Notes under the pieces: model-generated
The model's database searches: none
Told to the model about the DNA's origin: nothing
Seen by the model: the letters and a program-made list of their open reading frames with translations, nothing else
Translations under genes and position numbers: made by a program
Part shown: piece after piece, positions 1 through 64,000 of the stretch
Layout of the letters: each line of letters opens with the position of its first letter
Position numbering within the stretch: the first letter of the stretch is position 1
DNA from: Nemertoderma westbladi
Lineage: Eukaryota; Animalia; Xenacoelomorpha
Reading direction: 5' to 3'
Length of the DNA: 64,000 nt
Assembly (NCBI GenBank): GCA_032718475.1
Contig: JAUCBJ010000373.1
Location: forward strand, 23,460-87,459

Positions 1-100
1 TCAGTAGCCACGGAATAAAACGTTAACGATTTAAAGAATAAACATCATTATTTACACTAAACCTATTATTTCAACCTAAGAGATTACTCTAACTTTATAG

Positions 101-439
101 GCTCTATTTGAAGACGTACTTGCGGAGCCAGAAGGGGCCCATTCCATCGACTGTCTATGGAAGCTAACCTACCAGTGTTTCACCGGTACAAAGTCGGTCT
201 GCTATATGATACTGACCACGATATTGGGTCTACCTCTTGCTTTCGCTTGGGGGTTGTCTTTCGCCTGCATGTCGTTCGAATTGGTCTGGTGTGTGACCCC
301 GCTGCTAAAGATATACTTTGTGGAGTTGGCGGCCTACAGAATGCTGTACACCAGCGTGATTCGTTGTGTTTGTGATCCCTGCTTCGAGTCATGTGGTCGT
401 ATCTGTGGCGACATGAAGGTCACCCAAGTCAAAGGATAA
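101..439 (+). CDS. CAV: Caveolin, terminal coding exon (5' exons lie upstream of the window)
   Basis: After a branch-point-like CTAAC and an acceptor TTTATAG (ending at 100), the frame reads ALFEDVLAEPEGAHSIDCLWKLTYQCFTGTKSVCYMILTTILGLPLAFAWG...VCDPCFESCGRI. This contains the caveolin signature FEDV(I/L)AEP, the scaffolding domain and the intramembrane hairpin. The intron sits just before the signature, as in vertebrate CAV1. Paralog identity cannot be assigned. Confidence 0.93.
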   Translation, partial: ALFEDVLAEPEGAHSIDCLWKLTYQCFTGTKSVCYMILTTILGLPLAFAWGLSFACMSFELVWCVTPLLKIYFVELAAYRMLYTSVIRCVCDPCFESCGRICGDMKVTQVKG

Positions 440-1599
440 CATTATTGCAGGATATATACAGAAGTTGTGCAGTACTGTAGGACGAGACTATAACTAACTA
501 ATATAAATTACATCAGTTAATCAGCCTTTTGAAATAACTTACCTACATGACACTATAATTTTAAATTTTCCTCCACCCCAACAACCCCTCGTTTACTGTT
601 TTGGTTAGAAAAGCCTTTGTCATTGTGACATGTTCCTTCCCATTAATTATTATTGTTCAATATATATTTTTTCGTCAACCTGGTCAATCTCAGGTACATC
701 AGCTGTGTATTACCATTAATGTAGGGTTACTACTAGCCCCACACCTCTGATTCTAATTTTATTTATTTTTCTTAAAATAGTTATTTAAGTTGTTGTCCTC
801 ATTTGAGATAAAGTATATTAAAACCAACTATTTGTAGAGATTGGTCCACATCAGCACTGCTGTACCCTGTGCTGTACAATACAGGCCTACATATATGTTG
901 GGGTTGGCCATAGATCCTTCAATGCCTCAAAGTTACCATAATATGGTGCAATTCCCAGATAGCACTACTACCTTATGGTAGAATGCCGGGGGGGGGGGGG
1001 GGGGGGGGGGTCTAACATACTGCTGTATATACTATTGTATATATATATATATATATTAACTGTGTGTGTTAATTGTTATGTGTATTTAGGGTTTAGGGAG
1101 AGATACAGTCTATAATAATATAAAGTTGTGAGCTTATATTCAAATATTTACTGTTGCAGCATGGAAATAAAACATGTATTTAACAATCCAGGGTGACAAC
1201 CAATAAAGAAAAACATTTAATATATTATAATGTTATATTTCTGGATTACTTAACGCTAATCCACGGACGTTATTTCTCGCTCGGGTTCGGGTTAGCTAAT
1301 ATGTTGGTCAACATGTTAGCCATTGTTTCTATAATTCTATTACATTTTTAAATTTCATATTTTTCAAAATGAATTAGCTAGTTTTTGTTATTATTATATT
1401 GTTGTTCTAGAAAATGTTTGGTGGTTTATAAAAATGTTCCAGAATTTTTTTCTGTAACCTTTTTAAGAGGTTTAGAACATAGTTCTAGAAATTTGATAGA
1501 TAATAGCGAAAATGTTGGTGAATCGTGAACAAAACATACAAATATAAAAATAGGCCAATATTTTATATTTGTATTATATATTATACATCTTGTTAAGTA

Positions 1600-1658
1600 A
1601 TCCAGAAATTTAACAATAAAACAACATAATATGTTGTTTTATTGTTAAATTTCTGGAT
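1600..1658. repeat. Perfect 29-bp AT-rich inverted repeat with 1-nt spacer
   Basis: ATCCAGAAATTTAACAATAAAACAACATA-A-TATGTTGTTTTATTGTTAAATTTCTGGAT. Confidence 0.9.
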
Positions 1659-1688
1659 ATTATCAGGACAATATTGTTTCTGGACAAT

Positions 1689-1827
1689 ATTATTGTGTAT
1701 AATGTACCTTTTTATCTCACTTCGGTCCCTCGTTTGAATATTTCACTCACTCGCTCCGCTCGTTCGTGTAGATATTAACACTCGGGACCGGCGTGAAATA
1801 AAGTCCTACATTATACACAATATAATA
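1689..1827. mobile_element. Small palindromic MITE-like element
   Basis: Nested imperfect inverted repeats: TTGTGTATAATGTA/TACATTATACACAA at the ends and CGGTCCC/GGGACCG inside, around a CACTCGCTCCGCTCGTTCGTG core. Superfamily not assignable. Confidence 0.55.
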
Positions 1828-2187
1828 AATAGTTAAATTATTCTTAGTAATTAAAAAAATATATTGCGTAACTTATATAAACTAAAATAATCATAAAATA
1901 TACCGGTAACTATTTAACAATTACACCATATTGAATGTTCTTAAACATTAATCGAAATATATTTGGTATTAAAATATTACAGTTGAAAATTATTACGAGA
2001 ACAAAAATTATTTATAGAGTTACAAAAAAATCATTACTAAACCAAATCAATATAATCGCGCTTTTAGGATTGTTTTCCTCCTTTGGTTATTAAAACATTT
2101 TCAAGCGCATTTATCAGCTATCGACACATTCGTATCGGGAACAATGTATTTTATTATCCTCCAATACAAAAGTACCCCGATAAGGCA

Positions 2188-4205
2188 TCGCAGTACAACC
2201 CAGTACGTCGCAGTCCAACCCAGTACGTCGCAGTACAACCCAGTACGTCGCAGTACAACCCAGTACAACCCAGTACGTCGCAGTACAACCCAGTACGTCG
2301 CAGTGCAACCCAGTACGTCGCGGTACAACCCAGTACGTCGCAGTACAACCCAGTACGTCGCAGTACAACCCAGAACGTCGCGGTACAACCCAGTACGTCG
2401 CAGTACAACCCAGTACGTCGCGGTACAACCCAGTACGTCGCAGTACAACCCGGTACGTCGCAGTACAACCCGGTACGTCGCAGTACAACCCAGTACGTCG
2501 CAGTGCAACCCAGTACGTCGCGGTACAACCCAGTACGTCGCAGTACAACCCAGTACGTCGCAGTACAACCCAGAACGTCGCGGTACAACCCAGTACGTCG
2601 CAGTACAACCCAGTACGTCGCGGTACAACCCAGTACGTCGCAGTACAACCCGGTACGTCGCAGTGCAACCCAGTACGTCGCAGTACAACCCGGTACGTCG
2701 CAGTACAACCCGGTACGTCGCAGTACAACCCAGTACGTCGCAGTGCAACCCAGTACGTCGCGGTACAACCCAGTACGTCGCAGTACAAACCTGTACGTCG
2801 CAGTACAACCCAGAACGTCGCGGTACAACCCAGTACGTCGCAGTACAACCCAGTACGTCGCGGTACAACCCAGTACGTCGCAGTACAACCCAGTACGTCG
2901 CGGTACAACCCAGTACGTCGCAGTACAACCCAGTACGTCACAGTACAACCCAGTACGTCGCGGTACAACGCGGTACAACCCAGTACGTCGCGGTACAACC
3001 CAGTACGTCGCGGTACAACCCAGTACGTCGCAGTACAACCCAGTACGTCGCGGTACAACCCAGTACGTCGCAGTACAACACAGTACGTCGCGGTACAACC
3101 CCAGTACGTCGCAGTACAACCCAGTACGTCGCAGTACAACCCAGTACGTCGCGGTACAACGCAGCACAACCCAGTACGTCGCAGTACAACCCAGTACGTC
3201 GCAGTACAACCCAGTACGTCGCGGTACAACCCAGTACGTCGCAGTACAACCCAGTACGATGCAGTACAACCCAGTACGTCGCAGTACAACCCAGTACGTC
3301 GCAGTACAACCCAGTACGATGCAGTACAACCCAGTACGTCGCGGTACAACCCAGTACGTCGCAGTACAACCCAGTACGATGCAGTACAACCCAGTACGTC
3401 GCGGTACAACCCAGTACGTCGCAGTACAACCCAGTACGTCGCGGTACAACCCAGTACGTCGCAGTACAACCCAGTACGTCGCGGTACAACCCCAGTACGT
3501 CGCAGTACAACCCAGTACGTCGCAGTACAACCCAGTACGTCGCGGTACAACCCAGTACGTCGCAGTACAACCCAGTACGTCGCAGTACAACCCAATACGT
3601 CGCAGTACAACCCAGTAAGTCGCAGTACAACCCAGTACGTCGCGGTACAACCCAGTACGTCGCGGTACAACCCAGTACGTCGCAGTACAACCCAGTACGT
3701 CGCAGTACAACCCAGTACGTCGCAGTACAACCCAGTACGTCGCAGTACAACCCAGTACGTCGCAGTACAACCCAGTACGTCGCAGTACAACCCAGTACGT
3801 CGCAGTACAACCCAGTACGTCGCAGTACAACCCATACGTCGCAGTACAACCCCAGTACGTCGCAGTACAACCCATACGTCGCAGTACAACCCAGTACGCC
3901 GCAGTACAACCCAGTACGCCGCAGTACAACCCAGTACGTCGCAGTACAACTCAGTACGTCGCAGTACAACCCAGTACGTCGCAGTACAACCCATACGTCG
4001 CAGTACAACCCCAGTACGTCGCAGTACAACCCAGTACGTCGCAGTACAACCCAGCACGTCGCAGTACAACCCAGTACGTCGCAGTACAACCCAATACGTC
4101 GCAGTACAACCCAGTAAGTCGCAGTACAACCCAGTACGTCGCAGTACAACCCAGTACGTCGCAGTACAACCCAGTACGTCGCAGTACAAGCCAGTACGTC
4201 GCAGT
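2188..4205. repeat. 20-bp tandem satellite (CGCAGTACAACCCAGTACGT), about 100 units
   Basis: Directly visible, highly homogeneous array. The unit is built from two related 10-mers that share CAGTAC. Confidence 0.98.
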
Positions 4206-4480
4206 CAGCTGGTGATGTATCCTTGACTGCAACTTTAGCAGCTGATTATCAGCTGGTGATGTATCCTTGACTGCAACTTTAGCAGCTTCATATCTACTGT
4301 ATACTCAAGATTATCCATATTGAGTTCTATTATTATATTCTCTTCACATGTAGCTGACAGAAGAAATGCAGAATAGTATTGGCTAGTGATATTTAAAGTA
4401 AAATTAAGAAATGTTTTAAATTTACCGGCAGAATAAAACGAAATACATTAAATTTACCTTACTGTGAAAAAAAATCGTAT

Positions 4481-5779
4481 TTATGTTGAGTTAAAATGCA
4501 GCCGGCTGCGCCCTATAGAACCACTGAGACCCTGGGTTGGTATGGCGATCTGTCTGGCTGGCGGAGTGGCACCACCAAGCAATGGACCGCTGCACATAGA
4601 ACCTGTGGGAGAAGGACAGGGAGGAGTGCGTCCCCTGGGAGCTGGGCAGGTGGGAGTGCGTCCCTTGGGAGCTGGGCAAGGGGGAGTGCGTCCCTTGGGA
4701 GCTGGGCAGGGGGGAGTGCGTCCCTTGGGGGTGAGCCCCGGCAGCCTCCCAACGGGCTCCACTATACGCCCATCCACTATCACTCGTTTCATACTGACCC
4801 GTTGCTGCTGGCTGCCGGGGGGCGTAGCGTTGTACCCTGCGGGCGGTGTGTAGACGTACCCCGGTGTAGAGCGGCCGGATCTCTGGGAACTACCTAGGTA
4901 GGGAGGGGTGCAGCCTGGTCTATCGCCCACCCTGTTGGGTAGGTAAGGGGGCGTGCACCCAGCATTGGCGAGGTTGATTGGTGGAGTGCAACTCTGTTGG
5001 AACGGGGAGTAATCCATAGGGGATACCGGGTATTTAATGGGCACCGAGGAGCCAGACATGGGGCTATATCTGTAAGAAGCACAACCGGGTGTGACCACAA
5101 CACGCTGCGATTGTTGCTGGTAGATATTCGCAGTCCCATTGGCACCCGTAGGTTGACTTTGTTGATTAGCTCTGACCGCTATTGGTTGGCCACGCCCGCC
5201 AATAGCAGCAGCCGTATGGACCCCCAACCCACCAATAGCAGGTCGTTGCTGCACCTGAGTCCCACCACCTCGTCTGTATTGAATCACTTCGTTTCTAAGA
5301 TTTAGGTTTTCCCTTTTCAGATCTTCCATTTCGCGTTGAAGCTTTTCCGTCCCGGTTTGACATATTTGTAGCGTCTCCTTTTCACTTTGCAGTTTTTCGA
5401 TTACCTTTTGCATACTTTTCATTTGCTCCCCATATTTCGATCTGTCTCTTTCGAGAACCTTATTTTTTGTCATTAGGAACGCCATCAGACGAGATCTGTG
5501 TTGCTTCTGGAATTTAGTGACACGGCTCACTTCGGTCAAACACTTCTGAATATGCGCTTCCGCATCCGCAAAAAACGATTGAATTTCAGGCCTGAGTGGG
5601 TTGACCAATGGCACGAGGTTACATGGGGAGCAATCACACATGTAACATTTGTCCCGTTTAACCTCAACAGTACAGGTTTCGCAATAGAGATGACCACACG
5701 CTGATAAGAAGAACTTTTTCTTTTCTGGTCCATTCGGTTGGATGCTACATTTATTGCAATGAACAATATCGATATTCAT
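4481..5779 (-). CDS. RNF212: RNF212/Zip3/ZHP-3-family meiotic crossover RING E3 ligase, single exon, 432 aa
   Basis: N-terminal RING (VHCNKC...LSACGHLYCETC...CYMC), followed by the family motifs EIQSFF and VTKFQKQHRSRL (compare human RNF212 DIQAFF and ILEFQEKHRKRL), then a coiled coil and a disordered S/T-P-rich tail. RNF212 versus RNF212B is not resolved. Confidence 0.85.
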   Translation of the reverse strand: MNIDIVHCNKCSIQPNGPEKKKFFLSACGHLYCETCTVEVKRDKCYMCDCSPCNLVPLVNPLRPEIQSFFADAEAHIQKCLTEVSRVTKFQKQHRSRLMAFLMTKNKVLERDRSKYGEQMKSMQKVIEKLQSEKETLQICQTGTEKLQREMEDLKRENLNLRNEVIQYRRGGGTQVQQRPAIGGLGVHTAAAIGGRGQPIAVRANQQSQPTGANGTANIYQQQSQRVVVTPGCASYRYSPMSGSSVPIKYPVSPMDYSPFQQSCTPPINLANAGCTPPYLPNRVGDRPGCTPPYLGSSQRSGRSTPGYVYTPPAGYNATPPGSQQQRVSMKRVIVDGRIVEPVGRLPGLTPKGRTPPCPAPKGRTPPCPAPKGRTPTCPAPRGRTPPCPSPTGSMCSGPLLGGATPPARQIAIPTQGLSGSIGRSRLHFNST

Positions 5780-6761
5780 CGCAACAAATTAATACAAGGA
5801 TCGATAATTGGATATAATACGAGCGTAGCGATAAACTACAGGATTAAGTTATGTTCAACAACGATGGTCCTGTCATTCGGTCAACCATCTTAGAACGAAA
5901 ACATCACATATTTGTTTATGGGTTTGCTACTGTCTCACAGTAGATATGATATGCGTTGCTGGTTACGTACAGTAATACAGTTATGACGATAACCTTTAGC
6001 TTTTACACAAGCGGATTACAGTGTAGGAGCCTTAAAAGCGTAGTGAATAATAGTTACCCATATCACACAAGAAGCATTAAGAAATTGAAACTAAGCAAAA
6101 CAGTCTGACAGTGTCCGACAGATATATGCTTTTTTCCACTGAACCTTGCGCTTATATGGGGGTATATTATAGTAAATGTTTTGGGTGATTTTGGTGCGAA
6201 ATTTTATTGTGATCAATAATCCGATGCCGACTGATGGGGCCCAGCTTACATCATTGAGGATTTTGTGTAATTAACAATATAAAAAATTGTCCCCAGCAAC
6301 AGTTAAGACAATTTATCCCATTGCTTCCATATATTTTAGTTTTTAAATTTACTGTTGAAAATGAACAAATGGTACGTGATTTCATTACAATTAAACTTAT
6401 ATCACCGGAATCCCCATATTATGGCGCACTTTTAGACAATTTTCATTTCAGTCACACGTCACATAGGCCTATTTTTGCTCAAGATAAAGATAGGTTTTGA
6501 ATGTATTTGGCTGCAAGTTTAAATCATCACATCCATTGTAATTTTGGACAGATTTTTTAAATATATTAAGATGCAAGCTGGAATTTAAGATTGAAGTTGA
6601 TGCAATGGTATGTTATTCAATTAATTTTTAAAATTAATTTCTGAATTTAACTGTACAAACTACCGATACAATATAGCACTCTTTATAACTTGAAACCTGG
6701 GCTGCATCCATTGGAATAATAGTGAGTAAAAACGTTCTGGAACACACCCCTGTGGGTACAT

Positions 6762-8406
6762 TTACTATATACTGTACTTCCATGCAAGGTATAATGCAAT
6801 GCAATATCTTCCGGACTAGGCCTATTTGCCTATACAGTAGGCCTACTAAACCTCTAGAATCGGCAGATCGGTAGGCCTATTATACTGTTATAGCAACGGC
6901 TATTGTATTGTAGGTTTATTATGAGGGGCTGGGTTATGCCATATTGCAGTATTGGGAGTGTGGTGGTGGTAAACCTCAAATCATAAACACCAACCACTAC
7001 GGTACCGGTACAGTATGTAGGTCTACTATCAGGGGGCAGTACTATAATGGGTACGGCAGTACGGTACGTTAGTGGCACCATTCATTTTACTATACGGTAG
7101 GGCTACACAAAAATGTTGATGTAAGATTGTAAATTACCAGTACCGGTAGTAGCGTAGCAGGGCAATGCACAGGTGCTCCCGCTACCGAATTATGCTGTCT
7201 ACCTAATGAATGAGATTTTAATTTTATAAACAATCAGTGAATAGAACAGGCTGCAATACCGGTACCGGTATTAAACGGTAGAACGTACTGTAGAAAATGA
7301 AAGTATAGCAGCTAGGCCTATTGCATGGAATTCGTACTGTGTAGGTACGCACAACTGCAGAACTGGTTAGATACACGGACACATAGCGTACTCTAAGGCC
7401 TTGCAAGCGTGCAGCCTTCATAATTTATGGAGGCTGGATTATAACCGGTAGCGTACTGCTGTACTGTGTGTGTGTACAGGCATGGGGTGGGGACAGTTCT
7501 ATAAATTTTCATTTGTTGCAATTTGGTTAATGGAGGTACTTGAAGCCTCCTCGTTAAGCAAAATATAAAATGTTATGGTAGCTAGTGTTTTAGGTAGGTT
7601 TAGCTAGTAATTTCATCACTGGTTCCGATATCCTACTTCCTTCTATAAATATTTTATAGTAGCTAGTTCTTATTACTATTTGTATAGAAAATGTTCTAGT
7701 ACATGTTAGCTAGGCCTATTCATTTTTCAGAAAAAATATGTTCTTGAACAAATATTTTTTGTTCTAGAATATTTTTTAGAAAAAAATCTGGATTCGATTT
7801 AAAACGCATGGAATCGTCCTAAAACGTGTTTAAGGTCATAAAAAAAATTGTGAAAAAAAATATTGTGAAAAAATTTAATGGAAAAAAAATTTTGAAATTT
7901 TTTTTATTGATTTTAAACACGTTTTAGGACGATTCCATGCGTTTTAAATCGAATTCAGATTTTCTTCTAAAAAATGTTCTAGAAAATATTTTTTCTAGAA
8001 CATATTTTTTTTAAATGAATAGCTAATATATTCTGGAACATTTTCTATACAAATAGAAATAAGGACTGGAGCTACTATAAAATATTTATAGAAGGAACTA
8101 GGATATCGGTACCAGTGATGAAATTACTAGCTAAACCTACGTAAAACACTAGCTACCATGAACCCCCCCCCCCCCCCCCCCCCCCTTAAGGTATGTTATT
8201 GCTGTTGTGTATAAATATAACTTAATTTGTTTCAGTGCTGTATTTTATAGATTAAAGTAAGCTCATGATCAGCTGATCTCCTTAAAGGCTTTATCCAATC
8301 AGATTAATATAGGACCATATCGACTATTTCAGAATAGGGCAATTCCATCGTTACGGACTCACATTCATACGCAATTTTCGAAATTAATTGGCATATCTAA
8401 TATATA
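6762..8406. repeat. 1645-bp tandem duplication, copy 1
   Basis: Essentially identical to 8407-10049. The ORF track repeats with an offset of 1645 (6854/8499, 7224/8869). Confidence 0.95.
7575..8159. mobile_element. ~585-bp foldback/palindromic non-autonomous DNA transposon (second copy at 9220-9804)
   Basis: Long imperfect inverted arms, ATGGTAGCTAGTGTTTTA.../...TAAAACACTAGCTACCAT. The right arm is followed by a C-run and TTAA, which may be a Kolobok-like end (inference). Confidence 0.7.
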
Positions 8407-10049
8407 TTACTATATACTGTACTTCCATGCAAGGTATAATGCAATGCAATATCTTCCGGACTAGGCCTATTTGCCTATACAGTAGGCCTACTAAACCTCT
8501 AGAATCGGCAGATCGGTAGGCCTATTATACTGTTATAGCAACGGCTATTGTATTGTAGGTTTATTATGAGGGGCTGGGTTATGCCATATTGCAGTATTGG
8601 GAGTGTGGTGGTGGTAAACCTCAAATCATAAACACCAACCACTACGGTACCGGTACAGTATGTAGGTCTACTATCAGGGGGCAGTACTATAATGGGTACG
8701 GCAGTACGGTACGTTAGTGGCACCATTCATTTTACTATACGGTAGGGCTACACAAAAATGTTGATGTAAGATTGTAAATTACCAGTACCGGTAGTAGCGT
8801 AGCAGGGCAATGCACAGGTGCTCCCGCTACCGAATTATGCTGTCTACCTAATGAATGAGATTTTAATTTTATAAACAATCAGTGAATAGAACAGGCTGCA
8901 ATACCGGTACCGGTATTAAACGGTAGAACGTACTGTAGAAAATGAAAGTATAGCAGCTAGGCCTATTGCATGGAATTCGTACTGTGTAGGTACGCACAAC
9001 TGCAGAACTGGTTAGATACACGGACACATAGCGTACTCTAAGGCCTTGCAAGCGTGCAGCCTTCATAATTTATGGAGGCTGGATTATAACCGGTAGCGTA
9101 CTGCTGTACTGTGTGTGTGTACAGGCATGGGGTGGGGACAGTTCTATAAATTTTCATTTGTTGCAATTTGGTTAATGGAGGTACTTGAAGCCTCCTCGTT
9201 AAGCAAAATATAAAATGTTATGGTAGCTAGTGTTTTAGGTAGGTTTAGCTAGTAATTTCATCACTGGTTCCGATATCCTACTTCCTTCTATAAATATTTT
9301 ATAGTAGCTAGTTCTTATTACTATTTGTATAGAAAATGTTCTAGTACATGTTAGCTAGGCCTATTCATTTTTCAGAAAAAATATGTTCTTGAACAAATAT
9401 TTTTTGTTCTAGAATATTTTTTAGAAAAAAATCTGGATTCGATTTAAAACGCATGGAATCGTCCTAAAACGTGTTTAAGGTCATAAAAAAAATTGTGAAA
9501 AAAAATATTGTGAAAAAATTTAATGGAAAAAAAATTTTGAAATTTTTTTTATTGATTTTAAACACGTTTTAGGACGATTCCATGCGTTTTAAATCGAATT
9601 CAGATTTTCTTCTAAAAAATGTTCTAGAAAATATTTTTTCTAGAACATATTTTTTTTAAATGAATAGCTAATATATTCTGGAACATTTTCTATACAAATA
9701 GAAATAAGGACTGGAGCTACTATAAAATATTTATAGAAGGAACTAGGATATCGGTACCAGTGATGAAATTACTAGCTAAACCTACGTAAAACACTAGCTA
9801 CCATGAACCCCCCCCCCCCCCCCCCCCCTTAAGGTATGTTATTGCTGTTGTGTATAAATATAACTTAATTTGTTTCAGTGCTGTATTTTATAGATTAAAG
9901 TAAGCTCATGATCAGCTGATCTCCTTAAAGGCTTTATCCAATCAGATTAATATAGGACCATATCGACTATTTCAGAATAGGGCAATTCCATCGTTACGGA
10001 CTCACATTCATACGCAATTTTCGAAATTAATTGGCATATCTAATATATA
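8407..10049. repeat. 1645-bp tandem duplication, copy 2
   Basis: Matches 6762-8406 apart from C-run length, and runs on into the Helitron array. Confidence 0.95.
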
Positions 10050-12231
10050 TAAATATCGATTGTCTGTCAGTCAGTCAGTCTGTCTGTGTGTTTGTCATCG
10101 GCTATACAATCGAACCCATCTCGATGAAATCTCGCTTGCTATAGCTCGTTAGAAAGGTCTCGCCCTAACTCGTTGCAACGTAATACTCAGAGTCGTCTGA
10201 AGTTCGCCCGTCTGCCGCTAGAGGGCGATTTTCGTGATTTTCGGGCGAAATTTATCGAATTATTTCGGTTCTTCTATCGGTAATTAATGATTTAGAGGGC
10301 TAACATTTATCCCACCTGGTATAAAATTAACATGGGTAGATTCGCCGTGTCCCATTCTCACAAAGTATTTATTTTATTCGAGTGTTTAATATAAATATGT
10401 ATGATTATTTATTGATTAAAAAACAAATAGTGTATAAATATGTCATATTCGCCAAGCACGATCGAATTGGCCTATTGTTATTGAATAGGGAAGGATTGTT
10501 TTCTGTAGCAACCTTAAGGTAATTATTGAACTCGCAGCTAGCTGGCTGGGCACAGATAAGGAGCAAGCAGGCTGGAGTGTTGATTGGGGTGGGTTTGGGT
10601 TGTAGTAATTCTGCTTTCTCAATCATTGGCTGCATGGAAGGAGAGGTTTATAACATTTTTGTTTTACTGTTATGAATATTAAAAGTAAAAATAATTATTT
10701 CTATAGGCCTATACTTACTGTATTATTATGTTATCTAATATTATACATCTAATCTCGATGAAATCTCGCTTACTATAGCTCGTTAGATAGGTCTCGCCCT
10801 AACTCGTTGCAACGTAATACTCAGAGCCGTCTGAAGTTCCCCCGTCTGCCGCTAGAGGGCGAATTATCCGATAGTGAAAACCTGATCTTATTGGGTTGTT
10901 TTTAATGCTTTTGAGCTGAAACTTGGTAGCTATATACTGCAGCATAGGCTGTATATTTCCGGAGTCACTGGGTGGTCTACAGTTCCCCAGTCTACCGTTA
11001 GAGTGCTAAATGTCTGAGAGATAACATCTTCTCCAACTTTATTATTTACAATCCGTTTTGACTGAAACTTGGTAGGCATCTACTACAGCATAGGCTGAAT
11101 CTTTACTGAGTCGCAGAGTCGTCTACAATTTCCCAGTCTACCGCTAGAGGGCGAAATGTCTGCAAGTTAACATCTTCTCCAACTTTGTTATTTATAATCC
11201 ATTTAGACTGAACTTGGTAGGCATCTACTACAGCATAGGCTATATCTTTACTGAGTCGCGCAGAGTTGTCTACAGTACCCGCGTCTGCCGCTAGAGGGCG
11301 AAATGTATGAAAGTTAACATCTTCTCCAACTTTGTTATTTACAATCCTTTTAGACTGAAACTTGGTAGGCATCTACTATAGCATAGGCTATATCTTTGCG
11401 GAGTAGTAGAGTCGTCTACAGTTCCACAGTCAGACGCAAGAGGGCGAATTGTCTGATAGTGAAAACCTCATCCCATTTGGTTCTTTTTAATCCTTTTGAG
11501 CTGAAACTTGGCAGGTATCTACTACATCCTAGGCTCTATCTTTACGGAGTTGCAGAGTCCTATACACTTCCCCAGTCTACCGCTAGAGGGTGAAATGTCT
11601 GAAAATTAACATCTTCTCCAACTTTGTTATTTACAAACGGTTTAGACTGAAACTTGGTAGGCATCTACTACAGCATAGGCTCTACCTTTACGGAGTCGCA
11701 GAGTTGTATACAGTTCCCCTATCTGCCGCTAGAGGGCGAATTGTCTGATAGTGAACACCTCATCCCAATTGGTTCTCTTTAATCCCTTTGAGCTGAAACT
11801 TGGCAGGAATCTACTGCAGCATATTCTGTATCTTTACGGAGTCCCAGAGTCGTCTACAGTTCTTCAGTCTACCGCTAGAAGTCTGAATGTGAACATCTAC
11901 ACCAATTTTGTTATTTACAATCTGTTTAAGCTGAAACTTGAAAGGCAGGCATTTTACTTCACCATAAACCCCACCTTTACCAAACTGCAGCGCCGTCTGC
12001 ATTTCACCAGTCCGCAGGTAGAGGGTGGATCTGAAAGTGATCATTTTCTGGAAATTTTGTTATTTACAATCTGACTAAAGTTGAAACTTGACAGTTATCT
12101 CTTATGGGGGTGGTGTTTTATTTAATGATGGTGTCTATTCCGTATGCAGTTCTCAAATCTCCCACACATATTCATATATCATCTGCACGTGCACTAGAAA
12201 GCTGTGGCCCGAAGGGCCACAGGCTTTCTAG
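10039..12231 (+). mobile_element. Non-autonomous Helitron, type A copy 1
   Basis: 5' A|TC start, (GTCT/GTCA)n microsatellite, internal ~146-bp repeats, 3' hairpin TGTGGCCC-GAA-GGGCCACA, then CTAG. Confidence 0.9.
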
Positions 12232-12252
12232 TCTATATATATAAATATCATG

Positions 12253-12283
<31 letters not shown>

Positions 12284-14426
12284 TTGTTTGTCTGTCCAAG
12301 CTATACGTTTCTACACACAAGCACCAATCTGAGCTCGCGATACATCGAACGAAAGCTCTCGTCACGAGCACGTGCACTGTCGCTATCTCGAGTCTTATTT
12401 TACGCGTTTGTTTGCGTGAATGCAGATTTCGTGAATTTGGTACCGGTAGCGCAGTAGGCCTAGCAGTTCATTCTGTCACTCTACATGTTGGGTCTCGACT
12501 ATTATGCTACTTTTTGATGCGCATCTACGTGATGCAGACTGCCCTGAGCACATGGACGCGAAACGTCGTTATATCGAGGCGAATTTTATGCATCATTTAT
12601 GTGTGAATGGTTATTTGTGGTCAAATTGGGCTATTATTCCATAACAATTTTCAGCCAAATTTGTCAACCAGCAGGGAACTCCATAACAGCGGTTGCACCA
12701 ACAGACTCAATCTGTTCTAAATGATACTTTGCAGATACGTTCCTGACCATAGACTGTGTGTTTGGGAAGACACTGATCAATCTGCAGTTCTCCAGTCTGC
12801 CGCTAGGGGGCGAAATGTCAGAAACTGAAAACCTTCTCCCATTTCGTTATTATTAATGCCTTTTAGCTGATACGTGGCAGAGGTCTACTACACCATAGGC
12901 TGTGTGTTTTCGGAGGATGCTAACCAATCTGCAATTCCCCAGTCTGCCGCTAGGGGGAGCAATATCTGAAAGTGAAAACCTTATCCCATTTCGTTGTTTA
13001 TAATGCTTTTTTGCTGATACTTGGCAGAAGTCGACTACACCATAGACTGCGTGTTTGTAGAGAACTCTGAATAATCTGAAATTCATCTGTCTGCCGGTAG
13101 GGGGCGCAATGTCTGAAAGTGAAAACCTTCACCCATTTCGTTGTTTATACTGCTTTTTTGCTGATACTTGCCAGAGGTCTACTACACCAAGACTGCGTGT
13201 TTGGGGAGGAGCTAGAACCAGTCTGCATTTCTCCAGTCTACCGCTAGGGGGCCAAATGTCTGAAAGTGAAAACCTTATCCCATTTCTTATTAATAATGCT
13301 TTTAGGCTGACACTTGGCAGATTTGTATTACACCATAGGGTGTGTGTCTAGGTAAGACGCCGAACAAACTGCAGTTCTCCATTTGGCCGCTAGGGGGCGA
13401 AATGTCTGAACGTGAAAACCTTATCCCATTTTGATGTTTATAATGTTTTTAGGCTGATACTTGTCAGAGGTCTACTACATCAAAGACTGCGTGTTTGTGG
13501 AGAACTAAGACCAATTTGCAATAGCTCTGTCTGCCGCTAGGGGGCGCAATGTCTGAAAGTGAAAACCTTTATGCATTTCATTGTTTATCATGCTTTTTTG
13601 CTGATACTCGACAGAGGTCTACTACACCATAGACTGTGTGTTTGGGGAGGAGTTAGAACCAGTCTGCATTTATCCAGTCTACCGCTAGGGGGCCAAATGT
13701 CTGAAAGTGAAAACCTTATCCCATTTCGTTATTTATATGCATTCAGGCTGACACTTGCCAGATGTGTAATACACCATAGGGTGTGTGTCTAGGTAAGACG
13801 CCGAACAAACTGCAGTTCTCCATTCGGCCGCTAGGGGCCAAAATGTCTGAAAGTGAAAACCTTATCCCGTTTCGTTGTTTCTAATGCTTTTAGGCTGATA
13901 ATTGTCAGAGGTCTACTACACCATAGACTGCGTGTTTGTGGAAAACTCTGACCAATCTGCAATTTCTCAGTCTGCCGCTAGAGGGTGAAATGTCTCAGTG
14001 AAATCCTTCTCCCATTTCGTTGTTTCTAATGCTTTTTTGCTTATACTTGGGAAAGGTATGCTTGACCATAGGCTGTTTGTATGGGGAGGACGCTAACCAG
14101 TCTCCGGATTTCCAGTCTAACTGCTAGGGTGCGAAATATCTGAATCTGAAAAGTAAAAACATTCTCACATTTATTTATTAAAAATGCTTTTACGCTTATA
14201 ATTGTCAGAGGTCTACTGTACTACATCATAAGGCTGCATCTATGTGAAGGATGTTGACCAGTGTAGATATCTGAAAAAGTAAAACAGCATCAGTCTTTTG
14301 TTTGAGAGAACATTTCTCAATCATATGAGTTTTGTTAAGTTAATTAATTAATTAATGTTTGGAATGGTGAATAGGCTTGTGAACTACAGTAGAAAGCCGT
14401 GGCCCGAAGGGCCACTGGCTTTCTAG
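12232..14426 (+). mobile_element. Non-autonomous Helitron, type B copy 1
   Basis: TC start directly after the previous CTAG, (GTCT)n, ~147-bp repeats, 3' GTGGCCC-GAA-GGGCCAC hairpin and CTAG. Confidence 0.9.
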
Positions 14427-16481
14427 TCTAATATATATAAATATCGATTGTCTGTCTGTCTGTGTGTTTGTCATCGGCTATACAATCGAACCCATCTCGA
14501 TGAAATCTCGCTTGCTATAGCTCGTTAGAAAGGTCTCGCTCTAACTCGTTGCAACGTAATACTCAGAGTCGTCTGAAGTTCGCCCGTCTGCCGCTAGAGG
14601 GCGATTTTTGTGATTTTCGGGCGAAATTTATCGAATTATTTCGGTTCTTCTATCGGTAATTAATGATTTACAGGGCTAATATTTATCCCACCTGGTATAA
14701 AATTAACATGAGTAGATTCGCCGTGTCCCATTCTCACAAAGTTTTTATTTTATTCGAGTGTTTAATATAAATATGTATGATTATTTATTGATTAAAAATC
14801 AAATAGTGTATAAATATGTCATATTCGCCAAGCACGATCGAATTGGCCTATTGGTATTGAATAGGGAAGGATTGTTTTCTGTATCATAGCAACGTTAAGG
14901 TAATTATTGAAATCGCAGCTAGCTGGGCACAGATAAGGAGCAAGCAGGCTGGAGTGTTGATTGGGGTGGGTTTGGGTTGTCTATTGCTAATTGCTCAGAG
15001 TAATTCTGCTTTTTCAATCATTGGCTGCATGGAAGGAGAGGTTTATAACATTTTTGTTTTACTGTTATGAATATTAAAAGGAAAATAATTATTTCTGTAG
15101 GCCTATACTTACTGTATTATTATTTTATCTAATAGTATACATCTAATCTCGATGAAATCTCGCTTACTATAGCTCGTTAGATAGGTATCGCCCTAAGTCG
15201 TTGCAACGTAATACTCAGAGCCGTCTGAAGTTCCCCCGTCTGCCGCTAGAGGGCGAATTGTCCAATAGTGAAAACCTGATCTTATTGGGTTGTTTTTAAT
15301 GCTTTTGAGCTGAAACTTGGTAGCTATATACTGCAGCATAGGCTGTATTATTTCCGGAGTCACTGGGTTGTCTACAGTTCCCCAGTCTACCGTTAGAGGG
15401 CTAAATGTCTGAGAGTTAACATCTTCTCCAACTTTGTTATTTACAATCCGTTTAGACTGAAACTTGGTAGGCATCTACTACAGCATAGACTGTATCTTTA
15501 CTGAGTAGCAGAGTCGTCTACAATTCCCCGGTCTACCGCTAGAGGGCGAAATGTCTGAAAGTTAACATCTTCTCCAACTTTGTTATTTATAATCCATTTA
15601 GACTGATATATACTATATCGATACATAGACTATATCTTTGCGGAGTAGTAGAGTTGTCTACAGTTCCACAGTCAGCCGCAAGAGGGCGAATTGTCTGATA
15701 GTGAAAACCTCATCCCATTTGGTTCTTTTTAATCATTTTGAGCTGAAAATTGGTTGGTATCTACTACATCATAGGCTCTATCTTTACGGAGTTGCAGAGT
15801 CCTATACACTTCCCCGGTCTACCGCTAGAGGGTGAAATGTCTGAAAGTTAACATCTTCTCCAACTTTGTTATTTACAAACGGTTTAGACTGAAACTTGGT
15901 AGGCATCTACTACAGCATAGGCTCTACATTTACTGAGTCGCAGAGTTGTATACAGTTCCCCTATCTGCCGCTAGAGGGCGAATTGTCTGTTAGTGAACAC
16001 CTCATCCCAATTGGTTCTTTTTAATCCCTTTGAGCTGGAACTTGGCAGGAATCTACTACAGCATATTCTGTATCTTTACGGAGTCCCAGAGTCGTCTACA
16101 GTTCTTCAGTCTACCGCTAGAGGGTGAAATGTCTGAATGTGAACATCTACACCAATTTTGTTATTTACAATCTGTTTAAGCTGAAACTTGAAAGGCAGGC
16201 ATTTTACTTCACCATAAACCCCATCTTTACCAAACTGCAGCGTCGTCTGCATTTCACCAGTCCGCAGGTAGAGGGTGGATCTGAAAGTGATCATTTTCTG
16301 GAAATTTTGTTATTTACAATCTGCCTAAAGTTGAAACTTGACAGTTATCTCTTATGGGGGTGGTGTTTTATTTAATGATGGTGTCTGTTCCGTATGCAGT
16401 TCTCCAATCTCCCACACATATTCATATATAATCTGCACATGCACTAGAAAGCTGTGGCCCGAAGGGCCACAGGCTTTCTAG
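14427..16481 (+). mobile_element. Non-autonomous Helitron, type A copy 2
   Basis: Colinear with 10039-12231, with substitutions, indels and about one fewer internal repeat. TC...hairpin-CTAG ends. Confidence 0.9.
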
Positions 16482-16502
16482 TCTATATATATAAATATCA
16501 TG

Positions 16503-16542
<40 letters not shown>

Positions 16543-18282
16543 CAAGCTATACGTTTCTACACACAAGCACCAATCTGAGCTCGCGATACATCGAACGAAA
16601 GCTCTCGTCACGAGCACGTGCACTGTCGCTATCTCGAGTCTTATTTTATACGTTTGTTTGCGTGAATGCAGATTTCGTGAATTTGGTACCGGTAGCGCGG
16701 TAAGCCTAGCAGTTCATTCTGTCACTCTACATGTTGGGTCCGACTATTATGCTACTTTTTGATACCAGACATAATCTGTTCTAAATGATACTTTGCAGAT
16801 CTGTTCCCGACCATAGACTGTGTGTTTGGGAGGACACTGATCAATCTGCAGTTCTCCAGTCTGCCGCTAGGGGGCGAAATATCCGAAACTGAAAACATCT
16901 CCCATTTCGTTATTATTAAAGCCTTTTAGCTGATACATGGCAGAGGTCTTCTACACCATAGGCTTTGTGTTTGGGGAGGATGCTGACCAATCTGCAATTC
17001 CCCAGTCTGCCGCTAGGGGGAGAAATATCTGAAAGTGAAAACCTTATCCCATTTCTTTGTTTATAATGCTTTTTTGCTGATACTTGGCAGAGGTCTACTA
17101 CACCATACAGCGTGTTTGGGGAGGAGCTAATCAGTCTGCATTTCTCCAGTCTACCGCTAGGGGGCCAAATGTCTGAAAGTGAATTTCGTTATTAATAATG
17201 CTTTTAGGCTGACACTTGGCAGATGTGTATTACACCATATGGTGTGTGTCTGTGGAGGACGCCCAACTATCTGCAGTTCTCCATTCGGCCGCTAGGGGGC
17301 GAAATATCTGAAAGTGAAAACCTTATCCCATTTCGTTGTTTATAATACTTATAGGCTGATACTTGGCAGAGGTCTACTACGCCATAGGCTGCGTGTTTGT
17401 GGAGAACTCTGACCAAGCTGCAATTCCTCTGTCTGCCACTAGGGGGCGCAATGTCTGAAAGTGAAAACCTTCACCCATTTCGTTATTAATAATGCTTTTA
17501 TGCTGATACTTTGCAGAGGTCTTCTACACCATAGACTGTGTTTTTGTGGAGAACTCTGACCAATCTGCAATTCCTAAGTCTGCCGCTAGAGGGTGAAATG
17601 TCTGAAATGAAAACCTTCTCCCATTTCGTTGTTTCTAATGCTTGTTTTTTATACTTGGGAAAGGTATACTACACCATAGGCTGTGTGTTTGGGGCGGATG
17701 CTAACCAGTCTGCAGTTCTCCAGTATACTGCTAGAGGGTGCGAAATGTCTGAAAAGTGAAAATATTCTCACATTTATTTATTAAAAACGCATTTAGGCTG
17801 ATACTTGGCAGAGGTCTACTGTACTACATCATTGGCTGCGTCTTTGGGAAGGACGTTGACCAGTCTGCAGTTCTCAAGTCCGCCACTAGGGGACGAATTA
17901 TCTGAAAGTTAAATCCTTCTCCCATTTAAATGCTTTAGAGTTGATTCTTGGCAGCGATCTATAATTACTGTACAGTACCTACTAAATTTACGAGGATGAT
18001 AACCTGCAGTTCTACAATTTAACCTTTTTCCATATTTTTACTATTTTGTAATCCTTTGGAAATGATACTTGGTAGGCATTTACTACAGTATATACAACAA
18101 GCCTTATGTTGTACATAGTAGTTTGTAGTAAAATAGCTTCAGTAATTTTGTTTGAGAGAACACTCAATCATGTGACGTTTTGTTAAGTTAAGTTAATTAA
18201 TTAATTACAGAATTAATGTTTGGAATGGTGAATAGGCTTGTGAACTAGAAAGCCGTGGCCCGAAGGGCCACTGGCTTTCTAG
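16482..18282 (+). mobile_element. Non-autonomous Helitron, type B copy 2
   Basis: Colinear with 12232-14426. It ends hairpin-CTAG|T, completing an A|T insertion site for the whole array. Confidence 0.9.
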
Positions 18283-19006
18283 TTTAATTAATAAATTTAC
18301 AATATAAATAACATTTACAGATGGTGGCTGATGGATTAATGGTACATATTTACTTTGACATATTAAAAAGAGTTGTATATCAATTGATTCATAGGTTATT
18401 TTAGTAGGCCTAAATATAGTGCCCGTTACGGACTCACATGCAAATGTACAAAGAAAAATTACCCAATTTTATTTTGACAAATTCTCTTGATTTACCAAAT
18501 TAAAACTTTTAAGTACCTTTCGTTACTGAGTCACATAATTCTGTAGGCCAAATCAAAAATTGTTGAAACTTTGAATTCACAATGCTACGCTGTCAATATT
18601 TAAATTTTTTTTATCATCAATAGCTTCTAATAAATGTTGAATTTTCGATTGTTATAATTTCCTGTCTTATTCCGACAATTTCAATGGTAGGAAGATTACG
18701 TCAAAAATGACATGGATTAATTTCTACACATTTGAAAATAAGTAAAAAAAATTCCTCATATTGAATAATAAAAACCCAATTGTTACCCTCAAAAATATTA
18801 AAAATCCGTCACTTTTATTAAAAATTTCATTCTTTCTCGTCATTTTGATACCAAAATTATGCTGATCAGATGACTTTTTATTTTCGACGTAAGTGTTACA
18901 TCAATGGTAGAATTGCCCAATAACTGATATCACGTGATCAGCGCCTTTTATCCCATTATCTATTGAGCGACCAAGTACGATACATTAATCTAATATCGAA
19001 AACTAA

Positions 19007-22000
19007 TATAGAACAATGGCTCCACCCCACCTGGTCTACTTATAGAACAATGGCTCTAATGCACCCCACCTGGTCTACTTATAGAACAATGGCTCTAATG
19101 CACACCACCTGGTCTACTTATAGAACAATGGCTATAATGCACCCCACCTGGTCTACTTATAGAACAATGGCTCTAATGCGCCCCACCTGGTCTACTTATA
19201 GAACAATGGCTCTAATGCACACCACCTGGTCTACTTATAGAACAATGGCTCTAATGCACCCCACCTGGTCTACTTATAGAACAATGGCTCTAATGCACAC
19301 CACCTGGTCTACTTATAGAACAATGGCTCTAATGCACCCCACCTGGTAAACTTATAGAACAATGGCTCTAATGCACCCCACCTGGTCTACTTATAGAACA
19401 ATGGCTCTAATGCACACCACCTGGTCTACTTATAGAACAATGGCTCTAATGCACCCCACCTGGTAAACTTATAGAACAATGGCTCTAATGCACCCCACCT
19501 GGTCTACTTATAGAACAATGGCTCTAATGCACCCGACCTGGTCTACTTATAGAACAATGGCTCTAATGCACCCCACCTGGTCTACTTATAGAACAATGGC
19601 TCTAATGCACACCACCTGGTTTACTTATAGAACAATGGCTATAATGCACACCACCTGGTCTACTTGTAGAACAATGGCTCTAATGCACACCACCTGGTCT
19701 ACTTATAGAACAATGGATCTAATGCACACCACCTGGTCTACTTATAGAACAATGGCTCTAATGCACCCCACCTGGTCTACTTATAGAACAATGGCTCTAA
19801 TGCACCCCCCTGGTCTACTTATAGAACAATGGCTATAATGCACACCACCTGGTCTACTTATAGAACAATGGCTATAATGCACCCCACCTGGTCTACTTAT
19901 AGAACAATGGCTCTAATGCACACCACCTGGTCTACTTATAGAACAATGGCTCTAATGCACACCACCTGGTCTACTTATAGAACAATGGCTCTAATGTACA
20001 CCACCTGGTCTACTTATAGAACAATGGTTCTAATGCACCCCACCTGGTCTACTTATAGAACAATGGCTCTAATGCACCCGACCTGGTCTACTTATAGAAC
20101 AATGCTAATGCACCCCACCTGGTCTACTTATAGAACAATGGCTCTAATGTACACCACCTGGTCTACTTATAGAACAATGGCTCTAATGCACCCCACCTGG
20201 TCTACTTATGGAACAATGGGTCTAATGCACCCCACCTGGTCTACTTATAGAACAATGGCTCTAATGCACCCCACCTGGTCTACTTATAGAACAATGGCTC
20301 TAATGCACACCACCTGGTCTACTTATAGAACAATGGCTCTAATGCACACCACCTGGTCTACTTGTAGAACAATGGCTCTAATGCACACCACCTGGTCTAC
20401 TTATAGAACAATGGATCTAATGCACACCACCTGGTCTACTTATAGAACAATGGCTCTAATGCACCCGACCTGGTCTACTTATAGAACAATGGCTCTAATG
20501 CACACCACCTGGTCTACTTATAGAACAATGGCTCTAATGCACCCCACCTGGTCTACTTATAGAACAATGGCTCTAATGCACACCACGTCTAATTATAGAA
20601 CAATGGATCTAATGCACACCACCTGGTCTAATTATAGAACAATGGTTCTAATGCACCCCACCTGGTCTACTTATAGAACAATGGCTCTAATGCACACCAC
20701 CTGGTCTACTTATAGAACAATGGCTCTAATGCACCCCACCTGGTCTACTTATAGAACAATGGCTCTAATGCACACCACCTGGTCTACTTATAGAACAATG
20801 GCTCTAATGCACACCACGTCTAATTATAGAACAATGGCTCTAATGCACCCCACCTGGTCTACTTATAGAACAATGGCTCTAATGCACACCACCTGGTCTA
20901 CTTATAGAACAATGGCTCTAATGCACACCACCTGGTCTACTTATAGAACAATGGCTCTAATGCACACCACCTGGTCTACTTGTAGAACAATGGCTCTAAT
21001 GCACACCACCTGGTCTACTTATAGAACAATGGCTATAATGCACCCCACCTGGTCTACTTATAGAACAATGGCTCTAATGCACACCACCTGGTCTACTTAT
21101 ATAACAATGGCTCTAATGCACACCACCTGGTCTACTTATAGAACAATGGCTCTAATGCACACCACCTGGTCTACTTGTAGAACAATGGCTCTAATGCACA
21201 CCACCTGGTCTACTTATAGAACAATGGATCTAATGCACCCCACCTGGTCTACTTATAGAACAATGGCTCTAATGCACACCACGTCTAATTATAGAACAAT
21301 GGATCTAATGCACACCACCTGGTCTACTTATATAACAATGGCTCTAATGCACACCACCTGGTCTACTTATAGAACAATGGCTCTAATGCACACCACCTGG
21401 TCTACTTGTAGAACAATGGCTCTAATGCACACCACCTGGTCTACTTATAGAACAATGGATCTAATGCACCCCACCTGGTCTACTTATAGAACAATGGCTC
21501 TAATGCACACCACGTCTAATTATAGAACAATGGATCTAATGCACACCACCTGGTCTAATTATAGAACAATGGCTCTAATGCACACCACCTGGTCTACTTA
21601 TAGAACAATGGCTCTAATGCACCCCACCTGGTCTACTTATAGAACAATGGCTATAATGCACCCCACCTGGTCTACTTATAGAACAATGGTTCTAATGCAC
21701 CCCACCTGGTCTACTTATAGAACAATGGCTCTAATGCACACCACCTGGTCTACTCATAGAACAATGGCTCTAATGTACACCACCTGGTCTACTCATAGAA
21801 CAATGGCTCTAAGGCACCCCACCTGGTCTACTTATAGAACAATGGCTCTAATGCACACCACCTGGTCTACTTATAGAACAATGGCTCTAATGCACCCCAC
21901 CTGGTCTACTTATAGAACAATGGCTCTAATGCACCCGACCTGGTCTACTTATAGAACAATGGCTCTAATGCACCCCACCTGGTCTACTCATAGAACAATG

Positions 22001-25000
22001 GCTCTAATGCACACCACCTGGTCTACTTATATAACAATGGCTCTAATGCACCCCACCTAGTCTACTTATAGAACAATGGCTCTAATGCACACCACCTGGT
22101 CTACTTATATAACAATGGCTCTAATGCACCCCACCTAGTCTACTTATAGAACAATGGCTCTAATGCACACCACCTGGTCTACTCATAGAACAATGTCTCT
22201 AATGCACCCCACCTGGTCTACTTATAGAACAATGGCTCTAATGCACCCCACCTGGTCTACTCATAGAACAATGGCTCTAATGCACCCCACCTGGTCTACT
22301 TATAGAACAATGGCTCTAATGCACACCACCTGGTCTACTTATAGAACAATGGCTCTAATGCACACCACCTGGTCTACTTATAGAACAATGGCTCTAATGC
22401 ACCCCACCTGGTCTACTTATAGAACAATGGCTATAATGCACCCCACCTGGTCTACTTATAGAACAATGGCTCTAATGCACACCACCTGGTCTACTTATAG
22501 AACAATGGCTCTAATGCACACCACCTGGTCTACTTATAGAACAATGTCTCTAATGCACCCCACCTGGTCTACTTATAGAACAATGGCTCTAATGCACACC
22601 ACCTGGTCTACTTATAGAACAATGGCTCTAATGCACCCCACCTGGTCTACTTATAGAACAATGGCTCTAATGCACACCACCTGGTCTACTTATAGAACAA
22701 TGTCTCTAATGCACCCCACCTGGTCTACTTATAGAACAATGGCTCTAATGCACCCCACCTGGTCTACTTATAGAACAATGGCTCTAATGCACCCCACCTG
22801 GTCTACTCATAGAACAATGTCTCTAATGCACCCCACCTGGTCTACTTATAGAACAATGTCTCTAATGCACCCCACCTGGTCTACTTATATAACAATGGCT
22901 CTAATGCACCCCACCTAGTCTACTTATAGAACAATGGCTCTAATGCACACCACCTGGTCTACTTATAGAACAATGGCTCTAATGCACCCCACCTAGTCTA
23001 CTTATAGAACAATGGCTCTAATGCACACCACCTGGTCTACTTATAGAACAATGGCTCTAATGCACCCCACCTGGTCTACTTATAGAACAATGGCTCTAAT
23101 GCACACCACCTGGTCTACTTATAGAACAATGGCTCTAATGCACACCACCTGGTCTACTTATAGAACAATGGCTCTAATGCACCCCACCTGGTCTACTTAT
23201 AGAACAATGGCTCTAATGCACCCCACCTGGTCTACTTATAGAACAATGACTCTAATGCACCCCACCTGGTCTACTTATAGAACAATGACTCTAATGCACC
23301 CCACCTGGTCTACTTATAGAACAATGGCTCTAATGTACACCACCTGGTCTACTTATAGAACAATGGCTCTAATGCACACCACCTGGTCTACTTATAGAAC
23401 AATGGCTCTAATGCACCCCACCTGGTCTACTTATAGAACAATGTCTCTAATGCACACCACCTGGTCTACTTATAGAACAATGGCTCTAATGTACACCACC
23501 TGGTCTACTTATAGAACAATGGCTCTAATGCACACCACCTGGTCTACTCATAGAACAATGGCTCTAATGCACCCGACCTGGTCTACTTATAGAACAATGG
23601 CTCTAATGCACACCACCTGGTCTACTTATAGAACAATGGCTCTAATGTACACCACCTGGTCTACTTATAGAACAATGGCTCTAATGCACACCACCTGGTC
23701 TACTTATAGAACAATGGCTCTAATGCACACCACCTGGTCTACTTATAGAACAATGGCTCTAATGCACCCCACCTGGTCTACTCATAGAACAATGGCTCTA
23801 ATGCACCCCACCCGGTCTACTTATAGAACAATGGCTCTAATGCGCCCCACCTGGTCTACTTATAGAACAATGGCTCTAATGCACACCACCTGGTCTACTT
23901 ATAGAACAATGGGTCTAATGCACCCCACCTGGTCTACTTATAGAACAATGGCTCTAATGCACACCACCTGGTCTACTTATAGAACAATGGCTCTAATGTA
24001 CACCACCTGGTCTACTTATAGAACAATGGCTCTAATGCACACCACCTGGTCTACTTATAGAACAATGGCTCTAATGCACACCACCTGGTCTACTTATAGA
24101 ACAATGGCTCTAATGTACCCCACCTGGTCTACTTATAGAACAATGGCTCTAATGCACACCACCTGGTCTACTTATAGAACAATGGCTCTAATGCACACCA
24201 CCTGGTCTACTTATAGAACAATGGCTCTAATGTACACCACCTGGTCTACTTATAGAACAATGGCTCTAATGCACACCACCTGGTCTACTCATAGAACAAT
24301 GGCTCTAATGCACCCGACCTGGTCTACTTATAGAACAATGGCTCTAATGCACACCACCTGGTCTACTTATAGAACAATGGCTCTAATGTACACCACCTGG
24401 TCTACTTATAGAACAATGGCTCTAATGCACACCACCTGGTCTACTTATAGAACAATGGCTCTAATGCACACCACCTGGTCTACTTATAGAACAATGGCTC
24501 TAATGCACACCACCTGGTCTACTTGTAGAACAATGGCTCTAATGCACCCCACCTGGTCTACTTATAGAACAATGGCTCTAATGCACCCGACCTGGTCTAC
24601 TTATAGAACAATGGCTCTAATGCACACCACCTGGTCTACTTATAGAACAATGGCTCTAATGCACCCCACATGGTCTACTTATAGAACAATGGCTCTAATG
24701 CACCCCACCTGGTCTACTCATAGAACAATGGCTCTAATGCACCCGACCTGGTCTACTTATAGAACAATGGCTCTAATGCACACCACCTGGTCTACTTATA
24801 GAACAATGGCTCTAATGCACACCACCTGGTCTACTTATAGAACAATGACTCTAATGCGCCCCACCTGGTCTACTTATAGAACAATGGCTCTAATGCACCC
24901 CACCTGGTCTACTTATAGAACAATGGCTCTAATGCACACCACCTGGTCTACTTATAGAACAATGGCTCTAATGCACCCCACATGGTCTACTTATAGAACA

Positions 25001-25195
25001 ATGGCTCTAATGCACCCCACCTGGTCTACTCATAGAACAATGGCTCTAATGCACACCACCCGGTCTACTTATCTACTTATAGAACAATGGCTCTAATGCG
25101 CCCCACCTGGTCTACTTATAGAACAATGGCTCTAATGCGCCCCACCTGGTCTACTTATAGAACAATGGCTCTAATGCGCCCCACCTGGTTTACTT
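19007..25195. repeat. 39-bp tandem satellite (ATGGCTCTAATGCACCCCACCTGGTCTACTTATAGAACA), about 160 units
   Basis: Directly visible, with two dominant variants, CACCCCACC and CACACCACC. Confidence 0.98.
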
Positions 25196-25482
25196 GTGCT
25201 CCGTTACTACTCCCTCCCACCCCTGCAGACTGAATTTGGACCATGGAAGATTGTAGAGATCATATAGACAGGTGAGCCAAGTAAGTTGTGAACCACATTA
25301 TGATTAAATTAAGAATTATGAAAATAATCGAAGTTTAGAAGTTCAGAACAAACAATATATTTTTACACAAAAATTAATTACTTGTATAAACGACTCATAG
25401 TAACATCCTAAGGTACACTAATAATGTTAAGGCCAAATTCCGTATGATTATTAAGGGTGGGGTTACATTTGTTCCCCCTACC

Positions 25483-25921
25483 CACAGTAACACCCCCCCC
25501 CCCATCGGCCCCCAGTAACCGACCCCCTTCCCCCAGTAACCGGCCCCCGACCCCAGTAACCGCCCCCCTTCCCCCAGTATCCGGCCCCCTTCCCCATGTA
25601 ACCGCCCCCCTTCCCCCAGTAACCGGCCCCCTGCCCCCAGTAACCGCCCCCCTTCCCCCAGTAACCGGCCCCCTTCCCCCAGTATCCGCCCCCTTCCCCC
25701 AGTAACTGGCCCCCCTTCCCCATGTAACCGCCCCCTTCCCCCAGTAACCGGCCCCCTGCCCCCAGCAACCGCCCCCCTTCCCCCAGTAACCGGCCCCCTT
25801 CCCCCAGTATCCGCCCCCTTCCCCCAGTAACTGGCCCCCCTTCCCCATGTAACCGCCCCCTTCCCCCAGTAACCGGCCCCCTGCCCCCAGCAACCGCCCC
25901 CCTTCCCCCAGTAACCGGCCC
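25483..25921. repeat. C-rich ~20-22-bp minisatellite (CCCCCAGTAACCGGCCCCCTT), left part
   Basis: Directly visible. It resumes at 27134 after the LINE insertion. Confidence 0.92.
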
Positions 25922-27096
25922 TTAGAAGGATAATTGAAGAATTATCAAAAAAGAAAGACAGGCATCTGGCTGTTATCTTTGTTGACTTCTTCAAGGCCTT
26001 TGATTCTGTCTCTCGCTCACGTATGTTCAGCATACTTTCATTATATGGGATTCCTGATGAAATTATTGCAGCAATCAGATCAGTATACGATGGTTCGACA
26101 ACATTTGTGTCTACTGTTGACGGTGACACAGAACCATTCGAAGTGTTATGGGGCGTCCTCCAAGGAGACACACTTGCACCATTCTTATTCATTATTGTGG
26201 TTGACTATGTTCTACGCATGTCCTTAGATCATCATAATGATGATGGGGTGATGATAACTCCACCTACTGGCTCCAGAAGTCGAGGAAATCCTGCCAAGTA
26301 CCTAACTGATCTAGACTTTGCTGATGACTTAGGAGTACTCTCAGAATCATTAGAGGGAGCCCAACGGCTCCTCAGCTCATTAGAACATGCTGCTTCTAGT
26401 GTTGGTCTTTTTATTAACTCCAGAAAGACCAAAATTCTGACAGTTAACTTTGAAAGTCCTCAGCAAGTCTCTGATCGGATGAGCATAAGCTCAAAGGATG
26501 GTATGCTTGAGCATGTCGACGACTTCTGTTACCTGGGATCATGGATCCGGAAGTCAGGTGAGGACCTTCGAATACGTAAGGGAAAGGCATGGGCAGCCTT
26601 GAATAGGCTTTCCAGGATTTGGAAGTCACCGAGAATTAATCGGAAACTTAAGGTCCGATTATTTAGAGCAGCAGTAGTTCCAGTACTCCTCTACGGGAGT
26701 CCATGCTGGGCTCTTACTGCTGAGGACACCAAATCTCTGGATGGCACATTCACAAGAATGCTACGCCGGGTTCATTGTGTCAAGTACAATGCACACATCT
26801 CCAACCAGACACTATATAACATTGGAGGTGTCTCATTGGTTCCCCCAAGCTTGACACTAGAACAAAATCGCCTCCGCTTTGCAGGACATTGCTTTCGCCG
26901 TGAGGACCAGCCAGTGCATAATCTTGTACTTTGGCAGCCTCATGGAGTGAATAAGCATGGTGGACAGCCCATGACTTTCTTGAGACGCATCTTAAAGGAC
27001 ACTGGTCTTAAATATGCGGATGATCTAGCAAATGTCATGGGTGATAGGGAGTTGTGGCGGTGCAATTTTGTTGACAAGCCGGCACAGCATTCTTAA
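25921..27096 (+). CDS. Reverse transcriptase ORF (C-terminal part) of the RTE-type element, no internal stops
   Basis: LRRIIEE...FVDFFKAFDSV, GVLQGDTLAPFLF, LDFADDL, FCYLGS and LRFAGHCFR are typical RTE-type RT motifs. No endonuclease is present because of the truncation. Confidence 0.9.
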   Translation, partial: LRRIIEELSKKKDRHLAVIFVDFFKAFDSVSRSRMFSILSLYGIPDEIIAAIRSVYDGSTTFVSTVDGDTEPFEVLWGVLQGDTLAPFLFIIVVDYVLRMSLDHHNDDGVMITPPTGSRSRGNPAKYLTDLDFADDLGVLSESLEGAQRLLSSLEHAASSVGLFINSRKTKILTVNFESPQQVSDRMSISSKDGMLEHVDDFCYLGSWIRKSGEDLRIRKGKAWAALNRLSRIWKSPRINRKLKVRLFRAAVVPVLLYGSPCWALTAEDTKSLDGTFTRMLRRVHCVKYNAHISNQTLYNIGGVSLVPPSLTLEQNRLRFAGHCFRREDQPVHNLVLWQPHGVNKHGGQPMTFLRRILKDTGLKYADDLANVMGDRELWRCNFVDKPAQHS

Positions 27097-27133
27097 AAAT
27101 GCAGCTGCAATGCAGCATGCCGATCCTAGTAGT
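25922..27133 (+). mobile_element. 5'-truncated RTE-clade non-LTR retrotransposon
   Basis: Begins mid-RT, ends in a short 3' UTR and a (TAG)n tail, and is flanked by TSD AGTAACCGGCCC (25910-25921 and 27134-27145). Confidence 0.88.
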
Positions 27134-27346
27134 AGTAACCGGCCCCCCTTCCCCATGTAACCGCCCCCTTCCCCCAGTAACCGGCCCCCTGCCCCCAGCA
27201 ACCACCCCCCCTTCCCCCAGTAACCGGCCCCCTGCCCCCAGCAACCACCCCCCCTTCCCCCAGTAACCGGCCCCCTGCCCCCAGTAACCGGCCCCCCTTC
27301 CCCATGTAACCGCCCCCTTGCCCCAGTACCCACCCCCCCCCCCCCA
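27134..27346. repeat. C-rich minisatellite, right part, abutting the UCHL5 stop codon
   Basis: Same unit as 25483-25921. Confidence 0.92.
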
Positions 27347-28327
27347 CTACGTCGGGGTGGCTTTCCGTTTCATCCCGCTATGTCTCTGTCTATCTCTTCC
27401 CTTATGGGCCGCCGTTTCATAGGTAGAAACCAGCAGCCCTTCCCCCGCGAGAACTTTAAGTAGCTGCACAATAAATGGCAGGTAGTTGTGTTTCCTACGG
27501 ACAGTCTCTCCCTTGTAACGCCTCCGTTTCTCCTCCTCCTCCCTAACTAACTCTTCCAACTCTCTCTTCCGCACCTCCCCAACGTCTCCCAACAGCTCCT
27601 CGTTGTATTTACTCAACCTATCAGTAACAACAGCGAGCAGATTGAACCTTATCTCGCTACTCGTGTACGACTTCATCCGTGTCTCTATGACCTCCCGCGC
27701 CCGGTCCATCCAACCAGCGTCCCCGTACTCCCCGTGGTCTACCGGGGTCGTCTGCAATCCGTCCAGCTCGTAAACCCGCCCGTCTATAGGAACAAACCCG
27801 ACGAAATGGAAGGAGTCTTCCTCCTCTAATCCTCGCTTATCCTCCAACTCGAACATTGTTTGTCGCGCGAAACTGTTGTGAACGTTTCTCACGCTACTGC
27901 AGTTACTCAATGCGAGACCGCGGGTGACGCAGTCGAAACTGCCGCTGAACTCCTTAAAGTTGCGGAGTTGGTCCCCCAGAAGGACACCCTTGTGGTCCAA
28001 GTTGAGGAGAATGTTTATCATTGCGATGGTCGCGCAAGCATTCGTGATTACTTGCCGCGCGAAGTATATATTACAGTATTTAGCGTCTAAATCCCCAAGT
28101 GCCATCTCTGTTGGTTCAGGCTTGGTCTCCTTCTTACCCTCCGATTTCTCTACTTTAAAGAGGAAGACCAGCCCCAATATGGGGTCTAAGTGTTTAATGG
28201 AAGATTCATCGAGTGTGTAAAGCTCTTCGACTTGAACCCCGACCACTCCGAATCCTGTAATAAGTTCGGTAAACACACCCGGGTCGCTCTCGATTAAACA
28301 CCAATCGCCGGCACTATTAGAGGCCAT
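27347..28327 (-). CDS. UCHL5: Ubiquitin C-terminal hydrolase L5 (UCH37), single exon, 326 aa
   Basis: WCLIESDPGVFTELI, catalytic Cys in QVITNACAT, His in FHFVGF, Asp in YELDGL, and the C-terminal ULD motif RRKHNYLPFIVQLLK. It lacks the long BAP1 insertion. Confidence 0.93.
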   Translation of the reverse strand: MASNSAGDWCLIESDPGVFTELITGFGVVGVQVEELYTLDESSIKHLDPILGLVFLFKVEKSEGKKETKPEPTEMALGDLDAKYCNIYFARQVITNACATIAMINILLNLDHKGVLLGDQLRNFKEFSGSFDCVTRGLALSNCSSVRNVHNSFARQTMFELEDKRGLEEEDSFHFVGFVPIDGRVYELDGLQTTPVDHGEYGDAGWMDRAREVIETRMKSYTSSEIRFNLLAVVTDRLSKYNEELLGDVGEVRKRELEELVREEEEKRRRYKGETVRRKHNYLPFIVQLLKVLAGEGLLVSTYETAAHKGRDRQRHSGMKRKATPT

Positions 28328-29744
28328 CGTCTAGCACTTAACTGTGTTGTACCGGTAGTTTAAATTCTTTACCTCAGAGAATAAGTCCAGCATTAATGAA
28401 AGGAAGGGACAAAATAAATTACAAACTTACCTACTGTTGGAAGTGCCTACCGTTGGAATTGGAATTATTTATTTGACAAACTAAGTAATATATACAAACA
28501 TATATAGATATATCGTCCCTTTCATTTTGAAATCACCTACCGGTACGCCAAATGTGGCATTTTCCACAAAACAACATTATTCATTTTAATTTCGTTTTGG
28601 AGTAAAATTAAATGGGTTTTGACATACCGGTATTGTTACTGTATTGGTATTGGCTGATTGGTTTGGTACCGGTATTGGTAATCTTACTTGTTATGAAATA
28701 AAAAAAAAAGACATTGTGTTTGAAAATATTCGAATCATGTCACATAGGCCTATTACGTAGGAAACTATGTTAGTACAGTAGTAGGTAAATTGCGGACCAG
28801 CAAGAAGTGCACTGCACACATGCAGTCAGGTAGGCCTACTTAAAGCTAAGTTAGCTGCCGCTAACTTTTGTCAAAGGCAGTGATTTTTTATGTCCTTTTA
28901 TTTGACTTTTTTGTCCTCCTTTTTTTACGAATTGTGCATAATGACTTTTGTTGTCCCTTTAATGACTTTTGTTGTCCTTTTAATGACTTTTTATGTATGT
29001 ATTTCTTCAAACTGTCAGACTGCTGATTTCTGGACTGTCAGACAGTTGATTTCAACATGCCTATGCCAAAACATTCAAAATTTGTTGATTTCGGGTCTGT
29101 CGGACAGTTGGTTTCACTATGCCTGTGCCAAAACATTCAAAATTCCATGATTTATCGACTATGGCAGGGTATAACTTTTCGCCGAATCCGTATCCGTATG
29201 CATTCGTCGTATTCGTATGCACATACGCGTATGCACATACGCGTATGCACATACGCGTATGCACATACGCGTATGTAATGGATTCCTGTGGAGAATAATC
29301 CGTATGTGATTTTATGTAAAGATTAGGCATTGCGGACCAGTAAGAAGTGCACAGCACACATGCTGACTGAAGACAGGTAATATAGGAAATATAGGTTTTC
29401 TTTTTGGAGTTATTACAGCCCTGGTGACTAACTGCGAAAACAAAACAGATGAATGCCCTAAAATCGGCTTGCCGCGGACTGAATGTTTTGAAGACAGGTA
29501 GGCCTACTTAAAAGCGATATGATTTAAAGAGTGCGGCTGCCGCTACCTAATGGAAAATAAACATCATAGGTCCAGGATGAGTGACATATGATGTCCTTAA
29601 TTAACCCCGGGATGCGCCACAGCCATAGTGCTTGTTTTATTGTACTAACTGACACCTGACCGCCCGGTTGGACTTAGATTAATTACTGGCACCCGGTTGG
29701 ACTCGCTGACACGTGGTTTGACTAACTGGCACTAGGTTGGACTT

Positions 29745-30317
29745 TGTAAGCGGATTCAATTCCGCCTCATGACCCTCATAAAATGGGATAGTGGCATTTT
29801 CAGCAATATGTTGGAGATACGAGATTAGCAATAAATAATCTCGTATCACAACCAACATCGGGGGACAGTACAAACCCCGAAGCCACACACAAAGGGAGGT
29901 TAGAGGTCAAACCACCTCGGAAGGGGACACAGCTAGCAGGGGCTAGCCACAGGGGGGAAACACTCCCAGAGAGTGCAAAGGCATGAAGTAGGTTATTAGC
30001 CAATAGGGGCGAAGGAGAGCATCCACTAGGTAGCAGGCCAAGGTACTGTAGGAGTGAAGTAATCATATATTATCTCCTACATACCGGTTTACCATTCAGT
30101 TACCAATTGTCAGTTTCAGTGCAGACCGGCATTATTGTATTACCATCATCACAGTGCTGTCATATGCTGTTATTCAGATTACTATTACCGGTTTATCATT
30201 CATACTGTGCTATCATTACGTATTATTATATATCAGAATGAAGGAACATCAAACTCAAACGTTTTCTCCACACTGCGTACAAACATAACCCAGTCGGGGT
30301 CCCTTGATCCCGTCACA
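29745..30317 (+). repeat. 5' LTR of BEL element 1
   Basis: TGTAAGCGG...CCCGTCACA, a direct repeat of 55259-55842 with a few percent substitutions and an 11-bp indel. Confidence 0.95.
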
Positions 30318-30689
30318 GTAAGACAATAGACCAACTGCCATCAAACTGTGACTGCAGAGACAGAGAAAGTAGAGAATAAAGATGAGTGATAGAGAGCCCC
30401 GAGATCCAGAGGGAGAGAGGACGCCGCCGCGGACCCCGGACGACAGCAACCAAACGATCCGTGAGGTCGCGACGAGACGGTATCGACCTGCGACACCGGA
30501 TTCGCCGACGAGGGACGATCCGGTACCCCAAGCGGAGGGCGGCCGTCAACCACGAGAGAGGTACGAGTCGACACACGACGGCGGTCGGAGTAGCGAAGTC
30601 GCCGGCCAGCCACAGGCCGAGGGCGACGGACGGCCCACCGGAACGGCGACAGTGGGGCCGCCGGTACAACGCCGAACGAGGAGAGGAGG

Positions 30690-31855
30690 TGTTCGCGCTT
30701 TCAGACCTTTAGCAGTTTAACGTGCCAAATTTGGATGTCTTCTAGATTGTAAATCGACTTTAGCCTATGACGAGTATTTGATACACTACATTAGCCGAAG
30801 CCAGTCTATGCGCGACCATTCACCCGCTGGATATACCCGGGAGACTGGATTCGGAAGCCTAACCTTATTGCGGTGTAGGCCTACTGTATTATTCGACTGA
30901 TCGTAATATATAATCTCTGACAAATATTATTCACTTTCGGGAAATATTAACAGTTCCTTTAGGACGTGGCGCTCTAAATATGTAAACAGAGTTATGACTT
31001 ACACTAGACACAACGGGATGGCTATGGATTCACGTATATAGCGCATTCTTTAGGAGATGCTTTGTTATCAGTCACAATCATGTACACTACCGCACAATGC
31101 TGCACACCGATCTGCCGACCTTCACTAATTTTAGTCACATATAAAGAGAACAACAACCAACTCATGTAGTGCCTATGAAATAGCATTAGATTCACTCCAA
31201 AACCACTTTAATTTAAGTCGCAATTGTTATATGTAACCGGTCTCTCTAACCTTCAGTATATCAAGAAGATTGGGGTTTCTGATTATTGATCAATATTATC
31301 CAAATATAATAATATTCCATCAACCGATATAATTAATGACCGACAGTAAATAGCAGTAAAAATGCGGTGTTTGTAGTTGACAATATGATTAGGTGAGTAG
31401 ATAACAGATATACGTTTCTATGATTAAGCCTACTAATGTTGGGCTAAAGCCTGAAACCACAGAGATTCCAAAGCCGGTCTTCTGGGCTCAGGAAAAAATG
31501 TAAACATTGACCCATAATGCATTGCGCGATTTCCCGGAGGTTTCTGTACAAAAAGCAGGAGAATCGCTCTGATTGGTTGACTGAACAAAGAAACAACAGA
31601 GAACAAGGAAAAAGCTACACGTGTACAGATCAGCTGTTAGCTGTCGTCATAGTAACTACACTTTATCAAGAGGATTTAGCGTATTGCGACATAGAATTGC
31701 TAGTTATGTCCGCTAAAGTACACATACAGAAGAAATGGCTTTTTATGTCCACTAAAACACCAGTACAGTAAGGAAACGGCTTTTGATGTCCGTTAAACCA
31801 ACTACAGAGTACTTTGCGGGGAAAATAACCAGCTAATTCCACAAAAGCTTTTACA
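30690..31855 (-). repeat. 3' LTR of BEL element 2
   Basis: Direct repeat of 46580-47745 (offset 15890), with about a dozen substitutions by eye. Confidence 0.95.
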
Positions 31856-34840
31856 CCGCTCCCAGAAAATGGGATTTAATTCTATAAAATATAAAAATCA
31901 CAGTTTCTAAAATATAAAAATACTCTAAACAGTTAGTCTTTCTTACGCGGACGGCGATTACGCAGTTTTTTGAGGCTAGCAAGAGTCCTTTTCTCTTTGG
32001 GGCGAGCCACTTTACTAGGAGGGCTATAACTCCTGGGTAAAGGGTGCAATACAATTGCATCGGAAGGTTTAGGGTTACGGTCGATGTCTCGTCCATTTCG
32101 ATATGCTTCTCCTCGAGCTGATTTTCCTCCGCTTATCGTTGGATGCGTTCGTCCAAAACTCTTGCAGAGAATAGGGTCGTCCAAGTTCGATATCTTCTTA
32201 GAGATTCTGAATTTCCTGATCGAACTGAGATAAAGTTAATTCGTTTACCGCTTGGACTTGCTGCTGCAATTTACGTTTCTCTAAACAATTGTAGGTTCAT
32301 TTTCCGATCTTTTGACGAATAGTGTCCAACGCGTTTCGTACAACTCTCTCCTCCGCCTCGGTGACAGGTTATATCGGGTTAAACAGGGACGATGATACGG
32401 TTGAATGGCGATATTAGATGTCCGCGTCCCAATCCGACTAGGTAAGATGGGCGAATATTTAGTGAGCCCACAACCGGAGTGCCACCGACTAACTGTTCGG
32501 GTAACACTAAATCTTTGAACAGTGAGTACAGTTCGGGAGGATCCGTGATACTATTAGGATCAAGAGTCTGAGGTCTAACTAGGGAATAAGGAGGTCTGAC
32601 CGAGTATCACGGAACTCTGATCATAGGTTTATTTAAGGATCGTTTGAGTCGAGCGAGCATAGGTTATACATCGAACAAGTTTCGCTCGAAACTCCCGTAA
32701 ATATAGCGAGTAAAACTGTATTTAAAGCAACGTCTCCGCGGATGTTTATGTCTTTCCGTTTGTTGGTTGGGTCTTGGGCATTCATCGCAATAATACCAAA
32801 GACGCACGTCTTGTAGGGGAAACGCGGGTGATATTTATTCGGTTTTACAACGTTTCTCTCAAGAATTCCAAATATACGTTGGAGTTACTGCGTTTATCCG
32901 GTTCTTTAACGTCTTCTCTTTCGAGTCGATTTCGAATAGAATTTTGCATTCGATTTTCAGTTTATCGTTCCGACTCCGCTGGGTAGGATATTTAAATAGT
33001 ACCATTTCCCTTTCGGTGTCGACATCGTCCGTATCGTGTAAATCGATAGGATGACCAGTAGTTAAGAAGTCCATATACGTACCATTACGATGCGTATAGT
33101 GAGCGGTGAATTTTCTATAGTCCAATTCACGCGTAAGTTGCTCTTGGGACATTAGCGGTTCGATATAACGACCATCGTCCTCCGTAGTAGTTGGACCAGC
33201 GTCGCCGCGTATCAAGCTATCAACAAACGCTTGTAAAGGTAGAGTATATCGCTCCCTGATACCAAGATCATCTTCTATCAACTCAGTCATATCTGCTATA
33301 TGAGTTTATCAATATTATAATGAGTTTATATTTAGGCTAGCGGGCGTCGCTGCCTACCCCTCTCGGCCCCCGGACAGCACAAGATCCTCAGCGCTGGTGT
33401 ACTTTCGCCAATGTGCCTATCGCCAACGTCGTAGCTGCACAACGACCACAACAACCAGCGCGAGTCACTCCACCGTCCGTCCCAAAGGCTTAGATTTACT
33501 TCAGGTTCTTACTGGAGAGTTAGGGCTACTTTCACAATTGCGACTCGCTACTGTAAACACACTTTAGTAGTAACATTCACCTATAAACGCACAAATTCCA
33601 CACAACTGTCACAAATCGCACACATTCGGGCCATTTGTCCGTTAGTCAGTGCCTTCCAGAATGCCACGTTATTATTGGGTATCCTGGGATACTAGCAGTG
33701 TGCTATTTATTCCCTATGCTATTCAATGGGGCAAGCCTTTATTGTTCTTTTAACTCACTTCTAATTCTAGCGTGGTTGTTGCCATGGTGCCATTATGGAA
33801 AGCTAGCAGTAGAATTAGAGTAATTCTCATGCATACAGATCTGGGATGCTATTTAATAGTAATTCTTTAATTGTCAATATTTCTCTTTATACATGATTTT
33901 ATGAATTTTATCGGCTATTGACTATATATTGGAGATTCTCGCATACTAATATACTTAATAGGGTGAATCTCCGCTCCCATGATCTACTAATTTATGGAAT
34001 TTTGGGAATGTTATAAATTGTATAAAAATGACAATTTATCAAATTTATTAAAAGATGAATTTAAATTTATTCCCGTAAATTTTATTATTTAATATTAAAT
34101 AGACACAATTTTATTCCAGAACATGTCTGGGGACTGGGATCCTTGATTCTAGGAAATTGATCTTTTTAAGAATATCGGTAAGTGTTACGATATCTTAATA
34201 GACTAGAATTTTAAAGGATCTAAAATTTGACAGATTTTGTAAATATTAATAATTAATATTTAGGATGGGCACCAGTTTATTCCAGAACTTGTCTGGGGAC
34301 GTTAACCACTGATTCTAGAATTTTGTCTTTCAAGTATATCGGTGGGTGCTGCGATATCTTAATCGACTAGAATTGCAGATGGTCAAAGGGTTTTACAGAT
34401 TTATTTTGCGTTATACGCTACTGTTAAAGGGACATCACGCTACTATATGTATTATTTAATATACGGTATGAGAGCAATATCGCACGAAGCAATGTCAGTG
34501 AGAAGAGGCAAGTCATTTCCAAGGTCTACCCAGAGCTTGGTTTAGCCAAGACACGAGGATCTGAATTTTACATTCCTAATACTCTACTTTACCAATAATA
34601 CTTGAATATAGTAGGAGCTTTATTGTACTTTAATAAGTACGGATATTTCATCTTACTGTAGTTACGTATTTGTAATGTAATACGGACAGTAAGGAAAGAG
34701 AAAAAGAATTATTTCTCGCCATTGCACTAAATATATAATATATAAGTAATTAAGTAATAAACGCGAATATATATTGCACTAATCTACTAAATAATCGCTA
34801 AAATAACATTCTACTAAATAAAATTAAAGAAAACGATTAT

Positions 34841-35100
34841 TGTGACGGGATCCAAGAAGGATCCCGGTTTATCCGGTTTGTCAATTCACGCGTCCCCGCC
34901 GTGTGTGGAAGATAAAAGAGTTTACGTTGTTCGTTGTATATAATGTTCGGGATATGTATAGTATAGATATAGATAATGGATAAGATAAATATTGTTGTAC
35001 GCGGAAGGCGGGAAACGGTAATTGAAATCCCGGTACTTCCCTAGCTAAACTACTGCTACTGTAACACCAATAACACTGAGATAACTGAATGAGATAACTG
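34841..35100 (-). mobile_element. Partial LTR (R-U5-like) of a third element related to element 1, fused to the integrase of element 2
   Basis: The minus strand ends ...GACGCGT...CGGGATCCTTCTTGGATCCCGTCACA, similar to the element 1 LTR end ...GACGCGT...CGGGGTCCCTTGATCCCGTCACA. No TSD. Confidence 0.65.
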
Positions 35101-38100
35101 ACGTTTTCTTGCTGCGCAAACCACTTCGTTCGAAGTTGTAGCGTGGGCAGATAATGTTTTTCGAAATGGTCAGCGAAACGACGGGATAACAACTGCATAA
35201 GTTGCCAAGTTTGCCGGCAGTATTCGTCTCCGTCTGTGATTTCCGATTGTGGGAGCATGGCTACAGGTTTCTTCAGTAGGAAGTGCGCGGGTGTTAGCGC
35301 TTCTAGGGAATCGGGACTCGATGAGACTGGCATAAGCGGTCTCTCGTTGAGATAGGCAGCTATTTCCTCCATTAACGTCCGCAAAAGTTCGTCGGTGAGA
35401 TACGCGCGGCATGGCAACAGGAAATACTTATCGGAATCCTCATAACATTGTAGGAGTCTCAGCATCTGTTTGTTGGTTTCCTCATGCTCCTGGTAACTGA
35501 TCTTCTCCTTTAGAAACCTGTCGGATATCTTGTATTGGGGAAGGTCTTTAACAACATGGACTCGTGCAGATGTTGATGGAGCATCATCACTATTGGTCTT
35601 TGTCCCGGAGTAATGATGATGAAAACATCGTTTTAAATAGGTGACGGCTTTACAGAGCCGATTCCAGGAACTGTAGTGACGTATCGCTCTCTGCAAGAGA
35701 GGTGAGAGTCCTTGCGCGATATCTGGTATTCCAGATTTCCAATCCTTGTCACGGATTTCCAAGACTTCTTTAGTCGTGGCGGTGGGTTTCTGATCCAAAG
35801 CATCCTCTCCGGAAGTAAATAATACAGATAGATCAACTGCAGGTTTAAACAACTTCGATTTACTCGCTCGAGTTTTGGGTTTAACTTTCTCCGCTCCCTT
35901 GGCCTGTCTGATCTCTGCTGTTGTGAGATGGGGAGGCCATTCTTCTTCTTCTCTGTAGAGAAAGTCGGGTCCTCCTAACCATTCGGGAGTATTTACCAAT
36001 TCCTTTGGAGTCGCTCCTCGGGACGCGATGTCTGCTGGATTAATCATTCCGGGGCAATGTCTCCATTGGTCCATCTTCGTGCGACTAAGTATGATGGCTA
36101 CCCTGTTGGTAACGAAGACGCTGAACTGACAGACTTCATTGGTTATATACTCTAACACGAGTAAAGCGTCGGTCCAATAGACAGTTTTCTCTAATGGATA
36201 GTCAATCTGTTCGGTTACATTCCGGCCGATGGCTGTAGCGTATAGAGCCGCTTTTAACGCTTTAACGCTTTTAGCCGCTTAAGCTGCTTTCGAGGAACTT
36301 TCAACTTGTTGTTGATTAATGCCTTAGAAGTAACCAGGGCGACTTTGATTCCATCCGGAGTTTCCACCCTTAGATAGGCTACTATACCTATTCCCATATC
36401 GCTGGCGTCTCCAAACACATGGAGTTGATAGGAATACGTAGGGAGAACATGACCAAAATATGAACGGGAAATTATAAAATCCTCGATAGCTGGCAGAGAA
36501 TCTTCCCATTTCATCCACTTCTTCAATAATTCTCCCTTAAGTGGATCGTCCCATGAGTGGTTTTCAAGCCACATTTGTTGTACCAAACTACGAGCAATCA
36601 ATATAACTGGGCTAATAAATCCCAATGGATCGAAATAAGTGCTCAGTATACTTAAGCAAATCCGTTTGGTTCGAACTGGATTATCTCGCTGTTTTAGCTG
36701 GAAAAACAGGATATCTCGCTCTGTGTCCCATTTCAAACCGAGTGTCTTGGTTTCTGGAAGATCATCTTTGATTAGGTCTAGGTCTTTTGCTCCTCGATCT
36801 TCTACCGGGATCGATTCCAGAAACTCACGGGAGTTGCTGGTGAATTTAGTTAATCGAAATCCACCTCTTTTTAAGCACTCTACTGTTCCTTTGGCGACAT
36901 CAATGGCTTCTTCGACTGATGGAAGGGACTTTAAATTGTCGTCCATGTATATATCCCGTTTGATGTTGTCGATCACCTCTTCAGAGAAGGCGTCCCGGTT
37001 GTCATCAGCAGTGGTACGCACCACTGAGCAGGCGTTTGAAGGGCTTGAGATTATCCCAAAAGCCTGGATGGTCATCCAATACTCCACCGGTTTCTGGTTG
37101 AGGTCTCCTTCAGGCCACCACAGAAATCGTAGGCTATCTCGATCCCTATCCAGCGCCTTGACTTGTAAGAACATGCCTTCTATATCGGAGGCGAAAGCGA
37201 TTGAATATTGTCGTAATCTTAAGAGTATTCCCAACAAGGATTGGAGTAAGTTGGGTCCTGGTAACAACTCGGAATTAAGGGATTGGCCCATGTAGAGGGC
37301 GGAGCCGTCAAATACTACTCGTACCTCATGAGGTTTACCGGGTTTGGGAACGTAATGATGTGTTAAATAATACGTTCTCTCAGTTATAGGTGTTTCTTCC
37401 GGTACTCGCTCACCCTTTGTTAATAAATTTCTTCAACTGCGTCTGATACATTTCTTTAGCTGAAGAGTTTGCCGTAAGGCGTCGATGTAGTTGAGCAATT
37501 CTTTTCTCCGCCAAGGGTCTGTTGTATATGAACTTTGGTTCTCGCTTTCGGAAAGGTAGACCGATTTCATATCTACCTTGATCTTTAAGAAAACGTGTAG
37601 TTGTCTCTTGGATCTGCTTGGCTCTTTCTTCTTCTACCGATAGGGCCTTATCGTAGGAATTGGGCTCTACAGCCTCTTGAGTAAAGAATCGTACGGCGTG
37701 TTCATCCCGAGTTTTGGCATTATAACGTTCAATGACGTCATTCAGTTCGTCGTTATAGTCGACTCGTTCTGATGGACGAATGAGCTGACATAGGTTCACT
37801 TGGTTTTGCCAAGTCTCGTTTTCCGTAAGGAGATCAATGGTATTCTCCTCGTCGAAGAGTTGGTGGATATCGTCGTTATCTGAGGAGTATGGTGTTCCCT
37901 CAGTTGGATCGTCTAACTCACTGCTCTCCACTTCCCATTCTCTTACTTGATATACCTGATCTTTTGGTAATCTTTCCATGAGAGTTCTACGGGAAGGGCC
38001 AGTAAAGTACCAACCCACTCTAGTTCTTCCCGCATAGGCTTGTAGTGGTTGCAGTTGAGCAGGCCGTTTCTCCAATGTCTCGAGCGCCTCATGCGCATTT

Positions 38101-39058
38101 TGACCGATGAGTATTTGCACTCCAGGGTAATCGGTATTGAATCTAGGTATATCAAGCTGCTGGTTGAAATCGTCCTCATCCCAGTTATAAGGTTCCACTT
38201 GGCTGGTAGCGAAGTTCTTTATCGCTACCATTTTTACTGACCTTATGCTGTGTTCTCCTAGTTCATCCTGGGGGGTGGACAACGCACCTACATAATAATC
38301 CGCTATTACTGTAGATTTCCAAACCTGCTTAATTCCTGACATGTTTAACTTAGTTCGGAACTTGGGTTGTCCAGCAAAGATGTCTTCGGCTAGTTCTTTG
38401 TCGATGAATGTTCCTGTGCTACCGGAGTCAAGGAGGGCGTTCACTATATAACTCCTTTCAGGTCCGTGGACCCTTAACTGTACTACAGGAAATTCTCGGA
38501 TTCCTACATTGGAAGTTGGTGCTTTCCAAGATGGTTGTCGATCAGAAGTAGTTAGGGTGAGCTCGCTGTCGGTGTCCTTTTCATACGTAAGTGCTCGATA
38601 TACTGCGGTATTTATCATGTAACAGGATTCGTCTTCGTCGGAGAATTCGTCCGTATAGAATCCTTCCATCTCAGAACTTTGGTCAGTGTCGTTCACATCA
38701 CTGAATTGGACATGTAGTTCGGAATCACTTACCTGACTCGGGCTGTTTCGCTCGAATTCAATGTGCAACAAGATATGATGTTTCGCACCGCACTTTGTAC
38801 ACCTTGCGTCGGAGTAACAGGTTCGCCGTTGGTGTCCTTGTCTGAGGCAATTATAACACAACAGCTTATCCCACATGACTTCCCGTCTATCCTTTAATGA
38901 TTTCTTTAGGAATTCATCACACATATTCAAACGGTGGGGCCTGTCACACAGCGCACATTTTGGTTTGATGTTACTTACCTTATTTTGAGTAACGTTGTGC
39001 ACACTCGTTCTTTCTTCGGGCTTTCTTACCTGAATTCTCTTAGGAGAAGTAGGAGGGG
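35101..39058 (-). pseudogene. Element 2 pol: zinc knuckles, protease, RT, RNase H and internally deleted integrase; frameshifted
   Basis: ALLDSGS (protease), SLNSELLPGPNL, FASDIEGMF, YMDD (RT), LHVFGDAS (RNase H), WRHCPGMINPADIASRG, LNERPL and LTPAHFL (integrase tail). The integrase HHCC and D-D core are absent. Confidence 0.92.
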
Positions 39059-39869
39059 TCTTATAGACCTACGGTGTTGGACTAGCCTAGGGTCTGATAC
39101 TACTACTGGAGGGATGATCTTTCTTACAGTAGGAGGTGAGTTGAACTTCGGTCTCACACGTTCCATACTCCTGTCTGGGTCACAGATGGTCGTATCTAGG
39201 AGACTGTCTGACAGGTTTTGCTTTGTGTCAGACATGTTTGTTTGTACAGTTGAATGCCTACTGCTATATTACAGTTAAAGCAAGTCTAGTAATTCAGTAT
39301 CAACTGTTAGCCTAGTAATTAATTACCGATACTGCTACTCAGTATAGCGTGATATATATATATATAATATATTAGAATACCGGTATGCTTATAGTATATA
39401 TATAAGTATTATTACAGACTAGATTTGTCACAGAATACCGGTATGTAATTTCAGCACAAATATATATAAATATATAATAGGCCTATCGTGAATACCGGTA
39501 TACAGCTTACACTTATAGTATATATAAGTATAATTATGGACTAGAATTAATTACAGAATACCGGTATAATTTCGGCCTAAATTTTATGGAAATAAATATA
39601 ATAAGCCTATTGTAAATACCGGTATGTCAATTATTTTAGAATAATTGAATTTCTGAATTTTAGGGGTTACTTGGTTACTTTACTTTACTTGATTACCGTT
39701 ATTTAAGCAGTAGTCCAACTGACATTAAGACCTAATTGATGTAAGACAGGCCTACTATTTATAAATCGTTTGAGTTGATTTATAATATATATATACCCGT
39801 ATAATGGGTTTTGTCAATATTTGAAATAAATGTTATTATTTCTAGGAAGGAGTCACTGCACAGAAGCTG

Positions 39870-42800
39870 TTGGTTTTGCCAAGTCTCGTTTTCCGTAAGG
39901 AGATCAATGGTATTCTCCTCATCGAAGAGTTGGTTGATATCGTCGTTATCTGAGGAGTATGGTGTTCCCTCAGTTGGATCGTCTAACTCACTGCTCTCCA
40001 CTTCCCATTCTCTTACTTGATATACCTGATCTTTTGGTAATCTTTCCATGAGAGTTCTACAGGAAGGGCCAGTAAAGTACCAACCCACTCTAGTTCTTCC
40101 CGCATAGGCTTGTAGTGGTTGCGGTTGAGCAGGCTGTTTCTCCAATGTCTCGTGCGCCTCATGCGCATTTTGACCGATGAGTATTTGCACTCCAGGGTAA
40201 TCGGTATTGAATCTAGGTATATCAAGCTGCTGGGTGAAATCGTCCTCATCCCAGTTATAAGGTTCCACTTGGCTGGTAGCGAAGTTCTTTATCGCTACCA
40301 TTTTTACTGACCTTATGCTGTGTTCTCCTAGTTCATCCTGGGGGGTGGACAACGCACCTACATAATAATCCGCTATTACTGTAGATTTCCAAACCTGCAT
40401 AATTCCTGACATGTTTAACTTAGTTCGGAACTTGGGTTGTCCAGCAAAGATGTCTTCGGCTAGTTCTTTGTCAATGAATGTTCCTGTGCTACCGGAGTCA
40501 AGGAGGGCGTTCACTATATAACTCCTTTCAGGTCCGTGGACCCTTAACTGTACTACAGGAAATTCTCGGATTCCTACATTGGAAGTTGGTGCTTTCCAAG
40601 ATGGTTGTCGATCAGAAGTAGTTAGGGTGAGCTCGCTGTCGGTGTCCTTTTCATACGTAAGTGCTCGATACACTGCGGTATTTATCATGTAACAGGATTC
40701 GTCTTCGTCGGAGAATTCGTCCGTATAGAATCCTTCCATCTCAGAACTTTGGTCAGTGTCGTTCACATCACTGAATTGGACATGTAGTTCGGAATCACTT
40801 ACCTGACTCGGGCTGTTTCGCTCGAATTCAATGTGCAACAAGATATGATGTTTTGCACCGCACTTTGCACACCTTGCGTCGGAGTAACAGGTTCGCCGTT
40901 GGTGTCCTTGTCTGAGGCAATTATAACACAACCGCTTATCCCACATGACTTCCCGTCTATCCTTTAATGATTTCTTTAGGAATTCATCACACATATTCAA
41001 ACGGTGGGGCCCGTCACACAGCGCACATTTTGGTTTGATGTTACTTACCTTATTTTGAGTAACGTTGTGCACACTTGTTCTTTCTTCGGGCTTTCTTACC
41101 TGAATTCTCTTTGGAGACGTAGGAGGGGTTTTTCTTACCTGTTCTCTCCTGTCATTGGTTCGAGACTTGAATTTACTTACGTCTTTAGGCGTTTTATTGA
41201 CATAATAAGATCTTTCAGTGTCTTTCCCGCTGTCCTCTCCTTGAGAAGCCTGGCTTTCGCCGTCGTCGGTATAACACACTGGTGTTACCTTTCTCCTAGA
41301 AACGGGTTTCTCACTTACCTTGTTTTCCGGTGTCTTTTCTCTGGACTGCTTTAGAAGCTGTAATTTCACTTCTCCATCTAAGAATGATGACATGAAATCA
41401 GCCATGGTAGGGTCTCGTCGTTGTTGTTCCATCATATATAACACTTTCTTATCCCAGCGTGTACCTACTCCACCCTTCGGTAAAGTAGAGGCACGGCTCC
41501 AATAACCATAGAACTCTGATATTCATGAGACTTACCTAGCCAATCTAATTGTCTACAGATCTCCTGAATTTCATCGGAAAACTCTATAATCCCGCTGCTA
41601 ATGAATTTTCGGGGCGCTACCAATTTTGCATACAAATACCTAGCTATGTTATTCCTATTACCATACCTGATGTTTAGGGTATCCCAAACTTGTCTTAATC
41701 CATCTGGATGTCCAATAAACTTTAACGCCATTAACTTGGGAGATCCTTCCAAGCACTCGATGAGGAATCTAAGTTTCTCTCCATTAGATAGCACAGAGTT
41801 CTGTATGTTATCTTTGTAATATTCATTAAAAGGTAACCATTTCATCTCATCTCCATTGAACTTGACGATCTCTCCCACCTTTACCGCTTGACGGGCTTCG
41901 GTTCTAGCCATTTGATGCGTAAAACTTTCTTGGGCCATCGTGTTATTTAATATCGAGTTATCGGTATATAAATTTCTTGGATTATTATCAAGTCTATATG
42001 GAATATCATTGTCAACAGGTTTATAATTACCCTTAATAGGGTTTACTATTGGAGTTTCCACTTCGCTAGCAGTATAGATGTGTGTAGGCTCCACACCTTG
42101 CGCATGAAATACTTCAGACCTAACAGGTTGACACATTGTTACAGGGGGTGGTGGTATACCCTTTTGTGTATTTACTAATTTATCGCGTTCTAACGCGATA
42201 CTTTGCTGCACTTCTTGCAACTCTAACCTACTTTCCCTTACTGTGCCCTTGAACTGCTTAACAGTCTCCTGCATCTGCCCGAGCAGGAGATCCATCCCCC
42301 GCCGTCTCTCATCCACCCACTCGACTGCCGAAGCGGGAGCCACCAACGTAGTAGCGGGTGGACGGGGGACAACGGGCGACAAATCATTGATATTTCGCTC
42401 GGAGTCCAGAACAGGAACTGTCTCATGGGCTGTTCTGCTGGGCACAGGTAGTTTAGTGCTATGCAAAGGGAATTTAGAGGTAGGTTCTGGGAGTACAGGT
42501 GTCTCTATCACCGAAGGGGTGGCTTCGAGAACAGGCCTAATTATTTCAGGCTCATCTACTATAGTAGGGAGTCTTTCTATTTTAATTATTTGGTCTGTGG
42601 GTTCTGTACTACCTAAGTCTGTGCTAGCTAGTTGCCTTCTAACAGCTGGGGGCAAATCAGGCAATTTCTGACGGTGGGACATTCTTCTACGTCTGCTTAG
42701 ACGAGATCTATTTCCTCCGCCTTCAGGATCGGTGGTATCGCCTTCCTCAGATGATGTGTATCCCTGTCTCTTGGGAGTAGATCGCCTCATCATCTGCATT

Positions 42801-44320
42801 TGACTAGCTGTTAACTGTTTATTTATGCAGTCTTGATTCTCTTGAATGTTTTCCAATTCTAGTTGGGTGGTTTCTTCAGACGCTCTCCATTCTGCTTCTG
42901 CCTCTGCCGCTGCCACTGCTGCCTTTCTTTCCGCTTCGGCCGCTGCCACTGCCGCCTTTCTTTCCACTTCTACCGCCTTTCTTTCCGCTTCTGCCTCTGC
43001 CGCTGCCGCTGCCGCTGCCGCCGCCGCCGCTTTTCTTTCCACTTCTACCGCCTTTCTTTCCGCTTCTACCTCTGCCGCTGCCGCTGCCGCTGTCGCTTTT
43101 CTTTCCGCTTCTGCCGCTGCCACTGCTGCTGCCACTGTCGCTGTCTTTCTGTCTTCTATACGTTTTTTCTTTACTTGTTCTTCTTGGACTCTAGCGATGC
43201 GGAGGCGTTCATCAAATTTAGCTTGGTTCGCAGCTATCATATCCGCATCGATTGCGTCCAACACAAGCTTGGCTCCTTCACTATTAGGGCTAAGTCCATC
43301 CAGCCTTCTCCTCAACTCTTCATCACCTACAAAGCGTTGATAGTCTGACAGATAGATGTCAATAGCATACCTCTTATGCGGTTTCTCTGCTGTCGCTTCG
43401 CTTTCCACTTGGGAAAAGGTAGCGTCTGTTGATTCTCCATGGGTTGAGCGCTCAGCCAGCCGAGCTGTCCACTGGGCCGTTCCTTGAACCTGGAGACTCA
43501 CCCGCTGGAACCAAGTCTTTACAGCAACTTGCAACGACGTGTCTTGTCTTCTTTTCGAAGCTTCCTCAAAGGCCGATAGGATTAGTCTGATTCTTAGAAT
43601 TCTTTCTCGAACTTGATAAAGCAGCTCTCCCTGCTCTTGAGGTCCTTGGGGTTGTCGAAACAGTTGTTCCTCTAATCTCTCCAAAGAGCTGAAGAATCCC
43701 TGTACGTATCCTGCTGCGGACCTCTTCCACACAGCTGGATCGATGGTTTCTTTTGTTACTCCCATCCTGTGTATGTCTTCCCAGGCAGCTTCCGATAAGT
43801 CAAACGGTAGTCCGGGTCCGGGGAAGTTCCATTGCGACTCGACAATAGACTTCAGTTCTTCCATTGTATATCCCGCCTAACTATCCTTGGTCGATCGCTT
43901 ACTTCTCGCCCAATCAATCTGGTGTTCCTCCACCGCAATCAATACCCTAGTGAGTACGGCTGCAGGAAGGATGAGAAGGGGATCCGAATAAACCGCATCT
44001 GCCATCTTTGCTCCGCACTCGGGTGTCAGCTCTACAGTATCCGCACTACTGGAGCTGTCGGGCTGCTGAGAAATAAGTTCTCGGCTCGAGTGTTGCTGCT
44101 GTTCCGCTGCTTCTTGGTCTCGCTTGACTTGAGCTCGAGTGCCTATGATAGACCTACGGTGTTGGACTAGCCTAGGGTCTGATACTACTACTGGAGGGAT
44201 GATCTTTCTTACAGTAGGAGGTGAGTTGAACTTCGGTCTCACACGTTCCACACTCCTGTCTGGGTCACAGATGGTCGTATCTAGGAGACTGTCTGACAGG
44301 TTTTGCTTTGTGTCAGACAT
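39870..44320 (-). pseudogene. Element 2 gag-protease (in-frame TAG at 43877-43879, frameshift near 41480)
   Basis: Ala/Glu-rich coiled coil, Pao gag core FNGDEMKWLPF...SNGEKLRFLIECLEG, three knuckles (CALCDGPH, CYNCLRQGH, CAKCGAKHH) and ALLDSGS. Confidence 0.92.
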
Positions 44321-45664
44321 GTTTGTTTGTACAGTTGAATGCCTACTGCTATATTACAGTTAAAGCAAGTCTAGTAATTCAGTATCAACTGTTAGCCTAG
44401 TAATTAATTACCGATACTGCTACTCAGTGTAGCGTGATATATATATATATAATATATTAGAATACCGGTATGCTTATAGTATATATATACGTATTATTAC
44501 AGACTAGATTTGTCACAGAATACCGGTATGTAATTTCAGCGCAAATATATATAAATATATAATAGGCCTATCGTGAATACCGGTATATAGCTTACACTTA
44601 TAGTGTATATAAGTATAATTATGGACTAGAATTAATTACAGAATACCGGTATAATTTCGGCCTAAATTTATGGAAATAAATATAATAAGCCTATTGTAAA
44701 TACCGGTATGTCAATTATTTTAGAATAATTGAATTTCTGAATTTTAGGGGTTACTTGGTTACTTTACTTTACTTGATTACCGTTATTTAAGCAGTAGTCC
44801 AACTGACATTAAGACCTAATTGATGTAAGACAGGCCTACTATTTATAAATTGTTTGAGTTGATTTATAATATATATATACCCGTATAATGGGTTTTGTCA
44901 ATATTTGAAATAAATGTTATTATTTCTAGGAAGGAGTCACTGCACAGAAGCTGTACGCTCTCAGTGAAGTGCTACTTGTTGGACACTAAAACAAATAATT
45001 CTAATTTACCTAAGTTACTTAATACTACAAATTATGTACAATTCGGTGTGAGATTACAATCTCTAAATAAACACAAAAATTACACGTACGAATTTTTAGG
45101 GTAATTTTACAAGAAGTCTACAAACCAGCCTAACAAAGGGTTAGATTGTCTGGTTATTACAACGGACAGGGTACTACGGTATTTGAAAATAATAAGTAGT
45201 AGTAAATATACTGCGTTGTCCAGATAGGAAAAATACCACCGTCTGACGACTTATAGCCGTATCGCTATAAGTACTACGTTATGTATCACGGAGTGTTCCT
45301 ACCGAGAAGTTAATTACCGTGGTCTACCAGAACCAACGTGCCTATTAACCACTTTACGACACAAATATACTGCCTACACACTAATTACCTTCGGAAAGCA
45401 CTGTACACTAAACCCTAAATTAGGTACAAGTACTTATACAACAAATAATCAGCAGTTAGAAATACTTGTACAGCTAAAAGAACCACGGTATCTGCTGGAG
45501 TGACCGGGGCACAAAATCACCAGTCTTTACCTACGCCAAGCAGTAGTACCTGATGTAGTACCGGGGTTAATTTAACTATAACGGTATGTACAACAAGCAC
45601 AATTACTGTAGGAATAAACTTGGGGATATGAATGTTGCGAATAATCGCATAAACTCTGAATAAT

Positions 45665-46237
45665 AAATATTACGCTACGCGTACAGACTACTCAAATAAA
45701 ATACAGACCAAACGCTGACAGACTACTATCAAGCCTAAACAAACTACAGTATATGCAGACTCCGAAATGGTTAGTTAGTATGCGTTCTAACCGAGTAGTA
45801 CGACTTATTCTTTCGAGGGGATTTACCTCACAGCACTGGAAGCCCCTACGTTCCTAACTAGTAATTTATCGGACATACACTCTACACACACCGCAATCTC
45901 TTCAAACTTAACAACAGCCAGACAACAATCCAGCCTACAAATTATCTAAATAAGAAATATTACGCTACCCGTACAGACTACACATACAAAATACAGACCA
46001 AACGCTGGCGGACTACTATCAAGCCTAAACAAACTACAGTATATGCAGACTCCGAAATGGTTAGTTAGTATGCGTTCTAACCGAGTAGTACGACTTATTC
46101 TTTCGAGGGGGTTTACCTCACAGCACTGGAAGCCCCTACTTTCCTAACTAGTACTTTATCGGACATACACTCTACACACACCGCAATCTCTTCAGACTTA
46201 ACAACAGTCAGACAACAGTCCAGCCTACAAATTATCT
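45665..46237. repeat. 290-bp tandem duplication in the leader of element 2
   Basis: 45665-45947 is repeated at 45955-46237. Confidence 0.9.
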
Positions 46238-46579
46238 GTACAATCTGAGCAGGCTTACACGCCTTCTGCTCAATATTAGCCTACAAATAAATAAAACTGA
46301 CAGAAATAAGTAAAATCCCAATAAAAACCAGGCGTCCCCGATTACTTATTAAGACCTACCGGTATATAATTATCAAAATCGAATAATACTGCTGTACCTG
46401 TACTGCTGTAAGTACCGGTTCGTGTGGTTAGGTAGTTAGGCCTACTGGGTATTGGTTGACCGGTACTTCAGCTTTATTGCCTACTGCAATACAGAAGCAA
46501 TAACCGTTATTGTTCTTACCAGAACAATATTAAACTGCATTTATTGCCTACACTGCAATCTGAAATCAAAATCTGTTAT

Positions 46580-47745
46580 TGTTCGCGCTTTCAGACCTTT
46601 AGCAGTTTAACCTGCCAAATTTGGATGTCTTCTAGATTGTAAATCGACTTTAGCCTATGACGAGTATTTGATACACTACATTAGCCGAAGCCAGTCTATG
46701 CGCGACCATTCACCCGCTGGATATACCCGGGAGACTGGATTCGGAAGCCTAACCTTATTGCGGTGTAGGCCTACTGTATTATTCGACTGATCGTAATATA
46801 TAATCTCTGACAAATATTATTCACTTTCGGGAAATATTAACAGTTCCTTTAGGACGTGGCGCTCTAAATATGTAAACAGAGTTATGACTTACACTAGACA
46901 CAATGGGATGGCTATGGATTCACGTATATAGCGCATTCTTTAGGAGATGCTTTGTTATCAGTCACAATCATGTACACTACCGCGCAATGCTGCACACCGA
47001 TCTGCCGACCTTCACTAATTTTAGTCACATATAAAGAGAACAACAACCGACTCATGTAGTGCCTATGAAATAGCATTAGATTCACTCCAAAACCACTTTA
47101 ATTTAAGTCGCAATTGTTATATGTAACCGGTCTCTCTAACCTTCAGTATATCAAGAAGATTGGGGTTTCTGATTATTGATCGATATTATCCAAATATAAT
47201 AATATTCCATCAACCGATATAATTAATGACCGACAGTAAATAGCAGTAAAAATGCGGTGTTTGTAGTTGACAATATGATTAGGTGAGTAGATAACAGATA
47301 TACGTTTCTATGATTAAGCCTACTAATGTTGGGCTAAAGCCTGAAACCACAGAGATTCCAAAGCCGGTCTTCTGGGCTCAGGAAAAAATGTAAACATTGA
47401 CCCATAATGCATTGCACGATTTCCCGGAGGTTTCTGTACAAAAAGCAGGAGAATCGCTCTGATTGGTTGACCGAACAAAGAAACAACAGAGAACAAGGAA
47501 AAAGCTACACGTGTACAGATCAGCTGTTAGCTGTCGTCATAGTAACTACACTGTTTCAAGAGGATTTAGCGTATTGCGACATAGAATTGCTAGTTATGTC
47601 CGCTAAAGTACACATACAGAAGAAATGGCTTTTTATGTCCACTAAAACACCAGTACAGTAAGGAAACGGCTTTTGATGTCCGTTAAACCAACTACAGAGT
47701 ACTTTGCGGGGAAAATAACCAGCTAATTCTGCAAAAGCATTTACA
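46580..47745 (-). repeat. 5' LTR of BEL element 2
   Basis: TG...CA direct repeat of 30690-31855, upstream of gag on the minus strand. Confidence 0.95.
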
Positions 47746-48113
47746 GGAGGAGGAGATGTCGGCTAAGAGGACGTCGGGACCAGCGATTGGCTACGACGGG
47801 CCTACAACGCCACAAAGAAACAGTTAAAGGAGGCCAGAGAGGGAGGAAAGGTAAACCAGCCCAAGTTACACCAATGGCTAGGTGAGTCGAATAAACATTT
47901 TTGGTATCTGGTCTGTTTTGGGCAGGGAGAACTGGCGAGTGAGAGAGCAAGGGGGGTCGCCACTGAACTATTCGAACTGTGGCGATCTGGGGTTATGGAG
48001 CCTGAAGTAGTGTATGTAGGGCCGTATTTAGTGGATGCCAGGGGAATTAAGTTAGTGGGTTGGGCGGATCCGCACGAGGGCGAACCCGAGGTTAACCCCG
48101 AGGATTCGGTCTC

Positions 48114-51100
48114 ATGGTTAGCGAGAACCCCAGAAAGCGGGGGAAAGTTAGTAGGACAGTGAGGCGATGGGAGTCCATCGCGACCGATAAGTCTGCTACG
48201 TCCTCCGCGAAAGCAAGAAGGGTGTTAGAGATAGATCTGGCGTGTCAACTAGACATGGTGGCGCTAGACCAGAAAGAATTACAGAGGCAGTTGGATGAGG
48301 GAACTGCGTTGTTAGAGAAAGAGAGAGAGTTGGCAAGGGAATGTAGAGAGAGGCCCGAAAGGGTGGCGAAGAACTGTAGAGAGCAAGAAGAGAGAGAGAC
48401 AGAGGAACGTAAAGAGCGAGAGGCGAGAGTAGAGAACGGGCGTGAAGAGCGAGAGACGAGAGTAGAGAACGAGCGTAAAGAGCGAGAGATGAGAGTAGAG
48501 AATGAGCGTAAAGAGCGAGAAGTGAGAGCGGCAGCGGGGGTGGAGAGAGAAATGAATGAACATAAAGAGTGGGAGGCGAGAGTGGATAGCGAGCGTAGAG
48601 AGCGGGAGGCGAGAGTAGAGAGCGAGCGTAGAGAGCGGGTGGCGAGAGAAACAGAGTTAGCGACCAGAGTTTACGAGATGATAGAGAAAGAGAGAGAGCG
48701 GGAAAGCGCATGCGGGATGATATGCATGCCTGGTTGAGGGGGCTTATGCAATATCAGGCCAAGCAGAAGCGCCGACTAGAACTGGCGCAACTAGGATTAT
48801 CTGAGAGTGAGGCTGGCTCGGGTAGTATTTACGAGGAGCCAGAAGTAATGGAAACGTTTGTTAATATCCCTCTTACAGGGACCGGACGACAGACCCAAGA
48901 CTGGTGTAACTGTACGGGCGGAGGGGGGGGGTGGGGGGGGGGGGGGGGGGGGTAATAATAATACATTAGAAGGCATTAATATTAATAGTACTGTAGTAGA
49001 CAACCCTAATCAAACTTTCATTGCAGGAAATAATATTTTGCCCAGTAATAATAATTTTAAATCCGAATAATCTTAATCTAAATACACAAAATAATTCAAA
49101 TAATCCTAATTTAAATACACAAAATAATTCAAATAATAATCTAAATTCAAATATACAAAGTAATTCAAATAATTTAAATTTAAATACGCAGAATAATCAA
49201 ATAATAATTTTAATTCAAACGAGCAAAATAATCCCGATTCCAATCTAAATATACAAAATAATTTAAATAATAATCCGAATTCAGAACAGAATAATTCAAA
49301 TAATTTAAATAATTTAGGCAATAATGTTGTTGATAATGGTGCTATTAATATGAACGCAGCAGACGTAGGTGGTCCGACCAGCGAGAGCCTGCAAGGCCAC
49401 GTGGTTACTACGCAGGGAGTAGCGGGGGTGAGTCAACCCGACGGGAGCCTGCAAGGCCATGCAGTGGTAGAGGGAGAGGCGGGGGTGAATACCCAGCTGC
49501 AGTAGAGATAGTGCGTCGACTAGAGAGGGGTGTAGAAGCGAAGTAGGAGATAGTGAAGCAATAGGTGGCGAGGGGGGGAGGGGGCTATGGGCGCCCCACC
49601 ATGGGAGATTAGTGGCGAGAGGGGGGGGGGGGCAGAGAATGTCCCACGGGCATCGGCGGATAATGCGCGGGGTGAGTTAGGTGAACCGCAGCACCCAGCG
49701 ACGGAGAATAGTAGGGGGATTACGAATATCCCCAGCAGCGTCCAACCGGCTAGAGAGAGGGAGGTTGTCGTGGTGAGCGGGCGAGCGGCGAGACGTCGAG
49801 CCCATTCGGAAGACGGAAGAAGAACAGTGGAGTTTAACTGGGAGGTCGACGAGAGATCTCATGAACGGGGACACTACACTGAAGAGAGAAGAAGAGAAGA
49901 GAATAGAAGAAGCGTTGCTACGAGCGACTGGAGAGCGAGGACGGATAGCGAGCTGTCGGTAGTAGAGATGGAGTTGGAAAGTCAGTGGGGTCGAACTCCG
50001 GGAGATTGCAGTCGCCCCGGAGGGACGCAGCCTGGCAAAATATATCATACGCCGGGAGAGGGGTACAGGATGTACTGGTACGAGGACGAGAACAGGAGAG
50101 GTGATCGAAGAGAAACTTCCCGACTGGATATAGCTGCCGATCGAGAGTATGGTAGTCGCGGGGAGGACTTCTTGGATTATTCGAGAAGGTTAAACTTCGG
50201 TCCGGAAGGACACATACAGACTGCAGGACATACTATAGGCCTTACTGCACATACTATAGGCCATGCTGGGAGAGATAGTGTAGGCGATAAGGTAGCACGA
50301 ACGACGGGATTAGATCCGGAAGTCGCGGCGTATATACCGGTAGGTAGGCAAGAAGTGGATAGGCCTATACCGGTACCAGCACAGCAGTATGACTATAATA
50401 TGCAGGGACATAACATATATCCAGGGGAGGGGAGAGTTATTGCAGATAGGTGTATGGGCCCCAATATATTAACATCAACCCCAGTACCAAACATACCACC
50501 TGTGGGGGGGGGGGGGGGGGCAGGGTAACATTCCCCCATTACAATATCAACAATATACTCAAGCGGGAATAAGAACATCGAACCCCCTGGACGAGAACAG
50601 ATCTTGCGACACGGAGATATGGAGGGGGGCCGTTACCCCCGATGGTATATCTGACGCAAAGAAAGTCAACAGGCCGGACAGGCGGACCGCACCCAACGGG
50701 AGAATCTGTACAGCATTCCTCGAACCCATTGGAAGCACAGGCAATGGGAATGGCGACACTTATCGATGCGCTCAAGACCAGGATCGAATTACCACCAGTA
50801 GAGCCATTTAAATTCGACGGAAGCAGATCGGAAGAATACCTGCAATTCCGGCGCATGTACAGCAATGAGATATTAACTAAGAACCTGATGCAGGCGGAGT
50901 GCCTAAAATATCTACAGGTATACACAGGAGGCCCAGCGTACGACATCGTGAGGCACTATCAGGGCATCGAGGGTGGCTTCACGACTGCATGGTGGGCCCT
51001 AGACAGGGAATACGGACACCCAGCCAAGATCATCTGGCAGACCTTAAGGGGGATAACGTCGGGTGGCCTACAGGATAACCCTGTTAGCATAAAGACCTTT

Positions 51101-52961
51101 GCGAACAAGGTCGAGAAGGCGTTGATCGTGCTGAAAACGTTAGATGTGCCATACGAACTCAACGCATCTAATAATATCACCACGATAGCGCAGGCACTGC
51201 CGATCTGGCTGCGCAATAAATGGAGAAAGATCACCTTCTCCACCTGGGAGAAGAAAGGTGCGGAACCGGGCCTAGAGGAAATGTCGAACTTCCTCAATTA
51301 CGAAAGTTGATCACAGACCCAGTCTATAGCGAGGATAGTCTGGGGAGGGCGCCAAAGGCCGAATATAACAGGCCGAAACCGGAACACAACACGGCAAATG
51401 CATAACCAAAGCTCAGACAATCGCTGCCATACGCGGCGACGCAGGGGACTGCTAGTCCACATATAGCCGGGGGTAGGGCCACACCATGGAATGGACAGGG
51501 GCAAAATAACAACACAAACAAATATAACCCCAACCGCCCAGTAGGCCAAACCCAAACAATAAGAACAGTAGGGAACTAGGTACGAACGTGAGTGCGATAC
51601 GCAGCGCACTGTATAGGGACGGCTATAATCCAAACAACAAATGCCAATTGCATTCGAACACACTTCATCAGACCATGAACTGCAGGTACTGGCAAGCGCT
51701 GCCCAAACAAGATCAGGTAGAATACGCAAGGAAGAGTGGAATCTGTCATTGATGTGTGGCGGGCAGACACAAAGCTGAGCAATGCAAAGAAACACCAATT
51801 AAGTTTGGTCAAGGCAAAGGGCAGACGATGGCAATAAGCACCGTAGGGGCAAAGAGAAGGGGAATGGTACTACTCGGGGTAGTGCCAGTGCGGATGATAG
51901 GAGAAGGCGGTCGATCAGTTACTACCTTGATGCTGGTCGACAGCGGAGCAGCCTTCACATTGGTGGAGAAATGGGTGGCTGAGGAGATAGGGTTAAAGAT
52001 GAGGCCAAGTAGGATGGCGGTAAATACCATCTCCAGCAAGGATGAGGTCCTGGAGATGAGGACAGGAAGGTGCGAGATATCAGCAATAGCACCGGGATGT
52101 GACTATGGGGTGACCATCGACCCCATCCAGGTAATAGAATCGATCAACATAAACGCCAGGCGACCAACTAACATCGAGGTCGAGCAATACAGATTCCTGG
52201 ATGACATCGATTTCTCGATACCGGAGCTGGACGTCAGGAAGGTATCCATCATAGTGGGGATGGACTGCCCGACGGCCCACGAGAGAGTACAGATGATCTT
52301 CGGAGAAGACAGACAGCGTGATCCGATGGCAATCCTCACGTCATTCGGATGGACGCTAAGCAGCCCAATCAGAACCAAAATTCCGTTTAGGATGTCGGAG
52401 ACATTGGGGTGCATGTTTGCGGGAACTATGAGGAAGATGGAAGATGAAGGAGCGGAGGAGCAGCTTAAGAGACTGTTAAGACAGGATTTTGAGGGACTAA
52501 AGGAGACCGGGGTCAGAACCTCGGTAGAGGATAAACAGGCAGTACAGTGTGTGAAGGAGTCGATGAGATTCGACGAGGGGCGGTACACCATAGGCATGGT
52601 ATGGAAACATCCAAAACTACCGCTACCCGAGAACAAGGGGATGGTACTCACAAGGCTTCGCAAACTGAAGCAAACTCTGAAACAGAGCCCCAAAAAGGAT
52701 GAGTACATCCATAAGATGATAAAGAAGTACGTCGAGAAAGGATGGGCCGTGGAGTTGCCGGTCGACGAACTGAACACGGACAGGACCTACTACCTGCCAC
52801 TTCATGTGGCTTTAGACCCAAAGAAGGGTAAACTGCGGATGGTGGTTGATGCATCGGCTAAAACCAATGGCAAAAGCCTAAACGACTATCTGCTGGAGGG
52901 CCCCAATATCTACAACTCGGGAATAGAGGTCTTGTTGAGATTTAGGAATGCTAATGAATGA
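48114..52961 (+). pseudogene. Element 1 gag-protease and RT N-terminus (multiple frameshifts and stops; rest of pol deleted)
   Basis: Glu/Arg coiled coil, Asn-rich spacer, Pao gag IELPPVEPFKFDG (50642-51310), protease MLVDSGA, and RT start YLPLHVALDPKKGKLRMVVDASAK...SLNDYLLEGPN, then an abrupt stop after LLRFRN. Confidence 0.9.
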
Positions 52962-53606
52962 TAAGTAAGGGCTGAAGGGCGAGTCGGTATACTACAACTG
53001 CCGATATCTAGTAGACAGGGAGGTGGATACACCATATCAGAGGTGGGAGAAGCTGGAGGCGGATAGACTAGAGGAGAAGCGATTGGAAGAAATCGCCAGA
53101 CAAGAAAGAAGGGAGGCAGGCGAAAGAGAGGCGGAAGCTAGAGGAGAGGACTATGGGTTCGGGACCCAGAACTTGGACGAGTTACGGTGGGGATCAGAGA
53201 GCTCGGGCGAGTTTCTGGGGGAGGAGCTAGGATGGACGGGAGAATCGCCGAAACAGTCAACATCAGGATTGCAAGCTATGCCCATGCCAGCGGGCTCTGA
53301 GGGCGATTTCGCGAGGAAGAGACCAAGAGAACTGGAAGGATGGAAAGTTACGGGCAAGAGCCAAGGTGGGAAGGGACACAGTGGGTTTGCTGGGATACCG
53401 GGATTGGATCCACTCCCAGCGGGGGATGAGGATGACGACAAGTTCGGGGAGATGCCGCCCATCGAGAGGATCGGCCACTCAGACACGGACTGGGTTGGCG
53501 GGAGAGTGGTGATGGCCAGCGGGGCAAGGGCCTTCTGGGATAAACCCGGCAAGCGGGCCTGGGTGCATGAGGAGCCGCCGATGGATTTTGCGGGAGCACC
53601 ATCAGG

Positions 53607-54509
53607 TTGGGTGAGCAACCGGGAACGGCACCACAGGTAGTGTTTGGAGAGACGATGCCGAGGAGAGACAAGGACGTAGACAAGGACAGAGACGTTATCG
53701 TCCAGAAGTTTGCTTACCAACGGCTCCATAGACCTAGGAGACCGCTTGGGGCAAAAGACGACTTAGGGCGGGATGTGTTGATACACGGCTGTGATTACTG
53801 CGGGAGGCTTACTCACCAGGAAAAGAGCTGTTTGTATCGGTTCCAGAAGGGGACGAGTTGCCTCTACTGTGGCGAATCGAGTCATAGGATGGGGGCGTGT
53901 CCGCGGTTGCACAACCGGTGTTCTACGTGTAACTTTCGAGGGCACTATGGGCGCCAGTGCAACTGGATGGACGACGAGGAGAAGTTTAAGATCTTCGAGG
54001 AGTGGGCCGACGTCGGCGTCATGACGCAGCAGAGAATGAAGGCCCAGGAGTTCCGGTGGGGTTTCTTTAATATTAACCAGGAGGCCCATCTGGAAATCAT
54101 TAAGAGGAGACTTCCGTTTACTTATCAAGAAGTAGCGACGGCGGCATCGTATGGTGGGGTCATCAATACGCAGAGGTATTTAGATAGATGGGCACCAGAG
54201 AACAGAGGAGAGTTCAGAGATTTCCTGGTGGAGCATGTGCCGCGGACCATGAAGATGATCTTGTGGGACGCTACTAGGGGGAAGCAGGAGGGGCATTCGG
54301 AAGGGCCACCTGCAAAGCGTTACCGGGAGCTAATAACACCAGCGCCCAAGGAATCGACCATGGGGATCAGTAAGGAGGTAACGGCGAGAATGAGGAGCCT
54401 TAAGGAGGATAAGAACAAGGAAGCGGTGACAACAAGGAAGCGACCGAGACAGGACGACAACAGAGGGAAGGAACTGAGATGGTTCCCGAAGACGGGAGGA
54501 GCGAACTAG
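53607..54509 (+). CDS. Extra ORF of element 1 between pol and the 3' LTR with three CCHC zinc knuckles (probably continuous with 53023-53640 via a frameshift)
   Basis: CDYCGRLTHQEKSC, CLYCGESSHRMGAC and CSTCNFRGHYGRQC, each CX2CX4HX4C, plus a basic C-terminus. Confidence 0.7.
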   Translation: MGEQPGTAPQVVFGETMPRRDKDVDKDRDVIVQKFAYQRLHRPRRPLGAKDDLGRDVLIHGCDYCGRLTHQEKSCLYRFQKGTSCLYCGESSHRMGACPRLHNRCSTCNFRGHYGRQCNWMDDEEKFKIFEEWADVGVMTQQRMKAQEFRWGFFNINQEAHLEIIKRRLPFTYQEVATAASYGGVINTQRYLDRWAPENRGEFRDFLVEHVPRTMKMILWDATRGKQEGHSEGPPAKRYRELITPAPKESTMGISKEVTARMRSLKEDKNKEAVTTRKRPRQDDNRGKELRWFPKTGGAN

Positions 54510-55258
54510 GACTTGGAGGGGGAGATGTGGGGATGCCTGGAAGGCACCACATGCGAAGTAATACGAACTCCTAAGTGCAAATTTAATAAAAGTGCAATTA
54601 GTATGTACGTATGTAATAATCAATAGAGTATAATTAGAATCAATATAATCAAAGTAAGTACTATAGTCATGTAACCTTTTTTCCAACTAGCTACTGGGAC
54701 TGGGGACCAATTGACTATGACAGGAGGACGAGACACTAGACGAATCACACTTCTTGAGTTTGACGGCACAAAAGGGGGAGGGTGAGGCTCGTCAGGAGTG
54801 AGTGGAGCAAAACAAGTAAGGGTTGAGTACATTAGCACAGGAAGATAGTGAGAGGAGGTGTTGACGCGTGTGGAAAGTATACGGGTGCAATTGAAATGTG
54901 GGGAGCGAGCAGTAAGAGGGAGAGTAAGGGATAGAGAGGTCCGAGAGTAAGATAGAGTAGAGTGGAGTTAGAGTGGAGCTAAAGTGAAGTTAGAGTCAGA
55001 TCAGAGTGTGGAGATATAAAATTGTGTGAGAGGAGACCACAATTGTCTCGAACTGAGACATCAGATGTCTTGGTGAAACATAGGTTGCGGTTGCACCAAG
55101 AAGGGGTAGTAATATCATGCCCAGAGGGAGCGGCCTGGAAAGCCGACTCCGAGAAAAGAACTCCACCCCACACCCGATAGTAGATCGGGTTCCAACGGAA
55201 TTGAAGCGCACTTGTAGTTAATGCTATCTTCTCACCGGGAAGATAGCATGGAGGGGAG

Positions 55259-55842
55259 TGTAAGCGGATTCAATTCCGCCTCATGACCCTCATAAAATGG
55301 GATAGTGGCATTTTCAGCAATATGTTGGAGATACGAGATTAGCAATAAATAATCTCGTATCACAACCAACATCGGGGGACAGTACAAACCCCGAAGCCAC
55401 ACACAAAGGGAGGTTAGAGGTCAAACTACCTCGGAAGGGGACACAGCTAGCAGGGGCTAGCCACAGGGGGGAAACACTCCCAGAGAGTGGAAAGGCGTGA
55501 AGTAGGTTATTAGCCAATAGGGGCGAAGGAGAGCATCCACTAGGTAGCAGGCCAAGGTACTGTAGGAGTGAAGTAATCCTATATTATCTCCTACATACCG
55601 GTTTACCATTCAGTTACCAATTGTTAGTTTCAGTGAAGACCGGCATTATTGTCTTACTATCATCACAGTGTTGTCATATGCTTTTATTCAGATTACTATT
55701 ACCGGTTTATCATTCATACTGTGCTATCATTACGTATTATTATATATCAGAATGAAGGAACATCAAACTCAAACGTTTTCTCCACCAGTCTGCGGTGACG
55801 CGTACAAACATAACCCGGTCGGGGTCCCTTGATCCCGTCACA
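55259..55842 (+). repeat. 3' LTR of BEL element 1
   Basis: Follows the PPT and is followed by TSD GACTT. Confidence 0.95.
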
Positions 55843-55906
55843 GACTTGTTGGCACTTGGCTGCATATGGTTAACTAAATACTGGTCCCGAAACAGCGAAA
55901 GTAAAG

Positions 55907-56325
55907 GTATATTATTGCAACTCTCTTTGGGCAGACGTATACTTTTCTAATTCCACCTTAGATCGTCTCAAGGTAGCATATAATAATACAGTTCGCCGGC
56001 TGTTTGGGTTTAAATTCGACTGCAGTGCAAGTAACATGCTCGTCAGTCTAGGAATTAACAACTTTATTCACGTTAGACGATTTTCAGTCATTAGTTTATT
56101 TGATAGAGTATATGCGTCCAATAACATTATTCTTTACAATATCCGTAACACTTGTTTAGCTATATCTAAAATTTATGAGTCATTTTTACGTTGTAAAGTA
56201 GTAGAGTAGAGTTAATCTAAAAATGTGCTATTTCTAATATTTACTGTAGTTTATGGATGTCTATATATATTCATATATATATATATTGGAATTATCTGGA
56301 ATAAATATGAAATAATAATAATAAT
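55907..56325 (+). mobile_element. 3' fragment of a LINE (RTE-X-like C-terminus)
   Basis: My translation reads YCNSLW...LDRLKVAYNNTVRRLFGFKFDCSASNMLVSLGINNF...RVYASNNII, followed by AATAAA and a (TAA)n tail. Clade assignment is tentative. Confidence 0.7.
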
Positions 56326-57054
56326 TATATGTTAATAAATTCACAAAGAAGGACAGACTGACACGACGGTTTTCAATATCTGTGCGAATGTTTATTCCCT
56401 TAGCATTCTCATTGCCGCTTCTATCAGTCTATACTATATGTTAGTGCCATTGCCATATACTGTAGCAACCAACAGAACATAACACAACACAATCCTGGTA
56501 GCCGCTTGGATGGTGGAAAAACCGTTCAAAAATAAATCACGGTTGGTTAGTTTTCCAAGCGGCGTCAAGAAGAGTTAACTGATTAATAGGTACTGCACTG
56601 CCGGCGCATCCCGGGGCTGGCGGACACCAGCTGTCACTCATCCTGGACCTCTCCTGCATTGTTTATTTGACAAAAGGTAGCGGCAGTCACACTCTTTAAA
56701 TCACTTAGCTTTAAGTAGGCCTACCCGTCTTCAGTCTCGCTTGTGTGCAGTGCACTTCTTACTGGTCCGCAATGCCTAATCTCTAAAATCACATACGGAT
56801 TATTCTCCATAGGAATTCATTACATACGCACATACGCGTATATACATACGGATACGGCAAATGTATACAGATACGGATACGGCGAAAAGTTATACCCTGT
56901 CGGACAGTTGGTTTCACTATGCCTGGGCCAAAACATTCCATGATTTATAGACTATGAGATAGATTTGCATATGCGCCTGTGGTAAAAGACTCTAAATTTA
57001 ATAGTTTGTGGTTGTTGTCGATAATTGATTACTACATGACGTAGCAAAACACTC

Positions 57055-57722
57055 ATTTTATAGCCAAAAACAATTACCAATTGATGGAAAGGAGCAGATT
57101 AGAGAGACCGGATTTTCTAACCAAAACAATAAACAATCACTTTACCAAATGAAGGAAAGGAGCAGGTTACATAGATGGTCTTTTCTAACCAAAACAATAA
57201 ACGATAACATTACCAATTGAGGGAAAGGAGCAGGTTAAAGAGGCGGAATTTTCTTACCAAAACAATATACGATCACTTTACCAAATCTGGGAAAGGAGCA
57301 GGTTTCAGAGGCGGGATTTTCTAACCAAAACAACAAACGATCACTTAATTAATTGAGGGAAAGGAGCAGGTTACAGAGCGGGATTTTCTAACCAAAACAA
57401 TAAACGATCATTTAACTAATTGAGGGAAAGGGGCGGGTTACAGAGGCGGGATTTTCTAACCAAAACAATAAACAATCACTTTACCAAATGAAGGAAAGGA
57501 GCAGGTTACATAGATGGTCTTTTCTAACCAAAACAATAAACGATAACATTACCAATTGAGGGAAAGGAACAGGTTACAGAGGCGGAATTTCCTAACCAAA
57601 ACAATAAACGATCACTTAACTAATTGAGGGAAAGGGGCAGGTTACAGAGGCGGGATTTTCTAACCAAAACAATAAACAGTCACTTTACAAAATGAAGGAA
57701 AGGAGCAGGTTACAGAGGCGGG
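57055..57722. repeat. ~68-bp minisatellite, about 10 units
   Basis: Unit GGAAAGGAGCAGGTTACAGAGGCGGGATTTTCTAACCAAAACAATAAACGATCACTT...; single inverted relatives lie near 590-620 and 62065-62110. Confidence 0.9.
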
Positions 57723-58822
57723 CCTATAAAACTGCAAAATAGTGCTCTATATACTAATACCGGTACTGATAGCCTGCGAGAACAGCAGTAGAGAAACCGG
57801 TAGCATGGAACCTAAAGGTAAATTTCTGGAGGACATAAAAAGTTAAAAAACTTACCTTGGCTACCTTACAACAGTAGGACACCTATTACTTTCAATTTCC
57901 CAGTCACAATACTGCAATCTGTACGGGTACTGTAGGCCTACTATACAGCTATATCAGTACTGCAGTATATGGCTGTATAGGGTAATCTATGGTGTATACT
58001 GTATGGCAGTATGGCTGTATGGGTTGATGTGATGGTCACACTGACTGACTGACAGGCCTACACCTGTACACGACTTATAAGTACCGGTACCAGCAATCCT
58101 GCAATCGGCAGATCGGTACGAGCTGACGAGTGTATGCCAGTATTCCCTAGCTTATAGGCCTACTGGCCTACCTGCTACCAGCCTACTGACTGTGGACTGC
58201 CAGAACTGCAGAATGCACTGCTTATACCTGTCTGCCTGTATACAATATACTGTTCTATAACTGCCAGACTGTGTTGTTATACCAGCCAGCCAGTATACTC
58301 TGTCCTGTCAGCCTGTGTGCTGAGCCAGTACGGCGTACAGGCTGACAGGCGTACCAGTTAGGGAGCACTACCCAGAATGGGGGTGGACGGACACCCTGAA
58401 AGGGGGTGGACAACTGTCGTCAACTGAGCAATTTTTGACTTGAATTTGTATGTAAAATTACAAAAATCAAGTACGAAAGTTTCGTGTTCGGTACGTTATA
58501 TTGAAATTTATATCATTAGATAGAGCATATCGAAATACATATTTTGTATGTACAAAAATAAATTTCTATGTATAGAAAAAGTTTTATTAGCAAATGAAGA
58601 TGATCCACCCCGTTTCGCGGTGGACAGTCACTTTTTTAACAGCACACAAAAGCCAAGCGGCACTGCCTTTCAACTAGTCTGGAGAAGTGTGTAGTGGAGA
58701 TAGAGATGCCTGATAATTTACAGATGCAGTTCTGGCAGAGAGCTCTCTTTATATTTAGGCTATTGAGGTATTGAGCATTGAGCTGTTTAGTGTTTAATGG
58801 ATTGGTTGTTGGAGACAATTAA

Positions 58823-59910
58823 CCCTTCCCCGGTAACGTGGGGTAAAATAATACCCCAAGGGGATTAATTTTGATATTTTTCGACAATCTCTCATATTAT
58901 GTATGTCCAGCTTCATAGTATCTTCCAAAAAACTTGTAATCTAACGATTGTGTGGGTCAAACCCATAAAATTTTGTTTATGAAAAATGTTATGGGCCTTT
59001 AATTTGAAAACAACTTAGTTAGGTAAGATGGGGTATAAAAATACCCCATAACGTTATGGTGCTGGTTTAGTGGTACTTTGTGACTCATTTTGGTGTCATT
59101 GGAACCACAATGGTCGATTTAGTTGTACTAGACTGCTAGACAGCTAGAGGCATGTTTTAACTTTGACTTTTAAGACCAAATTATCAGTATTATGAAGCTA
59201 CTGTATTCTGGTATTGTGTATGGCCTGTATTTCACAAGCCAAGACTTCGGCCTAATCGCGATATGCGATAGATTGCTAAGTATATGTGAATAATTCTTAT
59301 TGTAGGCTTTCTTAGTGGTGTTCTGTCCTTTTGGGTCTCATTATGGGTTCATTGTAACTGCAATAATGTATAATTTAGTTGGACAATAATCACATTTAAT
59401 GACCAAATCATCAGTACTTTTGCAGTCATGGTGTAAATTTCATATTACAATTCAAGATCTTCTGCTATTGCGAGGTGATATAGGGCCTATCTGTATATAT
59501 ATATATTTCACCTTGTTGACTTTCAGTGGTGGTATTTGACTCATTTTATGCTTCTTGGAACTGCAATGGTATACTTGACCCATAACACCACTAAAAAACC
59601 TAAAATGAGAAACACTCTCACACAGCTAATGCTTCACTATGATAGTATCTTGTTGCAAAACGCCCCATCGCGACGTTAACGATGATCGCGATTGTAGTGG
59701 GATAACTTTTGTGGCATTGAGCGTTGGGTAGACTTCAACCAAATTGAAAAAACAAATTCACAACTTATTTTTTCACCATTTGGCAAATTCTGGGAGGGGG
59801 ATTGCAAGTGTTTTTCTGTTTAATGTTACTTAAAATGTCTTATCAATTTGGGGTATAAAAATACCCCACGTTACCGGTGAAGGATAATTTTTTACCATAC
59901 CGGGGCAGGG
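58823..59910. mobile_element. Non-autonomous piggyBac-type element
   Basis: TTAA|CCCTTCCCCGGTA ... TACCGGGGCAGGG|TTAA, with asymmetric subterminal inverted repeats CCGGTAACGTGGGGTA / TACCCCACGTTACCGG. Confidence 0.88.
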
Positions 59911-60817
59911 TTAAATTGAACCAGTACACTGTTGCATTACATTACATAAAATACTGCTGCTACTACCAAGACCCACTCTACTACTAATAACACAAAACAC
60001 GGGGACGTCTATTTACACCAAAAACACACAAAAACACTCAAAAACACACAAAAACACACAAAAACGCACAAAAACACACAAAAACACACAAAAACATACG
60101 GCACATAAATGAAATGCCTGCAAACCTGAATCTGAACGATAATTAATTACAGAATTATCATTGTTGTTTGGGTTGTTGTCTGTTTGTATGCATGTTTGTC
60201 TGTATGGTGTGCATGTACTTAATTGTAATCCAAAACGCAAATAATTATTGCTGAAATAGGCATAGTCTAGTAGTCTACGCTCGCTACAGGTACCTTCAGT
60301 ATAAATTAGATCATTGATGCCCTCGATCCTCTGTGGAATTCCCATAGAACATCACATTGTCTAGGCGGATGCATTGCGCTTATTCCATCTAAACATTACT
60401 AATGATTGTGATCAGGTTATGGTTGATATAAGTTGATGATGCCTTTGATAAATTGCGCAAACTGCGATTATTACAGTGGACAGTGGTTGCGTTTCCCCAA
60501 CATCTCTTTCCAAGCTTGGTGAGAATAACTCTTCCGGGAAGAAAAATATACTCGATTTATGACTACCATCATCCTGTCATCTGATACATCATATGTTGAC
60601 GTCACAGTGAATTCTCCCTGAATCTGAAACTACAGTACTAGCTCGATTCATTCATACTTTATTATTATACACACTGTGTCTGTATTTCATATTCCCTATC
60701 CTATGCGTAATATTATTATGGTGTCCGGATATTGCAAATAATAATAATTGTGTAAAGAAATATTATACTGCATTTTTTTGTAAGAGTTGGGTCCAAAGGT
60801 GCCAAATTATGGGGTGT

Positions 60818-62623
60818 ACGTTTGTACTTATAAACCGGTGGTCATTAGACCTACTCTTGGCCGCTGGCACTAAATTTGCTTAGTATTCTATAGAGATTCC
60901 AATAGAGATATTCTACGTATATTGTACTGTATAGAGATCTAGGACCATCAGGACTCTGCCGCAACGACGGGGAGCGTGTAGACGGAGAGACACTTACTTG
61001 TGCCTTGGTCCCAGGGTTGACAGTGGTGTTTTACCCCCTTGCCCCTAGTCACTGCCAACAGACCCTAATTGCAGGGGGTCGTGTTGCAGGAGGAGCCGAG
61101 TAGGGGAAGAACATGACGTATGTAGAGGTGGTGGATCAGGGGCATATATTCCACCCTTTTGCGTTCAAGACGCAAGACCCTCGGCCGCCCCGGTCCGGAG
61201 ACATCCTCCAGGAGATCGGGTCCCATCTCCATACCGTGACGCATGAGCCACGCTCCCACAGGTCCCTACTTCAGCGCATCGTCGTGGCCATTCTGGTGGG
61301 CAATGCGGCGTCTGTCCTGGCGACTGCTTGCCCATCCCCGGGTTGACTCTTTGGGGATTAGTCTCTTGTATTTATATCTTCTATGTTGACAAAGTTTGTG
61401 ACAAATGTATGTTTTATAAACTCATGTATAAATTTATGACAATATTGTATTTTTTAATATACAGTATGAAAATATTAATATGTAAATATAAATACGATAA
61501 TTACTCTTATCCATTGTTTGCCTCGTTGCGTTCGTCCTGTTTAGTCTTAAAGTATTATATTTGTAATATGTTAGCCACCGACGAGAATCGAAATTAATAA
61601 TAATTAAAAATAGTGTATATTGCTCGACATACTCTACATATACTGTATAAAGGGTACAGGCATTGATTCTAATTTGCGTCCAGTCCCCCCCCCCCCCCCC
61701 TGCCACGATCCAACAGGGACACCGACACAGGGTAGGAGACCAACCGTATTATCTACGAAGCTCTTTAGTGCACGTCGCAATCCACTGACAGCCTAGATTA
61801 AAGTCTTTATATCCCGGTGGGAATTAGAGTGTCGAATAGAAATACATTTGATTTACTTGCTACGACCGGATGATCAATGGACCTCGGAATACGAGCTAAG
61901 AGTATGGATTGTCGGTGTCGCTCTCCTCAACGATTACCAATATGGAACGCAAATTGTCAATTAGGGTGTCGTTTTAGCCTTCTCGTTGGGTCAATGTTAA
62001 ATTAATATTGAACAATTAGTGTCTAGAAGTATAAATTTTACTGTAAACTGTGTTCCTAAATTTAGTTTATTGTTTTGGTTAGAAAAGCCTGCCATTATAA
62101 CCTGATACTTTCCTTTAAAAGGTACCTAAATTGTGAATATCGAAATTAAAATATGTTAAAATAGGCTGAGACGACACCCCAATTGTTAATATGCATACGG
62201 GACATATTTGCTAATAAGTGTAATCGTAATACTGTAGTTAGAGAAAATTCAACATACAGTAAAAATTATATTACGGTACATATTAAGAGACTCTTATTAT
62301 TTTTGTTAAAGCCTTTGTGTCCTAAAATACGCATTTTATTCCCACTAAACTCTGTCCCCTACTCCACACGCCCCGCCGTGTCCGGTTCTGGTATACACCT
62401 AAAGTAATCAACCATTAAAAGCTATTTTTCAACAGAGCTTTTATTGGTTGTTGACCAGCAACGAGCCATGGCGTCATGATGGCAGAGTCCTGATGGTCCT
62501 AGATCTCTATACAGTAGAATATACGTAGAATATCTCTATTGGAATCTCTATAGAATACTAAGCAAATTTAGTGCCAGCGGCCAAGAGTAGGTCTAATGAC
62601 CACCGGTTTATAAGTACAAACGT
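60818..62623. mobile_element. Element bounded by ~143-bp near-perfect inverted repeats
   Basis: 60818-60960 is the reverse complement of 62481-62623, with about one mismatch. No TSD identified. Confidence 0.75.
61075..61346 (+). pseudogene. Degenerate C-terminal restriction-like endonuclease fragment of a CRE-type non-LTR retrotransposon
   Basis: FHPFAFKT...LQEIG...EPRS...LLQRIVVAILVGNAASVL resembles the QRLSVAIQRGNAASVL terminus of CRE-type elements. Confidence 0.65.
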
Positions 62624-62814
62624 CCCACTAATTTAGTGGGCTGCTGCAGCTTACTGTTGTATTTATAATAGGTCATGGTAGGCGATAGTTCTATATAGTA
62701 TAATATAATAAAAATATAATATAATATAAATATAATATAAATATAATATAAATAATATAAGTATTATATTCGTAAAATTGGCCGATAAAGTAGGTCGATA
62801 AATCAATGGGAAGT

Positions 62815-63938
62815 GGGTCAATACAAAACACAGAAAAACAAACAAAACACACAAGAACACACGAAAACAAACAAAAACAAATAAAACACACAAAAACAAA
62901 CAAAAACACACAAAAACAAATAAAACACACAAAAACAAATAAAAACATACAAAACACACAAAAAGAAACGAAAACACACAAAAACACACAAAAACAAACA
63001 AAAACACACAAAAACAAACAAAAACACACAACAAACAAATAAACAAAAACACACACAAACAAACAAAAGCAAACAAAAACACAAAAACAAACACAAACAC
63101 AAATAAACAAAAACAAACAAAAACACACACAAACAAACAAAAGCAAACAAAACACACAAAAACAAACAAAAGACACATAAAGAAACAAAACACACAAAAA
63201 CAAACAAAAACACACAAAAACAAACAGAAACACACAAAAACATACAATTCACACAAAAACACACAAAAACATACAATTCACACAAAAACACACAAAACAA
63301 ACAAAAACACACAAAAACAAACAAAGACACACAAAAACAAACAAAGACACACAAAAACAAACAAAAACACACAAAAACAAATAAAAACAAACAAAACAAA
63401 CAAAAACAAACAAAACATGTAGAAAGAAACAAAACACACAAAAACAAACAAAAACACACAAAAACAAACAATTCACACAAAATCACACAAAAACATACAA
63501 TTCACACAAAAACACACAAAACAAACAAAAACACACAAAAACAAACAAAGACACACAAAAACAAACAAAAACACACAAAAACAAATCAAAACAAACAAAA
63601 CAAACAAAACATGTAGAAAGAAACAAAACAAACAAAAACACACAAAAACATACAATTCACACAAAAACACACAAAACATACAATTCACACAAAAACACGC
63701 AAAACAAACAAAAACACACAAAAACAAACAAAGACACACAAAAACAAACAAAGACACACAAAAACACACAAAAAACACACAAAAACAAACAAAGACACAC
63801 AAAAACAAACAAAAACACACAAAAACAAATAAAAACAAACAAAACAAACAAAAACAAACAAAACATGTAGAAAGAAACAAAACACACAAAAACAAACAAA
63901 AACACACAAAAACAAACAAAAACATATAAAACACACAA
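62815..63938. repeat. A/C-rich low-complexity ~10-bp satellite (ACAAAAACAC/ACAAAAACAA); a short copy lies at about 60015-60097
   Basis: Directly visible. Confidence 0.95.
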
Positions 63939-64000
63939 ATTATAATAACTATTTACATTATTGTATGAAAAGTAGCACTATTAGTGTTTATTACTCTTGT

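Follow-up and report, generated by a model that had tools for sequence, protein, structure and literature searches.

How does a BEL/Pao retrotransposon start reverse transcription when the position of its tRNA primer site holds other letters? The ICTV description of the Belpaoviridae gives the family an 18-nt primer site for tRNA-Arg or tRNA-Gly (PMC8742986). An earlier note on a 64,000-nt stretch of Nemertoderma westbladi DNA (hereafter the window, meaning the whole stretch analysed) had proposed that one BEL/Pao element in it pairs at this position with its own LTR instead.

That element, element 1, spans 29745-55842 on the forward strand between two copies of a 5-bp target-site duplication, GACTT (29740-29744 and 55843-55847). 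Its LTRs (5', 29745-30317, 573 nt; 3', 55259-55842, 584 nt) are 96% identical and have TG...CA ends, and a polypurine tract lies at 55250-55258. On the same strand are a gag piece with DUF1759 (50573-51310, E 3.7e-11) and a piece with an aspartic protease (E 6.5e-6) and only the start of a reverse transcriptase (RT; 51753-52961). Downstream of this RT start, RNase H and integrase are absent, and an extra open reading frame (ORF) behind pol (53640-54509) has a weak zinc knuckle (E 0.046) and no Pfam family. The LTRs, the short duplication and the gag, protease and RT homology are those of BEL/Pao, and element 1 shares with the Belpaoviridae its LTRs, DUF1759 gag, protease, BEL-type RT start and polypurine tract; it has no Ty3/gypsy-type pol of the kind found in Tf1/sushi elements, its domains being BEL/Pao. 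Identity to other BEL loci is 23-31% among the 50 best rows (best E 6e-43), and no protein matched the protease-RT piece at E 1e-25 or better. A complete protease-RT-RNase H-integrase pol is lacking, as the coding region stops past the RT start. Element 1 is a non-autonomous BEL/Pao derivative, not an intact member, a point that the earlier note did not stress.

Own-LTR pairing at the primer-site position of element 1

The primer-binding-site position (30317-30329, forward strand) consists of the final LTR base plus GTAAGACAATAG, which directly follows the 5' LTR. As the earlier note had read, TGG is absent, and element 1 is in this unlike the Belpaoviridae with their 18-nt tRNA-Arg or tRNA-Gly site. 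Within this position AGTAAGACAATA (30317-30328) is the exact reverse complement of TATTGTCTTACT in the 3' LTR (55647-55658), pairing at 12 of 12 bases, and one G:U pair extends the match to 13; the candidate primer segment of the 3' LTR is then 55646-55658 on the forward strand. Its 5' LTR counterpart (30133-30144, same strand) pairs at 10 of 12, with mismatches at 30139 and 30144.

Chance estimates for the 12-nt match range from 2e-4 to 8e-4. None of 2000 dinucleotide-shuffled versions of the 3' LTR attains that length, and 7 of 8,940 20-mers sampled from the window do; base composition predicts 2e-4 12-nt matches over the seven permitted start offsets, and 21 foreign LTRs match the element 1 site over 9 nt at best. 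The 5' LTR segment by itself stands at chance level, its perfect run of 6 nt being equalled in 1397 of 2000 shuffles. The earlier note had the pairing right, without stressing that the perfect copy is in the 3' LTR, whereas the 5' LTR copy is the one that would prime.

Promoter-like motifs occupy 30000-30101 on the forward strand, again as the note had said: CCAAT at 30000, a TATA-like run at 30066, and TCAGTT at 30096, the predicted start. The TATA-like run stands 67 nt before the candidate primer segment, and the motifs put the predicted start ~35 nt upstream of it. Neither AATAAA nor ATTAAA follows the segment, and element 1 has no own-LTR match of at least 10 nt across a GT-AG splice, so its presumed place in R depends on the promoter motifs.

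Folding predictions divide along the same line as the two LTR copies. The site forms a predicted duplex of -17.4 kcal/mol with the 3' LTR segment and of -9.6 kcal/mol with the 5' LTR segment and its two mismatches. Five folds were computed for the natural 5' leader, with its mismatched segment; all give site and segment a pairing probability of 0.0, and in one of them a local helix (30312-30319 with 30345-30352) masks the beginning of the site; the Tf1-type leader fold that pairs primer and site does not appear. A 7-bp hairpin is predicted at the U5 end (30295-30312, forward strand), preceding the site as the U5-end stem-loop does in Tf1-type elements, and a version of it with 8 bp and other letters occurs in a related LTR remnant whose end is at 34841. 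Lin and Levin are said to have described the Tf1 U5-end stem-loop in 1998.

Of the 11 substitutions between the two LTRs, 7 fall in 30065-30169, and 6 crowd into a 59-nt stretch that surrounds the segment (P 0.013). The 5' copy may therefore be a product of conversion or of a different template; for the cluster in 30065-30169, possible origins are gene conversion and a second-strand transfer that drew on another copy.

Contigs assembled from host DNA reads (three or four runs from two studies, which may carry the same insertion and so do not count as independent copies) reveal a large and varied element 1 family with many LTR ends in the genome. One contig spans 30242-30345 with zero differences; the primer site is therefore not an assembly error. 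Another, by the number and places of its differences, seems to carry R as it stands in the 3' LTR. At 30139 the pairing letter of that form accounts, in three runs, for less than 5% of the summed contig depth. Sister copies diverge from the reference after 30319, 30321 or 30329 and thus have other primer sites. The contigs do not join a sister segment and a sister site on a single molecule, and their change tables leave out differences close to contig ends, where a missing compensating change is therefore no evidence.

Own-LTR matches and predicted splice junctions in relatives

Relatives were fetched by alignment led by the RT-RNase H region of element 2, a second BEL/Pao element in the window, and comprise 80 metagenome and 35 genome loci. 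A flanking repeat is present in 42 of the 115 and absent from 73. The 42 comprise 19 with a definable LTR end, 8 with an LTR start only, which were scanned blind, and 15 set aside because they are assembly overlaps or repeats other than LTRs (L021, L050, L059, L062, L067, L069, L074, L087, L089, L102, L105, L110, L111, L112 and L120). The 19 ends were taken from both LTR copies; three end in ATA, and one was set by eye. The score was the longest match between post-LTR letters and the LTR, starting no more than 5 nt from the LTR end and running either contiguously or across a GT-AG junction. Thirty-five BEL/Pao loci (L089-L123) lie within prokaryotic genome assemblies, likely as host DNA contamination.

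Own-LTR matches of 10–15 nt occur in 12 of the 13 relatives without TGG, 8 of them across a GT-AG junction only and 4 contiguously, against 0 of the 6 tRNA-type relatives, whose longest matches are 3–6 nt. Five loci (L054, L063, L100, L107, L113) carry a TGGTCC..CGAGCCGGAT site, which we take to be of tRNA-Arg type. When sites and LTRs are swapped between loci, 5 of 488 pairs reach 10 nt and 2 of 488 reach 12; among 22 foreign LTRs, 1 matches as well as L047's own and 2 as well as L066's own, and L090 has 8 nt followed by a mismatch in both LTRs. Counted by family, 9 of 10 against 0 of 6 self-match (Fisher p 9e-4, with kin not independent). Matched changes on both sides of the pairing, read by eye, occur at two places between L092 and L093, at one between L061 and L066 and at one between L010 and L090. 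Plus-strand synthesis in LTR elements copies the primer back into the site, so segment and site would change together, as these relatives do. The own-LTR matches and the matched changes lend strong comparative support to the self-priming reading of the earlier note.

The same comparison weighs on the idea that a host tRNA fragment, or some other small RNA, primes element 1 and that its own match is a local accident, for example of gene conversion. Half-tRNA primers are known in copia elements, according to the accessible text of PMC6317226; the 6 of 11 substitutions near the segment imply that recombination acted there, and the tRNA-type loci L054 and L063 are among the near relatives of element 1. 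Against it stand the low chance estimates for the match and ten relative families that match their own LTRs with different letters, which a few host RNAs would not do. The complement of the site is also unlike a tRNA 3' end and, by the usual anticodon-loop rules, presumably does not suit the end of a half-tRNA; Rfam gives no match in 29700-30720. We consider a host-derived primer very unlikely.

The primer-side 3' end of every hit points at the LTR end, 0–4 nt away (within 5 nt by design), and the paired stretch occupies exactly the position of the tRNA site in the six tRNA-type relatives, with TGG gone. Both features argue against a pairing that is real but structural, in which the 3' R segment would join the RNA ends for strand transfer or packaging while another primer starts synthesis. 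End-to-end RNA pairing is known in Ty1, and only the 3' LTR segment is perfect in element 1, as a structural role would have it; we nevertheless judge such a role unlikely.

A match that exists only after splicing would act in RNA and within the transcribed part of the LTR, which for the relatives answers the objection that the segment might lie in untranscribed U3. The junction pairing in relatives is therefore likely to be RNA-level and located in R. The earlier note missed that in most relatives the primer would be built by splicing. Junction matches and their family-specific recurrence are observed; the splicing itself we infer. In L068 the 5' copy is of intron type and the 3' copy intron-less, which places both forms in one family, or possibly reflects an assembly chimera. 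Most relatives seem built to join their primer by splicing, and of this design element 1 would be an intron-less version.

AATAAA or ATTAAA occurs 0–87 nt past the primer in 11 of 13 relatives, so the primer precedes the poly(A) site there, and a TATA-like run lies 122–220 nt ahead of the primer in 5 of 13. The long 5' arm that this spacing and the 67 nt of element 1 entail would be explained if the primer were element-derived but acted in trans, as a short LTR transcript, or were the trimmed 3' R end of genomic RNA. A primer of this origin would also account for the perfect 3' copy, and the genome holds many family LTR ends. However, the relatives' poly(A) signals lie downstream of the primer, and a trimming step would still be required, which leaves this account quite unlikely.

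The blind scan of the 8 loci with an LTR start only gave junction matches of 10–11 nt in 6 and a contiguous match of 14 nt in L084, with no own-LTR match in L046; it is weak by itself, since foreign LTRs reach 10–12 nt. In L084 (278-620) the 14-nt match sits just past a TATA-like run and ahead of an apparent LTR intron.

Trees were built from 59 and 35 rows drawn from the 115 loci, all unnamed, plus the window pieces. The 13 rows without TGG form one side of a branch with SH-aLRT support of 95, and of 97 in the second tree (10 rows). In both trees long branches lead to elements 1 and 2, which stand outside this self-pairing clade. With the protease included, they fall in a 24-row group (support 97) with L084 and the tRNA-type L054, and element 1 once stands weakly beside three tRNA-type rows (support 30). 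Constraining element 1 to join the self-pairing rows is not rejected (AU p 0.52); constraining element 2 and L084 to join them as well gives AU p 0.12. The trees suggest that priming changed between tRNA and self on more than one occasion. The L084 branch adjoins the tRNA-type L054 and L063, which likewise suggests that primer type switched repeatedly.

A candidate priming mechanism and known self-priming systems

Taking these observations together, we think it probable that the element 1 lineage primes reverse transcription in the manner of Tf1, with an internal segment of its own RNA as primer. For element 1 the pairing and its position against the LTR end are observed, and the start site, folding, cleavage and priming are proposed. 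In this scheme the R segment, at a predicted ~35 nt from the transcript start, would anneal to the primer site by folding back. Cleavage at the 3' side of the segment, for which the element's RNase H is the likely enzyme as in Tf1, would then leave an end for RT to extend into U5. Such a primer would bear a longer 5' arm than that of Tf1. With RNase H and the greater part of RT missing, element 1 would have used the enzymes of an autonomous partner.

The relatives permit a broader proposal, whose chances we put about evenly: a widespread aquatic lineage of BEL/Pao dispenses with tRNA priming, the host spliceosome builds its primer, and families that have lost the intron, element 1 among them, carry the primer ready-made. 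Excision of the LTR intron would bring together the bases complementary to the primer site and so couple replication to splicing. The suggestion in the earlier note of a tRNA-independent BEL lineage has gained strong comparative support from the relatives, but within element 1 the imperfect 5' LTR, the 0.0 pairing in folds and the position outside the self-pairing clade count against it, and several relatives illustrate it better than this copy does.

Self-priming has been reported for Tf1/sushi elements, as the earlier note stated, and for Tcn1 and Tj1 (accessible portions of PMC6317226, PMC4600332, PMC7175516, PMC6934838 and PMC3601003). In the part of PMC7175516 that is available, the Tf1 transcript's opening 11 bases anneal to the site, and the RNase H cut falls between bases 11 and 12. 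Tf1 and Tf2 of Schizosaccharomyces pombe, Tj1, Tf1/sushi and Tcn1 resemble element 1, so far as those sources extend, in having no tRNA site and, per PMC7175516 and PMC4600332, in a site beside the 5' LTR with complementarity to ~11 nt of the element's own LTR (in element 1, to the 3' LTR fully and to the 5' LTR in part). These groups belong to the Ty3/gypsy superfamily, whereas element 1 is BEL/Pao, and cleavage and priming have been demonstrated for Tf1, whereas element 1 is known from sequence alone. The TAR lineage of plant Ty1/copia elements (Houba, Osr-1) offers a predicted case of self-priming outside gypsy, as element 1 does; unlike the BEL/Pao relatives, these are copia elements of plants, and no splice-built primer is described for them in the accessible text (PMC6317226).

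Our literature search found no paper in which BEL/Pao elements prime themselves or build a primer by splicing; supplements, subscription journals or Repbase reports may hold one. The accessible parts of three BEL/Pao surveys (PMC3118150, PMC554778, PMC6238403) mention neither primer-binding sites nor tRNA, the corresponding text of PMC8220671 mentions such sites only in general, and that of PMC13524379 has no self-priming term. If the proposal holds, BEL/Pao would be the third LTR superfamily with self-priming, contrary to the ICTV description, and reverse transcription would have a new mode of initiation, from an internal primer put together by splicing. Silencing by tRNA fragments that target the primer site might also fail to act on such an element. 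Self-priming would further explain why annotation based on tRNAs misses a primer site in elements of this kind, and the predicted LTR junctions are specific and can be checked in RNA data. The Cer7 element of C. elegans, for its part, is said to encode its own tRNA-like primer.

Element 2 and other features of the window

Element 2 is a 17-kb BEL/Pao element on the reverse strand (30690-47745), nested in the leader of element 1 and flanked by a CCTCC duplication. Its LTRs are 1166 nt long and 99% identical. The primer-site position has no TGG and shows a 9-nt match to its own LTR, equalled by 1 of 22 foreign LTRs, which as a case of self-pairing is suggestive only. Its RT-RNase H region is at most 47% identical to mollusc, echinoderm, cnidarian, hemichordate, fish and other aquatic-animal proteins. 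The gag-pol region carries an internal duplication (37800-44954) in which 37800-39062 repeats 39870-41132 at 98.6% identity and 39063-39870 repeats 44148-44954 at 99%. An extra ORF behind pol (32865-33305, reverse strand) belongs to no Pfam family.

Inside element 2, a third LTR remnant on the reverse strand (34841-35110), kin to the R-U5 of element 1, stands in place of the integrase end and begins near TCAGTT motifs. At its junction, 9 nt are complementary to letters 5 nt beyond the remnant end. We rejected a third primer/site pair here, as no primer site in the window holds the complement of the remnant segment that is homologous to the primer.

We also discarded viral-contig relatives sought by DNA pattern, whose 8 matches had at most 17 nt in common with the LTR and were taken as chance; two protein scans of viral contigs found no relative of the element. 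No tRNA gene lies in the 64-kb window. Tandem arrays fill 19023-25195, 2188-4205, 10822-17927 and 57074-57722, with units of 39, 20, ~146 and 68 nt, and a LINE-type RT piece lies at 25915-27096. Two uninterrupted ORFs on the reverse strand encode a ubiquitin C-terminal hydrolase (27347-28330; Peptidase_C12 plus UCH_C) and a RING protein (4481-5788); both sit amid repeats and are possibly retrocopies or captured genes.
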